From IMG/VR virus record IMGVR_UViG_3300027396_000022, positions 14,773 to 78,772 of that record: a stretch of DNA of 64,000 nt. One strand, written 5' to 3'. This DNA is from a virus. Positions 1-64,000 of this stretch are shown here, piece after piece; position 1 is the stretch's first letter; each line of letters opens with the position of its first letter. Both the position numbers and the translations under genes were made by a program. The notes under the pieces are model-generated. The model was not told the DNA's origin and ran no database searches. It saw only the letters and a program-made list of their open reading frames with translations.

Positions 1-2
1 TG

Positions 3-785
3 GGATATGATAAGCCCATTGATATTATTGGGCATGGTACTGATTTTGATAAATTTTTCCCACTTGATAAGCAGCAATGCCGAAAAGATTTAGGGATTCC
101 CGCTGATGCATTTGTTGTTTTCAATGGGAACAGGAATCAGCCACGCAAGCGCATTGATTTGACAATCAAGGCATTTATCAAGTTTGCCAAAGACAAGGAC
201 GATGCTCGCCTTTGGTTGAATATGGGCAGCAAAGACATGGGATGGGACTTAATTCCATTATTTAAGCGGGTAGCTCGCGACGAAGGGTTTGACGCCACCG
301 GGAAACTGATTATTACTAGCCCTCATTTCTCCACTGAAAACTGCCTGCCAGTTGAGCAATTAAATAAAGTGTATAACGCAGTTGACATTGGCTTGAATAC
401 ATGCATTGGTGAAGGTTGGGGGTTGGTTAATACAGAACATGGATCAGTGGGTGTGACGCAAGTTGTACCAGATCATACAAGCCTGGCGGAGATCTTTGAT
501 GAGCTTCCCCGTATTCAGTGCAATGCTTACGAAACAGACAGAAACTATGGTCTTGAGCGTCCTCTTCCTGACCCGGAAAGTGCTGCAGAGATTTTGTCTT
601 ATTACTATGAGAACCGCGATGCACTGAGAAAGGATGGGAAATGGTGCTACAAGCGTCTGCGAGAAGATTTCTGCACGTGGCCTTATATTCAAGGGCAATT
701 GCTTGACGCGGTAGAACGCACTCTTAATACAAAGTCTGCCGCGACTGAATTCAAAGGTTTTGATACTCCTGCAAAAATTATTTGA
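3..785 (+). CDS. GT-B glycosyltransferase (GT4-like), 5' truncated by the window
   Basis: Frame is open from base 3 (GYDKPIDIIGHG...GNRNQPRKRID); E-X7-E motif EGWGLVNTE. Confidence 0.85.
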   Translation, partial: GYDKPIDIIGHGTDFDKFFPLDKQQCRKDLGIPADAFVVFNGNRNQPRKRIDLTIKAFIKFAKDKDDARLWLNMGSKDMGWDLIPLFKRVARDEGFDATGKLIITSPHFSTENCLPVEQLNKVYNAVDIGLNTCIGEGWGLVNTEHGSVGVTQVVPDHTSLAEIFDELPRIQCNAYETDRNYGLERPLPDPESAAEILSYYYENRDALRKDGKWCYKRLREDFCTWPYIQGQLLDAVERTLNTKSAATEFKGFDTPAKII

Positions 786-787
786 TT

Positions 788-1504
788 ATGCAAATTTCAC
801 AAATCTTTCTTTCCACTGATCCAACGGAAAAGCTTAGTCCATTTTTGGAACACGCCACGGGCACTATTGATGCTTGTTTCCCTGAAGCAAAGCATGTTAT
901 TTACAACAATGATTCGCTTCGCGCTTTCATTGCTGATAATTACGAAGAAGAAGTGTTGTGGGCATATGATACGCTTAAGCCCTTCTCTTACAAGGCAGAT
1001 CTTGGTCGTTTTTGTTTGTTGAACAAGCTGGGCGGCTGGTATTTTGATATTGGCATTAGGGCCTTTAATGCAGTGGAACTTGGCGATCGTATTAAGTTTC
1101 TTGCTTTCCGTGATATTCAGCGCTTTAGTTACACAAGCTGGGCGTGTGCAACTACAGTGCTTTATTCTCAGCCCGACAATCCCGCTTTGCAAACTGCCAT
1201 TGAGATGATTGTGGCAAATTGCGTAGAACAATACTATGGCATCACTCCATTGTGCCCCACTGGTCCTACATTGTTAGGTAAAGCCTTGGCGGCGAACGGA
1301 AGCCAAGCTGATTTTATCTATGGCGATTATCTTGAACTAACGCCTACGCATGGACAAAAGAATAGGGCCTTTGTGCTTCCCGATGGCACAATCATGGCAT
1401 GGAGTAAGCCTGCTGGTGGTGGTGACTTAACTGGACTTGGCGCCAAGGGCGTCAACAATTACAATGAGCTGTGGCAGGCCCGCAAGGTGTATGGCGATGG
1501 TTGA
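788..1504 (+). CDS. Glycosyltransferase, GT32/OCH1-like
   Basis: KADLGRFCLL..GGWYFD motif and TGP motif. Confidence 0.75.
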   Translation: MQISQIFLSTDPTEKLSPFLEHATGTIDACFPEAKHVIYNNDSLRAFIADNYEEEVLWAYDTLKPFSYKADLGRFCLLNKLGGWYFDIGIRAFNAVELGDRIKFLAFRDIQRFSYTSWACATTVLYSQPDNPALQTAIEMIVANCVEQYYGITPLCPTGPTLLGKALAANGSQADFIYGDYLELTPTHGQKNRAFVLPDGTIMAWSKPAGGGDLTGLGAKGVNNYNELWQARKVYGDG

Positions 1505-2207
1505 TAGCACCATTTATGCGGTATGCATCCCAGGGGAGAAAGTGCGTTACACGGCCAGGTCTCGCATTGTTCCCATTATGGGAGGAAGCCACGTGCTGAG
1601 CAAAGAAGAGCGCGAAAGTCTTCGTGCCGAAGGTTATGCTTTTGACGATGAAAATGCCGTGCTGTCTCCATTAAATGATCGATGGGGAGAGCTTTCGTGC
1701 GTGCATTGGATGATTCTTAATGCAAAAGAAAACAATATTGGCAATGCTCAATATCGGCGCAATTGGCTAGAACCGGAAGATCAATGGTATTGCCCAGAAA
1801 CTTTGTATGTGCCAGAACCAGCTCAATTTTCTTGTACGCTTGAACAACAGTTTTATGGTGGCCATTCTGCTTTTGATGCACCAGTAATTACGCGCAAATT
1901 AGCAGACGAAGGCAAGTGGATTTTTACTCGCGAAGAAATTGATAAAATCTGGGCGCAATCTTCTTTCATCGGCTGCAATATGGCACGCGGACCGAGGCAG
2001 GCCTACCTGCGCTTCATGACAACACTATTTGCTGGACTTGCACCAATTTGGCGCGAACACAAAGAACACTTTCTTTCCATTGAAGGCTATGACAAACGTG
2101 CAATTGCGTTCATTGCCGAACGCTTGATTACTGGTATGGTTTTATGCAGAGACAGGATTTTTCCTGGCGTAAAAATTGCCACTGCTCCGATAGGATTTAT
2201 TAATTGA
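1491..2207 (+). CDS. DUF4422-like glycosyltransferase
   Basis: W/Y-x-EL, IGxxQYRR, CNM and AFIAERL motifs. Confidence 0.65.
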   Translation: MAMVDSTIYAVCIPGEKVRYTARSRIVPIMGGSHVLSKEERESLRAEGYAFDDENAVLSPLNDRWGELSCVHWMILNAKENNIGNAQYRRNWLEPEDQWYCPETLYVPEPAQFSCTLEQQFYGGHSAFDAPVITRKLADEGKWIFTREEIDKIWAQSSFIGCNMARGPRQAYLRFMTTLFAGLAPIWREHKEHFLSIEGYDKRAIAFIAERLITGMVLCRDRIFPGVKIATAPIGFIN

Positions 2208-2221
2208 TCGGCTGCAAATCG

Positions 2222-2911
2222 ATGGAATGTCCATTAGAAATTATTGACGCTAGTGCAAACAAAACAAATCATCGCTTTGCCATTGCTAATGCAATGCTTG
2301 GGCCAGCTAATCCATCGCTACCCAACACTGCTTATTGGCAAGAACTAGCTAAACGTTGGGAAGTTGGCCTGTCAGATGCCTTGGCTCGTCGATGCAATAA
2401 TTGCGAGCATTACATTGATACTGCAGTCATTCAGAATTGCATTCAAAGGCATGGTCGGTTTGATATTACTAGTCTTGGTTCCGAATTTAAAGACATGAAA
2501 GATGCAAGTGGCTATTGCACGTTGTATCACATTACTTGTACAGCCAGTCGTGTATGTGTAGACTGGGAAGAAGGCGGTCCAATTACAACTACCAAAGAAG
2601 GTGCCATGGCTATCGAAAATGAAGGGCGCGAAGACGCTAAAAAAATGAGCGCGAAGCAAAAGAAAATTGCAAAAGTGATGCGCGAATTTAAGGCTGGTAC
2701 TTTGAAGGGCAGTGACAAAAAGCCAATCAAGAATAAAAAACAAGCCATTGCTATTGCCCTCTCGGAAGCTGGCATGAGTCGCATGAACAAAAGCGATGAG
2801 TATTGGGATGCCTATGTTGACACCATGATGTGCATGGAAGTTGAAGACCCTGAAGAAGAAGGCATGGGAAGCATGAAAACTGAAGACGGTTCCTGCGGAA
2901 AAAAGCGCTAA
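2222..2911 (+). CDS. Head-region protein with Cys-rich domain and DUF6496-like basic motif
   Basis: CxxC...C...C cluster; KIAKVMREFKAGTL...KQAIAIALSEA, also found in 45195-45380. Confidence 0.6.
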   Translation: MECPLEIIDASANKTNHRFAIANAMLGPANPSLPNTAYWQELAKRWEVGLSDALARRCNNCEHYIDTAVIQNCIQRHGRFDITSLGSEFKDMKDASGYCTLYHITCTASRVCVDWEEGGPITTTKEGAMAIENEGREDAKKMSAKQKKIAKVMREFKAGTLKGSDKKPIKNKKQAIAIALSEAGMSRMNKSDEYWDAYVDTMMCMEVEDPEEEGMGSMKTEDGSCGKKR

Positions 2912-3258
2912 GGGGTGATGCTGGAAGCTTTGCCCCTCCTGCTGCTGTTCGATCTGCTGCCCGTCGTGGCTTAGAGCTACGCAAGAAATATGGCAAAGGA
3001 GGCTTGACGACGCAAGAAGCGGGCAAGCAGGGCATTGGCAGTGGCGTGGCGAGAGCTACAAGTCTGGCCAATGGAGAGAATGTGAGCTATGAGACAATCA
3101 AGCGCATGGCCGCATTCTTCTCTCGCCATGAAAAGAATAAGAGTGGCGAAGAAGATGATGCTGGAAAAATTGCATGGGATTTATGGGGCGGCGATGCTGG
3201 TAGGGCGTGGGCAAATCGCATTATTAAGATGGTAGAAAATCGCAAAAAAGACCAATGA
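2884..3258 (+). CDS. Phage head-associated domain, probably the -1 frameshift extension of 2222-2911
   Basis: Frame open 2884-3258 with no ATG at its 5' end; A_AAA_AAG at 2899-2905; IAWDLWGGDAGRAWA motif. Confidence 0.55.
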   Translation, partial: RRFLRKKALRGDAGSFAPPAAVRSAARRGLELRKKYGKGGLTTQEAGKQGIGSGVARATSLANGENVSYETIKRMAAFFSRHEKNKSGEEDDAGKIAWDLWGGDAGRAWANRIIKMVENRKKDQ

Positions 3259-3566
3259 GCGAATATGTGCGCGTCATCGAAGAAGAGGACGAAGGTATTG
3301 GTCTTTTAAAGGCGCTTTCAATTCTTTCTGCCAATGAACATCGCAATACTTCACGATGGGAATTGGTCGAAAAGCAATGCTTCAAAAATGGTCGGCTAGA
3401 TGAAACACACATTTATGTGATGAGCGTTTACGAGAAGCCCGACCCTCATTTTGAGCCGACAAAGTTCTTGACTTTTGAAATTGAGGCAATGGCAAAGTCC
3501 TACATTATGGAAGACATTGAGCATCAACTTGCCAGTATTCGCGGCGAAGACGACGACGAGGATTGA
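3255..3566 (+). CDS. Hypothetical acidic protein
   Basis: ATGA-coupled ORF, 103 aa. Confidence 0.6.
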   Translation: MSEYVRVIEEEDEGIGLLKALSILSANEHRNTSRWELVEKQCFKNGRLDETHIYVMSVYEKPDPHFEPTKFLTFEIEAMAKSYIMEDIEHQLASIRGEDDDED

Positions 3567-3604
3567 TTATTACGTTTCTCAATAAGTGCTGTTTATTGAG
3601 AAAA

Positions 3605-3883
3605 CTAATTGATTTTTGCGATGAAAGATGGATAGCCCATCAGCCACAACACGCTAATTCCATAGAGACCACTGAGAGTGCGAATCTGTACGCAATCTGG
3701 CGGGGCGGTGCCCTTCTCAATGCGGCAATAAGAACTTTGACTGATGTGCAGTTCTTTTGCCACATCATGCTGAGTGAGTCCGGCATTTAGCCGGGCTTCT
3801 TTAATGCGACCAGCAATAAGAATGCGTGCTTCCTGGTGGGGAAGTTTAAGAGCATCCGTTGCACTACGCGCCAAAAACATCAC
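3605..3883 (-). CDS. XRE-family helix-turn-helix regulator
   Basis: RIKEARLNAGLTQHDVAKELHISQSSYCRIEKG. Confidence 0.85.
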   Translation of the reverse strand: MMFLARSATDALKLPHQEARILIAGRIKEARLNAGLTQHDVAKELHISQSSYCRIEKGTAPPDCVQIRTLSGLYGISVLWLMGYPSFIAKIN

Positions 3884-3948
3884 AAGCTTTTATTCCGTTT
3901 TGCATAAGCTTACAAAGTATAACATTCGCTTCTTGATAAAGTATGAAT

Positions 3949-5142
3949 ATGAGCACCATTTCTTGCCGATACGATTTCTCTCCTATTGAGAAATACGAAC
4001 TCACGCCAGAAGGTTATCTTCGGGCATGGGCTTCTATCGCACGCACTGGCATCCAGCATTACACAGATAGTGATGGTTCCATTCGTCGCGAATATCGTCC
4101 CGAGACAGAAGTGGCGTCTCCCGAAAGCCTTGCTTCATTTGCGGGCAAGGCAATCACTTCGGAACACCCCCCTGTGCTTCTCGATTCCGAGAATACTAAA
4201 GACTACCAAGTAGGATTTAGTGGCACTGAAGTGGTATACGACAATGGTTTCGTGAAGGCAGTGATGACAATCACTGACGAAGATACCATTAAGCGCATCA
4301 TGAAGGGGGATGCTCGTGAGGTAAGCGCGGGCTATAGGGTGAATTATGATCCCACGCCCGGCGTTACAGAAAACGGCGAACATTACGATGGTATCCAAAA
4401 AGAAATCATCGGTAATCACATCGCTGTTGTCCGCCGGGGCCGCGCTGGCCCGCAAGTGAAGCTCCATCTTGATCGCCAAGATGCTGCTGACCCATCTTTA
4501 ATCTCTAATACAGGAGACCATCTAATGACTGCAAAAGTCGTTTTTGATGGCGCCGAGTTTGAAGTGACGGAGAGCGTTGCTCTTGCGATCACTAAAGAAC
4601 GTGAAGACGCCAAGATGTCCTACGAGGACATGAAGAAAAAGTACGACGAACTGCAGGCCGCTGCCGATTCCATGAAGTCCGAAATGGATGCTATGGGAAA
4701 GGAAATGCAAGGCAAGTGCGATTCCGCTGAGGGTCGTGCTGATGCACTGGCTGAGCAGATCGAAGAACTGAAGACTGAACTGGCTGCCGCCAAGGAAATC
4801 AATCTTGATTCCCTGGTTAAAGAGCGCGTGGCTCTCGTTGAGAAAGCCAAGCCTGTTCTGGATAGCGCCTATGAATTCGCTGGCAAAACTGCCCGTGAAG
4901 TGATGGTTGATTCCATCAAGGCAGTGCGTGGTGATGAGCTTGATCTCTCTGAGAAGAGCGATGACTACGTGCAGGCAATGTTTGACACTCTCTCTGAGGG
5001 CCGTTCTGACTCTGCCACCACCGACGAGCTGCGCAAAGCCGTAGCTTCCATTGCTTCTCCTGTTTCTGCACCCTCTGCCTATATGGACATGCTGCAGAAT
5101 GCATGGAAGAAGCCCCTTTCCATCTCCAAGGAGGCTAAGTAA
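3949..5142 (+). CDS. DUF2213 prohead protease/scaffold fusion
   Basis: TPEGYL, IARTG, REVSAGY, NHIAVV..GRAG motifs followed by a coiled-coil C-terminus. Confidence 0.85.
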   Translation: MSTISCRYDFSPIEKYELTPEGYLRAWASIARTGIQHYTDSDGSIRREYRPETEVASPESLASFAGKAITSEHPPVLLDSENTKDYQVGFSGTEVVYDNGFVKAVMTITDEDTIKRIMKGDAREVSAGYRVNYDPTPGVTENGEHYDGIQKEIIGNHIAVVRRGRAGPQVKLHLDRQDAADPSLISNTGDHLMTAKVVFDGAEFEVTESVALAITKEREDAKMSYEDMKKKYDELQAAADSMKSEMDAMGKEMQGKCDSAEGRADALAEQIEELKTELAAAKEINLDSLVKERVALVEKAKPVLDSAYEFAGKTAREVMVDSIKAVRGDELDLSEKSDDYVQAMFDTLSEGRSDSATTDELRKAVASIASPVSAPSAYMDMLQNAWKKPLSISKEAK

Positions 5143-5144
5143 TC

Positions 5145-5705
5145 ATGGCCGTAACTTTCTCTGCTTCGGGCACTGCCTCCGCTGGTGGCGTGCAACAGAG
5201 CTACGCTCTGGAGCACACCGCACTGCTGGAAGGTCAACTGTCCGATATTCGCAGCAACACCATTGGCACTAGCGTCAATGAAACTGGTGCTGTCGTGGCT
5301 TTTGGTAACGTTGTTGTTTATAACAACGCTGGTACTGTTGAAAATTCCGCTTGCACTATCTCGGGCGCTTCCGATACCGTGCTTGGCGTAAACGTGCTCA
5401 CCTATGTTGATGAAACCGCCCTGGACACCAATAGCCGTCCTGGCGTGAAGAATCAGCAGGTGATGAACGTGGCCAACGAAGGCGCAGTGGCCGTCTATGT
5501 GACCGGCGCTGTAACTCCTAAGAGCCCCGTGCGTGTGCTGTATTCCGCCAGTGGCACTGGCAAGGCTGGTCAGTTTTCGCATGCTTTTGCTTCTGGCAAG
5601 ACCGTTCGCCTCGCTGGCGCACGCTTCCTGAGCACCACCACTTCCAGCGGCATTGCAATTCTGGAGCTGAATGGCCCCAGCTTTACTCTTTCCGCTGATT
5701 CTTGA
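5145..5705 (+). CDS. Capsid decoration/cement protein
   Basis: Lies between the DUF2213 gene and the capsid gene; AFG and GAVAV motifs. Confidence 0.7.
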   Translation: MAVTFSASGTASAGGVQQSYALEHTALLEGQLSDIRSNTIGTSVNETGAVVAFGNVVVYNNAGTVENSACTISGASDTVLGVNVLTYVDETALDTNSRPGVKNQQVMNVANEGAVAVYVTGAVTPKSPVRVLYSASGTGKAGQFSHAFASGKTVRLAGARFLSTTTSSGIAILELNGPSFTLSADS

Positions 5706-5720
5706 TAGGAGGCCCTAACA

Positions 5721-6629
5721 ATGTCTGAATTCCGTATGGATGACGCGGGTCTGTTCCTTGAGCGTCAGCTTGAGTACATCCGCCCCCAAGTGTTTGAAGT
5801 GCAGTATGCGGATATTAAGTATCCGACCATTCTGCCTGTTACCAGTGAAGCTGGCCCTGGCGCTCAGACCTTCACTTACCGCATCATGGACTCCACTGGT
5901 GAGTTCAAGCTGATCGCTGATGCTGCTGATGATCTGCCCCGTGCTGACATCAGCCAGACCGAGAAGAGCATCAACATCCGCTCCTTCGGTGGTTCCTTCG
6001 GTTATACCGTGCAGGAACTGCGTGCCGCTCAGATGGCCAACATCGCTCTGGAGCAGCGTCGTGCTGCTGCTGTGCGTCGTGCCTATGAAGAGAAGGTGGA
6101 AGAAGTGGCCCTGTTCGGTGAGAGCACCGTGGGTCTTTCCGGTTTCTTCAACAACTCCACCGTGGATGTTGTGGCCGCTGATAAGTGGTTCACCACTGCA
6201 AGCATCACCGCCCAGGAAATGCTTGAGCTGCTGAACTATGGCGTGACTGCCATTATCAATGGCTCCAAAATGAAGGAGCAGCCCGACACTATCCTCATGG
6301 CTTATGAGGATTACAACAAGGTGAGCACCACTCGCAACTCCGACTCCTCGGATGTGACCGTGCTGGAATACTTCCTGCGCACCAACCCCTACATCCGCAA
6401 TGTTGAGCCCATCAACCAACTGGATGCTGATAACAGCGTGCTGAACACCAACCGCATGGTTGTGTATAAGCGCGATCCCGAGAAAGTGCAACTGCACATT
6501 CCTCAGCCCCTGGAACTCTTCCCGCCCCAACAGCGCGGCCTTGAGTTCATCGTTCCCGCTCATGCTCGCGTGGGTGGCGTGGCTCTGTACTATCCCAAGA
6601 GCGTTATCTACGTTCAGGCTTCTAGCTGA
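5721..6629 (+). CDS. Major capsid protein (DUF2184, HK97-like fold)
   Basis: FLERQLEYI, YTVQELRAAQ, ARVGGVALYYP motifs; strong RBS and biased codon usage. Confidence 0.85.
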   Translation: MSEFRMDDAGLFLERQLEYIRPQVFEVQYADIKYPTILPVTSEAGPGAQTFTYRIMDSTGEFKLIADAADDLPRADISQTEKSINIRSFGGSFGYTVQELRAAQMANIALEQRRAAAVRRAYEEKVEEVALFGESTVGLSGFFNNSTVDVVAADKWFTTASITAQEMLELLNYGVTAIINGSKMKEQPDTILMAYEDYNKVSTTRNSDSSDVTVLEYFLRTNPYIRNVEPINQLDADNSVLNTNRMVVYKRDPEKVQLHIPQPLELFPPQQRGLEFIVPAHARVGGVALYYPKSVIYVQASS

Positions 6630-6684
6630 GGATAGTTAATCAAGGGAGGGACGTTAAGCTATGAACAATTGTTTTTTTTGAACA

Positions 6685-7071
6685 ATGCTAATTGCTTATC
6701 GTCCCGAACTTGAAAACCCGCCCCGTGAAGGCGGGTTTGGCATTATTACGCAAACAGGTATGATCCAACTCACGCCTGGTCTTAATCAAGATATTCCAGA
6801 ACATCAATGGAAAGTGGCTCGTGAGAATAAGGCAGTAAAACGCCTTATGAACATTGGAGCCATTGAGGAAGTGCGAGAGCAGATCATGGTGGAAGACATT
6901 CCGCAAGATGTGCAAACGCTTTCTCAGATGCCAATGGTGGAAGCCATCCGCATGATTGAACTCATTCATGATCCAGATCAATTGAATGGCTGGAAAAAGA
7001 TTGAAGGCCGCGTGCGCGTGCGCAATGCCATTAATAAGCGCATTGAAAACATTCGCATTGGGAAAGCCTGA
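6685..7071 (+). CDS. Hypothetical head-associated protein
   Basis: Directly follows the capsid gene. Confidence 0.6.
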   Translation: MLIAYRPELENPPREGGFGIITQTGMIQLTPGLNQDIPEHQWKVARENKAVKRLMNIGAIEEVREQIMVEDIPQDVQTLSQMPMVEAIRMIELIHDPDQLNGWKKIEGRVRVRNAINKRIENIRIGKA

Positions 7072-7073
7072 TT

Positions 7074-7385
7074 ATGGCCGTTACTTATGCGAGTTTTCTT
7101 GAGCGGTTCCCTGAATTCACTCCCCATCCATCGGGAATTGTGAATGGCGCCATCTCTGAAGCCACCTACGATGCTTCTGCAGACGTGTTTGGGGAACAAA
7201 CTGATAGAGCAGTTAAATTTCTTGCTGCTCATATCATTGCCATCCAACTTGCACAAATGGGCATTCAAATTGGTGCCACTGAAGGCAAGGTGTATGGTGA
7301 GGGGCTAGATGCCACTCAATACGGTCAAGAGTTTAAGCGTATGCTGAATACGCTGCCTTCTTCTTCTGTTGGTTTCGTTGTATGA
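7074..7385 (+). CDS. Head-tail adaptor (DUF4054-like)
   Basis: FLERFPEF...LAAH...TQYGQEF motifs. Confidence 0.75.
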   Translation: MAVTYASFLERFPEFTPHPSGIVNGAISEATYDASADVFGEQTDRAVKFLAAHIIAIQLAQMGIQIGATEGKVYGEGLDATQYGQEFKRMLNTLPSSSVGFVV

Positions 7386-7771
7386 GCAATTTTCTGGAGC
7401 CACTTGCCAATTCCACACTGGTATGGTCGGTGGCTTCAGGCTATGCACTTGATAGCGAAACTGGAAATTACGTTGCCGTTGCAACAGGCGTCACTTATTA
7501 CGCCACGTTAAGGCAGAAGCGTAATCCTCAGTACGATTATTTGCTTGGTGCAGATCAAACTGCTGTCTACATGGAGGGGCGTCTCACTTCTCCATTAACG
7601 CTTTCCGGCGTAACGCCTGGTGATTCTGCTCAAGCAACGATCAATGGAAGAGAAGGGCGCTTTGAACTGTTGCCAAACGAGGAGATTGCTATTCATTATT
7701 GGCAGTTCCTCGGCACGCCAATTAGAGGAATTTTTAGACTAATTGGCAAAGGAAGCGTTGATAACGCTTAA
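7382..7771 (+). CDS. Putative head closure protein
   Basis: Position and size only. Confidence 0.5.
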   Translation: MSNFLEPLANSTLVWSVASGYALDSETGNYVAVATGVTYYATLRQKRNPQYDYLLGADQTAVYMEGRLTSPLTLSGVTPGDSAQATINGREGRFELLPNEEIAIHYWQFLGTPIRGIFRLIGKGSVDNA

Positions 7772-7803
7772 TCACTTTTCTTTCCATTGCTGAGGATCTT
7801 CTC

Positions 7804-8382
7804 ATGCTTTACCATCCCACAGAACTGGTGAAGAGCCAAGACGTGATTGTGCGTGTTGGCTCGATCAGTGGCACCAGCCGCCCCGTAATCACCCAGAGCG
7901 GCGCCACCTTCAGCGTAAGCGGCGCTCCCACTCTTTACACTCTGCAAGCTGCTACCACGGCTTCTGTTGCCTTCAATGATGGCAATACTGAGTTCTACCT
8001 GCTTGGCGGCGGTGGTTTTGCTGATAGCGTAATTGTTACCAGCCAAGCCACTGCATCCATTACTTCCTATTTCCAAAAGGATGTTGATGGCACCGTGTTT
8101 GTGCCGAATAGCTTTGACGAGGCTTTCCAGGTGATCAGCTCGGCTCGTTATGACAAGAACGCTGAGGTGTACGTGGAAATCAACAAGCAGCTTGGCGCTT
8201 CAGGCACCACTTATTACTATGACCGAGTGGCTTACGTGGGTCGCGTGATGAACTACAACGAGAGCTATCCTGCTGATAACCTCGTGGAATGCACCTTCGA
8301 TCTGATTAGCCGTGGTCGCATTGGCATTCATCAGAATGCCTCCGAGACTGGCTCGATCATCCCGACTGCTCCTAATAGCTGA
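7804..8382 (+). CDS. Major tail tube protein
   Basis: Position, Ser/Thr-rich beta composition, followed by a terminator. Confidence 0.65.
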   Translation: MLYHPTELVKSQDVIVRVGSISGTSRPVITQSGATFSVSGAPTLYTLQAATTASVAFNDGNTEFYLLGGGGFADSVIVTSQATASITSYFQKDVDGTVFVPNSFDEAFQVISSARYDKNAEVYVEINKQLGASGTTYYYDRVAYVGRVMNYNESYPADNLVECTFDLISRGRIGIHQNASETGSIIPTAPNS

Positions 8383-8405
8383 TTCATCTTTCCATAGATC
8401 TTTGC

Positions 8406-8433
8406 TAGCCTTCCCTTACGGGGAGGCTATTTT
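8406..8433 (+). terminator. Rho-independent terminator
   Basis: TAGCCTTCCC-TTAC-GGGGAGGCTA stem followed by TTTT. Confidence 0.75.
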
Positions 8434-8436
8434 ATT

Positions 8437-8847
8437 GTGAACATTGCACAACTTCGGGAAGTGGTTACTGAGCTACTTTCCGCATCGCCTAATTTAATTG
8501 GCACTTATACATTGCCAAATAATTCAACGCTTCCTGCTGTTTACGTAGTGGGAAGGCAAAGCGTGCCGCACGAATGGAAAGTGAAGGGACTGGAAGTGAC
8601 AATGAGAGAGTTTCCAATCCTTAATCCTGGCTCTCCATTGGGAGGCACTGTAAAAGTGAGTCAAGTATGGGAAGTGGTTTTAACTCAATTTACACCCAGT
8701 AGCAATACGCTCGCTACAGCGATGGACAGAATGGTTAGACGTTTTCCTGATGCCACGCCAAGATATTTTCAGGGAGATGATATTGCCTATGAGCGCTGTC
8801 GATTTTTGATTCCAGATTTAATTCTCCGTAATTTAATTGCGCCATGA
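8437..8847 (+). CDS. Putative tail terminator/completion protein
   Basis: Position and size. Confidence 0.5.
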   Translation: MNIAQLREVVTELLSASPNLIGTYTLPNNSTLPAVYVVGRQSVPHEWKVKGLEVTMREFPILNPGSPLGGTVKVSQVWEVVLTQFTPSSNTLATAMDRMVRRFPDATPRYFQGDDIAYERCRFLIPDLILRNLIAP

Positions 8848-9296
8848 GTGGAATCATCAATGGAGGCTCAATTATTAACGGAAAAATTCTTGAGCAAAAA
8901 TTAGCGCAAGCTTTTGAAACTTGGGCACGTTTTGATGCGAACGATTATTTTCGCGGACAATTTACGGAAGACAAGTGGAACTATCCTGGAGAGACAGAAA
9001 GGAAAAGCGGAGAACTTGCCAGGGATCCACGTAATATTTTCGATCTTGGCGATCTTTATAGAAGTGGTAGGGATAGCTTTAAAATTACGCAAGGAAGCAT
9101 AGATATCACTGCATCGTGGGATTGGGATGCAAAGAATAGTTCAGGAAGAGGCTATGCGTGGTATGTTCATGAAGGACTGTCAACTAATTTGGCGCCAAGG
9201 CAGTGGACAGACGTGTTTCAGCAGCGCGATCTATTTGCAAGTAGCAATGTAAGCAAGGAGCTAAGATCGCGAATACGTAAAGCATTGGGCAAATGA
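8844..9296 (+). CDS. Tail completion protein (HK97 gp10-like)
   Basis: DLGDLYRS, YAWYVHEG and PRQW motifs. Confidence 0.6.
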   Translation: MSGIINGGSIINGKILEQKLAQAFETWARFDANDYFRGQFTEDKWNYPGETERKSGELARDPRNIFDLGDLYRSGRDSFKITQGSIDITASWDWDAKNSSGRGYAWYVHEGLSTNLAPRQWTDVFQQRDLFASSNVSKELRSRIRKALGK

Positions 9297-9550
9297 ACAT
9301 CGATTATCTATGGAACCAGGATAATACTGTGCATGCCATTAATTGCGAGCTTAACGGCATGGCTCTAGACGTTGGCATATTATGCCTTATTTCTTGCCGG
9401 GAAGAGACGCTTAGAATAAGCAACGAAAATCATTCAATGCTGGTTGAAGTGCCTAAGGAATTTCGCTCTAACAGCGAAAGAGTGAAGGTGTTCAACGCAT
9501 TGTTAAACGTTCTTGATCATGAGCAAATACAGCTTCCTTCTGCAAACTAA
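9293..9550 (+). CDS. Hypothetical protein
   Basis: Translationally coupled ORF. Confidence 0.5.
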   Translation: MNIDYLWNQDNTVHAINCELNGMALDVGILCLISCREETLRISNENHSMLVEVPKEFRSNSERVKVFNALLNVLDHEQIQLPSAN

Positions 9551-10055
9551 AGCTGAAGATTATTGTGAGCTTCTTCCCGAAATTCGACTCAAGAAATACG
9601 GTGGTTGGCTTGTGGCCGAAGCCATTGAACAGGAAGAAATTAGTAAACTGCAAAGCCAAGCTACTATTAAAGCTGTGCAACTGGCTAAGCGTATTGCCAC
9701 TGCAAAGGACATCCCATTAGACGAAGCTTTCGGTTTACTTCAAGGCGGTGGCGGCTCTATTACTGAGGCTGAGCTTCTTTCCGAATACACGGAAGAAACC
9801 CTCAGTATGATTACCAGCGGCTCTTCAGTGGAAAGCACTAACGCTCGTATGGTTACTGCCTTTATTCGCTCTCGCGGTCAAGGCTTAATTGACGGGGAAT
9901 GGCAAGACCTTTCTGATTGGGAATTGGATGATACCAAAAATCTGCCTCGCAAAGCCATTGCCAAAGTGGTTGAATTTATTGCCGAAGAACAAAATGCTGA
10001 GACGCAGGAGGCAGTGGCCGCAAAAAAAGCAACGAAGAGGAATTCTCCTCAGTAG
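9519..10055 (+). CDS. Tail assembly chaperone (gpG-like)
   Basis: Upstream of tape measure; A_AAA_AAA at 10022-10028 followed by GAGGA-ATTC-TCCTC hairpin. Confidence 0.7.
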   Translation: MSKYSFLLQTKAEDYCELLPEIRLKKYGGWLVAEAIEQEEISKLQSQATIKAVQLAKRIATAKDIPLDEAFGLLQGGGGSITEAELLSEYTEETLSMITSGSSVESTNARMVTAFIRSRGQGLIDGEWQDLSDWELDDTKNLPRKAIAKVVEFIAEEQNAETQEAVAAKKATKRNSPQ

Positions 10056-10495
10056 CAGAAATGCTGGAAGCGCGAGCGCGTAACCAGTTAAAGGGACTGA
10101 CAGATTGGAATGAAATTTATTTCCGACTTTCTGCGTCGGATTTTCATGATAGACGATGGCATGCTGATCAATTTGGTCGGCAGCCATTGTCTGACATTAA
10201 GCGTGCATTGAAATATTTAGACAAACACGACATTGCAAAATACAATGTGCAGAGCGTTGCTATTGCAAAGCTTGGCACTATGGCCGCTGGCATGATGGTA
10301 GGACGCAAGTCTAAAATTAAGCCGGAAGACTTTCTGCCCTTTGACACTAAAGCCATCAAGAAAGATACTGGCGTTACTGATGCCAGCTTGATTGTTCTTC
10401 AACGTTTAATGAAGACAAGAAAAATGGACGGCAGGGTGATTGCATTGCTCGCCGATGATTTAAAAGCTTTTTCTGGGCGTAATCAAGAGCAATGA
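10022..10495 (+). CDS. Tail assembly chaperone gpGT extension (-1 frame)
   Basis: The -1 frame from the slippery site runs into ORF 10061-10495. Confidence 0.65.
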   Translation, partial: KKSNEEEFSSVAEMLEARARNQLKGLTDWNEIYFRLSASDFHDRRWHADQFGRQPLSDIKRALKYLDKHDIAKYNVQSVAIAKLGTMAAGMMVGRKSKIKPEDFLPFDTKAIKKDTGVTDASLIVLQRLMKTRKMDGRVIALLADDLKAFSGRNQEQ

Positions 10496-10529
10496 TTATT
10501 GAATGAAGGGAATGTGATTAGAAAGCAAG

Positions 10530-13500
10530 ATGGCAGCTCAAGACGCCGAATTGAAGCTTAAGGTAAGTCTTGACCTGGCATTTTTCAGGCAGCAATTAGC
10601 AGGGCTTGGACAAGCTGCTGCTGGCACTCCATTGCCAGTGCAAATTAGATTTGATAGGCGTAGTGTGCAAAACGAGCTTAATGCTCTTGGCGCAAATATT
10701 AGACGCAGAAATTATACGCTTAATGTTAACACTAATTTAAAGGCTGAAATTGAGAATGCGTCTAAATTGGCTAAAGCTCTGAATGAGCTAGGAAGATCCA
10801 GAGGCACCGCTCAGCAAGGGATCAATCAACAGCTTGGGCTTGGTCAATTGTTAAAAGGCCCACAATCTGGGGGTATTGGCAGTAAAGATGTAGAAAGGCT
10901 TTATCGTGCAGCGGCTAGGGCTGGCATCCTTGAATACAGCAAAGAAGTAGCGAGAACAAAAGCTTCTGCGGTGGCAGCACTAGAAGAGGTTGGCAGCGAT
11001 AGCGTAAAAGGTCTTCTTAATGGCCTTAAGAGCGAAGACGAAAAGTTGAGAGCAGCAGCCGAATATCTTGGAGAGTCTTTAATTAAGACGGTAAAGAATG
11101 TTCTTGGCATTGCATCGCCTTCTCGTGAATTTAAGAAGATTGGCCAAAATGTAGGCGAAGGTTTCCAGCAGGGCATGATGTCCTCGATGGATAAAGCCTT
11201 CGATGCAGTAGAAGGGCTAATGCGGGCACGCATGAAAGTGCTCGATACTATTGCTCGCGGCATGTTCCGCATGGCAGGCATTGACCCTGCTGCTATCAGG
11301 GCCGAAGCTGCTCAACGCCGCGCATTGCCTGGCGTTAATTTCCCTGCGACAGTGCCGCCTCGCAATGTTTCAATTGGTCCGTCTGGAACAGGTAGAGCAT
11401 TGCCGCCTGGAGCCATTCCTTCTGCATTGCCTGGCACTGCATTTGGTGCGCAACGTTATTTACCTACTGCATTAAGTGACGAGCTGAAAACAATTTTACG
11501 TGGAGCCGCATTTGCTTTTGTTGACTCTCTTAAGCAGCAAGTAAGAAGCACTCGCATTGGCCTTGGAGCAACACAACAGCCTTTACTTGGGGCCAGTCGT
11601 ATTGCTGGCTTACTTCCCGCTGGCGTTGGTCGTGCTCCCAGCGTTTATTCAACAGGTGCAGTTGGCGGCGAAACCCGCGCAGAAATGATGGCGCGTCGCG
11701 AACGTGAAGCCCGCATGCGCTCGGATTTACGTGGCATGGATGTAATCGGAGGTGGGGCTGGTCGCACTCCTTCTCCTTACAGCTATGCGTATCGCGGGGC
11801 GCGTCCCACTAGCGCCATTGTTCCCTATGCAACTGGAGGGGCAATTGTACCTCAGCCGTCGATGGCGGGAGGCGGTGCGCAGCCTCCTGCCGGCGGCGGT
11901 GGTGGACGATTTGGTGGCTTTGGTGGCATGATTCCAGGCGCTGGTGATTTTGGTCGCGCCATTGGAGGAGTGAATCTACCTGGCACTGGAACAATTAGAG
12001 AGCTTGGACAGGAGTTTGGTTTTGCCGCTAAGCAAGTTGTGTTGTTTGGCCAGGCGTATAAATTACTTGCATTCATTCAAAATCTTCCAGCGCAAGTGGG
12101 TGCAGCAGTTGGACAATTACAAAGTTTTAGGAATACATTAAATGCAGTCACTCCTTCCACTGAAGAGGCTCGGGCGTCTAATGAGCTTTTGCTCGGACTC
12201 ATGGAGAAATATAACGTGCCTTTGCAATCAGCACGTGATGGCTTTACTAAGCTATACGCTTCCATGGCTCCCGCTGGTTTCAGTGGAAACGAAATCAGAG
12301 ACTTATTCACCGGCATTACAAAAGCTGCGGCCACGTTTGGCATGAGCGCAGATAAAGTTGATCGCGTTAACTATGCCTTTGCTCAGATGGCTAGTAAGGG
12401 GCAAGTGATGAGCGAAGAACTTAAAGGTCAGTTGGGCGATGTTCTGCCTGGTGCAATGGCTTTGTTTGCTGAAGCAGCAGGATTTAAAGGGCCTAAGGCC
12501 ATTCAAGACTTTTCCGCTGCCTTGGAAGATGGCGCCTATAAAGGAGAGGCAATGGTTGCATTGCTGAAAAATGTAACTGTTGTAATGAATAAAGAGTTTG
12601 GTCCTGGCGCTGAAGGCGCGGCGCGAACTTTCCAGGGCGTAATGAACCGCATGCAAAACTCAATGGCTCTTTTCTATGAGAGCTTTGAACCTGTTGCAGT
12701 GGGATTCTTGAATAGCGTTGTTGCCCCGATGACGGACGGCATCAAACAGCTTACCGATGGACTTAATGCCTTTTTTACTGGTACAGCAGCAAAAACAGCA
12801 GGAGGATTTGCTATTGCTCAAGAGCTGGAGCGGCTGCGTCCGGCATTTGATGGCATTGGACAAAACGTGTCTACTTTTGTTGTTCAATTGGGAGAACTTG
12901 CAAGAGTTGCTCTTGATGTTGGCAAGGTATTCTTGCAAATTGCTGGCAATCCAATTGTTGGTTATCTTGCAAAGCTTTATGCGATTGCTCTTCCCATCAA
13001 TATTGCGCTTGGCGTGATGCGTGGATTGTGGGCTGCTAATGCATTGCAACTGTTAATTTTCAATGCAAGAGTTGCTTCTGGTACTTCGACTTTATCAGCG
13101 TTCAGGGGGATGATGGCTGCAACAGGCGCTACAGCGCAAACTACTGCAGCTTCCATCCGCACTGCTGGTATCACCTTGCGCACTTTCTTCGCGACAACTG
13201 GCGTTGGCTTGGTTGTTGTTGGTATCAGTATGCTCATTGAGAAATTCCTGACAATGAACCAGGCACTGGCTGATACCAAAGCAAAGGCGATGGGTGCGGT
13301 GCAGGCTATTCGCTCAATGTCACAAACGGAAGCTCGCGCAGCCGAACAGCAGGCGCAGTCGGCCTATCAAACAATTGGAGCGATTGCAGGGCGTGGTGGT
13401 ACTCAGCAACCAGGCGGAGATCGTCTTGTTCCCGTGAGCGAAAGAGAACTTAAGCAACTTCAGGGACTTGGCGCCATTCGCTCGCAACAGACCCCAGGTG

Positions 13501-15146
13501 GCCCGATCTACGTGAAGAGAAGCGAGGTAATGGCTTTGGCTCCTCAAGCGCAGCGACTTCAAGCAGAGGCGGCCTTTAGGCAGCGGCAAATTAAAGCAGA
13601 AGAACAGTTGGCGCAAACCCCTGCTGTACTTGGTGCAATTCCACCTAGCGAAGGAGAAGGAAAGAAAAAGAAAGGGAAAGAACTTGATGAATATAATAGA
13701 AGTCAGCTCGATTTTATTAAGCAGCGTTTTGATAAAGAAAAACAAGTATTAGATCAGCAATTGCAAGCCAATTTGGTTTCAAAAACTTCTTACGATATTA
13801 AACTTGCTGAATTGACACTTGAAACTGAAAGAGCTGAGTTACAGGAAAGATTCCGATTGGAATCAGAGAAAATCCAAAAGGATAATTTAAGTGCCGCCGA
13901 TAAAGCTTTAGCGATTAAAGATCAAGAAGTGAAACTCGCCAATGGCTTGGCTATTGCCGAAAAACAGCGTGATATTGCGGTAAAGGGCGCCAAATTAGAA
14001 CTGCGCCAGCCCTTCATCGAATCGCTGCGCAGCGAAAATATGGAAATTGACAAGCAAAATGCATTGATTGAAAGATTGAAAAAGGGATATAGCGATTTAA
14101 CACCTGAACAAGAAGCATCATTTATCATTGAAGAAAAAGTTGCAAGATTAAAGGCAGATGAACAAAAACTGATTCAAACAGATATCGATAATTTAAAACA
14201 GCAAATCCAATTACGCATTGAAAACGCAAAGCTTTTAGAAAAAGAGCAAGGTTTGCAGTCGGCGCGACAAGGCTTAAACCTGATAGGAGCTGGTATGCAA
14301 GCGGGCTTCGCAGGAAGCGCGGCTAATGTTTTTGAAAGGACAATGGAACAATATGGAGATAGAAATTATGCCGCCCAATTGGCTGAAATTGAGACGGCAG
14401 CGATGAAACTTCGTAGTGTATTTGAGGGATTGCAGGGCGCCATTCAAAGCATTAGCGGAGCTTTTGCCAATGTTTTGACAGAGGGTGTGGCGGGAATGAT
14501 TGCAGGCACTGCCACTGCAAAAGAAGTATTTGCCAACTTCTTGCAAAGCGTTGCGCAAGCACTGTCTCAAGCAGCAGCGCAAATGATTGCCACTTACATT
14601 GCTATTGGTGTTGCAAAAATGTTTGCAGGAATGGGAGGAGGCTCAAACGCTGACATGTCAAAAACGGGCATCAGCGAAGGAACTCTTGCTCCCATGCGTC
14701 AGTATTCAATGGAGGGTCCCTTGACTGGCATGACTGGCATTGCGAATGGCGGATTCCTCTCTGGCGGTTTCCAAGCATTCGCCAACGGCGGCATGGTTGC
14801 TGGTCCCACTCTTGGACTCGTTGGCGAAGGCGGCGAAAGCGAATTTGTCATCCCATCTTCCAAGATGGAAGGTGCAATGAAGCGTTACAATGCAGGCGCA
14901 CGAGGGGCTGGTGTGATTCCCGCTGGAAGGGATGTATCCTCCATGGAAACTGGTGGAATAATGGTTACAAGCCCAATCGACGTGAGATACACTGTAGAGC
15001 GTATCAATAGCATTGATTACGTCACTGCCGATCAATTCCAGCAAGGCATGTCTCGCGCAGTGCAGCAAGGCGCTTTACAGGGTGAACAGCGCACACTCCG
15101 CAAGCTTCGTAATTCACAAACCACTCGTTCTCGTGTTGGGATTTAA
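10530..15146 (+). CDS. Tape measure protein A
   Basis: 1538 aa, Ala/Gly-rich helical; IASPSREF and FAQMASKGQVMSEELKGQLGD motifs. Confidence 0.9.
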   Translation: MAAQDAELKLKVSLDLAFFRQQLAGLGQAAAGTPLPVQIRFDRRSVQNELNALGANIRRRNYTLNVNTNLKAEIENASKLAKALNELGRSRGTAQQGINQQLGLGQLLKGPQSGGIGSKDVERLYRAAARAGILEYSKEVARTKASAVAALEEVGSDSVKGLLNGLKSEDEKLRAAAEYLGESLIKTVKNVLGIASPSREFKKIGQNVGEGFQQGMMSSMDKAFDAVEGLMRARMKVLDTIARGMFRMAGIDPAAIRAEAAQRRALPGVNFPATVPPRNVSIGPSGTGRALPPGAIPSALPGTAFGAQRYLPTALSDELKTILRGAAFAFVDSLKQQVRSTRIGLGATQQPLLGASRIAGLLPAGVGRAPSVYSTGAVGGETRAEMMARREREARMRSDLRGMDVIGGGAGRTPSPYSYAYRGARPTSAIVPYATGGAIVPQPSMAGGGAQPPAGGGGGRFGGFGGMIPGAGDFGRAIGGVNLPGTGTIRELGQEFGFAAKQVVLFGQAYKLLAFIQNLPAQVGAAVGQLQSFRNTLNAVTPSTEEARASNELLLGLMEKYNVPLQSARDGFTKLYASMAPAGFSGNEIRDLFTGITKAAATFGMSADKVDRVNYAFAQMASKGQVMSEELKGQLGDVLPGAMALFAEAAGFKGPKAIQDFSAALEDGAYKGEAMVALLKNVTVVMNKEFGPGAEGAARTFQGVMNRMQNSMALFYESFEPVAVGFLNSVVAPMTDGIKQLTDGLNAFFTGTAAKTAGGFAIAQELERLRPAFDGIGQNVSTFVVQLGELARVALDVGKVFLQIAGNPIVGYLAKLYAIALPINIALGVMRGLWAANALQLLIFNARVASGTSTLSAFRGMMAATGATAQTTAASIRTAGITLRTFFATTGVGLVVVGISMLIEKFLTMNQALADTKAKAMGAVQAIRSMSQTEARAAEQQAQSAYQTIGAIAGRGGTQQPGGDRLVPVSERELKQLQGLGAIRSQQTPGGPIYVKRSEVMALAPQAQRLQAEAAFRQRQIKAEEQLAQTPAVLGAIPPSEGEGKKKKGKELDEYNRSQLDFIKQRFDKEKQVLDQQLQANLVSKTSYDIKLAELTLETERAELQERFRLESEKIQKDNLSAADKALAIKDQEVKLANGLAIAEKQRDIAVKGAKLELRQPFIESLRSENMEIDKQNALIERLKKGYSDLTPEQEASFIIEEKVARLKADEQKLIQTDIDNLKQQIQLRIENAKLLEKEQGLQSARQGLNLIGAGMQAGFAGSAANVFERTMEQYGDRNYAAQLAEIETAAMKLRSVFEGLQGAIQSISGAFANVLTEGVAGMIAGTATAKEVFANFLQSVAQALSQAAAQMIATYIAIGVAKMFAGMGGGSNADMSKTGISEGTLAPMRQYSMEGPLTGMTGIANGGFLSGGFQAFANGGMVAGPTLGLVGEGGESEFVIPSSKMEGAMKRYNAGARGAGVIPAGRDVSSMETGGIMVTSPIDVRYTVERINSIDYVTADQFQQGMSRAVQQGALQGEQRTLRKLRNSQTTRSRVGI

Positions 15147-15149
15147 CAA

Positions 15150-15680
15150 ATGACTGCTCGCGACTACCCATTCTTCAGTGATCGTTTAGCTCTCGCTCAA
15201 TATGTCACTTTTTACGAAGTGGCCAAAAATGGCTCTTTAAATGGAGTTTATAGAGGGCAAAATTTCTTTATTAACGAGCAAGTAGATTACGATAATGGCA
15301 ATGGAGGGCAAGCTAAATACAACTTTGTACCTTTTGCTTTTACTGGCGTTACTGTTTCTAGGAACGGTGATAACGAAAGCACATCCTTAATTTTTCCTAA
15401 CAATGCAGTGGTCCGAGTCTGGACAACTGCTTTACTAGGAGCAGGAAGAAGATGGGTGGCACAAGTGGACACGTTAATTGTTGACCCTGATAATAGTGCA
15501 AAAAACAATCGCCTTTCTTCATACACAGGACAAGTAATTAGCGCGGGATGGGCTGGGCCACGATTGGAGATTCAACTCGGTTCAGTATTGGATGCTGTTG
15601 GAGCTGATGTGCCTCGCAGAAGAATTACAGAAGGAGCTTTTGGACCATTGCCAACCACTGCTTCCATCCGTATGGCATGA
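15150..15680 (+). CDS. Tail tip protein (gpL-like position)
   Basis: Homologous to 54961-55461 (PFxFTGVTVxRNGDN; LDAVGADVPRR). Confidence 0.6.
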   Translation: MTARDYPFFSDRLALAQYVTFYEVAKNGSLNGVYRGQNFFINEQVDYDNGNGGQAKYNFVPFAFTGVTVSRNGDNESTSLIFPNNAVVRVWTTALLGAGRRWVAQVDTLIVDPDNSAKNNRLSSYTGQVISAGWAGPRLEIQLGSVLDAVGADVPRRRITEGAFGPLPTTASIRMA

Positions 15681-16066
15681 CAATCTCGCCTTCATCCCTA
15701 ATTGGGCGCCCATATAAGCTCGGTGCAGATGGAAGCGGAACTGAAATTGATTGCATTCATTTGGTATATGCCACTTGGCGTTATCTTGGTATTCCTTCGC
15801 CAGCGTTTGAAAATCAATGGTATGTGGCATCAAATAGGTATATAGCGAAAGCAATTTTGCGATGGGGCGCTAGGATACAAGCACCCTACCAGGACGGGGA
15901 TTTATTGCTGCTACCAGACAAAACACACGTTTTTGCCGTGGTGTGGCAATCAGGCATCCTTTACATTAATAGAGACTTAGGAGCTGTTTCTTGGTGTCCA
16001 TTGAGCGCAATTCCTCCATGTCACGTTTTTCGATGCCGATCCTGCCTTACGAAAGGCAGCTCATAG
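15677..16066 (+). CDS. NlpC/P60-like tail assembly protein (gpK-like)
   Basis: LIGRPYKLG...IDCIHLV motif. Confidence 0.7.
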   Translation: MTISPSSLIGRPYKLGADGSGTEIDCIHLVYATWRYLGIPSPAFENQWYVASNRYIAKAILRWGARIQAPYQDGDLLLLPDKTHVFAVVWQSGILYINRDLGAVSWCPLSAIPPCHVFRCRSCLTKGSS

Positions 16067-19000
16067 AATTACTTGGCTGTAGCCCTGAGGAATATTGCGC
16101 TTTTAAAGAAGAAGTGATGCTGCGCTCCAAAGAGCGTCCAGCAGCGTACGAAGGCATCCCTGATATTGTCAATGGTGAAACGGCGTGGATTATTGCATCA
16201 ATTATTATTTCCATTGGCAGCACTGCAGCGAGTTATTTTCTTGCTCCAAAACCTCCCGAAGCCGGTGGAACAAAACAACGAAATAGACAGCTAGATAGCA
16301 TTGTCGGGCGTGATAGATTTGCTCCCACTTTTGGTTTTCAAGCGGGACAAGATATTTCTCGCTACGGCGAATCCATCCCCATTGTTTTTACAAAGCATTT
16401 TTATCAAGGATTCCTGCGTCAATACATTGGCGGGGTAATGATTAGCCCCAAGCTTGTATGGTCTCGTTCTTATAGCTGGGGACGTTTTCAAAGCATCGAT
16501 ATGATGTTCTTAGCAGGGCAAGGCCAAATGGGGCGTGGCCCTTATTCCACTGCAGCAGAAATTGCAGAAGATCGAGCTGGTGTTTATATTGGGCAGTCTC
16601 CCATTGATTCCCTTCTTCCTTCTGATTATCGATGGTTTTATTATCAGGGAGCTGCTGCAAATAGTAATGGCATTGGCTATGCAAATGATAGTAGGCTTGT
16701 TGCGACGCACCATCGCCATGGAGATTGGGGGGATGATGGTCCTCCTAATTCTGCGTTCTATGCCCCGTCTTTTGCTGGTGGTGACGCAGCCGGCTTTAGT
16801 CACTGTTTTTCTCCTTCTACGCAGCTTCAATTTGGCGTATATGGAGCTATTCCTAATGGCACACCTTTACGCTTAAATTGGCAAATTATAAGCAACATTG
16901 ATGACTACACAGACGAAACAAGAGATAGCAATAGGGCTAAGCGTGTGATGATTTGTGGCAATACCAGCATGAATGGCATTGGCAGGAATTATCCGAGGCA
17001 AATTGGAATTGTATTGCATAATAATTACGCCACTTCATTCACTGGAGACAACGGGGAATATAGAACTATTCAAAAAGGAGATACTATTACTCTTATATAT
17101 AATGCGCAGCGGCTTCAAAGACAGTTTTACGCAGAAAGTTATATCGATGAAGACAACATAGATACGCGGGGCCTTGATAACACTGAAATAATCACAACAT
17201 CGCAGTCTGAGCTTGAAAAATACGACGAGGTGTTGCAGCGTGGCACTTATTTCTTCGTGGGCAATTGTAAATTTATTGTCGACTCAAGAACACCAGCAGA
17301 TGAAATTTATAATAAGCGCACCAGGAAGGCATTTTCTATCAAATTAAAATGTGTTGAAGTTTATCCAGATAAACTTGGCTTTGGCCGCATTGGCATTTGC
17401 AATCCATCATATGTCAATAGCACCACTCCACTTCCGCGCAGCAGGGCTGCAGTCGGTACAGATATTGGGGCTCCATGGTTTCCCTTGTGTCAGGCAGAGG
17501 TGGCTTCGTTCCAGAACACTCGCAAGTGTCAATACACGGAAATAGGGATTAAGTCTAATGTTTGGTTGCGTTTCAATAATTTATGTAACTTTACAAACCT
17601 TCCAGAACCGGAGGCTCTTGATAACTTTGATAGCAAAAATATTATACTGTCTGCTGGTACATTACAAACATATACCACAAGGGCTTCGTTTTTCTTTATT
17701 TACGTAAAGCCCGCCAATGCTTCTTCTTCTCAAGACTGGCATTTGATTACTGACATCCCATTTTGCGTCACAGGTTCATCTCCTCAGGATAAATTTAACT
17801 TTATTCGCATTGCCCATAATTTTGATCAGTTTGAGTATCAATTGCGCCCAGTATCATCTTCTGAAATTGTTCATATTATTGGGCGAGATCAATATTGTTT
17901 CAGGCTTAACGCCGAGGCGTCATTCTTGCCTCAAGAAACAAAGCAGACGCCTTATGGTCCCTTCACTGTTTATACCAAGGGAACAAAGGATCAAATAAGC
18001 AGCTTTGCTACTAATGATGAATTGATTAATACAAATATTGATAAGGATGCTCAGTATTATACGGATACCGAAATTGGCGTAAAATTTGTTCGCGCAACAT
18101 TGCTTAGCAACGGAAGTACGGCATCTCCAAACCAATTAAGCAACGCAATTAGCAAGGCTATTAATAAGGACGCCGATCCAAATGCTTCTGAACAGGGATT
18201 TCCCGATATCCCATGGGGAGGCATTGGCGAGGGCAGTATTTACACTTTCACAAATCCAGAAGCAAACTTGTTTAGTGTTGCCCTTTCTAAGAGTGGCCTC
18301 TCCAAGGAAATGTCATTAAAAATGGACATTCAAGTGTATAAAGGAACTGCGTCAGGTGACAGAGATTTGTTTTGGCGCATTGTTGATATTCGGCCAATTA
18401 ATGTCACATCTGATAATAATTTTAAGTGGAGCAAGGGAGACGTATTTACGATTACAAAATCACTAATCAATCCTATTGATTCTGTTGTTTTTCATTTTGA
18501 AGTTACTCGTGGCATCTCTGGAAAGCTGCCTAATGCAACCGTGGCACCTGGGCAGTACGAACGTATTTTTGAAGGTAATTCTGCCATCGCTGAAGTTTCG
18601 CACTATGGAGATTTAATTAGCAGGAGTTGCGACAATGGCCCGGAGCATGAAGTGGTATATGTAAATGAAAGCCTTACGCCAACAAATATTCCCACTTATG
18701 AAGGATGCGCAATGGCCGGTCTTCGCATTCGCAGCGGACGCAACATGAGCCAGTTGGAGCAGCTTCATTTATATCAAAAGAATGGCATTCAAGTGGAGCT
18801 TGTAAGGAGCACTGGAAAGCCTTACGCGGTTGGTCCGTCGAATATATTTACGGATCTTGTGTATTATTTGCTGACCAACAAGCAAGCTGGCATGGGAGGA
18901 TTAGTTGGTGATTCAGTGGTTGATGTAGAGAGTTTTCAAGAAACCGCAAAATTTCTTGAAAGTAATTATTTGTATTACGACGATGTAATTACGGAGCCTA

Positions 19001-19893
19001 AAAATCTTAGGGATTTTATTGCTTCCATCGTCCCATCATTACTATGCACATTGTCCACTCGCAATGGGAAGATTGCTATTACTCCGGCATTACCCGCTCA
19101 GCGCACTGGATCTATTGAACCATTGGTAAGCGTGCCAATTCGTGCAATGTTTACTGATGGCAATATTATTGAAGACTCCTTTGAGCTGCAGCACATTTCT
19201 GCTGACGACAGAAAACCATTCAAGGCGTCCATTCGTTATAGGCAAGAAAAGACGAATCAATTCCCGGAAGAAAAAAATATTGTCGTCTACTACAACGACC
19301 AAGCTGATGCTCCTATTGAGCAATTTGATTTCACTCACATTACTTCACGCATCCATGCAGAGCAGGCAGCCAAGTATTTGTTGAGTTCACGCAGAAATAT
19401 TACGCATACTATTAGCTTCAAGGCTGTGCCATATGGCATTGCATTGGCTCCAGGCGATTACATTCGCGTTGTAACGCAAAGTAATATTTTTGATCCCGAT
19501 GCAAATAATGGCGTCATCTTAGACGATCAAGATGACAATGCAAATGATCCGCGCAAAGGTAACTTTGCTGGTGGCACCATTGTTTCTTTTGAGCCAATTC
19601 CAGATGGAAACCACCCGGTGTTTTTATGGGACAGGACAAATCAAGATGTGCAGGATACAACTATTTTGGTAAAGGATGGAATGGCTTTTAATCAGCGCAA
19701 TGCCATGTTCTGTCTTCGCAAAGACATTAATAGGGAAGAAGTGTACACGGTTGAATCTCTTCAGTTAGATGAAGATGGAATGGTAATGATTACTGCCAGT
19801 TATTTTCCTCTTTATGGCGGCACAGATTACAGTAAAATTGCATATGAGGTGGTACGCGGTGGACAAATTGGTTTCACCGTCGAAGCAAACTAA
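16033..19893 (+). CDS. Central tail tip/host-specificity protein (gpJ-like)
   Basis: About 1290 aa; YGESIPIVF and LAPGDYIRV motifs; homologous to 55783-59652. Confidence 0.75.
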   Translation: MPILPYERQLIELLGCSPEEYCAFKEEVMLRSKERPAAYEGIPDIVNGETAWIIASIIISIGSTAASYFLAPKPPEAGGTKQRNRQLDSIVGRDRFAPTFGFQAGQDISRYGESIPIVFTKHFYQGFLRQYIGGVMISPKLVWSRSYSWGRFQSIDMMFLAGQGQMGRGPYSTAAEIAEDRAGVYIGQSPIDSLLPSDYRWFYYQGAAANSNGIGYANDSRLVATHHRHGDWGDDGPPNSAFYAPSFAGGDAAGFSHCFSPSTQLQFGVYGAIPNGTPLRLNWQIISNIDDYTDETRDSNRAKRVMICGNTSMNGIGRNYPRQIGIVLHNNYATSFTGDNGEYRTIQKGDTITLIYNAQRLQRQFYAESYIDEDNIDTRGLDNTEIITTSQSELEKYDEVLQRGTYFFVGNCKFIVDSRTPADEIYNKRTRKAFSIKLKCVEVYPDKLGFGRIGICNPSYVNSTTPLPRSRAAVGTDIGAPWFPLCQAEVASFQNTRKCQYTEIGIKSNVWLRFNNLCNFTNLPEPEALDNFDSKNIILSAGTLQTYTTRASFFFIYVKPANASSSQDWHLITDIPFCVTGSSPQDKFNFIRIAHNFDQFEYQLRPVSSSEIVHIIGRDQYCFRLNAEASFLPQETKQTPYGPFTVYTKGTKDQISSFATNDELINTNIDKDAQYYTDTEIGVKFVRATLLSNGSTASPNQLSNAISKAINKDADPNASEQGFPDIPWGGIGEGSIYTFTNPEANLFSVALSKSGLSKEMSLKMDIQVYKGTASGDRDLFWRIVDIRPINVTSDNNFKWSKGDVFTITKSLINPIDSVVFHFEVTRGISGKLPNATVAPGQYERIFEGNSAIAEVSHYGDLISRSCDNGPEHEVVYVNESLTPTNIPTYEGCAMAGLRIRSGRNMSQLEQLHLYQKNGIQVELVRSTGKPYAVGPSNIFTDLVYYLLTNKQAGMGGLVGDSVVDVESFQETAKFLESNYLYYDDVITEPKNLRDFIASIVPSLLCTLSTRNGKIAITPALPAQRTGSIEPLVSVPIRAMFTDGNIIEDSFELQHISADDRKPFKASIRYRQEKTNQFPEEKNIVVYYNDQADAPIEQFDFTHITSRIHAEQAAKYLLSSRRNITHTISFKAVPYGIALAPGDYIRVVTQSNIFDPDANNGVILDDQDDNANDPRKGNFAGGTIVSFEPIPDGNHPVFLWDRTNQDVQDTTILVKDGMAFNQRNAMFCLRKDINREEVYTVESLQLDEDGMVMITASYFPLYGGTDYSKIAYEVVRGGQIGFTVEAN

Positions 19894-19895
19894 TC

Positions 19896-20276
19896 ATGAG
19901 TCTTCCAGACATCACGCCCACTTCTCGATCACTAAATCTTGGTCCATGGCCGCTTAAAACTTTCCGTCTCAATAATGGAGCTGAAATTCGGCGTCTTTAT
20001 GGCAATAGGCGAAATAATTTAGAGCTTGAACTTACCTACGAAAACTTACCAGACAGCGTGGCAAATCAATTTAGAGAGAAATATGATGATACAAAGGGAG
20101 GGTTTGATACATTTCGACTTCCAGGCAATACATTTGCTGGGTGGACAAGTGACTCTGGCACCTATATTGGACCCACTGCCAACGTTTGGAGATATAAAGA
20201 GCCTCCCACTATTACCAATGTAAAAAGAGGTGTTAGCACTGTGCAGGTGGTCTTAATTAGCGTGTTTGTTCAATAA
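19896..20276 (+). CDS. Distal tail protein (gpM/Dit-like)
   Basis: LELTYENL...FDTF...WRY motifs; homologous to 59658-60041. Confidence 0.55.
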   Translation: MSLPDITPTSRSLNLGPWPLKTFRLNNGAEIRRLYGNRRNNLELELTYENLPDSVANQFREKYDDTKGGFDTFRLPGNTFAGWTSDSGTYIGPTANVWRYKEPPTITNVKRGVSTVQVVLISVFVQ

Positions 20277-20318
20277 GACACGTTGGAACAATTAGACTAA
20301 TTAGTAGGTGACTGTGCT

Positions 20319-20759
20319 ATGACTTATTTCACTGGACGAAATGGGAAAATGGTGGTCGGTGGTTCTACCATCGCCAAGGTTACATCATGGTCCATGAACG
20401 CAGACTTGGACCTTTTGGAAACCACTGCATTAAATGATGCCAATAAAAGTTTTGTAGCCAATCTTCCTACTTATACTGGTAGTGCCACAATTTTATATTA
20501 CAAAGATGCTGCTGGCGCCTTTGAAACTGATGGCATTTTTGGCAGATTATTAAGGCGAAACGCATCACTAGCAACTGCTACTTTGCGGCTACAAATAGCG
20601 GACGGTAACACTGTGCGAGAAGTAGTTTTAGAAGCATTTATTACATCATTAGCCATTGGAAGTTCTGTGGGAGAAATCGTATCAGCAGATATTAATTTCC
20701 AGGCAACGGGAGACCTTGCCGATCCTACGGCTCAAGCACCTGCTGGTGTTGCATTGTAA
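20319..20759 (+). CDS. Tail-tube-fold minor tail protein
   Basis: TGRNG..VTSWS..ETTAL..FQATG; homologous to 60038-60454. Confidence 0.6.
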   Translation: MTYFTGRNGKMVVGGSTIAKVTSWSMNADLDLLETTALNDANKSFVANLPTYTGSATILYYKDAAGAFETDGIFGRLLRRNASLATATLRLQIADGNTVREVVLEAFITSLAIGSSVGEIVSADINFQATGDLADPTAQAPAGVAL

Positions 20760-20761
20760 TC

Positions 20762-21682
20762 ATGAGTGTTTATCTTGGACATCGAGGGCGAATTGAACTG
20801 CAGCGCACTGGGCAGTCAAAGATTGTCACCAATGTATTGGCTAATCATGTCAATGCCGATTTAGATCGGCTTCAATTGGATTTTGGTCAAGAGAACGGAG
20901 TGGATTTATTATGCCCTTTTAATAATGGCGATGAGATAGAATTTCGCGGGCCAATAAACGCCGCAGGAAATCGCACATTATTATCTTTTGTATCGGCTAG
21001 TGGCTGGTCAGATGGCAATCAGCATGGCTCTGGAAAATGGTTTGTTAATGTTGATGACCTAGGTGGAATACGCCTTTATTCAAGTTTTGAGGCAAGTCTG
21101 GCTGGAGATACTGGTACGTCTATTCCATTGGAAACACTTGCTAATGATATTGACAATGTAGAACTAGAGCTTGCAAATAATATCCCGCGCATACTAGGCA
21201 GGGCTATTTCTTGGGAATTAAATACAACCAGGGAGAATGTTGATACGACTGTATTAATGGATCAATTCAGGAGTCAATGGTCGAGTTTGATGTCTGGAAG
21301 TGGGCGAATTAATGCTCAATGGAATTACAGAGAAGAAGTTGGAGAAACCGGAATTGATATTTCCAATTATTTTCTACAGCTAGCTTTGCGTACTGAAATT
21401 GGGGCTCAGTTTAAGGCTCAATTGTTCCTTAAAACTCCTGGAGCTGGAGGCTTAAATCCAGACGGCACTGACGACGCGCTTTGGTATGACATTTCTGGAG
21501 TGGTTACGCAAGCGGGGGTGCAAGTGTCGCCAGATGCATTGATAGAAGTTGGAATAGATTTTATTACAACGGGACCAATTAAATTACTTGCTCGTACTAT
21601 TCCATTGGATGTTATCTTGCAGGAAAATGGAGATGATCTTTTGTTAGATGGTTTAGTTGCTGGCCGCCTCTTGCTAGAGTGA
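20762..21682 (+). CDS. Minor tail protein (tube-like fold with insertion)
   Basis: Homologous to 60454-61329 (MSVYLG..., FITTGPI). Confidence 0.6.
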   Translation: MSVYLGHRGRIELQRTGQSKIVTNVLANHVNADLDRLQLDFGQENGVDLLCPFNNGDEIEFRGPINAAGNRTLLSFVSASGWSDGNQHGSGKWFVNVDDLGGIRLYSSFEASLAGDTGTSIPLETLANDIDNVELELANNIPRILGRAISWELNTTRENVDTTVLMDQFRSQWSSLMSGSGRINAQWNYREEVGETGIDISNYFLQLALRTEIGAQFKAQLFLKTPGAGGLNPDGTDDALWYDISGVVTQAGVQVSPDALIEVGIDFITTGPIKLLARTIPLDVILQENGDDLLLDGLVAGRLLLE

Positions 21683-21710
21683 GGCATAGCGTAAAAAGCA
21701 GCGCTGAATT

Positions 21711-24035
21711 ATGGCCGACCTTAAAATTTCTCAACTTACAGAACTTGCTGCCGCTGATTTGGCAAGCGATGATGTGTTGGCTGTTGTTAATCTTGGCACT
21801 GGAGAAACGCGAAAAATCAAGGCCACTTCATTAATTAATAGAAGCGTAATTTTTCTTTCTGGCAGTACCATTTCTGGAAGTGCTGTTAATTTTAGTAGCG
21901 TTACTATTAGTGGAACATCTTTAGCAAGCGGCACAGTTTCGTCTGGTAATATTGCGTTTAATTCAATTACTGCTCAATTATTGGCAGACAATAGCGTCAA
22001 TGTAGTAGACAGCGCTCTGCCAGCGTCTGGTGAATTTTTAGGGCAATTTGCTACTACAACTGGAGATGATTTTATTTATGCATGGGATGGATCATCTTGG
22101 TCTCCTATTAAAGCGGCTGGATCTATTGCTTCTGTTAGTGGTGTAGCATCTGGCATTGTAAATATTGCTTCTATTACAACTAGCGGAAATGCCGTCATTA
22201 GTGGTTATTTATCTGCCACTACTTCCGGCTCTCAATTCCTAGCTGGGCCGACTGGAGCTGGAGGATCAGTATATTATCGCCCTATTGAATCTTCCGATCT
22301 TCCCATTGCTACCACGGCCCAAGCGGGAGCTGTCATTATCAATGGAAATGGCCTGACGCTAAGTGGCAACACTGTTGCCATTGACAATTTTATTTCCACT
22401 GCTTCTGGCTTTTTAGGCGTTGCAGTTAATGAATATGGCTTGATTACTCATACCAGGGCTGTTGTTGGAGCGGATCTCCCCATTGCTCAATCTGGAATTA
22501 CTGGAGCGGTTCAGCCCGGTACTGGCCTTGATGTGGATGGTGTGGGAACTATTGGCCATTCCAACTCCATTGCATCTGGAGTGGTAAACGGCATTACATT
22601 TGATACTGAAGGGCACATTACAAATGCCATCCCATTAATTGCAGCAGATATTCCAAATCTTGATGCCAGCAAGATAACGACTGGCACCCTTGACAATGCG
22701 CGCATAGCTGCTCAAAGTATTGTGGGCGCCAAACTGGCCGATAGGTCTACGGCGCAATTCGGTGATAATCAACCCACTGCAGAATATATTGGCCAGCTTT
22801 ATTTTAATAGCCTTTCACGAGATATTTATATTTGGGACGGCAACGTTTGGCAGCCGATTGGTATTTCAGTTGGTGAAATTGTATTCGCCGGTACATACGA
22901 TGCAGGTACCAATTTAGTTGCTTCTGTGACCAGCGATGGTTCTGCTGTTGGCTTAGTAGTTGGACAAGCACTGCCTGCTGCCGCCACTGCAAATAATAGA
23001 TATTATCTTGTTGTTTCGGAAGCAGGCACTGGCACTGGTAATGCACCAAATGTAGCGCTTGCACCTCCAGATATTATTCTTTCCAATGGAAGCGCATGGA
23101 CTGAAATTGACGTTAGTCAAACTCTTACTAACGTAACAGCAAACCAAGTTTCCTATACGCCCGCTGGAAACATTGCTGCAACAAATGTACAAGCGGCATT
23201 GGATGAATTAGATAATGAAAAGCTTGCCGTAAGCGGCGGGACAGTTACGGGAGTAATTACCCTTAGCAATACAAGTAGTGGCATTGCTTTTGAAGGCACT
23301 ACTGATAATGCTTTTGAGACTTTACTCAATGCTGTAGATCCAACCGCCGACAATACAATATTATTACCAAACCTTAGTGGCACATTAATTACCACCGGAG
23401 ATACGGCCACAATTAGTGGTGTCATGATTGCTAGTGGCACTATTACTAACGCCAAAATCAGTCCAACTGCGGCTATTGACGGAGCAAAAATTCAAGCAGC
23501 AAGCACGACGACGAGTGGCGTTGTTGTGTTAGTGGATTCAACTAGCAGCACAAGCACGTCTACTGCCGCCACTCCGAATTCAGTTAAGACTGCTTATGAT
23601 CTAGCAAATGCAGCGCTACCATCATCTGGTGGCACAATGACAGGAGCAATTACATTTGCCTCTGGACAAACTATTAGCGGATATGCACAACTAGCGAGTG
23701 CGCAAAGCTTTACTGCGGCTCAGCGGGGTTCAGTTGTTAGCGTTGCTGGAAGCGGAACTGTAACGCTTAATTTAGCATTGGGCAATAATTTTGCTGCCAC
23801 ATTGAGTGGAACCACTACTTATGCATTGCCGTCTGGAATGACTGCGGGCCAAAGCGGGGCTTTAGTGCTAACGCAAGATGGCACAGGAAGTCGCCTGGTT
23901 TCCTTCTCTGGATGGAAATTCCCTGGCGGGACAGCTCCAACTGCCACTACAACGGCATCGGGAGTTGACGTGGTTGTTTATTACGTCGAAAGTGCTTCTA
24001 GAATTAGCGCTCGCATGGTTAATGATGTGAAGTAG
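21711..24035 (+). CDS. Tail fibre protein A
   Basis: MADLKISQL start; Ser/Thr/Gly-rich repeats; AATPNSVKTAYD; C-terminal TQDGTGSR domain. Confidence 0.85.
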   Translation: MADLKISQLTELAAADLASDDVLAVVNLGTGETRKIKATSLINRSVIFLSGSTISGSAVNFSSVTISGTSLASGTVSSGNIAFNSITAQLLADNSVNVVDSALPASGEFLGQFATTTGDDFIYAWDGSSWSPIKAAGSIASVSGVASGIVNIASITTSGNAVISGYLSATTSGSQFLAGPTGAGGSVYYRPIESSDLPIATTAQAGAVIINGNGLTLSGNTVAIDNFISTASGFLGVAVNEYGLITHTRAVVGADLPIAQSGITGAVQPGTGLDVDGVGTIGHSNSIASGVVNGITFDTEGHITNAIPLIAADIPNLDASKITTGTLDNARIAAQSIVGAKLADRSTAQFGDNQPTAEYIGQLYFNSLSRDIYIWDGNVWQPIGISVGEIVFAGTYDAGTNLVASVTSDGSAVGLVVGQALPAAATANNRYYLVVSEAGTGTGNAPNVALAPPDIILSNGSAWTEIDVSQTLTNVTANQVSYTPAGNIAATNVQAALDELDNEKLAVSGGTVTGVITLSNTSSGIAFEGTTDNAFETLLNAVDPTADNTILLPNLSGTLITTGDTATISGVMIASGTITNAKISPTAAIDGAKIQAASTTTSGVVVLVDSTSSTSTSTAATPNSVKTAYDLANAALPSSGGTMTGAITFASGQTISGYAQLASAQSFTAAQRGSVVSVAGSGTVTLNLALGNNFAATLSGTTTYALPSGMTAGQSGALVLTQDGTGSRLVSFSGWKFPGGTAPTATTTASGVDVVVYYVESASRISARMVNDVK

Positions 24036-24045
24036 GAGAAAACTA

Positions 24046-24189
24046 ATGATTCCAGGAAATATTAATTCTTTACTGCTTGCTGCCGATGCAGCGCCTACTG
24101 GTTATAGTATCTCACGTTCACTGCGGTTCAACAGTAGTGACAGTGACTTGTGGCAAAACCTTTGTAATACACAGGAGGCAGCAAAATGA
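24046..24189 (+). pseudogene. 47-aa N-terminal stub of a fibre-associated adhesin gene, interrupted at the FNSSDS site
   Basis: MIPGNINSLLLAADAAPTGYSISRSLRFNSSDS|DLWQNLCNTQEAAK*; RBS AGGAG; homologous stub at 63796. Confidence 0.7.
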
Positions 24190-24253
24190 CTATCCCAGGA
24201 AGCGCAATATCTCTTCTTCTTGCAGGCGCAGCTACCGACCCTAACCTTGTCGA
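24127..24253 (+). repeat. Direct repeat, copy 1 (identical to 63874-64000)
   Basis: 127/127 nt identical by direct comparison; identity starts abruptly at TTCAACAGTAGTGACAGTG. Confidence 0.95.
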
Positions 24254-25715
24254 GATCTACGCCTGGGGCGGTGGCGGTGGGAGCGGCTATGCAGGTGGAT
24301 CAGGTGCTGGCGGAGGCGGTGGTGCGGTTTACGCAACTGCTGTAATAAGCCCATCTCAGGTTTACAACGTCATTGTCGGTGGCGGCGGTTTAACAATGGC
24401 ACCCAATGCAGGCACGGGCGGCACCGTGTCCGGCGGCGGTGGATTAGCTGGCACAAGTGGCTATGGCGGCCAAGGCGGCGGATATTCAGGGATTTTTATT
24501 GGCGCTGCAGCAACCCAAAATGCCGCGCTTGTTATTGCCGGTGGTGGTGGTGGTGGCGCTTATGAAGGTGCTGCCGGTGGCGCTGGTGGTGGATCTACAG
24601 GTGCCGCAGGAGGCAGCGGAGCTGCTGCTGGTGGCGGAGGCGGAACGCAAAGTGCAGGTGGCACCTCTTCGCATTCGGGTGTTGGCACTGCGCTGAAAGG
24701 AGGCGATTGCGGAACATCGGGAGACGGTGGAGGCGGCGGCGGTGGAGGCGGCGGTTATTGGGGCGGCGGTGCTGGCTCTGGAGCAAACCCTGGCTCAGCC
24801 GGTGGTGGCGGTTCTGGGTATATCAACACGCTGCAAACACTAACCGGCACGCTTTACGCAGGTTCTGGTGCTACTCCAGGAAATAGCGGCAGTTCTTTTA
24901 GAGGAAGCTATGGCAATGGCGGGGCCAGCGGCGCGAACAACGGCTTGCAAGGTGTTGTTATTATTCGCTATCAAGGCACACCGCGCTATACAGGCGGGAC
25001 GATCACTCAATCTGGCGGGTACACAACACATACATTTACAGCAAATGGCTATCTAAATCTGAATACGGTTCTTTTGATGCCATTCAAGACATCGGCAACT
25101 GCAGACCATTCCCCCATTCCAAAGACAGTCACCATGAACGGTACTGTCACGATTTCATCGACTCAGTCAAAGTATTATGGTGCTAGCGCCTATTTCTCCA
25201 ATGGAAACTGGCTGTCTGTCGCCGCTTCAAACGATTTTCTTTTTGCAGCTAATGATTTTACGATGGAATTGTGGATTTACCCAACCACAAACGCTTATGA
25301 TATCTTTGGTGCTCTGGGGGGAAAACTTGCGCTTGGCTTGATTATTGGCAATTCATATAACTTTTCCAGGGCCGATGGAACAATCACTTTTGCCGACGAC
25401 GGCTCGGGCGGCATTGTTACTAATTACCCGAATCAAAACTCAGTGAGCGGGCCAATGGTGGTCAACCAATGGCAGCACCTTGCGTTTGTCCGCAGTGGCA
25501 CGTCATTTTTGATATTTAGAGACGGTCAGCTTTTAAGCACCACAACTGTCAGCTCTTCCAATAATAACGTCGGCAGCAGTTCTCTCGCCATGGGAATTGG
25601 GCGTTTAACTGGATCAACCAATAGGCCAGTCACTGGATACATCCAAGATCTTGCTGTTTATAAGGGTTATGCAAAATACACCGGAACGTTTACGCCTCCA
25701 GGTCCCCTTACATAA
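24186..25715 (+). CDS. Glycine-rich plus LamG/concanavalin A-like putative adhesin (receptor-binding protein)
   Basis: WGGGGGSG..GGGGG motifs to about aa 290; then SKYYGASAYF, DFTMELWIYP, WQHLAFVRSG, GYIQDLAVYKG; RBS CAGGAGG. Confidence 0.8.
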   Translation: MTIPGSAISLLLAGAATDPNLVEIYAWGGGGGSGYAGGSGAGGGGGAVYATAVISPSQVYNVIVGGGGLTMAPNAGTGGTVSGGGGLAGTSGYGGQGGGYSGIFIGAAATQNAALVIAGGGGGGAYEGAAGGAGGGSTGAAGGSGAAAGGGGGTQSAGGTSSHSGVGTALKGGDCGTSGDGGGGGGGGGGYWGGGAGSGANPGSAGGGGSGYINTLQTLTGTLYAGSGATPGNSGSSFRGSYGNGGASGANNGLQGVVIIRYQGTPRYTGGTITQSGGYTTHTFTANGYLNLNTVLLMPFKTSATADHSPIPKTVTMNGTVTISSTQSKYYGASAYFSNGNWLSVAASNDFLFAANDFTMELWIYPTTNAYDIFGALGGKLALGLIIGNSYNFSRADGTITFADDGSGGIVTNYPNQNSVSGPMVVNQWQHLAFVRSGTSFLIFRDGQLLSTTTVSSSNNNVGSSSLAMGIGRLTGSTNRPVTGYIQDLAVYKGYAKYTGTFTPPGPLT

Positions 25716-25728
25716 GGCATGTCAATTC

Positions 25729-25752
25729 TTCAATTACGCCCGCGCCCGCTGA
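25729..25752 (+). pseudogene. Orphan C-terminal remnant (FNYARAR*) of the displaced adhesin gene
   Basis: TTC AAT TAC GCC CGC GCC CGC TGA; matches the PF-x-YARAR end I recall for SRSLRFN-type phage LamG proteins. Confidence 0.5.
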
Positions 25753-25770
25753 CCCCACTAGAGAACAAGG

Positions 25771-26625
25771 TTAAAGCGTCGGCATTTCATAGTCCTGCGT
25801 TGTATTGCAGTAGTGCTTCCAAATAACCTCAGCCGTATTGCCGGCCCACTTTGCGACTTGCGCCACGGGTATTCCTGCCTCAATCCACCGGCTGATTGCT
25901 GTGTGGCGCAGATCGTAAGGCCGGTAACGGTGACTCGTTAATCCAGCAGTGTGCAATTCCTTGGCTCTGTCATAGAAAAAACTCTGGAACGCATACCTGT
26001 TGTACGGGAAAATATATTCATTGTCCTTGTCTACGGAATCAAGAATTTCTAAACACTTTTCGTTTAAAGGTACAACACGTTTCTTGTTTGTTTTTGTAGA
26101 AAACTTCAGGCCATGCGTAAGGGTGTAATTGCAATGGATCAATAACTTCCCATCCTTTAGGTCAGTCCACTTGGCAGCGCGAACTTCACCTGTACGCATT
26201 GCTGTCTGGAGCATAAATTCAGAGTAAGCCGACCAACGTGCGCCACATTTTGTTTGGCGAGCTTCTAGAGCAGTGAGTAAAAGCGCTACTTCGCTGCGTG
26301 GAATTACGATGATTTCTTCATCCATCTGGGGCGCCTTAGGCATCCGAAAACTGGCAATCGGATTTTTAGGCAGGTAGGCAATGTCTTCGCTGCTGGCCCA
26401 GCGATAAAGGGCCTTGACATACATAGCCACCCTGCGGCTGGACTTGACGGGCTGCTGGCTCAAAACCCATGTAAGAACCTGCCTGCCTTGCTCCAGTTCT
26501 GTAACCGGACAGCGACCGATCCACTTGTCGACTTGCCTGTAGTCCGCCATGAGACTGGTGGGACACAAGACAGCAGAACGCTCTGCGTGGAACTCGGCCC
26601 ATGCGCTTTGGAGGGTGTGTGGCAC
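25771..26625 (-). CDS. Tyrosine recombinase (284 aa, no evident arm-binding domain)
   Basis: MRTGE (R), KTNKKR (K), YDLRH (Y replacing H in HxxR), WAGNT, KHY (Y). Confidence 0.9.
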   Translation of the reverse strand: MPHTLQSAWAEFHAERSAVLCPTSLMADYRQVDKWIGRCPVTELEQGRQVLTWVLSQQPVKSSRRVAMYVKALYRWASSEDIAYLPKNPIASFRMPKAPQMDEEIIVIPRSEVALLLTALEARQTKCGARWSAYSEFMLQTAMRTGEVRAAKWTDLKDGKLLIHCNYTLTHGLKFSTKTNKKRVVPLNEKCLEILDSVDKDNEYIFPYNRYAFQSFFYDRAKELHTAGLTSHRYRPYDLRHTAISRWIEAGIPVAQVAKWAGNTAEVIWKHYCNTTQDYEMPTL

Positions 26626-26689
26626 AGTAGTCGCCTACAGGGCCGAGTAAAGTACCGCTATACGTGCCTCCTGTCTAGGTCCAGTACAG

Positions 26690-27199
26690 ATGTTCCTGTT
26701 AGACGGCAAGCCACTGAGCCCAGATGTGGCGTTCACCCACGACGGTGTTCAGTACCCCGCCAACTGGCTCCGGCTTGCTACTCCCGAGCAGCGTGCAGCG
26801 ATCGGCATCACCGAGGTGCCCGATCCCGCTCCAGTCGATCAGCGCTTCTACTGGGATACAGGCATCCCCAAGGACCACACCCAACTGGTCGAGCAGTGGA
26901 CGCAGCAGACCCGCACCACCGCCAACACCCTGCTGGCACCAACGGATTGGATCATCATCCGCGAGGCTGACAACGGCAAACCTGCTGATCCCGTGCTACG
27001 CACCTGGCGCGAGGAAATCCGCCTTGCATCAGGCAGCAAGGTCTACGAAATCAAGCAGACAGCTGACACCGCTGCACTAGCTGCTTACATTACCGGCGCC
27101 GACTACCCAGCTTGGCCCAGTGATCCCTACGCTCCTGCTCAGCCTGCTCCTACTGATGGGGTGGAGTTTTCTGGCAATGGCGTCACTAGCGGATTCTGA
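26690..27199 (+). CDS. Tail fibre assembly chaperone-like protein
   Basis: QYPANWLRL; LLAPTDWxIIR...WRExIR motifs. Confidence 0.65.
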   Translation: MFLLDGKPLSPDVAFTHDGVQYPANWLRLATPEQRAAIGITEVPDPAPVDQRFYWDTGIPKDHTQLVEQWTQQTRTTANTLLAPTDWIIIREADNGKPADPVLRTWREEIRLASGSKVYEIKQTADTAALAAYITGADYPAWPSDPYAPAQPAPTDGVEFSGNGVTSGF

Positions 27200-27201
27200 T
27201 C

Positions 27202-27339
27202 ATGGCGGTAAAAAGTAAAACAGCTCTTGGGCGCGTCGAGCACAAAGCCGGACGTCCAAAAACAACTTCACAAGGTTTTGGTCAGCACAGCCGTCCACGC
27301 CGTCGCGGCAAGAAAAAGCTGGTCGGCCAAGGGCGCTAA
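27202..27339 (+). CDS. Small basic protein (45 aa)
   Basis: Read by hand: MAVKSKTALGRVEHK...RRRGKKKLVGQGR. Confidence 0.6.
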   Translation: MAVKSKTALGRVEHKAGRPKTTSQGFGQHSRPRRRGKKKLVGQGR

Positions 27340-27370
27340 ATTAGTAAAAAGGTCGGCGGTATGCCTCGCA

Positions 27371-27622
27371 ATGGAACACCACGAGGAAGTACATTCCGCC
27401 GCACCACAACAACCTAGTCTGATCAATCAGGCTGTACCGGCATTGCTTGCTACGGCTGTGGTGGGCTTAGCCGGTCTTTTTATGCAAGTTGCCAAGCTGG
27501 ATCAATCGGTAAACACGGTTGCCGCCGATATTCAGGAGTTAAAAAACGACAGCAAGGAACGGCTATCGGACCTTGAAGGTAGGGTTAGGTACATTGAAAT
27601 GTCGATTGGCAAGAGCAAATAA
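27371..27622 (+). CDS. Single-TM coiled-coil protein (lysis region)
   Basis: Hydrophobic AVPALLATAVVGLAGLF followed by a coiled coil. Confidence 0.6.
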   Translation: MEHHEEVHSAAPQQPSLINQAVPALLATAVVGLAGLFMQVAKLDQSVNTVAADIQELKNDSKERLSDLEGRVRYIEMSIGKSK

Positions 27623-27654
27623 CAGCTTTACACTGAAGGAAACGCGATTCCGCC

Positions 27655-27792
27655 ATGGATCCGACCACTGCTGCTGTCATTGCCATCATCATCGCTGCTG
27701 GGTCTGAAATCATCAGCCTGCTGCCGATCAAAGAGAACGGGTGGATTCAACTCATTCTTAAGGCGCTTAAGGTGCTATTCCCAAAGCGCTGA
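27655..27792 (+). CDS. Putative small holin (45 aa)
   Basis: MDPTTAAVIAIIIAAGSEIISLLPIKENGWIQLILKALKVLFPKR; upstream of the endolysin. Confidence 0.6.
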   Translation: MDPTTAAVIAIIIAAGSEIISLLPIKENGWIQLILKALKVLFPKR

Positions 27793-28070
27793 AAGCTGAC
27801 ACGGTATGGCTGGCGCGATTTGGCCAGAAAACTTGGCGTGATCAACTGCGTAAGGCTGCGCAAGATTACAAGTTTGAAAAAACGCTGGGTCCACGGCTAG
27901 ATCGCGCTGAGGCCGATTGGCATAAGGCACAACCACAGGAACCGGCGCCTGTCATCGTGCATGAACTACCCGATCCTGAGCTACAGACTGGTGATAGCCG
28001 TTTGCTTGGCGGCGCCATGAGTATTCACGCACCTTGGAGCGATGACGCAAAACGCAATCAGGCTGATTGA
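27780..28070 (+). CDS. Probable -1 frameshift extension of the holin
   Basis: C_CCA_AAG at 27780-27786; 99-codon open frame (27771-28070) with no start codon at its 5' end. Confidence 0.5.
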   Translation, partial: PKALKADTVWLARFGQKTWRDQLRKAAQDYKFEKTLGPRLDRAEADWHKAQPQEPAPVIVHELPDPELQTGDSRLLGGAMSIHAPWSDDAKRNQAD

Positions 28071-29091
28071 TCTGTTTCGGTATTACAAGGCATTACCGCA
28101 TCAGATGGCTGCAATTACGGAATTGGAATCCGTGATTTCAAAGGCGAATCCGCATATCTTTAGCCGTGATCAGAGCTGGTTCAAAACGTGGAGTCAAAGC
28201 GGAAAACAGGAAGACAATGATCTACAGCCAGCACTGGAGCTGATTAAGAAATTTGAAGGTTCCAGGCTTGAGGCGTATTTATGTCCGGCGAATGTCTGGA
28301 CAATCGGTTATGGCCACACTGGCCCGAACGTAAAGCCTGGGCTGAAGATCACGCAGGCAGATGCAGAGGCGTTATTGCTGTCTGATGTTGAGCGCTTTGC
28401 GCGTGCTGTTGATACGTGGATCAAGGTAAAACTGAGCAATAATCAACGTTGCGCCCTGATTAGTTTTACGTTCAATGTGGGCATTGGTGCGCTGCAGGAA
28501 AGCACACTGCGTAAGCGTTTGAACAACGGCGAGGATGCCGTCAAGGTGGCAATGGAAGAGCTGCCACGGTGGAACAAAGGTGACAGCAAGATCCTTGAGG
28601 GTTTGGTGCGGCGTCGCAAGGCAGAGGTTGATTTGTTTTGCCGTGGCGTGAAGCCTTTGACTGATGATGTGAAGTTAACGCCCAATAAGCCGTTTAGCTT
28701 TAAGGTGACGCCACACATTGCCTATGGCGAGCTGGCATTAAATGAAGAGGCCAGACGTTTTACTAAGCAACATCAGTGCGATACGGCGATTGTTCTGTGT
28801 AATTTTCTTGAAAAGGCTCGCGTTGCGTTTGGCAATAAACCCATTGTGATTACCAGTGGATATAGACCGCCGAAGGTAAATGCATCTGTAGGCGGTGCAT
28901 CTAGATCGGAACATCTTTACGATGCGCCTGATACTGGAGCTGTTGATTTTTACATTGAAGGCGTCAATATTTACGATCTTCAGGAATGGTGCAAGGCTCA
29001 CTGGCCGTTCAGCTTGGGGCTAGGTGCGCCAAAAGGTTTCGTCCACTGTGGAATCCGCCCCGGTCGGCCTAAAGTCGTTTGGATTTATTGA
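28042..29091 (+). CDS. Endolysin: GH24 lysozyme plus peptidase M15-like domain
   Basis: IKKFEG..AY..WTIGYGHT, GLVRRRKAE; ITSGYR..N..VGGA..SEH..AVD..FVH. Confidence 0.9.
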   Translation: MTQNAIRLIDLFRYYKALPHQMAAITELESVISKANPHIFSRDQSWFKTWSQSGKQEDNDLQPALELIKKFEGSRLEAYLCPANVWTIGYGHTGPNVKPGLKITQADAEALLLSDVERFARAVDTWIKVKLSNNQRCALISFTFNVGIGALQESTLRKRLNNGEDAVKVAMEELPRWNKGDSKILEGLVRRRKAEVDLFCRGVKPLTDDVKLTPNKPFSFKVTPHIAYGELALNEEARRFTKQHQCDTAIVLCNFLEKARVAFGNKPIVITSGYRPPKVNASVGGASRSEHLYDAPDTGAVDFYIEGVNIYDLQEWCKAHWPFSLGLGAPKGFVHCGIRPGRPKVVWIY

Positions 29092-29097
29092 TGCCTC

Positions 29098-29649
29098 GTG
29101 CTGCTGCCTGATTCTGAGATCCGTGCCCTGTGCCAATCTCACGCTCTGATTCATCCGTTCAATCCTGATCGCCTAAATCCTGCCAGCTATGACGTGGCGC
29201 TAGGGGACAACATCATGATTGAGGTGGCCGAAACCCCCGAGCTGATCAGGCACAGCATTAAGACGCACACCAAGGAGGATCCGTACTGGCTGCAGCCTGG
29301 TGAATTCATCCTTGCCGAAACACAGGAGATTTTCAACCTGCCTGATAGCCCGGCGATTGCCGCTCAGTTTGTACTGAAATCAAGTCGTGCGCGCTCTGGT
29401 ATTCAGCATATGTTGGCCGGATTTTGTGATCCTGGCTGGCATGGCAGCAGGCTGACACTGGAATTAAAGAATGTGCGGCGAAAGCATCGTGTTGGTGTTT
29501 GGCCGGGTTTGCTAATTGGTCAGATGGTCTTTATGCCACTCAGCGATGACCCTGAAAAGTCTTACGCTGAGGTTGGGCACTACAACCGACACGAAACCGT
29601 AATGCCATCTTGGGAAACATTTAAGACTTTCCCGAGCGTTAATGCTTAG
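29098..29649 (+). CDS. dcd: dCTP deaminase
   Basis: NPASYD, LKSSRAR, AGFCDPGW.G..LTLEL, IGQMVF motifs. Confidence 0.9.
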   Translation: MLLPDSEIRALCQSHALIHPFNPDRLNPASYDVALGDNIMIEVAETPELIRHSIKTHTKEDPYWLQPGEFILAETQEIFNLPDSPAIAAQFVLKSSRARSGIQHMLAGFCDPGWHGSRLTLELKNVRRKHRVGVWPGLLIGQMVFMPLSDDPEKSYAEVGHYNRHETVMPSWETFKTFPSVNA

Positions 29650-29673
29650 CCTGTAAAAGGAGAGATGGGGATC

Positions 29674-29704
29674 ACCGCTCAGTGCCAAGGCTGGGCGGTT
29701 TTTT
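29674..29704 (+). terminator. Rho-independent terminator
   Basis: ACCGCTCAG/CTGGGCGGT stem followed by a T run. Confidence 0.7.
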
Positions 29705-29709
29705 ATTGC

Positions 29710-29880
29710 CTAATGATCTGGCCCTTGTTGACGCCTTAGAAAGCAAGGCACATCAGGATCCTGCAGCATATGCAGGCTGAACTCATCGGCATAACGATCA
29801 GCGCACCATTTCTGAGCGCCGCCTACGGTGCGGAATGGTCCGACTCGTGTTCCGTCAGGAAGCTTGACGTAATAAGTCAT
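29710..29880 (-). CDS. Small hypothetical protein (56 aa)
   Basis: Read by hand: MTYYVKLPDGTRVGPFRTVGGAQKWC... Confidence 0.5.
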   Translation of the reverse strand: MTYYVKLPDGTRVGPFRTVGGAQKWCADRYADEFSLHMLQDPDVPCFLRRQQGPDH

Positions 29881-29924
29881 TTTCGTTGTAGTAGCTACCG
29901 TTTAGAGAACCAAGCGGTCGCCTG

Positions 29925-30236
29925 GTGGTTGAACACATTGACGGTACAGAGCTTGTACGCAAGCACGAAGCAAAACGCCGTTTCCGTGATCAGATCCTGT
30001 TGCATTTCAATTATCACTGCGCTTATTGCTTTGAGCCGTTAGGGCGTTCCCCAACACTTGATCATGTAATCCCAAAAATCAAGGGCGGCACCAGTGCAAT
30101 GAATAATTTGGTTGCCTGTTGTTTTGGGTGCAATATGTCAAAAGGACATAAGGACTGGCGAGTTTGGTACAGAAATCTGCCGTTTTGGTCGGAGATTGGG
30201 GAGGCAAGAATTATGGATTGGATTAACAGGGATTAA
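29925..30236 (+). CDS. HNH endonuclease
   Basis: CAYC..TLDHVIP..GG..NLVACC..CN..K. Confidence 0.9.
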   Translation: MVEHIDGTELVRKHEAKRRFRDQILLHFNYHCAYCFEPLGRSPTLDHVIPKIKGGTSAMNNLVACCFGCNMSKGHKDWRVWYRNLPFWSEIGEARIMDWINRD

Positions 30237-30406
30237 GGGCAAGTCATCTGATGAAGATAAATTTCAGCTTGCCAGAGATCAGAGGTATAACGACAAACTC
30301 CTTTGTAACAAGTGCGGTAATACATTTCTCCACCTTCCGCAGGTTCTAGAACTTCGATGTAACTACCGTCTTCAAAATCAGTCCGGCTCAAAATTGTCGG
30401 TTCCAT
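30233..30406 (-). CDS. Hypothetical protein
   Basis: Part of the leftward early operon. Confidence 0.45.
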   Translation of the reverse strand: MEPTILSRTDFEDGSYIEVLEPAEGGEMYYRTCYKGVCRYTSDLWQAEIYLHQMTCP

Positions 30407-30758
30407 CGTTGTACAGGCTGCATTGATTAGCAAAACGACCGTTCGGGAAGCTCTTGGCCTCAGGAAAACCAAGCGAGCAGCCGTTTCCTCCATTGTGGGT
30501 CAGGGTTGGTGCCCATTGAATGCAATCCCAGCAACGAAGGCCTGTAGGTTCAGGATCTTCTAATGGTTCAAGCTTTTCACCGGCTCTGAAGGCTTGATAA
30601 ATGTTGTTGGCCCGCACAAAGGCAAGCCGTAATTCTTTGGTGTGAAGATCCACCTCTACCTGTTGCTCTGGCCGTGGGCCAAGGCGTATACGACAGCGCC
30701 AGTTCTCAAACAGCTTGTGCCGTTCAAGGATCAGTCTGTTATTGAAGAGGTGGATCAC
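30378..30758 (-). CDS. Hypothetical protein with Cys-rich C-terminus
   Basis: CWDC...C..GFPEA...C motif, shared with 31564-31911. Confidence 0.6.
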   Translation of the reverse strand: MIHLFNNRLILERHKLFENWRCRIRLGPRPEQQVEVDLHTKELRLAFVRANNIYQAFRAGEKLEPLEDPEPTGLRCWDCIQWAPTLTHNGGNGCSLGFPEAKSFPNGRFANQCSLYNDGTDNFEPD

Positions 30759-30760
30759 GA

Positions 30761-30994
30761 TCAGTCTTCCTCGCCGTAGGAAGGCATATGGAAGAGGCGT
30801 TCAAGGTTGAAATGATCCGGTGGCATTTCATCTGGCGCCTGGCCTTCACGGAACGGATCGTTTAGATCACGCACGATGTAGGTAACAGGTGTGTGGCGCA
30901 GACGGATTTGAATGGTTCCGACCCGAGGGCTTTTGGCCAGCACTCTGAAACACCAGTTTTCAAAGCGATTAAGGAAAGGAACTTTGATGGCCAT
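30761..30994 (-). CDS. Hypothetical protein
   Basis: Tightly packed leftward ORF. Confidence 0.55.
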   Translation of the reverse strand: MAIKVPFLNRFENWCFRVLAKSPRVGTIQIRLRHTPVTYIVRDLNDPFREGQAPDEMPPDHFNLERLFHMPSYGEED

Positions 30995-30996
30995 GT

Positions 30997-31263
30997 TCAG
31001 GGTTTTGGCGGAACCAAATACGTTGTTAGAAGGGTGATAGCAACATCAGCGTACCGATTAGCCAGCTCGCTGTCAGTACCACCAACAGCACGGATGAGAT
31101 CAGAACGGAAAACGTTGTAATCAAGGTCACGTAGGTTGCTGGCGACTTCACGAGAAAATTCATCCCAAAGGCCGGTGTAAAGCTGATCGTTGCGGCCTTT
31201 GCGTTGGTAAATCATGTCCATGAAATCAGCACGGCGTTGGTCAAGTTCAATGGCGGTCAGCAT
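30997..31263 (-). CDS. Hypothetical protein
   Basis: MLTAIELDQRRADFMD...LYTGLW. Confidence 0.55.
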   Translation of the reverse strand: MLTAIELDQRRADFMDMIYQRKGRNDQLYTGLWDEFSREVASNLRDLDYNVFRSDLIRAVGGTDSELANRYADVAITLLTTYLVPPKP

Positions 31264-31444
31264 AGTTTTTAGCGATTGCAAGGGCTTGGGAACGGGTATC
31301 GCAGAGCGGGCCGTACCAGACTGAATTGCCATCCCAGCACCAAGGCTGAAAGGCAGACATGACACCGTAACCAACCCAATCAGCTCCATAGCAGTGATGC
31401 CGTGGACTGTCATATCGGTTGGCTTCCGCTTTGATCGGTGCCAT
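31247..31444 (-). CDS. Hypothetical protein
   Basis: Trp-rich small ORF in the operon. Confidence 0.4.
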   Translation of the reverse strand: MAPIKAEANRYDSPRHHCYGADWVGYGVMSAFQPWCWDGNSVWYGPLCDTRSQALAIAKNYADRH

Positions 31445-31625
31445 TGGCTATTGGGCAGTTTGCCGTTTGATAGCGAATAAACGGCTGAAGCGCAGCGTAC
31501 ATACGAACACAGTCGTCAATCGTGTGATTGTTGAACCGTGGCGCCCAGTATTCAGCAAGGCATTCAATCAGTACAGCTTGGATTTCGCTGGTAGAGGTGA
31601 CAGGCTGCTGCGAAGGATGGTTCAT
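31410..31625 (-). CDS. Hypothetical protein
   Basis: Operon packing. Confidence 0.45.
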   Translation of the reverse strand: MNHPSQQPVTSTSEIQAVLIECLAEYWAPRFNNHTIDDCVRMYAALQPFIRYQTANCPIANGTDQSGSQPI

Positions 31626-31911
31626 CTATGGCCTCGGGGAAGCCGTAGGAACATTCACCGTGACGAAATTCCGCACAGTTTGTACAGAGTTTGGCGCGGG
31701 CGACGTAATCACGGCGGACTGATTCTTTGACGCGGACTGGAATACGTGGAATTTTAGGGGCAATGTCTGTCCATGATTTTCCGTTGCGTATTAAGGAAAT
31801 CGCCTGCCGAGTTACATCTAATTGATCAGCCAGCTCTTGATTGGTTTGAGTTGACTGCAGGATGTAAATGATCTTGGCAGGCGTGAGCTTTGTTTTATTG
31901 GTACGCGCCAT
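31564..31911 (-). CDS. HTH protein with Cys-rich C-terminus
   Basis: KLT..NQELADQLDVTRQAISLIRNGKSW; CTNC..C.YGFPEA. Confidence 0.7.
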   Translation of the reverse strand: MARTNKTKLTPAKIIYILQSTQTNQELADQLDVTRQAISLIRNGKSWTDIAPKIPRIPVRVKESVRRDYVARAKLCTNCAEFRHGECSYGFPEAIDEPSFAAACHLYQRNPSCTD

Positions 31912-32092
31912 TGAGTGTGGGTAGTTTTACCTCACTGTGCTTGTCGGGTGTGATCCAGCGAAGGTCGTTATAGACCGGTCCCCATGTTTCAAAGGCGAGT
32001 TGTTTGGCTTCAGGAAAGCCACAGGCCACCACCCAGTCGTAGACGTTGATGGATGGAATGGTGAAATAAAAACGACGTGGTTGTGGTTGCAT
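31895..32092 (-). CDS. Hypothetical protein
   Basis: Operon packing. Confidence 0.5.
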   Translation of the reverse strand: MQPQPRRFYFTIPSINVYDWVVACGFPEAKQLAFETWGPVYNDLRWITPDKHSEVKLPTLNGAYQ

Positions 32093-32094
32093 GA

Positions 32095-32394
32095 TCAGCG
32101 GGTTTCGATGGGTCGTTTGGAGAGGTAAAGCTGTGAGACTTGATAAGTTGCGCCTGTGGCAAAGCTTTGAACGAGGTAAGTGGGCCATGAGCAGCCTTCT
32201 ACCTTGCTGATGACTGTTGCTTCAACCTGAGGCCAGCCACGGACATAGCAAGGCATTCCGGGATAGAAACGCCACAGGTCACGCTCAACTCTGACGCCGC
32301 GTGCATTGGGCGACATTTTGTAGACCTTTTGACCGGTTGGGATGACAGGTGCCACCATGCCGGAGCACTGAGCAGTGAGAACAACGAGGCTCAT
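32095..32394 (-). CDS. Hypothetical protein
   Basis: Operon packing. Confidence 0.5.
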   Translation of the reverse strand: MSLVVLTAQCSGMVAPVIPTGQKVYKMSPNARGVRVERDLWRFYPGMPCYVRGWPQVEATVISKVEGCSWPTYLVQSFATGATYQVSQLYLSKRPIETR

Positions 32395-32528
32395 TTTGTG
32401 GTGGTGTAGACGGCGTGTTGAGTACCGCTGTGGTGAGCGGTTTTAAGAGTTAGGCCATCGTGAATGATGGCGCCGAAGATAAGGCCAGGGATCAGGATTT
32501 GCAGGATCCCGCAGAGGCAATTTTTCAT
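32391..32528 (-). CDS. Small membrane protein
   Basis: ILQILIPGLIFGAII; first gene after the 32597 promoter. Confidence 0.45.
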   Translation of the reverse strand: MKNCLCGILQILIPGLIFGAIIHDGLTLKTAHHSGTQHAVYTTTK

Positions 32529-32596
32529 GGTGTGGTGTGGGTTGTCGGTTGGCCGGATCGCTCCGGTTGGGTGAATGGTAGCGACTATTCGGGCGG

Positions 32597-32625
32597 AGTA
32601 AACCCCTAAATTCATGGTGTTGCAA
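32597..32625 (-). promoter_or_regulatory. Sigma70-like leftward promoter
   Basis: TTGCAA-17-TTTACT with TTTAGGGG in the spacer. Confidence 0.65.
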
Positions 32626-32675
32626 TTCGTTACCTTGCCCCGTGTCTACCGTGAATGTGATATGCACTTCAAACC

Positions 32676-32903
32676 ATGGACAACGAAGCCTGGCGGTGGA
32701 TGCAACTCAAGCCAGATGCCACTAGCGCCTTTCAAGTCGAAAAAGAAGCCCGGCGCCTAGAGAACACCCCAAACGCCGGGCCTATTGCTGCTCAGTTGTA
32801 TCGCGCTTGGTCTATGCAGCAGACCTTGCTACAGCAGGCCACCAACCGTATTGCAGCTTTAGAGCTGCAGTTGATGAAGACAGGCAATCAGGCAGACACC
32901 TGA
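32676..32903 (+). CDS. Hypothetical protein
   Basis: Isolated rightward ORF with a coiled-coil end. Confidence 0.55.
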   Translation: MDNEAWRWMQLKPDATSAFQVEKEARRLENTPNAGPIAAQLYRAWSMQQTLLQQATNRIAALELQLMKTGNQADT

Positions 32904-33235
32904 ACATCCTTCCACGTCTTGCCGTATTTGATCAGGTTGACTGTGGTGACATGTACGCCGTAATCGTTGGCGATCTTTTGCGCTGATTCATTGCCAGCAG
33001 CAAGACGGCGTTTGATTTCAGCCACCTTGTCAGGATTTAGGGCTCCGCGCTTGCGCTTGGCCTTACGACGCTTGCTAGTCAGGGCGGTTGGCTGATCGTG
33101 CTCGGTTACAGCTTTGGGCTGTGCGGCGCCGCCAGCTTTGATGACCTGCGCTGATTCGATCAACCGTTGGATCTGGCCAATGCGGTTGTTCAGTTCGACG
33201 ACTTGAGAATCGGTAAGGATGATCATGGAATCCAT
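32888..33235 (-). CDS. HTH DNA-binding protein
   Basis: VAEIKRRL..AQKIANDYGVHVTTVNLIKYGKTW. Confidence 0.7.
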   Translation of the reverse strand: MDSMIILTDSQVVELNNRIGQIQRLIESAQVIKAGGAAQPKAVTEHDQPTALTSKRRKAKRKRGALNPDKVAEIKRRLAAGNESAQKIANDYGVHVTTVNLIKYGKTWKDVQVSA

Positions 33236-33516
33236 CAGAAGAGATCGGTTTGGGCTTTGGGACGATATTCGCTGATTGCCATTTTTAGGTATTCACGACC
33301 GGATTGTTCGGCTGTGCGAGGCATCAGGCTGGCGCGAATTTTTACACACGATTCGCCGCGTTGGTTTTGCACTGGATTTTGCTTGAGTGCCCAGTTGTAA
33401 AGCTTCTCAAGTTGATCCACTGGGATTTCAGCGATTGACCAGTAATTACCTGGCTTATCTTCGCTGGGCATACAGTTGAACCACAGTGTGAATTCGTTTT
33501 GCGGGTAATCAGCCAT
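33235..33516 (-). CDS. Hypothetical protein, possibly ssDNA-binding
   Basis: Near the annealase gene; C-terminal acidic/aromatic tip (TDLF). Confidence 0.45.
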   Translation of the reverse strand: MADYPQNEFTLWFNCMPSEDKPGNYWSIAEIPVDQLEKLYNWALKQNPVQNQRGESCVKIRASLMPRTAEQSGREYLKMAISEYRPKAQTDLF

Positions 33517-33691
33517 TGTTTGTAAGGAAGCTTGAGATGATGTGACGCAAGGCTTGATTGATGTTCTGACCTGATTTGGCGCAGTACACCTTCAGTTGCC
33601 GGTAGGTATCAGGCGGAAGTTTGGCCGCAACGATGGTGCGGTTTTTTCTCCGATTGATTTCCTCTTGTGTTTTGGGCCGTCGCCCTGTCAT
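33509..33691 (-). CDS. Ribbon-helix-helix-like regulator
   Basis: IVAAKLPPDTYRQLKVYC...INQALRHII. Confidence 0.6.
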   Translation of the reverse strand: MTGRRPKTQEEINRRKNRTIVAAKLPPDTYRQLKVYCAKSGQNINQALRHIISSFLTNNG

Positions 33692-34404
33692 GCGGGATTG
33701 TCAGCGATGTACTTGGCAATGAACTCCTTATGTTCAGGGAACTGGATGCGGTCAGCGATACGCGGCGCCATGATCTTGAACTGCTTTTTGAAGGCAGTAA
33801 TCAGATCATCACGTTTTTCGTAACCCTTGACCCAACCCTTGATTTCCTCAACCTCTTCATCGGTCAGAAAAACGACCTTTGATTCAGCCTTGGATTCGGT
33901 CTTGGTCTTTGCCTTGGGTTGAGTGTCCTGCACTTGGGACGGTTGCGCCTTGGGCGTGTCCTGCTGCAGGGCTGGCTTGGTCGGTTCTTCGCGGTGCGGG
34001 TTTTCTATGGCTTCCCGTGCCCAGAGTTGCCATGCAAGGCCGAATTGCGCGGCTGCAGCAGTACAGAGGCAACGCCGATGAGCATCAGTGAGATCACGGG
34101 CAGTGACCTTTTCAAACGCGATGGCGTTGTTGCGGTTATCCATGATCGCCTGCGGGAATGGCGGCGTATCGGATCCGTTGACGTGTTCAAAACACCCGAC
34201 CACATAAGCGGTTCCGTCGGGAGACTTCCAGACATGGCCGGTTTCTGGGTGAGCCTTGAGCGCAAACTGCCAGCCAGGCGCATGATCATGGAGTAGGTGG
34301 GCAACACGGCACCAGTTGACGTAATCAGCGGCGTAGGAGCCGGTTCCTTTGGTTGATACGTCTTGCTGCGTAATGATGCCCCCAAGATTGGGGTAATCGG
34401 TCAT
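33688..34404 (-). CDS. Sak3-like (DUF1071) ssDNA-annealing protein
   Basis: YVNW, MDNRNNAI, RRCL..A.A.FGLA.QLW motifs. Confidence 0.7.
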   Translation of the reverse strand: MTDYPNLGGIITQQDVSTKGTGSYAADYVNWCRVAHLLHDHAPGWQFALKAHPETGHVWKSPDGTAYVVGCFEHVNGSDTPPFPQAIMDNRNNAIAFEKVTARDLTDAHRRCLCTAAAAQFGLAWQLWAREAIENPHREEPTKPALQQDTPKAQPSQVQDTQPKAKTKTESKAESKVVFLTDEEVEEIKGWVKGYEKRDDLITAFKKQFKIMAPRIADRIQFPEHKEFIAKYIADNPA

Positions 34405-34460
34405 AGGGATTGCGCGGGTTGTGTGGTGATCGGTTGAGGACGGGCTTCGGACCCATCAAG

Positions 34461-34489
34461 AGTATACCCTTAAATGCAAGGGCTGTCTA
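34461..34489 (-). promoter_or_regulatory. Sigma70-like leftward promoter
   Basis: TAGACA-17-TATACT with TTTAAGGG in the spacer. Confidence 0.7.
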
Positions 34490-35230
34490 GATCCTTTCAA
34501 ATCTGTATCCGGCAGTCTTATGTCCTTTGTCAACCGCCCGCGCAATGCACTGCCTTACAACAAATACATCACGAGCAGCGGCTCCCATGCTTGGGTAGAT
34601 CTTGCCAGTTTCAATACAGCGCACACGTTTTTGTTTCCATTGCCGATCCGGTCGTTTCGGGTACTTCCGCAAGATTTCCTTTGCCCATCGTGAATCTTCT
34701 AGCAACATCTGAAGGCCAACCTCATTAGCCCCGCCAAGACGTGAAGGATGATGGCGTGCAAAATCCTTGAACATCTTGGTCGTTACATAATTAAACGTTT
34801 TCCTTTTGCTGTCGCGTCGGTATGTTTCAAGTGGATAATCCTTAAGACGCTTCCAACCCGCAATGGTGTCTCTGGATAGCCCAAGCATCTGGCCAAGTTT
34901 CATAAATGTATAAAACTCAACTGTTGGCCGGTTGGAATAGCCAAGCGTTCTAAGTTTTTTATCTATTGCGTGTTTGCTGCGATCAGGTAGCCCATTAACA
35001 CGTGCCCATAAATTAAACGAACGAACAAGCCGTGACAGCGGCATCGTATTGACGTGATCAATTAGCCAATCTGTTTCTTCCTGCGTCCATAGCCGGACCC
35101 GTGTTCGTGGCTTATTGGCGCAGCTACTACTGCAGGTTTTTCGCGTTGACGGCCTGCCATTACGCAGGATTTTGATGTCAAATGCAGTGCCGCAAATCTT
35201 GCAAATGCGGACGTATTTTGATGCGTTCAC
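34487..35230 (-). CDS. Zn-finger/HTH/NUMOD1 DNA-binding protein
   Basis: CKIC...CSSSC; C-terminal KRVRCIETGKIYPSMGAAAR (NUMOD1-like). Confidence 0.65.
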   Translation of the reverse strand: MNASKYVRICKICGTAFDIKILRNGRPSTRKTCSSSCANKPRTRVRLWTQEETDWLIDHVNTMPLSRLVRSFNLWARVNGLPDRSKHAIDKKLRTLGYSNRPTVEFYTFMKLGQMLGLSRDTIAGWKRLKDYPLETYRRDSKRKTFNYVTTKMFKDFARHHPSRLGGANEVGLQMLLEDSRWAKEILRKYPKRPDRQWKQKRVRCIETGKIYPSMGAAARDVFVVRQCIARAVDKGHKTAGYRFERI

Positions 35231-35655
35231 AGTTTGTTAAGAGTGATCAGGGCTCCTGGTAATTCGCCTTCGTTGGCGTACTGTTTTGTGGCTATCAACG
35301 TCACGACCTGTGAATCGTCTTTGATCAACACATTTGTAATCCCGTCCAAAGTTGAGCGGCAAAGCTTATCAAGATCAGGTTTAGTGAACTTGTAAAACGG
35401 CGCCTTAGGCTTGATTTCGCCTTTGCTGTTGTAATGCGCTTTTGGGCGGCTGAACAGAAAGGTAATCAATACGCTGACAGGTTCATCAATCAATGCCTCG
35501 CCGGTTTCAAGCGCTGCCTGGCTGACGGCAAAACGCCATGGCTTGACCTTCTTTGATGCTTCTACCATGCGGCCATTGCCAACATGTCGCTTGCTGCCCT
35601 GAGGCGCTGGCTCAATGCCCTGAACGGCAAACTTCATTTCGTATGCGTCAGACAA
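35227..35655 (-). CDS. rusA: RusA-family Holliday junction resolvase
   Basis: PAPQGSKR, KPDLDKLCRSTLDGI, DDSQV motifs. Confidence 0.9.
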   Translation of the reverse strand: MSDAYEMKFAVQGIEPAPQGSKRHVGNGRMVEASKKVKPWRFAVSQAALETGEALIDEPVSVLITFLFSRPKAHYNSKGEIKPKAPFYKFTKPDLDKLCRSTLDGITNVLIKDDSQVVTLIATKQYANEGELPGALITLNKL

Positions 35656-35763
35656 CGATTCAGGTGTTCAACTGGCGTGCTCAGTGTGATGCCTTGAACG
35701 TCAGGGCGCATGGATAGCAACCAAAACAGAAACCGCGTCTGCCAAGTCAGGTTGTAAGGGTTG

Positions 35764-35970
35764 TCAATCATTCGATTGCATCAAACAATTTTCAAGATGT
35801 TTTTTTTGTGGAATGGACTGGTAGTACAGACTTTTGCGTTCGTCTTTCGGGTCAACGGTCAGCAGGTACTGCACCAGCTCTGCCACGGCGTTTGTGTATT
35901 GCTCTGGATCCCATAGGTCGTACTTGGCCAAGATGGCTTCAATGCGGTCGTCTACGGGAGAGCCAGCCAT
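35764..35970 (-). CDS. Hypothetical protein
   Basis: Operon packing. Confidence 0.5.
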   Translation of the reverse strand: MAGSPVDDRIEAILAKYDLWDPEQYTNAVAELVQYLLTVDPKDERKSLYYQSIPQKKHLENCLMQSND

Positions 35971-36278
35971 CAGAACTCTGCCTTTGGCAGCGTCACTCTC
36001 CAATATTCTGTTTCGCGCTTGGTGGCGACGCCTTCAAACTGCTCTAGCTGCTGCAGTTCCTTGACGGCATTGCTGTATTGCCAACTCGTGCGCGTGCAGC
36101 GGGATACCTTGATGCCGTGAAGGGCAAGGTTGCCTTCGTCATCTTTGATGTCGTCTAGGTCGCCTGCGGTGTACATCAGGGCAAGGTCATCCATGAGGCG
36201 ATCAAGGATTTCCTGATGACGGGCGATTTCTTTTTTGGTGCTGGCGATGACGCCGAGCAGGGTGTTGGGGTTGGTCAT
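35970..36278 (-). CDS. Hypothetical protein
   Basis: Coiled coil followed by WQYS..VKEL...YWRV. Confidence 0.6.
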   Translation of the reverse strand: MTNPNTLLGVIASTKKEIARHQEILDRLMDDLALMYTAGDLDDIKDDEGNLALHGIKVSRCTRTSWQYSNAVKELQQLEQFEGVATKRETEYWRVTLPKAEF

Positions 36279-36512
36279 GGTGAAGAAAAGGCCCCATACG
36301 GGGCCACGAGATCAGAACAGGAGGCCGAGGCAGAAGCTCACGGCTGCAATCCAAAGAGCAACAGTGATCTGTTCTTTTGATTCGTTCACCTGTTGTTCAA
36401 GGGTTGAAGTGGTGTCGGCTTGCTGCTGTAGCAGGTCGATTAACTGCGCCTTGGTGGTACGGGTCAGGTTGGTCATGGCGTTTCGTGTCGTGGTGGCATC
36501 GCTGCCATAGGG

Positions 36513-36541
36513 AGTATACCCCTAAACAGAGGCCGTGGCAA
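36513..36541 (-). promoter_or_regulatory. Sigma70-like leftward promoter
   Basis: TTGCCA-17-TATACT with TTTAGGGG in the spacer. Confidence 0.7.
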
Positions 36542-36547
36542 CCCGCC

Positions 36548-37282
36548 TCAAAACTCCGGTTGGTTCAGCATCAGGAACGCATCACGGGCGCCCTGCCACT
36601 CGATCACCGCCTCGTCAACGTCCACCTTTTGCAACGTCGTACTGCCAGGTCGGCTCCACAGCACCCCAGCCTTCTGCACATACAGCTTCGGCCAGTGCAG
36701 GCTCAGCATTCCCAAGTACCCGCCCAACTGTGGGCTCACGTCATACGGGCTGGCATCGGCCTTGCCCTGCGTTTTCAAATCCACCAGCACAAGCTGTTCG
36801 TAATCATCCTTACGCCGCAGCAGGCAATCGAAGCTGCCCGCAATGTTGCGTTCTAAATCCGCCAACCGATATTCACAGGCCACTGCCTCATACGTATTCC
36901 AAACGGAATGTTCAAGCAGCGGCTCAACCCATTCGCTGTAGTCAGCCGGATACACCCCTGGCTCACCAGTCGTCAGAAAGTTTTCCAACGCCAAATGAAC
37001 TGCCTTCCCACGCGGTTCCCAAATGTGTTTGGTCTCCATAATCCGTTTCATCGCCCACGCATCCTTCGTGCCCTTGCACACCTGCGTTACTGAATGATTC
37101 AGCCACTGACCCGTGGGCTGCCATTGGTAGCGGTGCGCTTCCTCGTTGAACAGGATCGGCAGCGGCGGTAACCACCGGGAAGTCTCTTGGATCTGTGATT
37201 TGGACTCGTTCGGCTGGTGTGGGCTCATCTCTGAGGGGATTACGGAAGACGGGCGGTGTAAAACCGGGAATGCGTTTGGCAT
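36548..37282 (-). CDS. PD-(D/E)XK exonuclease (start uncertain)
   Basis: HRY, SVT, RGKAVH, AGSFD, VDLKT and QLGGY motifs. Confidence 0.85.
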   Translation of the reverse strand: MPNAFPVLHRPSSVIPSEMSPHQPNESKSQIQETSRWLPPLPILFNEEAHRYQWQPTGQWLNHSVTQVCKGTKDAWAMKRIMETKHIWEPRGKAVHLALENFLTTGEPGVYPADYSEWVEPLLEHSVWNTYEAVACEYRLADLERNIAGSFDCLLRRKDDYEQLVLVDLKTQGKADASPYDVSPQLGGYLGMLSLHWPKLYVQKAGVLWSRPGSTTLQKVDVDEAVIEWQGARDAFLMLNQPEF

Positions 37283-37403
37283 CCTCCATTGTGATGACCC
37301 AGCCGCGTGATGGCACGTCTAGGTCTTGCAAGGTCCAATGTCCGGCTTCAATGCCACGTCTAAGCAGACGGCAAACCTCGGCGGCATCAAATGCTGGTTT
37401 CAT
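36963..37403 (-). CDS. Hypothetical protein overlapping the exonuclease 5' end
   Basis: MKPAFDAAEVCRLLRRGIEAGHWTL; coupled to the KilA-N stop codon. Confidence 0.4.
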   Translation of the reverse strand: MKPAFDAAEVCRLLRRGIEAGHWTLQDLDVPSRGWVITMEDAKRIPGFTPPVFRNPLRDEPTPAERVQITDPRDFPVVTAAADPVQRGSAPLPMAAHGSVAESFSNAGVQGHEGCVGDETDYGDQTHLGTAWEGSSFGVGKLSDDW

Positions 37404-38332
37404 GCCTCGCTTGGTTTGAATTGTTGACACTCAGCAAGCAACTTTGCAGCCATATCAGGCCGCAACAGACCCATCTCCCTAGCTGAATAAACGATCAAAT
37501 CCCAGTCATAGGCGACATAACAAGCAATCGGAACATTCTTTCCGGTTTTGGTCGGAAACAGCAACGGAAATCCACGGCTATGGCGTTTTTCGCTCAAATA
37601 TCCGTTGCTGTATTCAGGATCTTTGTCGTAACGGAGTCTGTAAGCCGCCTTGGTTCGTTTGCCTAATTCTGCTTCACGATTGGTGACTAACTTTGTAAGA
37701 TTTGAATCGTTAAGTTGCAGGAAAAACTCGGTTACGCCAATGGGTATTTCAGGGTCAACAACGACACCCATAAAACGCGGCAGTTTGTCTAATGGCGAGA
37801 GAACCGATGACGTACCGGGCAGCATTCCGGTTGCCGATTGAACCGCAACAGATTTAAGAAGCAAAAGATCGCGCTTAAGCTCAATCTCCATGCGGGCATC
37901 AATAAGTCCCGGCGTATGTGTTGCGATCATTTGATGTATGTCGCAAACAATCTTTGCGGCGGTTCCAATAGTTTCTATTGGACTTAAAGCCAGTGGTTGA
38001 TTGTCTTGCGCCAGTGATTTGCGTTCAAGTTCTTCCAAAAACCATTTATCCATCCACACGGCAAATGGTGCATTTATCCAACGCGCCAAATCAACAGCTA
38101 CTTGAGGATGAATCCATGTCTCGTTGCCATGGCGTACCTGCACAAGTTGAGAGATGGGAATCTGCGTCTCTTCAAAAAGCGCTTCCGCGTATTCGCCAGC
38201 GCGATCAGTCCGCCAGTAATCGGCCCATCGTTTGTCGTTGGCTTTGCACATCGCAGTTGCGTTGACAAAACCGTCTGTAGTGCGACGGGCAATGGGCGTG
38301 CCATTCCAGGCACGAGTGACCAAATCGGGCAT
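37400..38332 (-). CDS. KilA-N domain protein
   Basis: DGFVNATAMCKA..W..TWIHPQVAVDLARWI.A.FAVW. Confidence 0.9.
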   Translation of the reverse strand: MPDLVTRAWNGTPIARRTTDGFVNATAMCKANDKRWADYWRTDRAGEYAEALFEETQIPISQLVQVRHGNETWIHPQVAVDLARWINAPFAVWMDKWFLEELERKSLAQDNQPLALSPIETIGTAAKIVCDIHQMIATHTPGLIDARMEIELKRDLLLLKSVAVQSATGMLPGTSSVLSPLDKLPRFMGVVVDPEIPIGVTEFFLQLNDSNLTKLVTNREAELGKRTKAAYRLRYDKDPEYSNGYLSEKRHSRGFPLLFPTKTGKNVPIACYVAYDWDLIVYSAREMGLLRPDMAAKLLAECQQFKPSEA

Positions 38333-38528
38333 TTTTTTTGGGTGTAGACCCGATTCCTTGCTAGGGGGACCGGGATTTGGGGTGACGATAGAAGGTTTTG
38401 GGCGCTTTCGCAAGCCTTTGAATCCGAAGCCGGAGATAATTGCACTCAGTTGTGACTAGGTGCGTCAGCTTGCGCCAACGGGTGACAGCGAGTTAAGATT
38501 GTGTCGCTAGGGGGACCGCAAGGTCTTT

Positions 38529-38560
38529 GAAGGGGCGGGGCTTACGGGCTCTGCCCTTTC
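38529..38560. terminator. Stem-loop, possible terminator
   Basis: GAAGGGGCGGGGC-TTACGG-GCTCTGCCCTTTC. Confidence 0.4.
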
Positions 38561-38565
38561 TGCTT

Positions 38566-38853
38566 TTAAATCTCCCTCCATAGCCGCTGCGTATCTGCCT
38601 TGTCTCGTTCTGACGCGGCCATGGGATGCAGGACGTAACGCGCTGCTAGCGGGCTCTTGGGGTCATCAGCGCCCACGTTCGGGCAGAAGGTCATGTACAA
38701 GCCCTGATCGTCGTACTTGCCCATCGGGTGCCCGTAGCAGGCATCAGGCGGTGCTGTGCGGGTCGTGGTGACGCTGTAGCTGACCTGCTTGGTCTTGGCA
38801 TCAGCGGTCTGCCAGACGTACTTGCCCTTGTTTTCTGGTGCGTACAGTTTCAT
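38566..38853 (-). CDS. Hypothetical protein
   Basis: Follows the replication gene. Confidence 0.55.
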   Translation of the reverse strand: MKLYAPENKGKYVWQTADAKTKQVSYSVTTTRTAPPDACYGHPMGKYDDQGLYMTFCPNVGADDPKSPLAARYVLHPMAASERDKADTQRLWREI

Positions 38854-38885
38854 GGTGAGTCTCAAATGAGCAATAAAAGGCAGGA

Positions 38886-39554
38886 TCAGTCGTCGTAAAC
38901 CCAGCAGCGGTTTTCCTCGTCCCAATATTTCCCGCCGCTCTGACGCTTGTGCTCTTCGAGATACACCTCGTATTTGCCATCACGAAGCCAGCGAAACAGG
39001 TCAGGAAGGCTGCCAACAAACTCCCCAACGGTCTTTCTGCGCTTTTGCTCAGCAATGGCATTGTTGACCGCTCCAAGCAATCGTTCTTCGCCCTCGGCCT
39101 TCACCACCTTTTTCCATTCCTCAAACGCCTTCGGCTTGGACTGGGATGAGACTCGATCAGGTGCCGACTGATAGGTTTTCCACAGGAGCGCAAAGCCTTC
39201 GGAATACTCAACCTTTGCCGATTTTGCAACCTTTTTATTGCCTATTTCTTTTTTTGTGTCCAATTCTTTTGGCAAGAAAGCCAAATCCAAACAGCCATCT
39301 GAACCAACAGCCGAAACAGCCTTCCCTTCGCTGGAAGGTTGCTGAGGCGTAGATTCTTGAACCTGCTTCGGTTGGGAGTTACCTAGAGGTGGTGTCCCCG
39401 CACCGACACGGTACGCGGGTAGCTTAGCCTCCCTGTCAATACCCACCTCTAGTAAAAAGGCGCAAAAGGTAGTCAGGGACAGGGTTCTCGGGCGAAAACG
39501 CTCCAAGTCTTCGACCAAATCGTCGGGTAATCGCAGGAAAATGGCCTTTGGCAT
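38886..39554 (-). CDS. Putative replication initiator/organizer
   Basis: F..LWKTY...SKPKAFEEW...RWLRDGKYE, resembling phage Rep C-terminal domains; RHH-like N-terminus. Confidence 0.6.
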   Translation of the reverse strand: MPKAIFLRLPDDLVEDLERFRPRTLSLTTFCAFLLEVGIDREAKLPAYRVGAGTPPLGNSQPKQVQESTPQQPSSEGKAVSAVGSDGCLDLAFLPKELDTKKEIGNKKVAKSAKVEYSEGFALLWKTYQSAPDRVSSQSKPKAFEEWKKVVKAEGEERLLGAVNNAIAEQKRRKTVGEFVGSLPDLFRWLRDGKYEVYLEEHKRQSGGKYWDEENRCWVYDD

Positions 39555-39750
39555 TGCTTGCTGATTTTTGCTTGGTGCAACGAAAGCTTGCAAAGACTAG
39601 CCACGGTTTTCAGGCTGGCAAGTGCCCTCCGGCACACTTCCAAAAATCTTCAGGATCGCTTTTCCACAGCCTTGTCTGTCTCGTTCGCGTCTCATCCGCG
39701 CCATTCTCTCCTTTTGGGTTTATCCTTATTTCATCGCTTTTATTTCAACC

Positions 39751-40068
39751 TTGGCGCGTTCTACCGCCGCTGAAGTCAACTTCCGTATTGACACCGTTTA
39801 CGGTCTTCTGACCGAAGGAAAATCGCGTGGTCAGATTGTTCAGTTCGGCGCAGAACAGTGGAATGTAGATATTCGTCAAGTCGATAACTACATCAAACGC
39901 GCACGAATCCGCCTAGAAGAAGACGCCGCCATGACCCGGCCTTCATGGATTGCCGAAGCCCTAGGCCGTCTTCGTACCTACGAACAATCCGCCTACAAGC
40001 GCGGCCAAACGCAAGTCGCCCTGAATTCGGTCCAACTCCAAGCCAAACTGATCGGCCTTGAAATTTGA
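39751..40068 (+). CDS. Putative terminase small subunit
   Basis: HTH-like; first rightward gene ahead of terL. Confidence 0.55.
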   Translation: MARSTAAEVNFRIDTVYGLLTEGKSRGQIVQFGAEQWNVDIRQVDNYIKRARIRLEEDAAMTRPSWIAEALGRLRTYEQSAYKRGQTQVALNSVQLQAKLIGLEI

Positions 40069-40121
40069 GCCTGCTCGCCCCTAGCTTTGCCTTTCGCTCC
40101 GTCACGGGCTACTATAAAGGA

Positions 40122-40700
40122 ATGGCGAAGCTTACGACCGCGCAGTTCGTTGAACGCGCAAAGGCCGCCCATGGCGACCGCTTTGATTATTGCTGTTCTG
40201 ATTACCAAGGCGCACTCACCAAAATCGCCATCATTTGCCCTTTTCACGGGTTGTTCATGCAATTGCCTACAAATCACTGGCGCGGAGCGGGCTGCAAGGA
40301 GTGTCGAAAAACAAGCAGCCCAGAAATTCGTCGCGCCAATGCAGCCAAAAGGCAAGCAAAATTGCGTGAGCGCCAGCGGCATACGCCTGAATACAAAATT
40401 GCCAATTTTTCCCGTGTTCGCCTTTACAAGGCTTTGTCTTCGCAGGGCATAAGAAAAAATTGTCGCACTGCCGATTGGCTTGGCTGTTCACCTGCCGAAC
40501 TTCGTGATTACATTGCTGCCAAGTTTGAGGATGGTATGACTTGGGATAATTTTGGGCAATGGGAGGTTGACCACATTCGCCCTTGCGCCAGCTTTGATCT
40601 AACCGATCCCGTACAACGACTTGCTTGTTTTCATTTCACAAACCTTCAACCACTTTGGAGAAACGATAATCGCCGCAAAAGCGCCAAGATGCTGGAATGA
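40122..40700 (+). CDS. Homing-type HNH endonuclease
   Basis: FVERAKAAHGDRFDY..CPFHG..H..G.GC..C; WEVDHIRPC..HFTNLQPLW..N..K. Confidence 0.8.
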   Translation: MAKLTTAQFVERAKAAHGDRFDYCCSDYQGALTKIAIICPFHGLFMQLPTNHWRGAGCKECRKTSSPEIRRANAAKRQAKLRERQRHTPEYKIANFSRVRLYKALSSQGIRKNCRTADWLGCSPAELRDYIAAKFEDGMTWDNFGQWEVDHIRPCASFDLTDPVQRLACFHFTNLQPLWRNDNRRKSAKMLE

Positions 40701-42022
40701 GCCCATCCATACTTGACGGCTGTCCTGGCGGCTTTCTGCTTGAAGCCCCGATTACAGTTTGCGACGAAAGGGATTGGACTCCGTTTGCGAGGCGCCTTTA
40801 CGACTCTCTTACTCCTCCACAACGCGAGGTATGGGACGCGCCAGAACGCTTCAAACTTCTTTGTTCTGGTCGTCGCTTTGGTAAAACATACCTTTGTATT
40901 GCCCGTTTAGTCGCTTGGGCGATTGAGCATCCAAATTCGCTCAATTGGTACTGCACTCAAACCTATAAATCGGCAAAACAAATCGCATGGCGTCAGCTTC
41001 GTGCCATGGTACCGCCCGAAATGTTTGCCAGAAAAAATGAATCCGAACTGTCGGTTGAATTAAGCAACGGCAGCGTGATCGCCTTGAAAGGCGCTGAATC
41101 AGCCGATGCCCTCCGTGGCGTGTCGCTTAGCAGCCTGATCGTTGACGAAGCCGCTTACGTCAAGCAGGAAGCATGGGAGATGGTGCTACGCCCAGCGCTG
41201 TCAGACCAAGGCGGTCCGGCATGGTTCATTACAACGCCTGCTGGCCTCAACTGGTTTCACGACTTGTGGGAACAGGCGCAAGATCAGCCGGACTGGTCAA
41301 CCTTCAGTTACACCACCATTGAAGGTGGCAACGTTCCTGAAGATGAAGTTGAAGCGGCACGCCGCACGCTTGACGACCGCACATTTCGGCAGGAATACCT
41401 CGCCAGCTTTGAAACCCTGTCCGGTCGTGTTTACCCAGACTTCAACGACGACAATATTTCTGATGAAGTGCGCGATACCGGCGGCCCGATCCTGTGGGGC
41501 ACTGACTTCAACGTGAGCGTGCTGGCCGGTGTGCTTGGTAGCCGTGTTGGCGACACCCTCCATATATGGGATGAGGTGTCCGTGACGCAAACCAATACTG
41601 ATGAGGTGTGCGCCATGCTGCGTGATCGGTTCAGGGATCGGAAGCTGATCGCTTACCCGGACCCAACCGGCAGTGCTCGTAAGACTTCATCGGCTGGCCG
41701 CACGGACCATGAGATCATTCGCCAATACGGGTTCGGCTGCGTCAGTCCCAAGGCGCCGTGGTCGGTGAAGGACAAGATCAACGCCACCAACAGTTTGATC
41801 CGTAACGCCAACGGCCAGATCCGCCTGTTTGTCCATCCACGCTGCAAGAACACAATTAAGGCGCTGCGCAACGTGACCTACAAGCAGGGTGCTGACGATT
41901 ACGTGATTGACAAGTCGGCCGGGATCGAGCACTGGACAGACGGGTTGGGGTATTTGGTCATGTCTGAGTTCAACCCGCTGTACGCCAACGCCGGCAAGGG
42001 CACGGGCATCAGGCTGTATTGA
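40697..42022 (+). CDS. terL: Terminase large subunit
   Basis: Walker A GRRFGKT, Walker B LIVDEAA, ITTP, GTDFN, DPTG, EHWTDGLGY. Confidence 0.95.
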   Translation: MSPSILDGCPGGFLLEAPITVCDERDWTPFARRLYDSLTPPQREVWDAPERFKLLCSGRRFGKTYLCIARLVAWAIEHPNSLNWYCTQTYKSAKQIAWRQLRAMVPPEMFARKNESELSVELSNGSVIALKGAESADALRGVSLSSLIVDEAAYVKQEAWEMVLRPALSDQGGPAWFITTPAGLNWFHDLWEQAQDQPDWSTFSYTTIEGGNVPEDEVEAARRTLDDRTFRQEYLASFETLSGRVYPDFNDDNISDEVRDTGGPILWGTDFNVSVLAGVLGSRVGDTLHIWDEVSVTQTNTDEVCAMLRDRFRDRKLIAYPDPTGSARKTSSAGRTDHEIIRQYGFGCVSPKAPWSVKDKINATNSLIRNANGQIRLFVHPRCKNTIKALRNVTYKQGADDYVIDKSAGIEHWTDGLGYLVMSEFNPLYANAGKGTGIRLY

Positions 42023-42033
42023 CCGTCATGGGG

Positions 42034-42039
42034 TATACT
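42034..42039 (+). promoter_or_regulatory. -10 box with the GGGG-TATACT motif
   Basis: ATGGGGTATACTC, the same core as the three leftward promoters; poor -35. Confidence 0.4.
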
Positions 42040-42105
42040 CTCGATATCTACCGCTACCCTTGAATCGTTCCCGCTCTGCCTTGGCATCGGGCTGCGCTTT
42101 TTCTC

Positions 42106-42294
42106 ATGTCTGCACCTCTCTGGCACGATCTTGAAGCCGCCTTCGATTCCGTTCAAGACAACGGCTCTTACGACTTCAACGAAGCCGCCTCAGCCATGCT
42201 CACCACCCTGCAGCAATGGCTTTACGACAACGGCCTTGACGATGCCGGCGATGCCCTTGAAGACGAAATAACCTCAGCCGATCAGGCCGCGTAA
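42106..42294 (+). CDS. Small acidic protein
   Basis: 62-aa ORF between terL and the portal gene. Confidence 0.55.
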   Translation: MSAPLWHDLEAAFDSVQDNGSYDFNEAASAMLTTLQQWLYDNGLDDAGDALEDEITSADQAA

Positions 42295-42305
42295 ACTTTC
42301 ACCTT

Positions 42306-42364
42306 GCCGGGTCGGTTCTAACCGTAAGGCTGAACGCCGTGTGTGGCGGTATCGGAGGCCCGGC
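42306..42364 (+). other. Multi-stem structured intergenic element
   Basis: GCCGGGTC/GGCCCGGC closing stem enclosing a GTAA-loop hairpin and a CGCC/GGCG hairpin. Confidence 0.4.
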
Positions 42365-42410
42365 TTACATTTGCCCAATAGAATCAAACTACGGCTAAAC
42401 GCGGCAGATC

Positions 42411-43895
42411 ATGTACACCGGTTTCAACGCATACGACCGGCTTCTGACGCGCAAAGCCACGCAGGTGCAAGACCCCAATAACGCTTGGGCTGCACAGGAA
42501 CCACATTGGATCTTGATTGAAGATCTGATGGAAGGCACCTTCGGGATGCGCCGCAAGCATCGGCGTTACCTTCCGCAAGAACCACGCGAGCAAGACGAAA
42601 GTTACGACAACCGCCTAGCCCGTAGCGTTTGCCCGCCGTATTACCAGCGGCTTGAGCGGATGCTGGCCGGCATGTTGACCCGCAAGCCTGTACGCCTTGA
42701 CGACGTACCTGATCTGATCCGCGAACAACTGTTTGATGTAGACCTGCAAGGCAATGATCTAAACATTTTCGTTTACGAATTAGCCCGCAAGATTGTGCGT
42801 TACGGCCACGCTGGCGTGTTGGTTGATTTCCCGAGCCAAACAGACGATGAAATCCAAAACATCACGGATATTGCATCGTTGCGTCCCTACTGGTGTACTT
42901 ATGTGCCACGCGACATTTTGGGTTGGCGCTCTGAACTGGTCAACGGCGCACAGAAGCTAACCATGCTGCGCTTGCGTGAGTTAATCGTTGTTCCCGACGG
43001 CGATTTTGGTGAGAAATACTTAGAGCAGATCCGCGTACTTAAACCCGGCTCTTACGAACTGCACCGGCAATCGGATACCAAAGGTCAATACGAAATGGTG
43101 GCAGAAGGCACCACCAGCCTTGATTACATTCCTTTTTCCGTTGCCTATTCCAACCGTGTTGGGCTGCTTGAATCGCGCCCGCCGCTGGAAGATATTGCCG
43201 AGCTGAACCTAAAGACTTACCAAATCCAGAGTGATCTGGACAACATGCTGCATATCAGCGGCGTGCCAATGCTTGCCTTCTACGGCTTCCCATCATCTGC
43301 CGAGGAAGTATCTGCCGGCCCTGGTGAAGCCATTGCCTTTCCTGCTGAAGGCCGTGCTGAGTACATCGAACCGGAAGGCAAGAGCTACGAAGCGCAGTTC
43401 CGCCGTCTTGAACAGCTTGCCGGACAAATCAATGAACTTGGCCTGTCTGCTGTCCTAGGTCAAAAGCTCAGTGCTGAAACTGCCGAAGCCAAGCGGATCG
43501 ACCGCAGCCAAGGCGACAGCACCATGATGGTGATCGCACAGCAAGTGCAAGACCTGATTGATAACTGCCTGCGGTATCACGCTGATTACCTTGGTCAACA
43601 GCAATCAGGCAGCAGCTATGTCAATCGGGATTTTGTGGGCGCACGCCTTGAACCCGCCGAAATCCTTGCACTGTTGCAGCTCTACACCGCAGGCACCATC
43701 ACACAGAAAACACTGTTGGATCAACTGGCGCAAGGTGAAGTGCTGGGTGATGACTTTGACGTAGAAGAGGAACTGGAGGGCACTCAATCGGGTGGCTTGA
43801 TTGAGCTTGGTGGCCCTGAAAACCTTGGCGCTGAAGATGTAACTAGCGAAGAAATGATGGCTGAAAATAACGATGACGCTATTGCTGAACAATGA
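42411..43895 (+). CDS. Portal protein (DUF4055-like)
   Basis: YLPQEPRE..Y..RL.R; PPLEDIAELN...Q.QSD; follows terL. Confidence 0.85.
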   Translation: MYTGFNAYDRLLTRKATQVQDPNNAWAAQEPHWILIEDLMEGTFGMRRKHRRYLPQEPREQDESYDNRLARSVCPPYYQRLERMLAGMLTRKPVRLDDVPDLIREQLFDVDLQGNDLNIFVYELARKIVRYGHAGVLVDFPSQTDDEIQNITDIASLRPYWCTYVPRDILGWRSELVNGAQKLTMLRLRELIVVPDGDFGEKYLEQIRVLKPGSYELHRQSDTKGQYEMVAEGTTSLDYIPFSVAYSNRVGLLESRPPLEDIAELNLKTYQIQSDLDNMLHISGVPMLAFYGFPSSAEEVSAGPGEAIAFPAEGRAEYIEPEGKSYEAQFRRLEQLAGQINELGLSAVLGQKLSAETAEAKRIDRSQGDSTMMVIAQQVQDLIDNCLRYHADYLGQQQSGSSYVNRDFVGARLEPAEILALLQLYTAGTITQKTLLDQLAQGEVLGDDFDVEEELEGTQSGGLIELGGPENLGAEDVTSEEMMAENNDDAIAEQ

Positions 43896-45202
43896 CGCAA
43901 TCAGGCGTAACACCTCGCCTGCTCAACGTTGAGCAATTCAAGCGGCGGATCAACCGCAAAGATCCTGTTGCCAACATCTACCGCAACGCCATTGATCTAA
44001 ACCGTTTCAGTAACGCTGTCGCCGGTCAGATTGTTCGTGATTACAACAGCATCATCTTGAGTGCCGTTGACGATCTAAAACGTATTGACCTTGGCGTACC
44101 CACGGCAGGCGGTGGCATCGTCAGCCCAGCATCAGTTCAGGCGCAACGGCTTCGTGTCCTATTGGCTCAACTGAGGGAATCGCTGGATAGTTGGGCAGAA
44201 CGAAGCACGGCATACGCAGCCACTGAACTGCAGGGTCTAGCCGAGCTTCAAACAGAATTTGTCACTGATCAATTGCGGCTTGCTGTCGCTGGCGGTGAGG
44301 CTGGCGCTCGTGGCATTGAGCCAAGCGTTGTTGCTCAGCAGGCAGTCAACACCGTTGAAGTGGCACCAAACTTTGCCGCCACAGTGGCCACTGTTGATCC
44401 AACGGATATCAACTTCACGTTGCCTGGTACAGGCGGCTTCAACCTTACGGCTGGCCAAGGTGCCGCGATCACGTTGCCGAATGGGCAGGTTATTGAGAAG
44501 ACATTTCGCGGTTTAGCCGAATCGCAGGCGCAGCGTTTCAACACCACAATTAGAACAGGCATTCTTGCTGGCGAGCCAACACCACAGATTGCACGGCGTT
44601 TGATCGGTAACCTTGATTTCGGGCAACTGGCCAAGACCGCAAAACAGCAAGCCTTAGCCGGTGGCGAGCTGATCAAGATGGCTGACCATCAGGTATTGAC
44701 CGTTGTGCGTACAAGTGTGCAGCAGGTGGCCAACACAGCCAGTCAAAATGTCTATCAAGCCAATCAAGACGTAACTAAGAAATACCGTTACGTTGCCACG
44801 CTGGATAGCCGCACCTCAGCAATTTGCCGCAGTCTTGACGGGAAGGAATACGTCTACGGCAAGGGACCACAACCGCCTGTTCATTTCAACTGCAGGTCAA
44901 CAACCATCCCAATCGTTGATTACCGCGCCCTTGGTCTGCGTCCGCCAGAGGAAGTAATCGGTGAAGGCAAGCGTGCTGCAGAAGGTGGTCAAGTTTCAGC
45001 CAGTACAAACTACGGTCAGTGGCTACAGAAGCAACCAAAGGCATATCAGGAAGAGGTGCTCGGCAAATCACGCGCCGCCTACTTTGACCGTCTTAGCCAG
45101 AAGTTTGGCCCGCAACAGGCATTAAGCCGGATGGTGCGTGAAGACGGATCTGAAGTGCCACTTAAAGTGTTGCAAGAACGCTACGGTTCAAACAATGGCT
45201 AA
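43892..45202 (+). CDS. Head morphogenesis protein (SPP1 gp7/Mu gpF)
   Basis: YVATLDSRTS.IC..LDG..PPVHFNCRS motif. Confidence 0.9.
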   Translation: MTQSGVTPRLLNVEQFKRRINRKDPVANIYRNAIDLNRFSNAVAGQIVRDYNSIILSAVDDLKRIDLGVPTAGGGIVSPASVQAQRLRVLLAQLRESLDSWAERSTAYAATELQGLAELQTEFVTDQLRLAVAGGEAGARGIEPSVVAQQAVNTVEVAPNFAATVATVDPTDINFTLPGTGGFNLTAGQGAAITLPNGQVIEKTFRGLAESQAQRFNTTIRTGILAGEPTPQIARRLIGNLDFGQLAKTAKQQALAGGELIKMADHQVLTVVRTSVQQVANTASQNVYQANQDVTKKYRYVATLDSRTSAICRSLDGKEYVYGKGPQPPVHFNCRSTTIPIVDYRALGLRPPEEVIGEGKRAAEGGQVSASTNYGQWLQKQPKAYQEEVLGKSRAAYFDRLSQKFGPQQALSRMVREDGSEVPLKVLQERYGSNNG

Positions 45203-45380
45203 AAAGCCGACCAAGGCCGAAAAGAAGATTGGCAAGGTAATGAAGGAATACAAGGAAGGCACGCTGCACAGCGGCAAGCCAGGAAAAGGCAAAGGCCCAA
45301 CTGTTAAAAGTCGCAAACAGGCAATCGCCATTGCACTGAGCGAAGCCGGCAAGGCACGCAAACCCAAGGGTAAAAAGTGA
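45195..45380 (+). CDS. Small basic DUF6496-like protein
   Basis: KVMKEYKEGTLHSG..KQAIAIALSEA. Confidence 0.75.
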   Translation: MAKKPTKAEKKIGKVMKEYKEGTLHSGKPGKGKGPTVKSRKQAIAIALSEAGKARKPKGKK

Positions 45381-45610
45381 TGGCTATCGGTATCGGTTCC
45401 CGCGTTAGCTGGACTTATCAAGGCACCACCACCTATGGCGTAGTCACCGGCAAGGCTGGGCGTCGCGCCAGTATCACCGGTCCATCCGGCGGCACTGTCA
45501 CTCGTGTTGGCACTGACGATGACCCGGTATTGCGGATTGAATCAGAATCAACCGGTAATCCTGTTTTGAAAAAGCGGTCAGAATTAAAAGAAGCGCCGAA
45601 GCGTAAATGA
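45380..45610 (+). CDS. DUF2945-like small protein
   Basis: G.RVSW....T.G.V....DDP...IES..TG...LKK.SEL. Confidence 0.6.
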   Translation: MAIGIGSRVSWTYQGTTTYGVVTGKAGRRASITGPSGGTVTRVGTDDDPVLRIESESTGNPVLKKRSELKEAPKRK

Positions 45611-45804
45611 AAGGCAAGATCTGGCAGGGCGGTTGCACTTACCTCAAGTGCTCGGATGGCATGATTGAGGGCCGTTTTGTCTTTCCTTGCCCAAATAGCC
45701 CTGAGGTGCTTGGCGCCTTAATGGGAAGACTGGCTGAGGGCGTAGAAGTCATCACCTGTACCGAGGATGATGATGAAGACGACAACGAGGATGACGATGA
45801 TTGA
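45607..45804 (+). CDS. Hypothetical protein with acidic tail
   Basis: Coupled ORF. Confidence 0.5.
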   Translation: MKGKIWQGGCTYLKCSDGMIEGRFVFPCPNSPEVLGALMGRLAEGVEVITCTEDDDEDDNEDDDD

Positions 45805-46072
45805 GTATCGCGGCGAAAAGTTTGACGGCTACAACAAGCCCAAACGCACGCCTGACCATCCAACCAAGTCGCACGCTGTCTTGGCCAAGGAAGGCGACAA
45901 GGTAAAGCTGATTAGGTTCGGTCAGCAGGGCGTATCAGGCTCACCACCACGAAAATCAGAATCGGAATCAGACAAAATACGAAGGGCATCATTTAAGGCC
46001 AGGCACGCCAAGAACATCGCCAAAGGCAAGATGTCTGCCGCATTCTGGGCTGACCGCAGTAAATGGAGCTAA
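45797..46072 (+). CDS. Small basic phage protein
   Basis: PKRTPDHPTKSHAV..IRFGQQG..SFKARH..SAAFWA. Confidence 0.7.
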   Translation: MIEYRGEKFDGYNKPKRTPDHPTKSHAVLAKEGDKVKLIRFGQQGVSGSPPRKSESESDKIRRASFKARHAKNIAKGKMSAAFWADRSKWS

Positions 46073-46263
46073 CTGTGTTCTTGTTTGTGAATCCAGTCCT
46101 TTAGGCCCATCACATACGCCCGCAATGCCTGCGCATTCCTTGCGTGCCACGGGTCACCCGTCGCCAAATACTCCATCATGTGCAGATCCACTGCCTTCAA
46201 ACAGTGGTGAATAATTGGGTTCCATGGTCCGCGTACCGGTGTATCCCACTCGCGCCGTGACAT
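46069..46263 (-). CDS. Hypothetical protein
   Basis: Lone leftward ORF filling the gap before the scaffold gene. Confidence 0.5.
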   Translation of the reverse strand: MSRREWDTPVRGPWNPIIHHCLKAVDLHMMEYLATGDPWHARNAQALRAYVMGLKDWIHKQEHS

Positions 46264-46320
46264 GACGTGACAAGGTGTAAACCTACCTATACACTCTGAT
46301 CGTTACCCTACGGGTCATTC

Positions 46321-47016
46321 ATGTCTGAAGAGCAACTGCAGGAAGCTACGCCGACTGCATCCGGTGATGATCTTGACGCGCTTAAACGCAGCGTTGAGGC
46401 CCTAGAACGCAAAAACTTTGAGCTGATTGGCAAGCTTAAAGAAGCCAAAGAAAAAACGCCCAATTTGCCCGATGGTTTGAACGTTCAAGAACTTGTTGAC
46501 TTCAAGCGAAAGAAGGAACAGGAAGAGCTTGAGTCGAAAGGCAAATACGACGAAGCCCTGAAACAATACGCTCAGCAATTTCAAGAGCGTGAAGACGGCT
46601 ACAAAAAGCGTATTGCCGAGCTTGAATCACAATTGACGGTCAATCAGCTTGATAATCGTGTCGTTGCAATTCTTGCTGAACAGGGTGCTCACAACCCACA
46701 CGATGCGCTGCGCCTAGTGCGTGATCAGTTAAAGCTTGATGACAGCGGCAATCCCATTGCTGTTGATGGTTACAACGAAATTCCCATGGATCAGTGGGTC
46801 GAACGCCTTAAAGCTGAACGTGGCTATCTGTTCAAGGCCCCTAACGTCAAGGGCTCTGGCGCACCTGTCGGCACAAAGGTCAGCAGCACCGATATCCCGG
46901 TCGGTATCAAAAACCCATTCCTGCCCGAAAACTTCAACCTGACCGAGCAGTCACGCCTGTTCCGCACGGATCGTGATCTGTACGAAAAGTTGAAAACTGC
47001 AGCGGCTTCTGCTTAA
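46321..47016 (+). CDS. Capsid scaffolding protein
   Basis: Coiled coil, YLF..GSGA and NPF..FNLTEQ motifs; precedes the capsid gene. Confidence 0.8.
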   Translation: MSEEQLQEATPTASGDDLDALKRSVEALERKNFELIGKLKEAKEKTPNLPDGLNVQELVDFKRKKEQEELESKGKYDEALKQYAQQFQEREDGYKKRIAELESQLTVNQLDNRVVAILAEQGAHNPHDALRLVRDQLKLDDSGNPIAVDGYNEIPMDQWVERLKAERGYLFKAPNVKGSGAPVGTKVSSTDIPVGIKNPFLPENFNLTEQSRLFRTDRDLYEKLKTAAASA

Positions 47017-47034
47017 GATGTAACCGTTAAACGC

Positions 47035-47069
47035 GAATGGTTACGCCGTTCCGTTATTGGGTTACGCCC
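47035..47069 (+). promoter_or_regulatory. Twin GG-TTACG-CC hairpins in the capsid leader
   Basis: GAATGG-TTACG-CCGTTC and GGG-TTACG-CCC. Confidence 0.4.
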
Positions 47070-47098
47070 GCAAACAGCAAATTCCCTGAGGATTCATC

Positions 47099-48121
47099 AT
47101 GGCGACTCTTCGCTCTGATGTCATCATCCCCGAGATTTTTACTCCGTATGTGATCGAGCAATCGACTCTGCGGAATCAGTTTCTTGCCAGCGGCGTTGTG
47201 CAGCCCATGGCGGAACTGAATGCAACCGAGGGTGGTGACTTCGTAAACGTGCCTTTCTGGAAGGCAAACCTGTCTGGCGACCTGGAAGTTCTTACCGATT
47301 CCACCAGCCTGACTCCTGGCAAAATCACTGCTGACAAGCAAGTTGGCGTGATCCTGCACCGTGGTCGTGCCTTTGAGGCCCGTGACCTTGCTGCTCTGGC
47401 CGCAGGTTCTGACCCCATGGCTGCCATCGGTCAAAAAGTTGGTGAGTACGTTGCCAACCAACAGCAGGCCGACCTGTATAAGTGTCTGGAAGGTGTGTTC
47501 GGCAGCCTGACCGGCTCTGACTCCCCTGCTTTTGATGCTCTGCGTTTTGACACCAGCGGCGCAACTGCTCTTGGTCCCCGCCAGGTGGCTAAGGCTCGCG
47601 CAATCCTGGGTGATCAAGGCGACAAGCTGACCGCTGTGGCCATGCACTCGGCTTGCTACTACGACCTCGTGGAGCGCAAGGCGATTGACTACGTGACCAA
47701 CACGGAAGCACGCCTGAGCACTGCTGCAACTGGCGCCAGCACCATCAACGCTGTTGGCGGTTCTGTGGCTGCTGCCTACGGTGACGTTCGTGTTCCGACC
47801 TACATGGGTCTGAATGTGATTGTCTCTGACGACATCAGCAACAGTGCCGGCAACTATGCCTGTTATTTCTTCACCTCTGGCGCTATTGCCTCCGGTGAGC
47901 AGGCTGCCATGCGTACTGAAACCGACCGCGATATCCTCGCCAAGTCGGATGCCATGTCGCTGGACATGCACTACATCTACCACCCGGTAGGTGCTAAGTG
48001 GGCCGTGACCACCACCAACCCGACCCGCGCACAGCTGGCCACCGTTGGTAACTGGTCGAAGGTGTACGAAACCAAGAACATTGGAATCGTGCGTGCCACC
48101 ATCACTTCCAACTTTGATTGA
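47099..48121 (+). CDS. Major capsid protein B
   Basis: IIPEIF.PYV, GG..VNVPFW, DLAALAAGSDPM, ETDRDIL motifs; strong codon bias. Confidence 0.9.
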   Translation: MATLRSDVIIPEIFTPYVIEQSTLRNQFLASGVVQPMAELNATEGGDFVNVPFWKANLSGDLEVLTDSTSLTPGKITADKQVGVILHRGRAFEARDLAALAAGSDPMAAIGQKVGEYVANQQQADLYKCLEGVFGSLTGSDSPAFDALRFDTSGATALGPRQVAKARAILGDQGDKLTAVAMHSACYYDLVERKAIDYVTNTEARLSTAATGASTINAVGGSVAAAYGDVRVPTYMGLNVIVSDDISNSAGNYACYFFTSGAIASGEQAAMRTETDRDILAKSDAMSLDMHYIYHPVGAKWAVTTTNPTRAQLATVGNWSKVYETKNIGIVRATITSNFD

Positions 48122-48132
48122 GGTAATTAGTC

Positions 48133-48546
48133 ATGCCTTCCTCAATCTTTGAACTGACTTCTGACCTTGCTGTCCTGAACATCAAGGCTTCCCAGAAGAC
48201 TGTTACTGCCGCCAGTAACGAAGCAACCACCCTCACTGCTGCACAGTGTGTTGAGGGCGTTGTGACCATGACCCCTTCTACCGGTCGTGCTCTGACCACC
48301 CCCACGGGCGCTGAACTCAAGACCTTCTTTGGTGGGCAACTTGAAATCGGCACTAGCTTTGAGCTGACCGTGGTGAATGTGGCTGCCTCCACTCACGCAA
48401 TCACCTTGACCGCTGCCGCTTCTGGCATCACCCTGGGTGGCGTGGCTGGCATGGCCACTGTTGCTGCTGCTACCAGCGCAACTTATACGTTCGTTTGCAC
48501 CGCAGTGGGCACCCCTGCCTTCACTGTGTACCGCAAGAACAGCTGA
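48133..48546 (+). CDS. Head decoration/fibre protein
   Basis: Ala/Thr-rich; directly after the capsid gene. Confidence 0.55.
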   Translation: MPSSIFELTSDLAVLNIKASQKTVTAASNEATTLTAAQCVEGVVTMTPSTGRALTTPTGAELKTFFGGQLEIGTSFELTVVNVAASTHAITLTAAASGITLGGVAGMATVAAATSATYTFVCTAVGTPAFTVYRKNS

Positions 48547-48752
48547 TGGGTATGCTCGCCTTTCGGCGGCTGCGTGAACAGGAGGCTCTGGCTACGGCTG
48601 GGGCCTCTTTTTCTAATGCAGAGCCTACGCCTACACTTGAAGTAACAGAAGATCAGCCGCTGTCTACCGATGGCAATAACAATCGACGCAACGGTGGGCG
48701 GCGCAAACGCCAACAGCTATCTGACACTGGTAGCAGCGGAAGCGATCATTGA
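48546..48752 (+). CDS. Hypothetical protein
   Basis: TGATG coupling; MGMLAFRRLREQEA. Confidence 0.45.
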   Translation: MGMLAFRRLREQEALATAGASFSNAEPTPTLEVTEDQPLSTDGNNNRRNGGRRKRQQLSDTGSSGSDH

Positions 48753-49236
48753 GGGTTTTGTTCAGGATGACGATGTAACCGCCTGGGCATCGGCCACCAC
48801 TGATCAAAAAAACCGGGCGTTGTTTACTGCCGCGCAACGCCTTGATCGTGAGCGTTTTCTTGGTGCTCGGGCAACAGATACGCAGGCTTTGCAGTGGCCC
48901 CGTACTGGCGTGCGCAAGCCTGATACCTATATCAATACTTATGCCGTCGGCTTTCCGTTCCGCATCACCACGGATTATTTCACCGACACCGAAATTCCAA
49001 CGCAGATCAAATACGCACAATGCGTGCTGGCAACGTATTTGAACAACAACAAAGATGGGATGGCTCTGAGCGGACTGGAGGATTACAAGTCCGTGTCCAT
49101 TGGCAGCCTTAGCGTCACCACTGCAGGCGCTAGCAGCACAGCCACTGGCGTTGATCGCATCCCGCCCATTGTGGAGCGGTATTTAACCGGTCTTAGAATC
49201 AGTGGACCGGGCAACATTGCTATTCGCCGGAGCTGA
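48670..49236 (+). CDS. Head-tail adaptor
   Basis: ANSY.T..A, AL..A...LD, QALQWPR, IP..IK.AQ..LA motifs. Confidence 0.8.
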   Translation: MAITIDATVGGANANSYLTLVAAEAIIEGFVQDDDVTAWASATTDQKNRALFTAAQRLDRERFLGARATDTQALQWPRTGVRKPDTYINTYAVGFPFRITTDYFTDTEIPTQIKYAQCVLATYLNNNKDGMALSGLEDYKSVSIGSLSVTTAGASSTATGVDRIPPIVERYLTGLRISGPGNIAIRRS

Positions 49237-49238
49237 TC

Positions 49239-49475
49239 ATGGCTGACTCTGATATGTACAACATTGGTTTTGAGTACATCAGTGACACCAGCGCTCACAC
49301 CGGCAGGTTTTGGCGGCTGTATGCCCTTGCTGATGCAGTGATCAGTACAGCGACGGTTCAGAACGCCAGCGGCAATACCTTCAGTTCTGTGCCCTTGGCT
49401 GCCGGTGATTCAATTGAAGGCGTATTCACAAGCGTCACTTTGGCAAGCGGCAAAATTGTCGCCTACAAAATCTGA
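49239..49475 (+). CDS. Small virion protein (paralogue 1)
   Basis: TGRF...GVFTSVTLASG..VAYK. Confidence 0.6.
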   Translation: MADSDMYNIGFEYISDTSAHTGRFWRLYALADAVISTATVQNASGNTFSSVPLAAGDSIEGVFTSVTLASGKIVAYKI

Positions 49476-49477
49476 TC

Positions 49478-49726
49478 ATGAGTGACTCTAACGTTCTCGG
49501 TATTGATTACGCCAAAGGCGCAACATTTATTGGCGACAGTACGACGCGCACCGGTCGTTGGGCAGCAATTCATTTCACAACAAATGCCCAAATTGACGCA
49601 ATTGTTGCGCAGAACTGGGATGGTTCCACCTTGTCTGGTCAATCCATGAGCGCCGCCACAACGTTGTACGGTGTTTTTACAAGCATCAAATTACAAAACG
49701 GTCACTGCGTCGCGTACAAGCTCTGA
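49478..49726 (+). CDS. Small virion protein (paralogue 2)
   Basis: TGRW...GVFTSIKLQNG..VAYK. Confidence 0.6.
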   Translation: MSDSNVLGIDYAKGATFIGDSTTRTGRWAAIHFTTNAQIDAIVAQNWDGSTLSGQSMSAATTLYGVFTSIKLQNGHCVAYKL

Positions 49727-50082
49727 TGGCACTTGCTACTTCACTACGGAAGACCGCCAGTAAATTGATGGCTAAGTTTGGCGGCGAAGTCACCATCAGG
49801 CGAATCACCACTGGCGCGTATAACCCGACGACAGGCACTGCAACACCAACTGCCTCTGAGACCGTTGTGCGCGGCGTGCTTGAAGCTGTAACTGAACGTG
49901 AGCTGAACGACCTGATCAAGAGCACGGATAAGAAGCTGACGGTGGCCGCTGTTGATCTTGCGGCTGAACCCAGCGTGGCTGATCAAGTGACGATCTCAGG
50001 GCGTATTTTGCAGACCGTGCAAGTCAACAAGATTGAACAAGACAACGAACCGATTGTGTTTGAGATATTTCTGAGGGAGTGA
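49726..50082 (+). CDS. Head closure protein
   Basis: FG..VTIRR..G.YNP.TG...D.KL motif. Confidence 0.7.
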   Translation: MALATSLRKTASKLMAKFGGEVTIRRITTGAYNPTTGTATPTASETVVRGVLEAVTERELNDLIKSTDKKLTVAAVDLAAEPSVADQVTISGRILQTVQVNKIEQDNEPIVFEIFLRE

Positions 50083-50083
50083 C

Positions 50084-50488
50084 ATGGCCCGGCAAATCAG
50101 GATTGGCGAGATTGGTCAGTATGCCGAGGGGCAGCTCAACAAACTGATCACTGCTGCTGTGCTGACGGCTGATGCACGGCTCAAATTACAAAGCCCTGTT
50201 GATACGGGCCGTTTCCGTGCAAGCTGGGCGATTGGTCAAAACGCTGCACCGTTTGAGGGTCAACCTGAAGGCAGTTACCCAAACTCGCCGCCACCGGAGG
50301 CCGTCAACTATCAACTCGGCAATGAACAGATCGGGAATGTTTACAGCATCCACAACAATCTGATTTACGCTGAGCCTTTGGCGAACGGTCGCAGCGTGCA
50401 GGCGCCATCCGGCTGGGTTGATTCCATCGCCAAAGACATTCAAACTTACGTCAACGCTGAAGCGGACCGGATCGGTCGTAACTCATGA
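50084..50488 (+). CDS. HK97 gp10-like tail completion protein
   Basis: SPVDTGRFRASW, NNL.YA..L..G.S.QAP.G motifs. Confidence 0.85.
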   Translation: MARQIRIGEIGQYAEGQLNKLITAAVLTADARLKLQSPVDTGRFRASWAIGQNAAPFEGQPEGSYPNSPPPEAVNYQLGNEQIGNVYSIHNNLIYAEPLANGRSVQAPSGWVDSIAKDIQTYVNAEADRIGRNS

Positions 50489-50916
50489 GCCTCAACACCG
50501 TCCGTTCCTACATCGAAAACCGTATTGCAACGGAGTTTGCCGCCTCGCCTGCCATTCAGGTTGCCTATCAAAACGTTCCGTTCTCTCCGCCGAACAACGC
50601 AAGTTGGATTCAGACAAACATTATCTGGGGCGATTCGGCATACATGACGATCCTTACAACCTCTGCTCGTGGCACCGGAGCAGGCTTTGATCGTCGTAAC
50701 GGCACCCTTGTTTTCAACGTATTTAGCCCGCGTGGTGCTGGGCCTGGTGCTGGACTAACCATTGCTCAACGCTGCATCAGCCTGTTCACACGTTTGCAGC
50801 TTGAAAATATAAAATTTGACCCCGCAAATGGTCCGCGTGCCATTGAACCCTCTGTGCCTGAAGGGTTTTTCCAAACGCAAGTAGCCATTACTTTTGAGGC
50901 TTACGAGCAAAGCTAG
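50485..50916 (+). CDS. Tail terminator protein
   Basis: VAYQN..F.PP, G.L...VF.P.G.G motifs. Confidence 0.7.
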   Translation: MSLNTVRSYIENRIATEFAASPAIQVAYQNVPFSPPNNASWIQTNIIWGDSAYMTILTTSARGTGAGFDRRNGTLVFNVFSPRGAGPGAGLTIAQRCISLFTRLQLENIKFDPANGPRAIEPSVPEGFFQTQVAITFEAYEQS

Positions 50917-50945
50917 ACTCATAACAGCCAATACCGTTCACAACA

Positions 50946-51701
50946 ATGGCTGTCACTGTTTTGTCCGGCACGTCCGGCGCTCTGTATTACAAGCCCGCTG
51001 GCACCACCGGTACATTCGGTGAGTCTGGCGTGAATGCTGGTACTGACACGATCACTGTTCAGACTTATCTCAATCTGAAGGCGGGCGATCCTGTTAAGTT
51101 CCGCGTCGTCAATAGTCAAACTGGTGGATCTGGCACCGGCACCCTGCCCTCGCCTATCTCTGACGCCACTACCTATTACGTTCTGAGCTACACCGCTGCA
51201 ACTGGTGCGCTTACCGTATCGACTGCTGCTGGTGGCACCATCCTTGCCATTACCGACGATGGCACCGTGGCTTCACCCAATGAGTTTGAGGTGTATTACG
51301 CCGATTACGCCGCTGTCGGTCAGGTTCAATCCTGGTCATTTGAAATCAGCCGTGCTGAAATCGACGTGACCACCATTGGTCAAACCGCCGGTCAGTATGC
51401 GCCCTTCCGCGCCTATATCCCCGGTTTTGCGGATGGCAACGGTACTGCCACCATTTATGTCACCAACGAAGACAGCGCCCTGTCTAACCGCATGGTGGAA
51501 GACGTGCTGCAGCGTCAGCAAGTTGGTTGCGCCTTCAAGCTGTATACCGACAAGCAAAGCACCGAGGCCCTCAGCCGCTCCATCGCCATGGATGCCGTGC
51601 TGTTGACCGCCAGCCTAAATATCAACCCCGACGATGCTCAACAGGTTGAAATCACCTTCCGCCCGTCTGGCGTACCAACCTTTGACTTTGCTACTGCCTG
51701 A
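50946..51701 (+). CDS. Major tail tube protein
   Basis: LSGTSGALYY, VQSWSFEISRAEIDVTTIG; followed by a terminator. Confidence 0.8.
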   Translation: MAVTVLSGTSGALYYKPAGTTGTFGESGVNAGTDTITVQTYLNLKAGDPVKFRVVNSQTGGSGTGTLPSPISDATTYYVLSYTAATGALTVSTAAGGTILAITDDGTVASPNEFEVYYADYAAVGQVQSWSFEISRAEIDVTTIGQTAGQYAPFRAYIPGFADGNGTATIYVTNEDSALSNRMVEDVLQRQQVGCAFKLYTDKQSTEALSRSIAMDAVLLTASLNINPDDAQQVEITFRPSGVPTFDFATA

Positions 51702-51726
51702 TAAGGTCAGTCAGTTGGAGTTTTCA

Positions 51727-51754
51727 CCCCCGGCCTTGCGCTGGGGGCTTTTTT
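51727..51754 (+). terminator. Rho-independent terminator
   Basis: CCCCCGGC/GCTGGGGG stem followed by TTTTTT. Confidence 0.8.
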
Positions 51755-51786
51755 ATGCCTAAAGTAATCACAAACGACCTGTTTTT

Positions 51787-52146
51787 ATGCCTGCGCCTAC
51801 ATCGTCTGCTCTTGCCCGGCTGAAAAAGGCTGCAAATTTGACGCCTATCAAGCGTGTGGTGACTTTGGCAAATGGCGATGTGTTTGAGTTTTACGCCACG
51901 GCTTTGACCATGGCAGAGCGTGAGCGTGCGCAGAAAATGCCCGGAGGCGATGACGCCAATGGTTTTGCTTTGAACCTGCTGGTAACAAAAGCAGTTGACG
52001 AGGCTGGTCAGCGCCTGTTTCAAGCCGGTGAAATTGCCGAGCTGAAAAATGACGTGCTTGACGCCGATCTTCAAGCCATGATGCTGGCGATCATTACCAA
52101 CCCCGAGGAGCAGCAAGAGCTAGACATGAAAAGCTCTAAAGGCTGA
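51787..52146 (+). CDS. Tail assembly chaperone (gpG-like)
   Basis: Between tube and tape measure genes; LTMAERE, KAVDEAGQRLF. Confidence 0.75.
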   Translation: MPAPTSSALARLKKAANLTPIKRVVTLANGDVFEFYATALTMAERERAQKMPGGDDANGFALNLLVTKAVDEAGQRLFQAGEIAELKNDVLDADLQAMMLAIITNPEEQQELDMKSSKG

Positions 52147-52318
52147 TCTCAAAAAAGACAATCTGTTGTTGCTACAACTCGGCGTTGCAAAAGAGCTGGG
52201 CTATTCATTGGCTCAACTCAATTCTGAGGTGACTCTAGAGGAGTTGCTGTTGTGGTCGGCGTATTTTGATCTGACCAATGAGGAGCAGGAACGTAGACTG
52301 AAGCAACGCCGTAGGTAA
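52130..52318 (+). CDS. gpT-like chaperone extension (+1/-2 frame)
   Basis: Read by hand: ...VAKELGYSLAQL..EVTLEELLLWSAYF; no ATG in frame. Confidence 0.6.
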   Translation, partial: KALKADLKKDNLLLLQLGVAKELGYSLAQLNSEVTLEELLLWSAYFDLTNEEQERRLKQRRR

Positions 52319-52321
52319 GCC

Positions 52322-54961
52322 GTGTCTGTCGTAGCCAGCGTTGCCATTAACGTTGACAGCCGTGATGCGGTGCAGAAGCTGCGTCAGGTTGAGCAAGTCA
52401 GCAGCAAGCTAGACCAGACATATCAAGACGTAAATGGTCGTCTGCGGGATGCAAATGGCCGTTTTGTCAAATTGGGCGATGCCGCGCAAGGCGCTAGCAA
52501 GAAAATTGATATTCTTGGCGGCGCAGTAAAAAACCTTGCCGCGCAATTAGTTGTTGCTGATTTAGCTAGACGGTTTTTCAAGGGATTTGATGAAGCCGAA
52601 AAGGCTGCCGCTGCAGTTCGCACACTTGGCGTAGACAGCAAAGCTCTTGAAGGTCAACTTCTTGCAGTAAGTAACCGTCTTGGAGGTTTGTTTTCTCAAA
52701 CGCAATTGCTTGCTGCTTCATATGACGTAGCTAGTGCCGGCTTTGCTAATGCTGCTGACAATGCAAAAATTCTTGAAGCTTCCGCAAAAGGTGCCGTTGG
52801 CGGATTGTCAGACATCAACACTGTTGGCAATGCGGTTACCAGTGTCCTTAACGCATACGGAAAGTCAGCGAATGACGCAGCAATTTTGGTTGATGGTTTT
52901 ATTCAAACTCAAAACGACGGCAAAATTGTTCTTAATGAATATGCACAACAGATTGGTAAATTAGCGCCTACTGCGGCGGCGGCTGGAGTTGGCATCACCG
53001 AGTTGAACGCTGCTGTTGCAACAATTACGGCACAAGGCGTTCCGGTTGAGGCAACGTTTACGGGTCTTAATCAGGCACTGGTTTCAATATTAAAACCAAG
53101 CAAAGAGGCAAGTGATCTTGCGGAGGCATTGGGAATTGACTTCAATGAGGCAGGCTTAAGAGCAAAGGGTTTTGGTGGATTACTGCAAGAAGTAAAAGAA
53201 AGGACAGGTGGCAGCACGACCGCTATGGTCAAGTTGTTTGGCAGCGTTGACGCACTCAAAGCAGTATTGCCATTGGTCAACGATGACCTTGTTAAATACA
53301 ACCAAAACATTGAAAGACAAGCGAAAGTTTCGGGCGTTGCAGATGACGCAACAAAGGAGCTTGGCGGTACTGTTTCAAGTGAAGTATCAAAAATGATCAA
53401 TCAGATTGGGAATCTAACCCGATCACTTGATACTGTTCTTGGTCCTGCGCTTGGTGGAATTGTCAGGCTAATCAATGTAGTGATTGCGGAGGCAACCAGA
53501 GGCATCAACGTCTTGGGTCAGCTTTTCAGTCTTGGCAAAAATACAACCATTCTTAAAAGCGCCCTTGAGTCTGGTGATCTTCGCGGCAATGCGGCTGCCA
53601 GAGTTATTCCTGGCGTTGACGAGTTAATTGGCCAGAAACGTAGGCAGCAATTGCAAAGGCAAGCTGGCGCAGGTACTGGGCTTTTCGGGCTTGGATTTAA
53701 TGCACAAAAGTTTGCTGAACTTCTCAAGCAGCAGCCAGAAATTAAACGTCTTTTGGGTGCTGGCGCAGCAACTAATAGAGGAGGTGGCGCTCCCATAGGC
53801 GTGGATCCTGCCATTCAAGCCATCTTAGATAGCCTAGACAAACAGGCAAATGGTGGCGGTAAAAAAGGTCTCTCAGATGCAGAACAAGAAGCCAAGCGTT
53901 TAGCCGAAGAGCTAAAGCGATCTCTTGAAACAGGTGATCGGCTTGGTACTGAATTTAAACGTCAAGTACTGCTGCTTGCAGAAGCCGATGAAATCGAGCA
54001 AAAACGTTTGCAAATTCAATTTGACTTTGAAGATCGCGCCAAGCAGATTTCCGAGCTAAAGAACACTGAACAGCAAACCAATCTTAATCAGTTAAACACT
54101 GAAATACAAAGGCTTGAAATAATTAAACTGCAAACAGAAGAACTTAAAAGACAAGCCGAAGAAGCTGAAGAGCTTTTCAGCAAAGCGCTTGAAGGCACAG
54201 ACTTTAGTTTTGAAGGCAAAGGCACAGTTGCGTCGGGTTTAACAGACAAGATCTCACAATTAAAAGAAGAGTTAGACCCAATCAAGCTGAAAGTCGATAC
54301 CATCGTTAATGGCGCTACCGCGATTGGCGATGCTTTTAGTACAGCATTTGGCGAAGTAATTACAGGAGCCAAATCAACTCAAGAAGCGCTGGCGGATGCC
54401 TTCAAGAAGATTGGGGATGCCTTTATCAGCATGGCAGTTGAAATTATTGCCAAGCAGATGACTTTAATTATTCTGCAGTCAATTTACAACGCATTAAGTG
54501 GTGCTAGCGCCCGCGCAACTGCGGGCAAGAATTTGACTGGTACTGGAGCATTGGCTCAGCCAGCGGCAGTCCCTGGATTAAAAATTGGGGGCTACGCCGA
54601 AGGTGGTTTTGTCACTGGTCCCACTCGCGCACTAATAGGCGAAGGCGGCGAACCGGAATACGTCATCCCCGCCAGCAAAATGCGCTCTGCCATGTCTCGT
54701 TACTCGGCTGGCGCTCGCGGCTCCGCTGTAATCCCTGCCGGCGAAGGTGGTGACGGCATGGGCGGCACTGCCACAATGGCACCAGCATCCATCGACGTGC
54801 GTTACACCGTGGAACGCATCAACTCCGTGGATTACGTCACCGCCGACCAATTCCGCGCTGGTATGCAACAGGCTGCAGCGCAAGGCGCTCAACGCGGCGA
54901 GCAAGCCACCATCCGCCGCCTCAAGCAATCCCAGTCAACCCGTAGCCGCCTCGGAATCTGA
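52322..54961 (+). CDS. Tape measure protein B
   Basis: 879 aa; TP901-like core (YDVASAG, TQNDGK); C-terminus homologous to tape measure A. Confidence 0.9.
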   Translation: MSVVASVAINVDSRDAVQKLRQVEQVSSKLDQTYQDVNGRLRDANGRFVKLGDAAQGASKKIDILGGAVKNLAAQLVVADLARRFFKGFDEAEKAAAAVRTLGVDSKALEGQLLAVSNRLGGLFSQTQLLAASYDVASAGFANAADNAKILEASAKGAVGGLSDINTVGNAVTSVLNAYGKSANDAAILVDGFIQTQNDGKIVLNEYAQQIGKLAPTAAAAGVGITELNAAVATITAQGVPVEATFTGLNQALVSILKPSKEASDLAEALGIDFNEAGLRAKGFGGLLQEVKERTGGSTTAMVKLFGSVDALKAVLPLVNDDLVKYNQNIERQAKVSGVADDATKELGGTVSSEVSKMINQIGNLTRSLDTVLGPALGGIVRLINVVIAEATRGINVLGQLFSLGKNTTILKSALESGDLRGNAAARVIPGVDELIGQKRRQQLQRQAGAGTGLFGLGFNAQKFAELLKQQPEIKRLLGAGAATNRGGGAPIGVDPAIQAILDSLDKQANGGGKKGLSDAEQEAKRLAEELKRSLETGDRLGTEFKRQVLLLAEADEIEQKRLQIQFDFEDRAKQISELKNTEQQTNLNQLNTEIQRLEIIKLQTEELKRQAEEAEELFSKALEGTDFSFEGKGTVASGLTDKISQLKEELDPIKLKVDTIVNGATAIGDAFSTAFGEVITGAKSTQEALADAFKKIGDAFISMAVEIIAKQMTLIILQSIYNALSGASARATAGKNLTGTGALAQPAAVPGLKIGGYAEGGFVTGPTRALIGEGGEPEYVIPASKMRSAMSRYSAGARGSAVIPAGEGGDGMGGTATMAPASIDVRYTVERINSVDYVTADQFRAGMQQAAAQGAQRGEQATIRRLKQSQSTRSRLGI

Positions 54962-55461
54962 TGACTGTTACTACCGGGCCAGAATTTAGCGATCAGATTG
55001 CCTACGGGCACCTGGTGCGCTTCTACTACAAAAACACCCTCCCGTACCTGTACCAAAACTTTTACTCAGACGGCGACTTCACGTACCAAGGCGACGTTTA
55101 CGGCTCTGCTGTTCCTTTTGGTTTTACGGGCGTCACAGTCAACCGAAACGGCGACAACCAATCCACCAATCTGATTTTTCCGCAAAACGGAATTACGCAG
55201 GCAGTATCAGCAAAACTGCTCAACCAATCTGGCTGGCGTGCTGAGGTTGAAACGATGCTGTTCGACCCGGATGACCGTACAAAGTTTCGGTCTCTCAGCA
55301 CTTATACCGGCATGGTGGTGGCTGCCGTGTACGCCGGTCCCACCATCGAACTGGAGCTAGGCAACATCCTGGATGCCGTTGGTGCTGATGTACCACGCCG
55401 CCGTCTGACGGAGGATCTGTTTGGTCCGCTGCCTACCACCGCCAATGTGCGATTGCAGTGA
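54961..55461 (+). CDS. Tail tip protein (gpL-like position)
   Basis: Homologue of 15150-15680. Confidence 0.6.
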   Translation: MTVTTGPEFSDQIAYGHLVRFYYKNTLPYLYQNFYSDGDFTYQGDVYGSAVPFGFTGVTVNRNGDNQSTNLIFPQNGITQAVSAKLLNQSGWRAEVETMLFDPDDRTKFRSLSTYTGMVVAAVYAGPTIELELGNILDAVGADVPRRRLTEDLFGPLPTTANVRLQ

Positions 55462-55813
55462 TCTTGTCGGCAAACCTTACCGCCTTGGCGCTGATGGCAG
55501 CGACGGAGCAATCGACTGCATCCATTTGGTTTACACAGTGCTGGGCAGATTAGGCATCCCCACGCCTGAGTTCCAAGCTGACTGGTACACCGCCGACATC
55601 AAAACGGTCTTACGCGACATCCACAAATGGGGTCGTCGTGTTGCACAGCCGCAGTACGATGGTGACGTGGTAATGCTTGCCCACGACAACTGGGCTTTCG
55701 GGGTTACGTGGCAAGACGGCATTTTCTACATCAATCGGGATCTGCTGAAGGTGGCTTGGCTCCCTTTGTGCGCAGCACCCAAATGCCGCTGTTACCGTAT
55801 GAAAAAGATCTAA
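55446..55813 (+). CDS. NlpC/P60-like tail assembly protein
   Basis: LVGKPYRLGADG..IDCIHLV. Confidence 0.7.
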
Positions 55814-58800
55814 TTGAACTTCTCGGGCTTACGGAGGAAGAATATAAAGCGCACAAAAAAGAATTACTTTGGCAAAACAGAGAGCGTTCGGCTGAATATG
55901 CGCATATACCAGATATTCGATGCGATCCCCTAACAATCAGCATCATCAGCCTAGTTGTAGGTGTCTTGTCTACAGCAGCTAGTTACCTTTTAACTCCCAA
56001 GCCAGCTCAAGCTAACCAAGCTCGCATCCGCAACCGCCAGCTCGACAGCATCACCGGGCGTGATCGTTTCGCTCCTACTTACGGCTTCCAAGCAGGACAA
56101 GACATCTCCCGTTACGGCGAAACAATTCCTATTATTTTTACCAAGCAACTACAAGATCCGTCCCTAACCAATACTGCTGGCGGCTATACCGGCGGTGTGA
56201 TGATCAGCCCCAAGCTGGTCTGGTCACGGCTATTTAGCTGGGGCAACTACCAATCTGCCGACCTCGTATTTTTGGTCGGGCAAGGGCGTATGTCGCGTGC
56301 GTTTGATCCCACCAATGCGACCCAAAAAGCCGCTGATCTCGCTGGTCTTTTCATCGGCCAATCACCGATTGACTCCCTTAGCGACCAAGATTTCTCTTGG
56401 TACTACTACCAAGGCGGTGAACCCAACGCAAACGGCATCGGTTACAGCACAGACAGCCGCCTAACGGGTCAACATTACCGCCACGGTGAGTTCAACAAGA
56501 TTGATAACCCCCAGGTCAACGTATTTTTTGCTCCAACATTTGCCGGCGGTGACAGCGAAGCGTTTTCTCACACGTATTCGCCTAGCAATCAACTTCGTTT
56601 TGGCACGTACAACGCCATCCCGAATGGAACGCCTTATCGCGTCAACTGGCAAATCGCCTCACGTTTAGCGGATTACGAAGAGGAAGCTAAAAAAGATGCC
56701 AACGCTCGTCGCCTTCAGGTTGCGGGCAACTACGCAATGAACGGCACGGGCAGAAATTATCCACGCCGCGTAGGCGTTCTCCGATTTGTTCCAAAAATAG
56801 GCAGCGTAGAAACGGCTGATGCAATCACCGGTAACAACGGAAAACCGATCAGTACCGTTGTTGTTGGCGATTTAATCGAATTACGTTTTGGCGGGACAAA
56901 ACTAGACACAAACGAACTTGAGTCGCAATTATTTAATCAAGACGCAACTCGCTATCGCAAAGGCGCGGTAGACAATGAAAGCATACGATCTGACATTAGC
57001 GGCGAGCTGGAGCAATACGATAATTTGCTTCAATCTGGTGAAAAATTTGTAATCGGTAATTGCTTATTTTGTGTCCTAAGAAGAGATATACCTGTATTTA
57101 ACCGCAACGGATCAGCGGACATTACTGTAACGCTGCAATGTGAAGAAATATACGACGCCGCCCAAGGGTCCATCGGCTTAGTAAATCCGACGTATGTGTT
57201 TAACGAAAAAGCACTTCCCGAAAACATTAACGGTCCTCGCGTAGACATTGGTCAGGCATGGTATCCGCTGTGCCAACAAGATATAGCTTCGTTCCAAAAT
57301 GTTCGTCAGTGCAGTTACACCGAAATCGGCATCCGTTCACAAGTGTGGATGCGATTCAACGGTCTTACAAACTTCATCTCCCTACCAGGACCAGCAAAAC
57401 TATCGGATCTAGACGACCGTAATATCCAAGTTCAGGCTGGTACTGTCCAAACCTATGGGATGCGCTACAGCTTTTTCTCGCTGTATGTACGTCCAGCAGA
57501 TGCTGGACCAAGTGCTAGTTGGGCACGCATCAATCAAATCCCTTTGGCCGTGCGCGGTAATGCACCACGCGATATTTTCAACTACTTACGAATTGCTCAC
57601 CCCTTAAAACAGTGGGAATTCCGCTTGCGACCACTAAGTTCGGGCGAGCTAGTTCAAATTATTGGCAGCAATAGTGGTTTTTTACGGCTAGACACTAAAG
57701 AAAATTTCGTAAAAGTTCCTACGCTTGTCAACAATCAGCAGTTTACGTTTTACACTAAAGGCATTGAAGAGCGCATTGGTGATATAGCAATTAGCCCGCA
57801 AATGGTCAACGGGCGCCGCAGCAATCCGACTACAACCACGACATTTACTTTTGTTGTGACCTTGGTGCGAGCAGAAGTAAACGGCGTTACCGCCAACGAA
57901 AAACAAGTAAGTAACGGTATCGCAAAAGCAATTAACAAAGATCCCGACCCAGATGCTTCTGAGGGTGCGTACCCGAATGTCCCTTGGAGCGGCACACCTT
58001 TAGGCGGTACATATACCTTTGTAGATGCCGATGCCGCATTGTTCAAATTAACCGGAGCTGACTCAACCGAGATGCAGCTCAAGATGACTTTGCGTGCAAC
58101 TCAACTACTCGGTCCGTATAACAATAATCGAGATATTTGGTGGACTATTGACAGCATTGATCCTATCTACATTTCTCCTGGTGTTACGAGTACTAAATGG
58201 AAAGACGGTACTGAGTATCAAATCAGTAAAACTTTATTTGACGGTAGCAAGATTACTTATACCTTCCGCCTGAACATCAGAAAAGCTGACAAGCAAACCA
58301 ATATCGACGATGCCGAGCGCATTTTTGAGGCCAATGCGGCGATCTCTGAAGTCTCCCATTATGGCGATTTAATTACCCGCAGTTGCGATAGCGCTGCCGA
58401 ACACGAAATCGTTTACGTCAACGAAAGTATCGACCCCGGAAAAAACGCTACCTACACGGGTTGCGCCATGGCGGGCTTAAAAGTTCGCAGCTCCCGCAAC
58501 CTTGCCGGACTGGAGCAACTGCACATCTATCAGAAAAACGGCATCCTCGTAGAACGCCACGAGCGCACAGCGCAGGGCAACATCATCAGTTACGCCGCCA
58601 CCGAGTCATCCAACATTTTCAGCGATCTGGTTTATTACTTACTGACCAACAGCCAAGCGGGCTTGGGTGAACTGATTGACAAGAATCAGATTGATCTTGG
58701 CTCCTTTGCCACGACGGCATCCTTCCTGAAAGCCAATAAGTTGTACTACGACGACGTGATCGTTGAGCCAACGAATATCCGCGATTTTGTCGCCAGTATC

Positions 58801-59652
58801 GCGCCGTCCATGCTTTGCAACATGGTCACACGTAACGGCAAATTTGCGCTTGAGCCTGCGTTGCCCTATGACCCGACCACCTACCTGATGATGCCGAAAT
58901 TCCCGGTAACGCCTTCGATTTTGGTCAAAGCGCTATTTACGGACGGCAACATCATCGAAGATTCCTTCGAGCTGAATTACCTCAACTCAGAAGAGCGCAA
59001 GCCAATGAAGGTGGCGCTGCGTTACCGCTCTGAATATCCCAACCGTTTCCCGGAAGAGCGCACAGTGTTGGCGTCGTACAACAACGATCCGGCATGGTCA
59101 AACGCCCCAATCGAAGAGTTTAATTTCACCCATATCACCAGCTACGAACACGCTGCCCTCGTCGCCAAGTATTTCCTGAGCGTGCGCCGTAATATCACCC
59201 ACACGATTAGTTTTAAAACCACGCCTTACGGCAACGCACTGGCACCAGGTGACTACATCCGCGTTGTTACACAGCAGAACATTTACAACACTGCTATTTA
59301 CAACGATGGTTACATCACCGAAGACGGCAGCGTTATTTCATCCGAACCACTGGCGCAAAATCAGCAGCACGACGTTTTCCTCTGGGACCGCTCAGACCGC
59401 GAAGTCAAAGAAACGCAAATTTTCGTAGACATCAACAACAAAGTACAAAGCGACAAAAATGCCTTCTTTGCGATCCGCGATAATAGCAATACCTACAACT
59501 TGGTGTACTTGGTCGAATCACTGCAGCTTGACCAAGACGGACTGGTGCAAGTCGTCGCCAGCCACTACCCAGTCACACTTGCCCGCAAGAGCGTGATTTC
59601 AGAAGAAATCAATGTCCAGACAGGCATCTTTACAATAGAAACGTCCACCTGA
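55783..59652 (+). CDS. Central tail tip/host-specificity protein (gpJ-like)
   Basis: Homologue of 16033-19893. Confidence 0.75.
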   Translation: MPLLPYEKDLIELLGLTEEEYKAHKKELLWQNRERSAEYAHIPDIRCDPLTISIISLVVGVLSTAASYLLTPKPAQANQARIRNRQLDSITGRDRFAPTYGFQAGQDISRYGETIPIIFTKQLQDPSLTNTAGGYTGGVMISPKLVWSRLFSWGNYQSADLVFLVGQGRMSRAFDPTNATQKAADLAGLFIGQSPIDSLSDQDFSWYYYQGGEPNANGIGYSTDSRLTGQHYRHGEFNKIDNPQVNVFFAPTFAGGDSEAFSHTYSPSNQLRFGTYNAIPNGTPYRVNWQIASRLADYEEEAKKDANARRLQVAGNYAMNGTGRNYPRRVGVLRFVPKIGSVETADAITGNNGKPISTVVVGDLIELRFGGTKLDTNELESQLFNQDATRYRKGAVDNESIRSDISGELEQYDNLLQSGEKFVIGNCLFCVLRRDIPVFNRNGSADITVTLQCEEIYDAAQGSIGLVNPTYVFNEKALPENINGPRVDIGQAWYPLCQQDIASFQNVRQCSYTEIGIRSQVWMRFNGLTNFISLPGPAKLSDLDDRNIQVQAGTVQTYGMRYSFFSLYVRPADAGPSASWARINQIPLAVRGNAPRDIFNYLRIAHPLKQWEFRLRPLSSGELVQIIGSNSGFLRLDTKENFVKVPTLVNNQQFTFYTKGIEERIGDIAISPQMVNGRRSNPTTTTTFTFVVTLVRAEVNGVTANEKQVSNGIAKAINKDPDPDASEGAYPNVPWSGTPLGGTYTFVDADAALFKLTGADSTEMQLKMTLRATQLLGPYNNNRDIWWTIDSIDPIYISPGVTSTKWKDGTEYQISKTLFDGSKITYTFRLNIRKADKQTNIDDAERIFEANAAISEVSHYGDLITRSCDSAAEHEIVYVNESIDPGKNATYTGCAMAGLKVRSSRNLAGLEQLHIYQKNGILVERHERTAQGNIISYAATESSNIFSDLVYYLLTNSQAGLGELIDKNQIDLGSFATTASFLKANKLYYDDVIVEPTNIRDFVASIAPSMLCNMVTRNGKFALEPALPYDPTTYLMMPKFPVTPSILVKALFTDGNIIEDSFELNYLNSEERKPMKVALRYRSEYPNRFPEERTVLASYNNDPAWSNAPIEEFNFTHITSYEHAALVAKYFLSVRRNITHTISFKTTPYGNALAPGDYIRVVTQQNIYNTAIYNDGYITEDGSVISSEPLAQNQQHDVFLWDRSDREVKETQIFVDINNKVQSDKNAFFAIRDNSNTYNLVYLVESLQLDQDGLVQVVASHYPVTLARKSVISEEINVQTGIFTIETST

Positions 59653-59657
59653 GCGCC

Positions 59658-60041
59658 ATGGCATACCCATCGTCTGTGGTTCCCACCTCGCGCTCGGTGC
59701 GACTGGGCGATTATCCGGTTCGGTCGTTTCGCGCTCAAAACGGTAAGGAACTGCGGATGCTGTATGGCAACCGCCGCAGCGGGCAGGAACTGGAACTGAC
59801 CTACGAAAACATTTCGGATTCGGATGTTGTCGGTTTTACCGCCCACTACGAGGACATGAAGGGCACACACGGATCCTTCGATGTTCCAACCTCCAACTTT
59901 GACGGCTGGGGCGCAAATGTTGCCTCCCCGTTTCAAGAACCCCAAAACAACCTGTACCGCTTTGCGGATGCGCCTCAGATCACTAGCGTGAGACCAGGGC
60001 GTAGCACCGTTGTTGTCCGTCTCGTGAGCGTAATCCGATGA
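59658..60041 (+). CDS. Distal tail protein (gpM/Dit-like)
   Basis: Homologue of 19896-20276. Confidence 0.55.
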   Translation: MAYPSSVVPTSRSVRLGDYPVRSFRAQNGKELRMLYGNRRSGQELELTYENISDSDVVGFTAHYEDMKGTHGSFDVPTSNFDGWGANVASPFQEPQNNLYRFADAPQITSVRPGRSTVVVRLVSVIR

Positions 60042-60454
60042 GCAAGATGTACACAGGCCGCGACGGTCGCATGTTGCTCGGCACCACCGACCTCGGCAAG
60101 GTGACCAACTGGACCCTGCAGGCGGATCTGGAAACACTGGAGACCACCTCGTTAGGTGACTACCAGCGCGAATACACACCCGGCGTGCAGTCCTTCAGCG
60201 GAAGCGCCACACTGCTGTATTACAACGACGGCACCGCAAACGACGCCAGCACGCTTTTGCGTGAAATCGTCAAAACCGGCAGCGTGACAACACCAGTAAC
60301 GCTGACTTTGCGGTTGACTGATGGCACAACCAACAGCGATGCAACCTTCAGCGCTTATATCACCAGCGCCAGCATTGGCGCATCCGTGGGCGAAGTATCG
60401 TCAGCGCAAATTAGTTTCCAAGCCACTGGCGCACTGACCACCGCAACACTGTAA
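60038..60454 (+). CDS. Tail-tube-fold minor tail protein
   Basis: Homologue of 20319-20759. Confidence 0.6.
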   Translation: MSKMYTGRDGRMLLGTTDLGKVTNWTLQADLETLETTSLGDYQREYTPGVQSFSGSATLLYYNDGTANDASTLLREIVKTGSVTTPVTLTLRLTDGTTNSDATFSAYITSASIGASVGEVSSAQISFQATGALTTATL

Positions 60455-61329
60455 TGAGCGTCTACCTTGGCACTTACGGTTACGTCGCCCTTAAGCGCAC
60501 ATCGCCAACACAGGCTGTGCAAACAGTGCTGCGTATCGGTGACGTAAACGCTGGTGCCAACCGCTTTCTTTTACGCGACGACAACAATACATTTGTAACC
60601 GGCGATTACATTTACATCCAAAACAACGCCGTTGCTGATCTCGACTTTATCGCTGCAAGCGGCTGGTACGACAGCCAAAGACACCGCGATGGCAACTGGT
60701 ACATCAATGTTGACGATGTAGGCGGCATCAGGCTTTACGACACTTACGCCAAAGCGATTAGCGGCAACTCTGCCGAAGCTGTTGATATAACCGTACCCGC
60801 CGCAGATTTAACTCTCAACATCACAATTCAAAACAAGGATTACTTAACTCTCGGACAGGTCACTAATTACGAGTTAAGCACACAGCGCGAAACGATTGAC
60901 GTTACTGCTTTAAGCGACCAATTCCGCTCGCAGTTCGGTGCGTTAATGTCCGGCTCTGGTTCGCTCCAAGCGCACTGGAACTATCAAAACGCAGGCGAAC
61001 AATCCAACTATTTGCTGCAGCTTGCCATTCGTACTGAAATTGGCAGCACGTTTGACGCCCGGTTTTACATCAAAACGGCGGAATACACCTCAGGGATGGG
61101 GATCGACGAGACAGACGACGAGATTTATTACGAGGTCTCGGGCGTCATCACACAGGCTGGGATTGCCTTTTCGCCAGATTCCATTGTTCAAGTCAACGCT
61201 GATTTTGTAACCACTGGTCCAATCCGCTTGAAGGTGCGGACGCTGAGTTACGACGAACTGCTCCAGGAAACTGGCGATCGCATCCTGCAAGAAAACAGCA
61301 GCTCAATTCTGCTGGAGTCATCCAACTAA
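60454..61329 (+). CDS. Minor tail protein
   Basis: Homologue of 20762-21682. Confidence 0.6.
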   Translation: MSVYLGTYGYVALKRTSPTQAVQTVLRIGDVNAGANRFLLRDDNNTFVTGDYIYIQNNAVADLDFIAASGWYDSQRHRDGNWYINVDDVGGIRLYDTYAKAISGNSAEAVDITVPAADLTLNITIQNKDYLTLGQVTNYELSTQRETIDVTALSDQFRSQFGALMSGSGSLQAHWNYQNAGEQSNYLLQLAIRTEIGSTFDARFYIKTAEYTSGMGIDETDDEIYYEVSGVITQAGIAFSPDSIVQVNADFVTTGPIRLKVRTLSYDELLQETGDRILQENSSSILLESSN

Positions 61330-61361
61330 ACTGGTAGCTAAGAGCCTCCAGCCGTAAAGAC

Positions 61362-63791
61362 GTGGCCGATCTAAAAATTTCCCAGCTAACGTCCCTGCCT
61401 GGCGGGAGCGTAGATGCTGGCGATGAACTGGCGATTGTTCATTTAGGCGATACCCGTAAGGTCACGGTCAAAAACCTGCTGGAAGGCGGCGTTGATGACA
61501 TGGATTCGGCTACGATCCCAAGCGCCAAGGTCGATTTTGCCGCTGGTTCCATCGTTGCTGCCTCATTGGCGACTGATGCGGTTACAACAGTCAAGATCCA
61601 AGCTGACGCGGTAACTGGCGCCAAGCTGGCTGATGATTCCAGCGCCGTTGTTATCGCCACCAGCCTGCGTGGCAGCGGTGATTTTGAAGGTCAGCTTCAC
61701 GTTGATAGCGATACCGATAAGGCTTCCTACTGGGACGGCAGCGCATGGGTTTATCTCAAGGCTGCAGGTTCTGTCAACACAGTCACGGGCGTCACCAGCG
61801 GCATCGTCAACATTGTTTCTGCCGCCAGCAACGACTCGATCACGCTGACCCCATCACTAGACAACACCAGTAATGCCAACGAGTTTTTGGCTGGTCCTAC
61901 AGGTGGTGGCGGTGCTGTTGCTTACCGCACGATTGATCCATCAGACCTGCCTTTAGCCAACACCTCACTGCGTGGTGCGGTGATCGTCAACGGCAACGGC
62001 TTGACGATGGATGCAGGCGTCATCGAAATCGACAACACCGTCACCGCACAAGCCAGCCCGGTCTTCCACAAGATCGCTTACAACGCCCAAGGTCTTGTCA
62101 CCAGTAGTTCCTCTGTCGCTGGCGCTGATCTGCCTGTTGCCACATCCAGCACACCTGGCGCTGTTCAGCCTGGCACTGGTCTTGTTGTTGATGGCGTCGG
62201 CGTCCTGAACCACGACAACGCAGTTGCTAGCGGCACGGTCAGCGGCATCAGCTACGACACCGAAGGGCATATCACCAATGCGGTGCCCTTGGTTGCCGGC
62301 GACATTCCCAACCTCGACGCCAGCAAAATCACAACGGGTTCGCTGGATGTAGCCCGTATTGCTGCCAACACAGTTACTGGCACAAAGCTGGCGAACTACG
62401 CCATCACCAAGATTGGTGACACGCAGCCGACTGCTGACCAGATCGGCCAATTCTTCTTTAATCCGCTGACTCGTGACCTGTTCCTCTGGGACGGCAACGT
62501 GTTCCAGCCGATCGGCATCTCGGTCGGTGAGATTATTTTCGCTGGCACGTTCGATGCGTCTGCCGGTGGCGGCACCGGCTTGGTTGCTTCGGTAACTGAC
62601 GAGGGCACTGCAATCGGCTTAGTTGTTGGTCAACCGTTGCCAGCCGCCGCAGCGGCCAATAACCGGTACTACCTCGTGGTGTCGGAGGCTGGCACGATCA
62701 CCAGCGGCAACGCACCAAATGTTGCGCTTAGCCCGCCGGACATTGTGCTGTCAAACGGCAACCAATGGACTGAAATCGACGTTTCTCAGACGATTACCAG
62801 CGTTAGCGCCAACCAAGTCAGTTACACACCAAGCGGCAGCGTTTCGGCTAGCAACGTCCAAGCTGCAATCGACGAGCTTGACACAGAGAAATTAGCCAAG
62901 GCAGGTGGCACCGTTACCGGTCAAGTGCTGATTGGCACGACTGGCTCGCTGGCGTTTGAAGGCAGCACAGATAACGCTTTTGAAACCAGCGTTGCAGTTA
63001 CCGATCCAACGGCTGATCGCACCGTCACGATCCCGGACCAAGACGGCAACTTCCTGATTAGCGGTAACGCCAGCATCGTCAACGCTGACATCAATGCCTC
63101 CGCTGCGATTGCAGACACAAAACTCGCCACAATCAGTACCGCCGGCAAGGTAGCCAACTCGGCAACCACTGCCACCAACGCCAACACCGCCAGCGCCATC
63201 GTTGCGCGTGACGCCTCCGGTAACTTCAGCGCGGGCACAATCAGCGCAGCCCTGAGCGGCAACGCCAGCACCGCGACCGCACTCGCCACCTCGCGGAACA
63301 TCCAAGGTGTTGCCTTCGACGGCACCGCCAACATCACGGTCGTCACCGCCGGAAGTGGCATCTCGGTAACCGGCACAGCGGTCGCTAACACCGGCGTCCT
63401 CTCGGTGAACGGCAACGCTGGCGCGATTACAAACGTGGCGGTAACTAATGCCGCCCAGAGTTTTACTGCACAACAACGCGGGACAATTTCTGCACTAACA
63501 GATGGCGCAACGATTACGCCGGATTTCAGTGCTGCTAATAATTTCAGCGTTACGCTAGGGGGAAACCGAACACTGGCTAACCCAACTAATTTGACGGCTG
63601 GAGCTAGTGGCTGTATCTGGATTACGCAAGATGGCACCGGATCGCGGACCTTGGCTTATGGCAGCTACTGGGACTTCACCGGTGGCACTGCACCAACGCT
63701 GACGACAACAGCCAGTGCGCGAGATTGTCTGGTTTATTCAGTGCAATCCAGCACGCAGATCACCGCAACCCTGATCACCAACCTGAGCTGA
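61362..63791 (+). CDS. Tail fibre protein B
   Basis: Homologue of 21711-24035; IVARDASGNFSAG repeat; TQDGTGSR C-terminal domain. Confidence 0.85.
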   Translation: MADLKISQLTSLPGGSVDAGDELAIVHLGDTRKVTVKNLLEGGVDDMDSATIPSAKVDFAAGSIVAASLATDAVTTVKIQADAVTGAKLADDSSAVVIATSLRGSGDFEGQLHVDSDTDKASYWDGSAWVYLKAAGSVNTVTGVTSGIVNIVSAASNDSITLTPSLDNTSNANEFLAGPTGGGGAVAYRTIDPSDLPLANTSLRGAVIVNGNGLTMDAGVIEIDNTVTAQASPVFHKIAYNAQGLVTSSSSVAGADLPVATSSTPGAVQPGTGLVVDGVGVLNHDNAVASGTVSGISYDTEGHITNAVPLVAGDIPNLDASKITTGSLDVARIAANTVTGTKLANYAITKIGDTQPTADQIGQFFFNPLTRDLFLWDGNVFQPIGISVGEIIFAGTFDASAGGGTGLVASVTDEGTAIGLVVGQPLPAAAAANNRYYLVVSEAGTITSGNAPNVALSPPDIVLSNGNQWTEIDVSQTITSVSANQVSYTPSGSVSASNVQAAIDELDTEKLAKAGGTVTGQVLIGTTGSLAFEGSTDNAFETSVAVTDPTADRTVTIPDQDGNFLISGNASIVNADINASAAIADTKLATISTAGKVANSATTATNANTASAIVARDASGNFSAGTISAALSGNASTATALATSRNIQGVAFDGTANITVVTAGSGISVTGTAVANTGVLSVNGNAGAITNVAVTNAAQSFTAQQRGTISALTDGATITPDFSAANNFSVTLGGNRTLANPTNLTAGASGCIWITQDGTGSRTLAYGSYWDFTGGTAPTLTTTASARDCLVYSVQSSTQITATLITNLS

Positions 63792-63795
63792 TCTG

Positions 63796-63936
63796 ATGAT
63801 TCCCGGAAGCGCTAATCCCCTCCTGCTTGCCAGTGCTGCAGCCGGTGGATATTCCATTAGTAGAAGCCTTCGTTTCAACAGTAGTGACAGTGACTTGTGG
63901 CAAAACCTTTGTAATACACAGGAGGCAGCAAAATGA
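63796..63936 (+). pseudogene. 46-aa N-terminal adhesin stub, interrupted at the FNSSDS site
   Basis: MIPGSANPLLLASAAAGGYSISRSLRFNSSDS|DLWQNLCNTQEAAK*. Confidence 0.7.
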
Positions 63937-64000
63937 CTATCCCAGGAAGCGCAATATCTCTTCTTCTTGCAGGCGCAGCTACCGACCCTAACCTTGTCGA
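63874..64000 (+). repeat. Direct repeat, copy 2 (runs off the window)
   Basis: Identical to 24127-24253. Confidence 0.95.
63933..64000 (+). CDS. Second copy of the Gly-rich/LamG adhesin gene, 5' end only
   Basis: MTIPGSAISLLLAGAATDPNLV, identical to the start at 24186. Confidence 0.8.
   Translation, partial: MTIPGSAISLLLAGAATDPNLV

Follow-up and report, generated by a model that had tools for sequence, protein, structure and literature searches.

A receptor-binding cassette with short, sharply defined joints is shared by three phages of one river community

The stretch of DNA analysed here (the window) is 64,000 nt long and covers positions 14,773 to 78,772 of IMG/VR record IMGVR_UViG_3300027396_000022, so that the window ends where the 78,772-bp contig ends. 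It includes an arm of phage A and the whole of phage B, which share a cassette with a third phage, C. The cassette carries a gene for a receptor-binding protein (RBP). The features are as follows.

21711–24035, + strand: phage A proximal tail-fibre protein, 774 aa, matching Phage_fiber_2 and tail-fibre PHROGs; 49% identical to the 809-aa protein of phage B.
24046–24189, + strand: phage A stub ORF, 47 aa, the N-terminal anchor and first codons of an RFNSSD-type RBP gene, with an ATGA overlap with the next gene.
24127–25769, + strand: shared cassette, 1,643 nt, common to phages A, B and C; a single Logan unitig with a depth of about A + B plus an excess.
24127–24145, + strand: truncated 5′ codon-locked joint, the first 19 nt of a ~30-nt element and the left edge of the cassette; exact in 101 IMG/VR contigs, with a unitig break here.
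24186–25715, + strand: 509-aa RBP, comprising an IPG..LLLA anchor of its own, a glycine-rich region and, C-terminally, Laminin_G_3 (PF13385, E = 4e-16).
25729–25752, + strand: orphan 3′ remnant, FNYARAR*, of an RFNSSD-type RBP gene; intact genes of the family end in PF[QNA]Y[AS]RAR*.
25753–25769, + strand: 3′ joint motif (CCCCACTAGAGAACAAG), the right edge of the cassette; the unitig ends at 25769.
25771–26625, − strand: tyrosine recombinase, 284 aa (PF00589, E = 8.5e-17; phrog_1), with core-binding and catalytic domains; the sole one on the contig.
26690–27199, + strand: 169-aa gene, a putative fibre chaperone, starting MF(L/I)L(D/N)GKPLSPD; weak match to phrog_4912 (tail fibre assembly), E = 2e-4.
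33688–37282, − strand: phage B homologous-recombination module, by PHROG matches: Sak-like single-strand-annealing protein (SSAP) at 33688–34404, RusA-like resolvase at 35227–35655 and exonuclease at 36548–37282.
61362–63791, + strand: phage B proximal tail-fibre protein, 809 aa, by PHROG matches and homology to the phage A protein.
63797–64000, + strand: phage B stub and 127-nt terminal overlap; the overlap, 63874–64000, closes B into a circle at 24127.

The first-pass annotation of this DNA, made from the letters alone, saw two different phages, each with a tail-fibre gene followed by a homologous stub ORF. This description holds. A and B each have their own terminase, portal and major head protein, non-homologous between the two; the genes from tape measure to fibre are their sole homologous part and are 36–50% identical. 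Both stubs encode M-IPG..LLLA..GYSISRSLRFNSSDS, and at the DNA level they differ as far as the Arg codon and agree fully from TTC on, as described. The order behind the first stub is also as annotated, i.e., a complete adhesin gene (509 aa), the convergent 284-aa recombinase and then the 169-aa gene, chaperone-like by a weak match. What needs correcting is the extent of the second copy. It is the terminal 127 nt of the contig, identical to 24127–24253, and is a k-mer overlap from an assembly graph with k = 127; hence, the identity said to run onward extends over 127 nt only in this record. The 78.8-kb contig is a chimeric walk from the phage A arm through the shared cassette into the whole of circular phage B (39,747 bp); a repeat common to both phages led the assembler from one to the other and so put them on one contig. 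Phage A is ~45 kb and phage B, which also has an HNH-like gene at 31564–31911, is 39.7 kb and circular. Phage C (about 83–85 kb) is a distinct phage represented by the 83-kb record G014, whose two ends correspond to the outermost 127 nt on either side of the cassette; record G005 breaks at the same 127-nt ends.

The sharing itself is borne out by sequencing depth, taken from Logan k = 31 unitigs (assembled unitigs and contigs) of four river runs. The phage A arm has a depth of 13.4/19.4/20.5 and its unitig stops at 24156. A separate unitig spans exactly 24127–25769 at 43.9/49.7/84.6, and the phage B continuation follows at 25.9/about 30/45. Thus, a cassette with sharp edges at both ends is shared among phages. 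The cassette is identical behind the different stubs of A, B and C (= L010/L027/G014), and a 97–98% copy lies behind another stub in L165. In metagenome contig L219 the cassette is 100% identical, after which identity falls to ~65%. The right flanks differ as well: in L184 a 95% copy is followed by the chaperone gene, and in phage C the cassette is followed by holin and endolysin genes, in both cases without a recombinase. L185 has the stub-plus-cassette layout at 76% identity, also without a recombinase; its stub is homologous but diverged, shows the same ATGA coupling and precedes the 76%-identical gene. The proposal that a separate receptor-binding cassette, sharply delimited by fixed motifs, is plugged into otherwise different phages behind different stubs is supported.

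The C-terminal ~100 aa of the 774-aa fibre protein form a conserved domain that always precedes this RBP family; it is found in the proteins before the RBP gene in L010, L011, L086, L006 and L185. Relatives of the 509-aa RBP occur in L184 (95%) and L185 (76%), and a 171-nt length variant occurs in the glycine-rich part of its gene. In recombinase-free phages the chaperone-like gene comes directly after the 3′ joint.

The full 5′ joint is ~30 nt long and reads TTCAAY AGT AGT GAC AGT GCC TAC TTG TCC. The window has exactly two copies of its 19-mer (at 24127 and 63874), against 0 expected by chance. To collect joint sequences, the peptide RFNSSDSAYLSRTP was searched for as a fully degenerate pattern, which gave 102 unique contexts. 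Codons 3–9 are invariant in 93–101 of the 102: Leu is TTG in 101, and Ser is AGT in 93–100. The neighbours behave otherwise. Arg at codon 0 and Arg, Thr and Pro at codons 11–13, which belong to the same required peptide, use 4–6 codons each, as do the Arg, Ser and Leu just upstream of it. The 5′ joint is constrained at silent positions, beyond the need of the protein, and the motif picked out in the first-pass annotation is indeed far more conserved than its neighbouring codons. It is present in phages with and without a T7-like RNA polymerase, with one element per 20-kb locus in the relatives. Conserved protein patches in the gene body have a silent-site identity of 0.6–0.8 versus ~0.3 in the anchor; the raised values would fit a mosaic, frequently recombining gene. 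About 65 nt downstream of the joint lies a G-rich run (TGGGCGGGGTGGGTG) made of G-ending codons. In the search for a host, the 5′ joint was found only in 2 contigs of one Ignavibacteria MAG, which is unusable as host evidence.

An origin of the stub by deletion between the 5′ and 3′ joints, at GTAGTGA, was considered and rejected: the predicted product mismatches the observed junction, and L185 shows the sequence behind the junction to be homologous to an older stub-plus-cassette layout. Mapping of crossovers from pairs with the same upstream sequence was uninformative, since divergence becomes visible only after the conserved block.

At the 3′ joint the flanks diverge completely past GAACA[AC]G in dozens of loci. 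In L032, L184 and L233 the motif codes for the C-terminal end of a small ORF product. GTAGTGA is the sole sequence that the 5′ and 3′ joints have in common.

The 284-aa recombinase is, from its domains, predicted to be a simple Cre/Xer-sized enzyme. An arm-binding domain is absent, the phrog_1 match spanning profile positions 165–423 of 611. R144, R240, H241 and Y272 are invariant across six homologues, with catalytic roles assigned by eye. NCBIfam Xer/XerA-type models match weakly (22–35 bits versus cut-offs of 220–371), and a PDB sequence search gave no match. The family has 1,376 metagenomic relatives, the contexts of which were sampled through IMG/VR; all 59 IMG/VR contexts have phage DNA on both sides, and a search of 185,579 species, each represented by one genome, found no relative. 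The chaperone-like gene lies divergently upstream of the recombinase in 47 of 50 loci. The recombinase stop codon is 1 nt from the 3′ joint motif in 16 of 58 loci, in clades with 72–100% aa identity, and the identical cassette adjoins two recombinase orthologues that are 72.6% identical to each other. The Logan unitigs also hold a second allele of the recombinase at about phage A depth. Because of this 1-nt spacing and the pairing of one cassette with two diverged orthologues, a functional link between recombinase and joint is possible. We suggest that the recombinase has long resided between the RBP gene and the chaperone-like gene in one phage lineage; most likely, it serves these phages as integrase or as a Cre/Xer-like resolvase and has no part in cassette exchange.

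The comparison of phages with and without the recombinase bears directly on its role. A full-length homologue is present in only 5 of 50 joint-bearing records, and the complete DTR genomes G003, G012 and G018 have the 5′ joint and no PF00589 gene. Recombinase-free backbones (8 members) carry 5 different gene bodies, and the recombinase clade (7 members) carries 6. Taken by anchor, the groups hold 5, 6, 5, 4 and 3 distinct bodies, i.e., different bodies do occur behind identical stubs, as had been anticipated. Judged by sequence comparison, body swapping occurs in phages without a tyrosine recombinase. The first-pass annotation had tied the silent conservation of the motif to an adjacent recombinase, had cast that enzyme as an integron-like mover and had looked to circular cassettes as support. 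None of these three ideas is supported. The motif is equally conserved where there is no recombinase, and swapping is equally frequent; the cassette itself lies without the enzyme in phage C and L184. No circle or tandem junction, with the 3′ joint running into the 5′ junction within 0–30 nt, was found in 241 million metagenome records, although absence from assembled contigs is weak evidence. A search of both strands of the window for the 19-mer with up to 2 mismatches returned the two direct copies and no inverted or far-end copy, and the direct or inverted repeats sought in the cassette flanks amount to glycine-codon repeats, with no significant inverted repeats.

Our preferred explanation, to which we give a probability of roughly 0.62, is homologous recombination at the conserved joints of an RBP slot, with the recombinase as a bystander. 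The locus would be the distal tail-fibre (RBP) slot of a widespread freshwater phage family. Each RBP begins with a backbone-specific docking peptide of ~25 aa (IPG..LLLA..Y.I.RSLR), followed by the ~30-nt stretch whose codons are alike in nearly all members, and its gene ends in a conserved 3′ patch (..PFxYARAR*, then ..GAACAAG). The two patches would serve as recombination joints, kept because they permit exchange: the part inside would pass among phages, and the part outside would stay with the backbone. The slot in the window would hold a derived cassette, the glycine-rich/LamG protein of 509 aa with its own docking peptide, that has replaced nearly the whole resident gene. All that would be left of the latter is the stub, with 33 N-terminal codons, and 7 C-terminal codons together with the 3′ joint. 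With short arms (19–25 nt and ~42 nt), the identical cassette would have entered at least three unrelated, co-occurring phages. The engine is most likely relaxed homologous recombination by phage SSAPs during co-infection. In support, phage B has genes for a Sak-like SSAP, for an exonuclease and for RusA, and Rad52-like phage recombinases are reported to drive exchanges between regions with short identity stretches only (PMC3945230).

Two observations speak against homologous recombination at the joints. The left arm of the stub type is 19–25 nt long and, in L165, where identity to the cassette starts at GACAGTG, ~7 nt, which is short even for SSAP-mediated recombination. Hitch-hiking on exchange also accounts poorly for 30 invariant nt between free codons. 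The 5′ joint may have a direct DNA-level function.

A related alternative is that the joints are invariant through some other function at the DNA or RNA level, or through a factor acting in trans, and that the cassette boundaries coincide with them secondarily. Candidates would be a host Xer-type or other site-specific enzyme, a homing nuclease target, a Chi-like stimulator of recombination, or a translational pause. We regard this as unlikely. In its favour, the edges of the constraint are sharp on both sides, which is hard to get from recombination history alone; the HNH-like gene of phage B and the G-rich run behind the joint count for it too. Against it, no stable or conserved RNA fold is seen in the joint (alifold over the 102 contexts, −2.5 kcal/mol; single-sequence z from −1 to +1), the joint does not resemble dif, and no candidate factor consistently co-occurs with it. 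A multi-copy phage promoter or similar signal is rejected for the 3′ motif, which occurs once per locus and, in the window, once plus one match with 2 mismatches.

Site-specific cassette exchange, in which the recombinase would use a core site in the 5′ joint and another site at the 3′ joint in the manner of an integron or of recombinase-mediated cassette exchange, is improbable. The ~30-nt joint has the size of a core-type site and contains an imperfect inverted repeat (ACAGTAG..9 nt..CTACTTGT), and in L165 identity to the cassette starts inside the putative spacer. The placing of the stop codon beside the 3′ joint and the cassette's two recombinase neighbours, described above, point the same way, as does a partial copy of the 5′ joint (CAGTAGTCGCCTAC) at the recombinase start; CAGTAGTSRC, a pattern chosen after seeing the data, occurs 3 times versus 0.25 expected. 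That partial copy fails as a second site, however: it is seen only in a clade of near-identical (99%) members and is missing from the 70% clades, from L175–L178 and from L219. Further, the conservation of the joint and the swapping of bodies are alike in genomes without a tyrosine recombinase, two recombinase-free backgrounds (phage C and L184) carry the cassette, and the two joints share just the heptamer. The 3′ motif is accounted for as the coding end of a small ORF. No second or inverted site copy, circle or tandem junction emerged from the searches above, and the 3′ end of the cassette has no attC-like hairpin, folding no better there than shuffled sequence (z = +1.13). It is similarly doubtful that the joints are landing-pad recombination sites, with the recombinase using the 3′ joint as an att/core site, in cis or in trans in co-infection. 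If they were, RBP cassettes or recombinase-bearing modules would be inserted site-specifically into the fibre loci of unrelated phages, which would be the phage equivalent of the cassette mobility known from integrons or pdif modules. Finally, a pure assembly artefact, with the sequence truly in one phage only, is hardly credible: the second copy is exactly a terminal 127-mer and left-right flank linkage is unreliable in contigs spanning the 1.6-kb repeat (e.g., L218), but depth is additive in independent k = 31 unitigs of four runs with A:B ratios that range between runs from 0.46 to about 1.2, one contig of run X20 bridges the phage A fibre, stub and cassette, and the cassette recurs in further samples and assemblies with different stubs before it and different right flanks after it.

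To summarize, this is a clear new example of a known way of swapping phage tail-fibre tips. The data do not establish a new recombinase-driven mechanism, and the recombinase is probably not the mover. Three unrelated members of one river phage community, about 40, 45 and 85 kb in size, carry one identical host-recognition gene (1.6 kb), and the exact DNA handles (19–42 nt) by which the cassette is plugged in are defined. That the 5′ handle is letter-identical in >100 contigs with and without a T7-like RNA polymerase suggests a common currency of host-range exchange across phage families. Shared cassettes also make metagenome assemblers break contigs or fuse phages: many contigs of relatives end at the joints, and the 78.8-kb "complete" virus record is two phages. 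The handles could be usable as natural splice points for RBP swapping in the laboratory.

The locus resembles integrons, the Rci/sfx shufflons and the Mu Gin/P1 Cin systems in that surface-recognition cassettes or gene segments are exchanged at short sites within or beside coding sequence, with a recombinase gene adjoining. It differs in lacking attC-like hairpins, inverted site copies, silent alternative segments and a cassette array, and the recombinase is dispensable for the pattern. The enzyme is a generic PF00589 member, not of the IntI type, and is convergent with the cassette at the cassette's 3′ end, which is not the integron layout; excised circles or arrays were not seen among assembled contigs, and the window has only two copies of the 19-mer, both direct. 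Lambda-type integrases typically have an N-terminal arm-binding domain. The present protein has a tyrosine-recombinase catalytic domain with its putative catalytic residues and lacks the arm-binding domain.

The Rad52-like recombination described by De Paepe et al. (2014; PMC3945230) has a counterpart in the Sak-like SSAP and exonuclease of phage B. There, the longest runs of perfect identity in recombining regions were about 40–300 bp (PMC3945230), whereas the arms here are 19–42 nt. In the tailspikes of Klebsiella, E. coli and other phages, the N-terminal anchor is reportedly conserved and the C-terminal receptor-binding domain exchanged (PMC10408124; bioRxiv 10.64898/2026.05.12.724579). The likeness is that the virion keeps its N-terminal adaptor while the receptor-binding part moves horizontally, with a junction between the two. 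The difference is that the tailspike anchor DNA is conserved, whereas the anchor DNA here is saturated with silent changes and conservation begins abruptly after it.

In the T-even phages, much as proposed here, short conserved stretches of fibre genes are said to act as crossover points, such that receptor-binding segments are swapped and the fibre base is kept, and no dedicated site-specific enzyme would be required. Tetart, Desplats and Krisch reportedly described in 1998 the His boxes of gp37, the glycine-rich motifs of gp38 and recombination at such conserved motifs in distal fibre and adhesin genes. The present fibre gene likewise has a stretch conserved at silent sites, at which anchor switches to body. 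Unlike the T-even case, nearly the whole gene here lies between two joints, the first just behind the 25-aa docking peptide and the second at the stop codon. Silent sites of the 5′ joint hardly vary across >100 contigs, and this joint spans phages with a T7-like RNA polymerase, tape-measure-bearing phages of ~40 kb and an 83-kb phage.

The 19-mer TTCAACAGTAGTGACAGTG occurs twice in the window, at 24127 and 63874, where no copy is expected by chance. Each copy lies inside a short ORF just after a large tail-fibre gene. Both ORFs, which are N-terminal anchor remnants (stubs) of a resident receptor-binding protein (RBP) gene, encode M-IPG..LLLA..GYSISRSLRFNSSDS. At the DNA level they differ as far as the Arg codon, and from TTC on they match completely. 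The genes concerned are as follows.

Genes at the two 19-mer copies (window positions)
21711-24035: tail-fibre gene, 774 aa, ahead of the first copy
24186-25715: 509-aa ORF, glycine-rich region and Laminin_G_3 C-terminus
25771-26625: tyrosine recombinase, 284 aa, PF00589, convergent to the 509-aa ORF
after the recombinase: 169-aa gene, weak tail-fibre-assembly match
61362-63791: tail-fibre gene, 809 aa, ahead of the second copy

An endolysin and a dCTP deaminase lie downstream of the 169-aa gene. The endolysin (28042-29091) combines a phage lysozyme domain (residues 69-195) with a Peptidase_M15_3 domain (residues 225-336), both catalytic. The 19-mer search, the ORF and DNA comparisons and the domain matches all agree with the first-pass annotation in its description of the stubs, the identity boundary, the 509-aa gene and the convergent recombinase.

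The sequence sharing reported there is real, but it rests partly on assembly overlap. The window ends where the 78,772-bp IMG/VR contig ends, and the second copy of the shared sequence comprises exactly the final 127 nt, the same as 24127-24253. A terminal repeat of this length is what an overlap in a k=127 assembly graph leaves behind. Phage A occupies contig positions 1-38898 and phage B window positions 24127-63873. Each has its own terminase, portal and major head protein, of different PHROG families, and relatedness is limited to the tape-measure-to-fibre genes (36-50% aa identity); the two were rightly called otherwise different phages. In Logan k=31 unitigs from four riverine metagenome runs, the A arm is a 35-39-kb unitig ending at 24156 (depth 13.4, 19.4 and 20.5), the cassette is a separate unitig of exactly 24127-25769 (43.9, 49.7 and 84.6), and the phage B continuation has depths of 25.9, about 30 and 45. 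That A and B are separate replicons follows from their depth ratio (A:B), which ranges between 0.46 and about 1.2 depending on the run. Together, the terminal overlap, the two head gene sets and the unitig depths indicate a contig path running from the A arm through the shared segment, around the whole circular B (39,747 bp), and into the shared segment again. Although IMG/VR rates the record as linear and 100% complete, it holds two phages joined via the shared cassette.

The whole contig carries one tyrosine recombinase gene. A second allele, at about A's depth, departs from it at 25789-25801, at 26695 and at 13 sites within 26396-26527; a near-identical recombinase thus probably lies behind phage A's own cassette copy. 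The part of phage A that precedes the window includes a gene for a ribonucleotide-reductase-like protein (L226:2616-4067, contig positions). A glycosyltransferase lies within the phage A head region at contig 14334-15557. Within the 509-aa gene, a contig in 4/4 runs lacks 171 nt (57 codons) of the repetitive glycine-rich part, at 24560-24732, and a small insertion variant is found at 24745. It follows that the cassette is length-polymorphic in the population.

The depth of the cassette exceeds that of A and B combined, and other contexts were found. One loose end in run X20 continues past 25770 with ATAGTCTGCTATGAAGG.., the right flank in G014, an IMG/VR record of 83,116 bp whose ends are the first and last 127 nt of the cassette. 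G014 represents a third phage, C, with a backbone unrelated to A and B; its stub is a third stub sequence (that of contigs L010/L027), its cassette is followed by a holin-like gene and then an endolysin, and no recombinase homologue was found in it. Metagenome contig L219 is 100% identical to the cassette up to 25769; beyond that point lies a recombinase orthologue (72.6% protein identity), where the match falls to about 65%. Contigs L165 and L184, from another sample, carry a 95-98%-identical cassette behind a fourth stub, followed by a gene-end remnant, a small ORF, the 3′ motif and a chaperone-like gene, without a recombinase. Locus L185 has a 76%-identical gene and its own diverged stub, ending in an ATGA overlap, also without a recombinase, which indicates that the stub-plus-cassette arrangement is old and independent of the recombinase. 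A 3.7-kb metagenome contig, L218 (Ga0255178_1003152), joins a stub of the phage C type to the cassette and to a recombinase of 99.96% identity, and reflects either true recombination or a faulty join made across the 1.6-kb repeat.

Many IMG/VR contigs (L010, L027, L036, L059, L070, L073, L037, L076 and many of L237-L271) end within ~100-130 nt of the 5′ joint, the element at the left edge of the cassette, or a few hundred nt past the recombinase stop. Freshwater virome assemblies break systematically at the RBP locus, and the practical warning is that shared cassettes of this kind break or fuse phage contigs in metagenome assemblies.

The exact 19-mer is found in 101 IMG/VR contigs, in nearly all of them within an intact gene, mostly of about 800 aa, reading ..RSLR|FNSSDSAYLSRTPASAGNRKTWTW... 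One member of this gene family has SPRY and DUF7483 domains. To counter ascertainment bias, the search pattern was the fully degenerate back-translation of RFNSSDSAYLSRTP, which gave 102 unique contexts. Across these, TTC AAY AGT AGT GAC AGT GCC TAC TTG TCC is almost invariant (Ser AGT 93-100, Asp GAC 101, Ala GCC 99, Tyr TAC 99 and Leu TTG 101 of 102). Silent positions are free in residues required by the same pattern or conserved just beside it: Arg 0 uses six codons and Ser -2 five, Leu -1 is CTG in 44 and CTC in 37, and Arg 11 is CGC in 46, AGA in 37 and CGG in 11. The near-invariant codons beside silently free neighbours define a sharp-edged element of ~30 nt constrained at the DNA level, with weaker constraint beyond it up to about codon 29. 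No RNA structure was found that accounts for the invariance of the 30-nt joint. Some 65-90 nt past the joint start (e.g., L007:4693-4717), most family members encode KTWTWAGWVK in G-ending codons, giving the G-rich run TGGGCGGGGTGGGTG.

At the right edge, intact family genes terminate in PF[QNA]Y[AS]RAR*. In about half of the loci, a non-coding-looking motif follows (..CCCCACTAGAGAACAAG or GTAGTGAACAAG), beyond which the flanks diverge completely. In the window, 25729-25752 (FNYARAR*) is the orphan 3′ end of an RBP family gene and 25753-25769 is the 3′ motif; the cassette thus begins exactly where the 5′ joint begins and stops exactly where the 3′ motif stops. Between the RBP and chaperone-like genes of loci L032, L184 and L233 lies a small ORF, and its C-terminal coding part (..PLENK / LVVNK..) is the motif. 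In L032 and L184, an ATGA couples the ORF to the stop codon of the RBP gene. This ORF is conserved, of about 45-57 aa (M.R.YSELT..ISQ..R..I..RK..IR.K...L..NK). Many loci, the window among them, carry a deleted form.

The recombinase had been proposed to move the cassettes in the manner of an integron, and the test set for this was whether the motif is conserved solely where the recombinase adjoins. Several points keep a link open. The family is large (1,376 relatives), the gene stands divergently beside the chaperone-like gene in 47/50 IMG/VR loci, and the recombinase stop codon is found exactly 1 nt beyond GAACA[AC]G in 16/58 loci representing clades of 72-100% aa identity. Directly upstream of its GTG start, at 26625-26638, CAGTAGTCGCCTAC resembles part of the 5′ joint (ACAGTAGT..GCCTAC), a partial copy seen only in the near-identical (99%) recombinase clade. 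In recombinase-free phages, the 3′ joint is followed directly by the chaperone-like gene, which suggests that the recombinase gene was inserted long ago between the genes for the RBP and its chaperone. The 3′ joint is a possible attP of the enzyme; a search of representative genomes, one from each of 185,579 species, turned up no prophage relatives.

The joint is not confined to the recombinase's neighbourhood. Among 50 joint-bearing records, a full-length homologue is found in 5, remnants in 3 and a distant match only in 1, and the complete DTR genomes G003, G012 and G018, all joint-bearing, have no PF00589 gene. A T7-like RNA polymerase is present in G012 and G007 and absent in the others, so the joint crosses phage types. 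When loci were grouped by near-identical anchor DNA and distinct gene bodies counted, the recombinase-linked clade had six bodies among seven members; recombinase-free groups had 5 among 8 (including L008, from G003), 5 among 6, 4 among 6 and 3 among 3. No second or inverted site copy, flanking repeats or attC-like hairpin was found, nor any junction of a circle or tandem cassette among the assembled metagenome contigs. The enzyme is generic, small (284 aa) and without an arm-binding domain. It scores far below every cut-off of the Xer and integron models and has no PDB relative by sequence. The cassette idea was right; the recombinase-driven, integron-like mechanism is not supported, as swapping and joint both occur in recombinase-free phages and the searches turned up no second site, hairpin or circle junction.

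Most likely, the bodies are exchanged by recombination at conserved motifs. One anchor is found with different bodies and one body with different anchors, the edges falling at conserved patches. Other conserved patches, in the interior of the gene, likewise have raised silent-site identity. Phage B has a complete Red-like recombination module on the minus strand at 33688-37282, consisting of a Sak-like annealing protein (SSAP), a RusA-like resolvase and an exonuclease. Exchange between regions with only short identical stretches in common is reported as the work of Rad52-like phage recombinases (PMC3945230). Of the two patches, the 509-aa cassette retains only the outer ends, 19-25 nt of one and ~42 nt of the other. 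These remnants may act much like natural recombineering arms, and could be the minimum that still allows entry into any phage with a family gene. The shortness of the arms is a weak point of exchange at conserved motifs, and the L165 junction, with about 7 nt of common sequence left, counts against it. Nor is recombination history alone sufficient to explain the sharp-edged invariance of the 30-nt joint.

The locus is a new, clear case of codon-locked recombination joints for the swapping of receptor-binding modules, a kind already known. Recombination at conserved motifs is known from T-even fibre and adhesin genes, and the mixing of anchors and bodies with edges at conserved patches is the pattern that those genes display.

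Follow-up and report, generated by a model that had tools for sequence, protein, structure and literature searches.

In an uncultured river phage, the interior of a tail-fibre-like gene, here named X, appears to have been replaced by a complete alternative receptor-binding gene, and the resulting composite now seems to be shared between different phages. We put the probability of this explanation as a whole at roughly 80%. The window analysed is a stretch of 64,000 nucleotides of viral DNA (positions 14,773 to 78,772 of IMG/VR record IMGVR_UViG_3300027396_000022), and all of the evidence is comparative, coming from assemblies or Logan contigs. Comparison with relatives demonstrates the vestige of X, the boundaries of the replacement and the sharing between phages.

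A sequence-only reading of this DNA had drawn attention to a 24-mer encoding FNYARAR and a stop between the adhesin and recombinase stop codons, an observation that we confirm. The 24-mer, TTCAATTACGCCCGCGCCCGCTGA, occupies positions 25729–25752 on the + strand and reads F N Y A R A R stop. It starts 13 nt past the TAA stop (25713–25715) of a 509-aa ORF, lies in the +1 frame with respect to that ORF, has no start codon of its own, and is separated by 18 nt from the stop codon (25771–25773, − strand) of a tyrosine recombinase. The degenerate pattern TTYMANTAYGCNMGNGCNMGNTRA, corresponding to F-[QNK]-Y-A-R-A-R-stop, has a single match in the 64-kb window and none in any of 100 dinucleotide-preserving shuffles; in a search allowing one mismatch, 0.3 matches are expected by chance. 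The 12 nt just 5′ of 25729 have no similarity to X. We consider it highly probable from these comparisons that the orphan 24-mer is a non-functional vestige, consisting of the last seven codons and the stop of the resident gene X.

Directly 5′ of the X slot lies a 774-aa tail fibre gene (21711–24035, +; Pfam Phage_fiber_2 and PHROG tail-fibre families). It is followed by a 47-aa stub ORF (24046–24189, +), in which the first 33 codons of X (MIPGNINSLLLAADAAPTGYSISRSLRFNSSDS) are joined to 14 cassette-derived codons (DLWQNLCNTQEAAK) that occur in only three other IMG/VR contigs; the stub stop overlaps the start of the 509-aa ORF as ATGA. The left junction zone, delimited by comparing cassette copies and intact X genes, extends from 24127 to 24148 (+) within the conserved N-terminal motif of X (TTCAACAGTAGTGACAGTG...). 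The segment replacing the X interior (24146–25728, +), with boundaries placed by comparison with intact-X relatives, is made up of a 40-nt leader with the RBS CAGGAGG, the 509-aa ORF (24186–25715) and a 13-nt trailer. The 509-aa protein has an X-like N-terminal peptide (MTIPGSAISLLLAGAA) clearly related to the MIPGSANPLLLATAA of X, a Gly-rich domain and a C-terminal LamG domain (Pfam Laminin_G_3, 4e-16; PHROG tail families), and its gene would bring its own copy of the presumed docking peptide. Beyond the orphan is the ancestral X-to-integrase spacer (25753–25770, +), which ends in the conserved post-stop motif CTAGAGAACAAGG (25758–25770) and is identical in L003, L120, L119, L011 and L012. 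Next come the 284-aa tyrosine recombinase, a phage integrase (25771–26625, −; Pfam Phage_integrase 8.5e-17, phrog_1) that is convergent with the fibre genes, and p169 (26690–27199, +), which has a weak tail-fibre-assembly PHROG match (phrog_4912, 1.8e-4) and is normally found directly after X.

Full-length relatives of the stub are LamG-SPRY-DUF7483 tail proteins of ~800 aa. A protein search with the stub, limited to longer proteins, returned four (P0001–P0004, 802–969 aa) with the same N-terminus, which continue ..DSAYLSRTPASAGNRKTW.. after the common part and have the C-termini ESPFQYARAR, ESPFNYSRAR, NPFALNARAR and ESPFQYSRAR. The stub (24046–24144) fits the X N-terminal peptide M(I)PG..N.LLL....GY.I.RSLRFNS[AS]DS present in these four proteins and at many loci. 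Pfam assigns SPRY and DUF7483 (PF24299) to the X relatives, with LamG present or absent and N-terminal in one. An alignment-based scan of IMG/VR for X gave more than 576 loci, of which 80 were fetched, with 73 complete genes among them. The C-terminal consensus of these 73 genes is AAFAE[SN]PF[QNK]Y[AS][RL]AR*; the YARAR end expected by the sequence-only reading was found in 19, and an exact ESPFNYARAR end in three (L010, L011 and L012).

The usual gene order is fibre, X, p169: a p169 homologue lies just 3′ of X in 57 of the 80 loci, and homologues of the fibre gene lie upstream in 36. The window locus occupies the same slot between the main fibre gene and p169, with the integrase interposed, as it is in at least 12 relatives. 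Among cultured phages, X is found in Pelagibacter podophages, in Methylophilales phage MEP301 and in cyanophages PSS2 and SS120-1, where it is annotated as a tail fibre, SPRY-domain or virion structural protein (for example, 'tail fiber protein' in HTVC011P, 'SPRY domain containing protein' in MEP301 and 'fiber protein' in PSS2). The three domains LamG, SPRY and DUF7483 were not found together at our locus: the stub has no Pfam match and the 509-aa ORF matches only Laminin_G_3, so the locus represents a remnant of X rather than a functional member of the family.

Relatives in which X is intact reveal what was replaced. Integrase homologues are encoded at 33 IMG/VR loci, at least 12 of which have an intact X ending PF[NQ]YARAR* just before the integrase stop; in L120, L122, L149 and G003, an intact X is accompanied by an integrase with 98–99% aa identity to that of the window. 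In L120 (integrase 99% aa, X 818 aa), the last 24 nt of X, the spacer CCCCACTAGAGAACAAGG and the integrase stop differ from window positions 25729–25773 by one mismatch, and the orphan itself matches at 23 of 24 positions. G003, a complete circular genome of 45.7 kb, encodes an integrase of 98% identity and a 792-aa X starting MIPGSANPLLLATAAAGGYSISRSVRFNSSDSAYLS. In blastn comparisons of intact-X relatives with the record, homology ends at ~24145–24148 and restarts at 25728; an end read at 63895, in a second stub described below, is equivalent to 24148 in the first. This gap in homology between ~24146 and 25728 indicates that ~2.3 kb of X interior has been replaced by window positions ~24146–25728. 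L120 and G003, in which the gene is intact, and the window, in which it is swapped, therefore form a base-resolved before/after pair for replacement of a receptor-binding gene in uncultured river phages.

These results support the proposal of the sequence-only reading that a single gene, its interior since swapped, would have the stub and the FNYARAR remnant as its two ends. It is borne out by the termini of the family and by the intact-X relatives: the C-termini agree, the relatives realign at 25729, and in the DNA upstream of recombinase homologues identity resumes at 25728, with the counterparts of the 24-mer and the spacer both present in L120. The right-hand boundary that had been drawn at 25729 holds for the ancestral replacement and does not hold for the presently shared segment, which reaches 25770. 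The same reading had remarked that orphan and left site both begin with TTCAA. The pentamer is indeed present at each (on the left within TTCAAC, at the corrected position 24127–24132), but we rejected it as a common recombination core; it represents a Phe-Asn codon pair (RFNSS, PFNYARAR), and relatives mostly have TTC CAA or TTC AAA (PFQY/PFKY) at the right end.

DNA-level conservation is seen at both ends of the X slot. The 80 sampled loci include eight X genes of the RFNSSDS type, and all eight use the same codons, AAY AGT AGT GAC AGT GCC TAC, for N-S-S-D-S-A-Y, whereas four conserved residues just upstream of this patch are each encoded by 4–5 synonymous codons; in ten RFNSADS-type genes codons vary at every position. 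Measured by position relative to the AAC codon, mean pairwise identity is 0.42 from −60 to −30 nt and 0.64 from −30 to 0, peaks at 0.94 from 0 to 30, and then declines to 0.86 (30 to 60), 0.73 (60 to 90) and about 0.3 beyond 90 nt. At the 3′ end of X, TAC GCC CGC is largely fixed, and in the nearest subgroup the X stop is followed by a motif, [GC]TAG[TA]G[AG]ACA[AC]G, that also closes cassettes I, I′ and II and follows X in phages lacking an integrase as well. The left motif and the right motif in its common form share an 8-nt word, AGTAGTGA, with an estimated ~1–2% chance of coincidence.

The module that fills the slot (24127–25770, +) is shared, with 100% identity, by several phage genomes from the same set of river samples. 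It stands behind at least four stubs (A, B, C and D), with identity beginning at 24127 in A–C and at 24139 in D. One of these stubs lies in the same record: a second stub of 46 aa (63796–63936, +) follows a second, diverged tail module, and from 63874 to 64000 (+) it carries a second copy of the cassette 5′ end, 100% identical to 24127–24253, that runs to the end of the 78,772-nt record, so that the last 127 nt of the record exactly repeat positions 24127–24253 of the window. The two tail modules are 39,747 nt apart, and their proteins are about 42–50% identical at the aa level. The 78.8-kb record probably consists of the left part of phage A fused, by way of the module, to phage B, which is complete at 39.7 kb; the start of the record had no match among the fetched sequences. 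An exact-pattern scan located the left junction behind a third stub (L084/L085, phage C) and the orphan with its spacer at the other end of the 83-kb phage C contig (L003). Further upstream, phage C carries an intact X of 903 aa as well, and its stub-cassette unit is a second fibre module. The fourth stub, L088 (..RFNAGDS|DLWQ..), narrows the left junction to 24139–24148.

The region was found in 20 riverine metagenome runs, and Logan contigs (k = 31) from four river runs were compared with it. In three runs (X1, X17 and X5) the module forms a single contig node of 1643 nt, 24127–25769, with depths of 19.9, 38.1 and 62, respectively; the corresponding depths are 5.7, 13.2 and 18.6 for left flank A and 7.5, 16.3 and 32.9 for the integrase-side flank. 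In these three runs node depth approximates the sum of two left and of two right flank types, as in run X1, where the left flanks contribute 5.7 + 14.7 and the right flanks 7.5 + 12, the last value belonging to an L003-type continuation after 25770. The contig graph branches at 25770/25771, and the right end of the shared segment thus coincides with the integrase stop; in run X2, the contig continues to 26449 with no right branch. We considered this branch as a possible attP/prophage junction and discarded the idea, as the alternative L003-type flank encodes a holin-like protein and an endolysin and is phage DNA. On the left, A-side contigs from all four runs join the A-specific base 24126 to cassette-specific bases up to 24156, and the junctions are therefore real. 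A 1.6-kb module at 100% identity in phages whose tail proteins are ~48% identical shows that recent and repeated movement of host-range modules can occur in nature. As a practical caution, modules shared in this way interrupt assemblies and can cause two genomes to be merged into a single 'complete' viral record.

Other versions of the cassette occupy the slot elsewhere. In L087, part of the complete genome G004, the gene is a version with 76% identity that follows a stub particular to this locus (..RFSSSDS|GFDCRNNNSKEEIQ) and likewise overlaps it as ATGA; the orphan is missing, and the gene is followed by CTCGTAGTGAACACG and then p169. L086 has a 95%-identical gene and an orphan with three differences from that of the window, all at third positions, followed by a small ORF and p169, with no integrase. 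L125–L128 carry a different cassette (II) behind the stub ..RFNSSDSAY|DGQEVAA, with the ATGA overlap and the same RBS, in which a Gly-rich gene of 293 aa that starts MTIPGSANPLLLAAA and another gene of 125 aa precede a small ORF and the same integrase. Cassette II, like L087, lacks the orphan. As judged from these loci, the stub-plus-restart (ATGA) layout recurs over three cassette versions, and the orphan appears to be particular to cassette I.

The events can be pictured as follows. An ancestor like L120 would have had the fibre gene, X, the 18-nt spacer and a convergent integrase. X codons from about 34 to 811 would then have been exchanged for a 1.58-kb module containing its own RBS and a complete alternative receptor-binding gene, which would re-supply the X N-terminal docking peptide ahead of Gly-rich and LamG domains. 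What remained of X would be its first 33 codons, within the 47-aa stub ORF, and its last 8 codons (stop included), as the orphan; the composite 24127–25770, comprising stub tail, gene, orphan and spacer, would now pass between co-occurring phages. Crossovers may have fallen in the DNA-conserved ends of the slot, on the left in ..TTC AAC AGT AGT GAC AGT G.. and on the right in the C-terminal and post-stop sequence ending ..TAG(A/T)GAACAAGG. The exchange is probably promoted by proteins of the phages themselves, a Rad52-like annealing protein and an exonuclease. In phage B, a single-strand annealing protein of the Sak/Rad52-like type is encoded (33688–34404, −; PHROG match), and near its gene are genes for RusA (35227–35655) and an exonuclease (36548–37282); the PHROG matches of the recombination genes (SSAP, exonuclease, RusA) are phrog_21418 (9e-61), phrog_659 (9e-9), phrog_298 (3e-13) and phrog_140 (3e-31).

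Homologous recombination at the conserved ends of X is the mechanism that we favour, and a reasonably likely one, because the homogenised patches at both ends are what would be expected from repeated crossovers confined to the sole shared sequence. Two points weigh against it. The right-hand homology (24 nt + 18 nt) is short, and the left identity edge falls at the same nucleotide in three backgrounds, which a site-specific enzyme would also produce. This sharp common edge, together with the shared word AGTAGTGA, keeps a site-specific or nuclease-initiated route in play. The conserved ends of X, short as they are in cassette-bearing genomes, would offer natural guides for fibre-swap engineering in the widespread group of LamG-SPRY-DUF7483 phages.

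The integrase itself is most plausibly the phage's ordinary one, which ancestrally lay between X and p169 and did not bring about the swap, since it stands beside intact X in relatives, is absent or distant in other carriers of the cassette, and has no repeats or hairpins to act upon at the cassette ends. By the same distribution, it has no fixed tie to the cassette. No homologue is encoded by G001 or G002, that of G004 is 45% identical and 4.4 kb away, and the cassette carriers L086 and L003/G001 lack an integrase at the locus or altogether. No significant direct or inverted repeats were found around 23900–27300, nor any repeats linking the left site, the orphan and the integrase start. A fold of 25700–25790 reached −14.5 kcal/mol (z = +0.68), an energy equalled or bettered by 160 of 200 shuffles, and the gap between the 509-aa gene and the integrase contains no terminator- or promoter-like site. 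The window ORFs include no oppositely oriented fibre fragments, and no strand-change joints appeared in the contigs examined, a weak result given that only contigs were available. Near the integrase start, ACAGTAGT and TGTGGCA are words of 7–8 nt whose conservation is confined to integrases of at least 90% identity. We set aside the TCACTG/CAGTGA arms of the left site, as they occur in background A only and the upstream codons differ in B, C and D. Searches for integrase homologues in bacterial genomes gave one weak match and none close, and the sole match in a DNA search of a phage collection was 152 nt to the integrase of Synechococcus phage S-LBS1.

Two alternatives concern the nature of the orphan and its junctions. 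The 24 bases might be kept for a present function, as part of a small ORF (MSILQLRP..) that begins at 25719 in the frame of the 509-aa gene, or as a regulatory element. The ATG at 25719 does begin a frame of 35 codons that spans the orphan, the corresponding frame in L086 has 55 aa, and the three differences between the window and L086 orphans are all synonymous in the FNYARAR frame. Three third-position changes would arise by chance with a probability of ~4%, however, in a cassette that is itself 7.4% diverged, which is suggestive rather than significant, and two of the three are non-synonymous in the MSILQ frame. The sequence is fully explained by its DNA homology to intact X genes at their 3′ ends; in relatives, the conserved small ORF begins at the X stop (ATGA) or further downstream and not in the orphan; L087 and cassette II manage without the 24 bases; and no RNA structure or promoter- or terminator-like site is predicted in the gap. 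We regard a retained function as very improbable. Still less credible is an assembly artefact, in which the stub-cassette and cassette-orphan joins would be chimeras formed through short repeats. Such an error might be suspected in a record whose two tail modules are separated by 39,747 nt and whose last bases repeat part of its interior, and three other contigs break 127 nt into the module. But chimerism of this kind touches the pairing of the flanks and not the junctions themselves: the independent k = 31 contigs of four runs, which carry A-specific 24126 together with cassette bases, also cross 25729–25770 unbroken, the same joins recur in contigs from other samples (L084/L085, L088, L086 and L003), and the complete circular G004 has the same stub-cassette join, though without the orphan.

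Two further alternatives, each improbable in our view and about equally so, concern mechanism. One is site-specific cassette exchange, in which a short core in the N-terminal motif of X, and again just past its stop, would be recognised by the neighbouring tyrosine recombinase or a different site-specific enzyme; receptor-binding cassettes would be cut out and inserted in an integron-like manner, and the orphan would simply belong to one cassette. It would explain why the shared segment ends exactly at the integrase stop codon, why backgrounds A, B and C have their left edge at an identical base, and why AGTAGTGA appears in both boundary motifs with a related word, ACAGTAGTCGCC, at the integrase start; moreover, the post-stop motif persists beside integrase homologues down to 68% identity. 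That motif, on the other hand, also follows X in phages without an integrase, the right motif of the window differs from the left word at 2 of 8 positions, and conservation of the word 5′ of the integrase start is limited to close integrases (at least 90% identical). The left junction of L088 lies 12 nt further right and that of cassette II differs again, and the absence of significant flanking repeats and of a hairpin in the gap, like the distribution of the integrase described above, argues in the same direction. The other alternative is a homing-like gene conversion, in which a phage nuclease would cut near the N-terminal motif during co-infection and repair would copy the module with variable tracts. 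The left-hand patch, with its sharp left edge and gradual rightward decay (0.94, 0.86, 0.73, then about 0.3), is what such a process might leave, and an HNH/endonuclease VII-like protein is encoded at 40065–40700. Crossovers limited to the sole conserved stretch would give the same pattern, however; the cassette contains no endonuclease gene, and the HNH gene adjoins the terminase. HNH genes in that position usually serve packaging.

A broader interpretation, which we think unlikely, is that the X slot acts as a 'landing pad' whose ends, with their invariant synonymous sites and conserved post-stop motif, are held identical at the DNA level as recombination handles. If this were so, unrelated phages would trade complete receptor-binding genes, each with its RBS and docking peptide, behind a retained stub, and the slot would constitute a host-range cassette platform with integron-like logic that is either recombinase-independent or served by an unrecognised site-specific system.

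The locus can be compared with several known systems. It resembles the LamG-SPRY-DUF7483 proteins of pelagiphages, cyanophages and OM43 phages in that stub and orphan are the two ends of such a gene in its usual slot, and differs from them in that all three domains are missing, leaving 33 N-terminal and 7 C-terminal codons. De Paepe et al. (2014, PMC3945230) report that phage recombinases of the Rad52-like kind generate mosaics using homology that is short and diverged. Relaxed recombination as described there has likenesses here in the Sak/Rad52-like protein and exonuclease of a temperate phage, and in a 100%-identical segment with short conserved edges in diverged backgrounds. The arms in our case are very short (left about 18–30 nt, right about 24–42 nt).

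Integron cassettes and shufflon or invertase fibre switches (Rci, Gin/Cin) likewise place a recombinase next to a variable adhesion-specificity cassette, as the tyrosine recombinase is placed here. The present locus has no attC-like hairpins, flanking repeats or inverted alternative segments, and in place of the integrase of integrons, which is cassette-linked and divergent from an attI site and promoter, its recombinase, with matches only to Pfam Phage_integrase and PHROG integrase families, is convergent, stands beside the unswapped gene as well, and is absent from other cassette carriers.

The closest parallel is fibre mosaicism in the T-even phages (gp37/gp38) and in P2, Mu, P1 and lambda, in which adhesin and tail-fibre modules are reportedly swapped at conserved motifs. 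As in those phages, a host-range determinant is exchanged between otherwise diverged genomes, the N-terminal virion-attachment part is lineage-specific while the distal part is exchangeable, junctions lie in short conserved stretches, and vestigial fragments can remain; our data include both an identical segment in diverged backgrounds and junctions at family sequence conserved at the DNA level. In contrast to an in-frame domain fusion, what moves here is a whole gene that brings its own RBS and docking peptide and lies between 33 codons (the stub) and 7 codons (the orphan) of the resident gene, and the stub-plus-ATGA-restart layout recurs in three cassette versions. Tail-fibre module exchange at conserved motifs is thus a well-known type of event, and what sets this case apart is that a complete gene is nested in another, that stub and restart recur, and that evidence from the population is at hand.

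The 78.8-kb virus record, labelled 'complete', carries two differing tail modules 39,747 nt apart (window 15991-24035 and 55708-63791), and its end repeats a stretch found further inside. A 38,907-nt Logan contig stops at window 24156. The record is probably the left 38.9 kb of phage A, the background of the window's first stub of the tail-fibre-like gene X, joined through the shared cassette to the complete circular 39.7-kb phage B, the background of the second.

Both ends of X are marked by conserved DNA. At the N-terminal end, synonymous sites are frozen for roughly 30-90 nt from the Asn codon of RFNSSDS onward (window 24130-24145; X genes of loci L007, L011, L012, L015, L016, L017, L027 and L028), and codon choice is free at the conserved residues immediately upstream of that codon. 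Directly 3′ of the X stop lies the motif [GC]TAG[TA]G[AG]ACA[AC]G, present at window 25758-25770 and behind the X stop in L004, L006, L009, L010, L012, L027, L036, L065 and L080. Flanks of the integrase, holin and p169 types (p169 being the gene that usually follows X) part ways at this motif, which may be a module boundary sequence. At the integrase start (window 26623-26635) we found CACAGTAGTCGCC, which resembles GTAGTCGC, a variant of the post-stop motif found beside more distant integrases; conservation of CACAGTAGTCGCC at this position is confined to integrases sharing 90% identity or more. Two integrase alleles occur together in river metagenome runs X17 and X5, with 13 differences held in 192 nt (window 26366-26557) and L036-like SNPs at window 25789, 25798 and 25801.

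In some relatives, X is separated from the integrase or p169 by a member of a small ORF family (..F.SELT.GISQ.R...IE.RK..IR.K..), as at L086 881-1048 and at about 3380-3500 of L125 (reverse complement). Only a truncated 35-codon frame is left in the window (25719-25826), two codons past the TAA of the cassette's 509-aa LamG gene and in the same frame as that gene. Within the 509-aa gene itself, loose ends are numerous in the Gly-rich coding repeats at window 24535-24760, where a 171-nt 'skip' joint lies as well; these most likely derive from Gly-rich genes of other organisms or from repeat-length variants.

Another type of cassette stands in L125-L128 behind the X stub ..SDSAY|DGQEVAA, with an ATGA overlap. 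Two genes make up this cassette, one Gly-rich (293 aa) whose N-terminus resembles that of X, the other of 125 aa (MAHFAQID..), and it adjoins the same integrase as the window's (96% amino acid identity); in reverse-complement coordinates of L125, the stub occupies 1949-2074 and the ORFs 2071-2952 and 2952-3329. Phage C, a third background of the window's cassette, has an intact X of 903 aa with p169 behind it and, besides these, a second short fibre gene that precedes its own stub and the cassette (L085, reverse complement, 1196-7129), in effect a tandem pair of receptor-binding modules.
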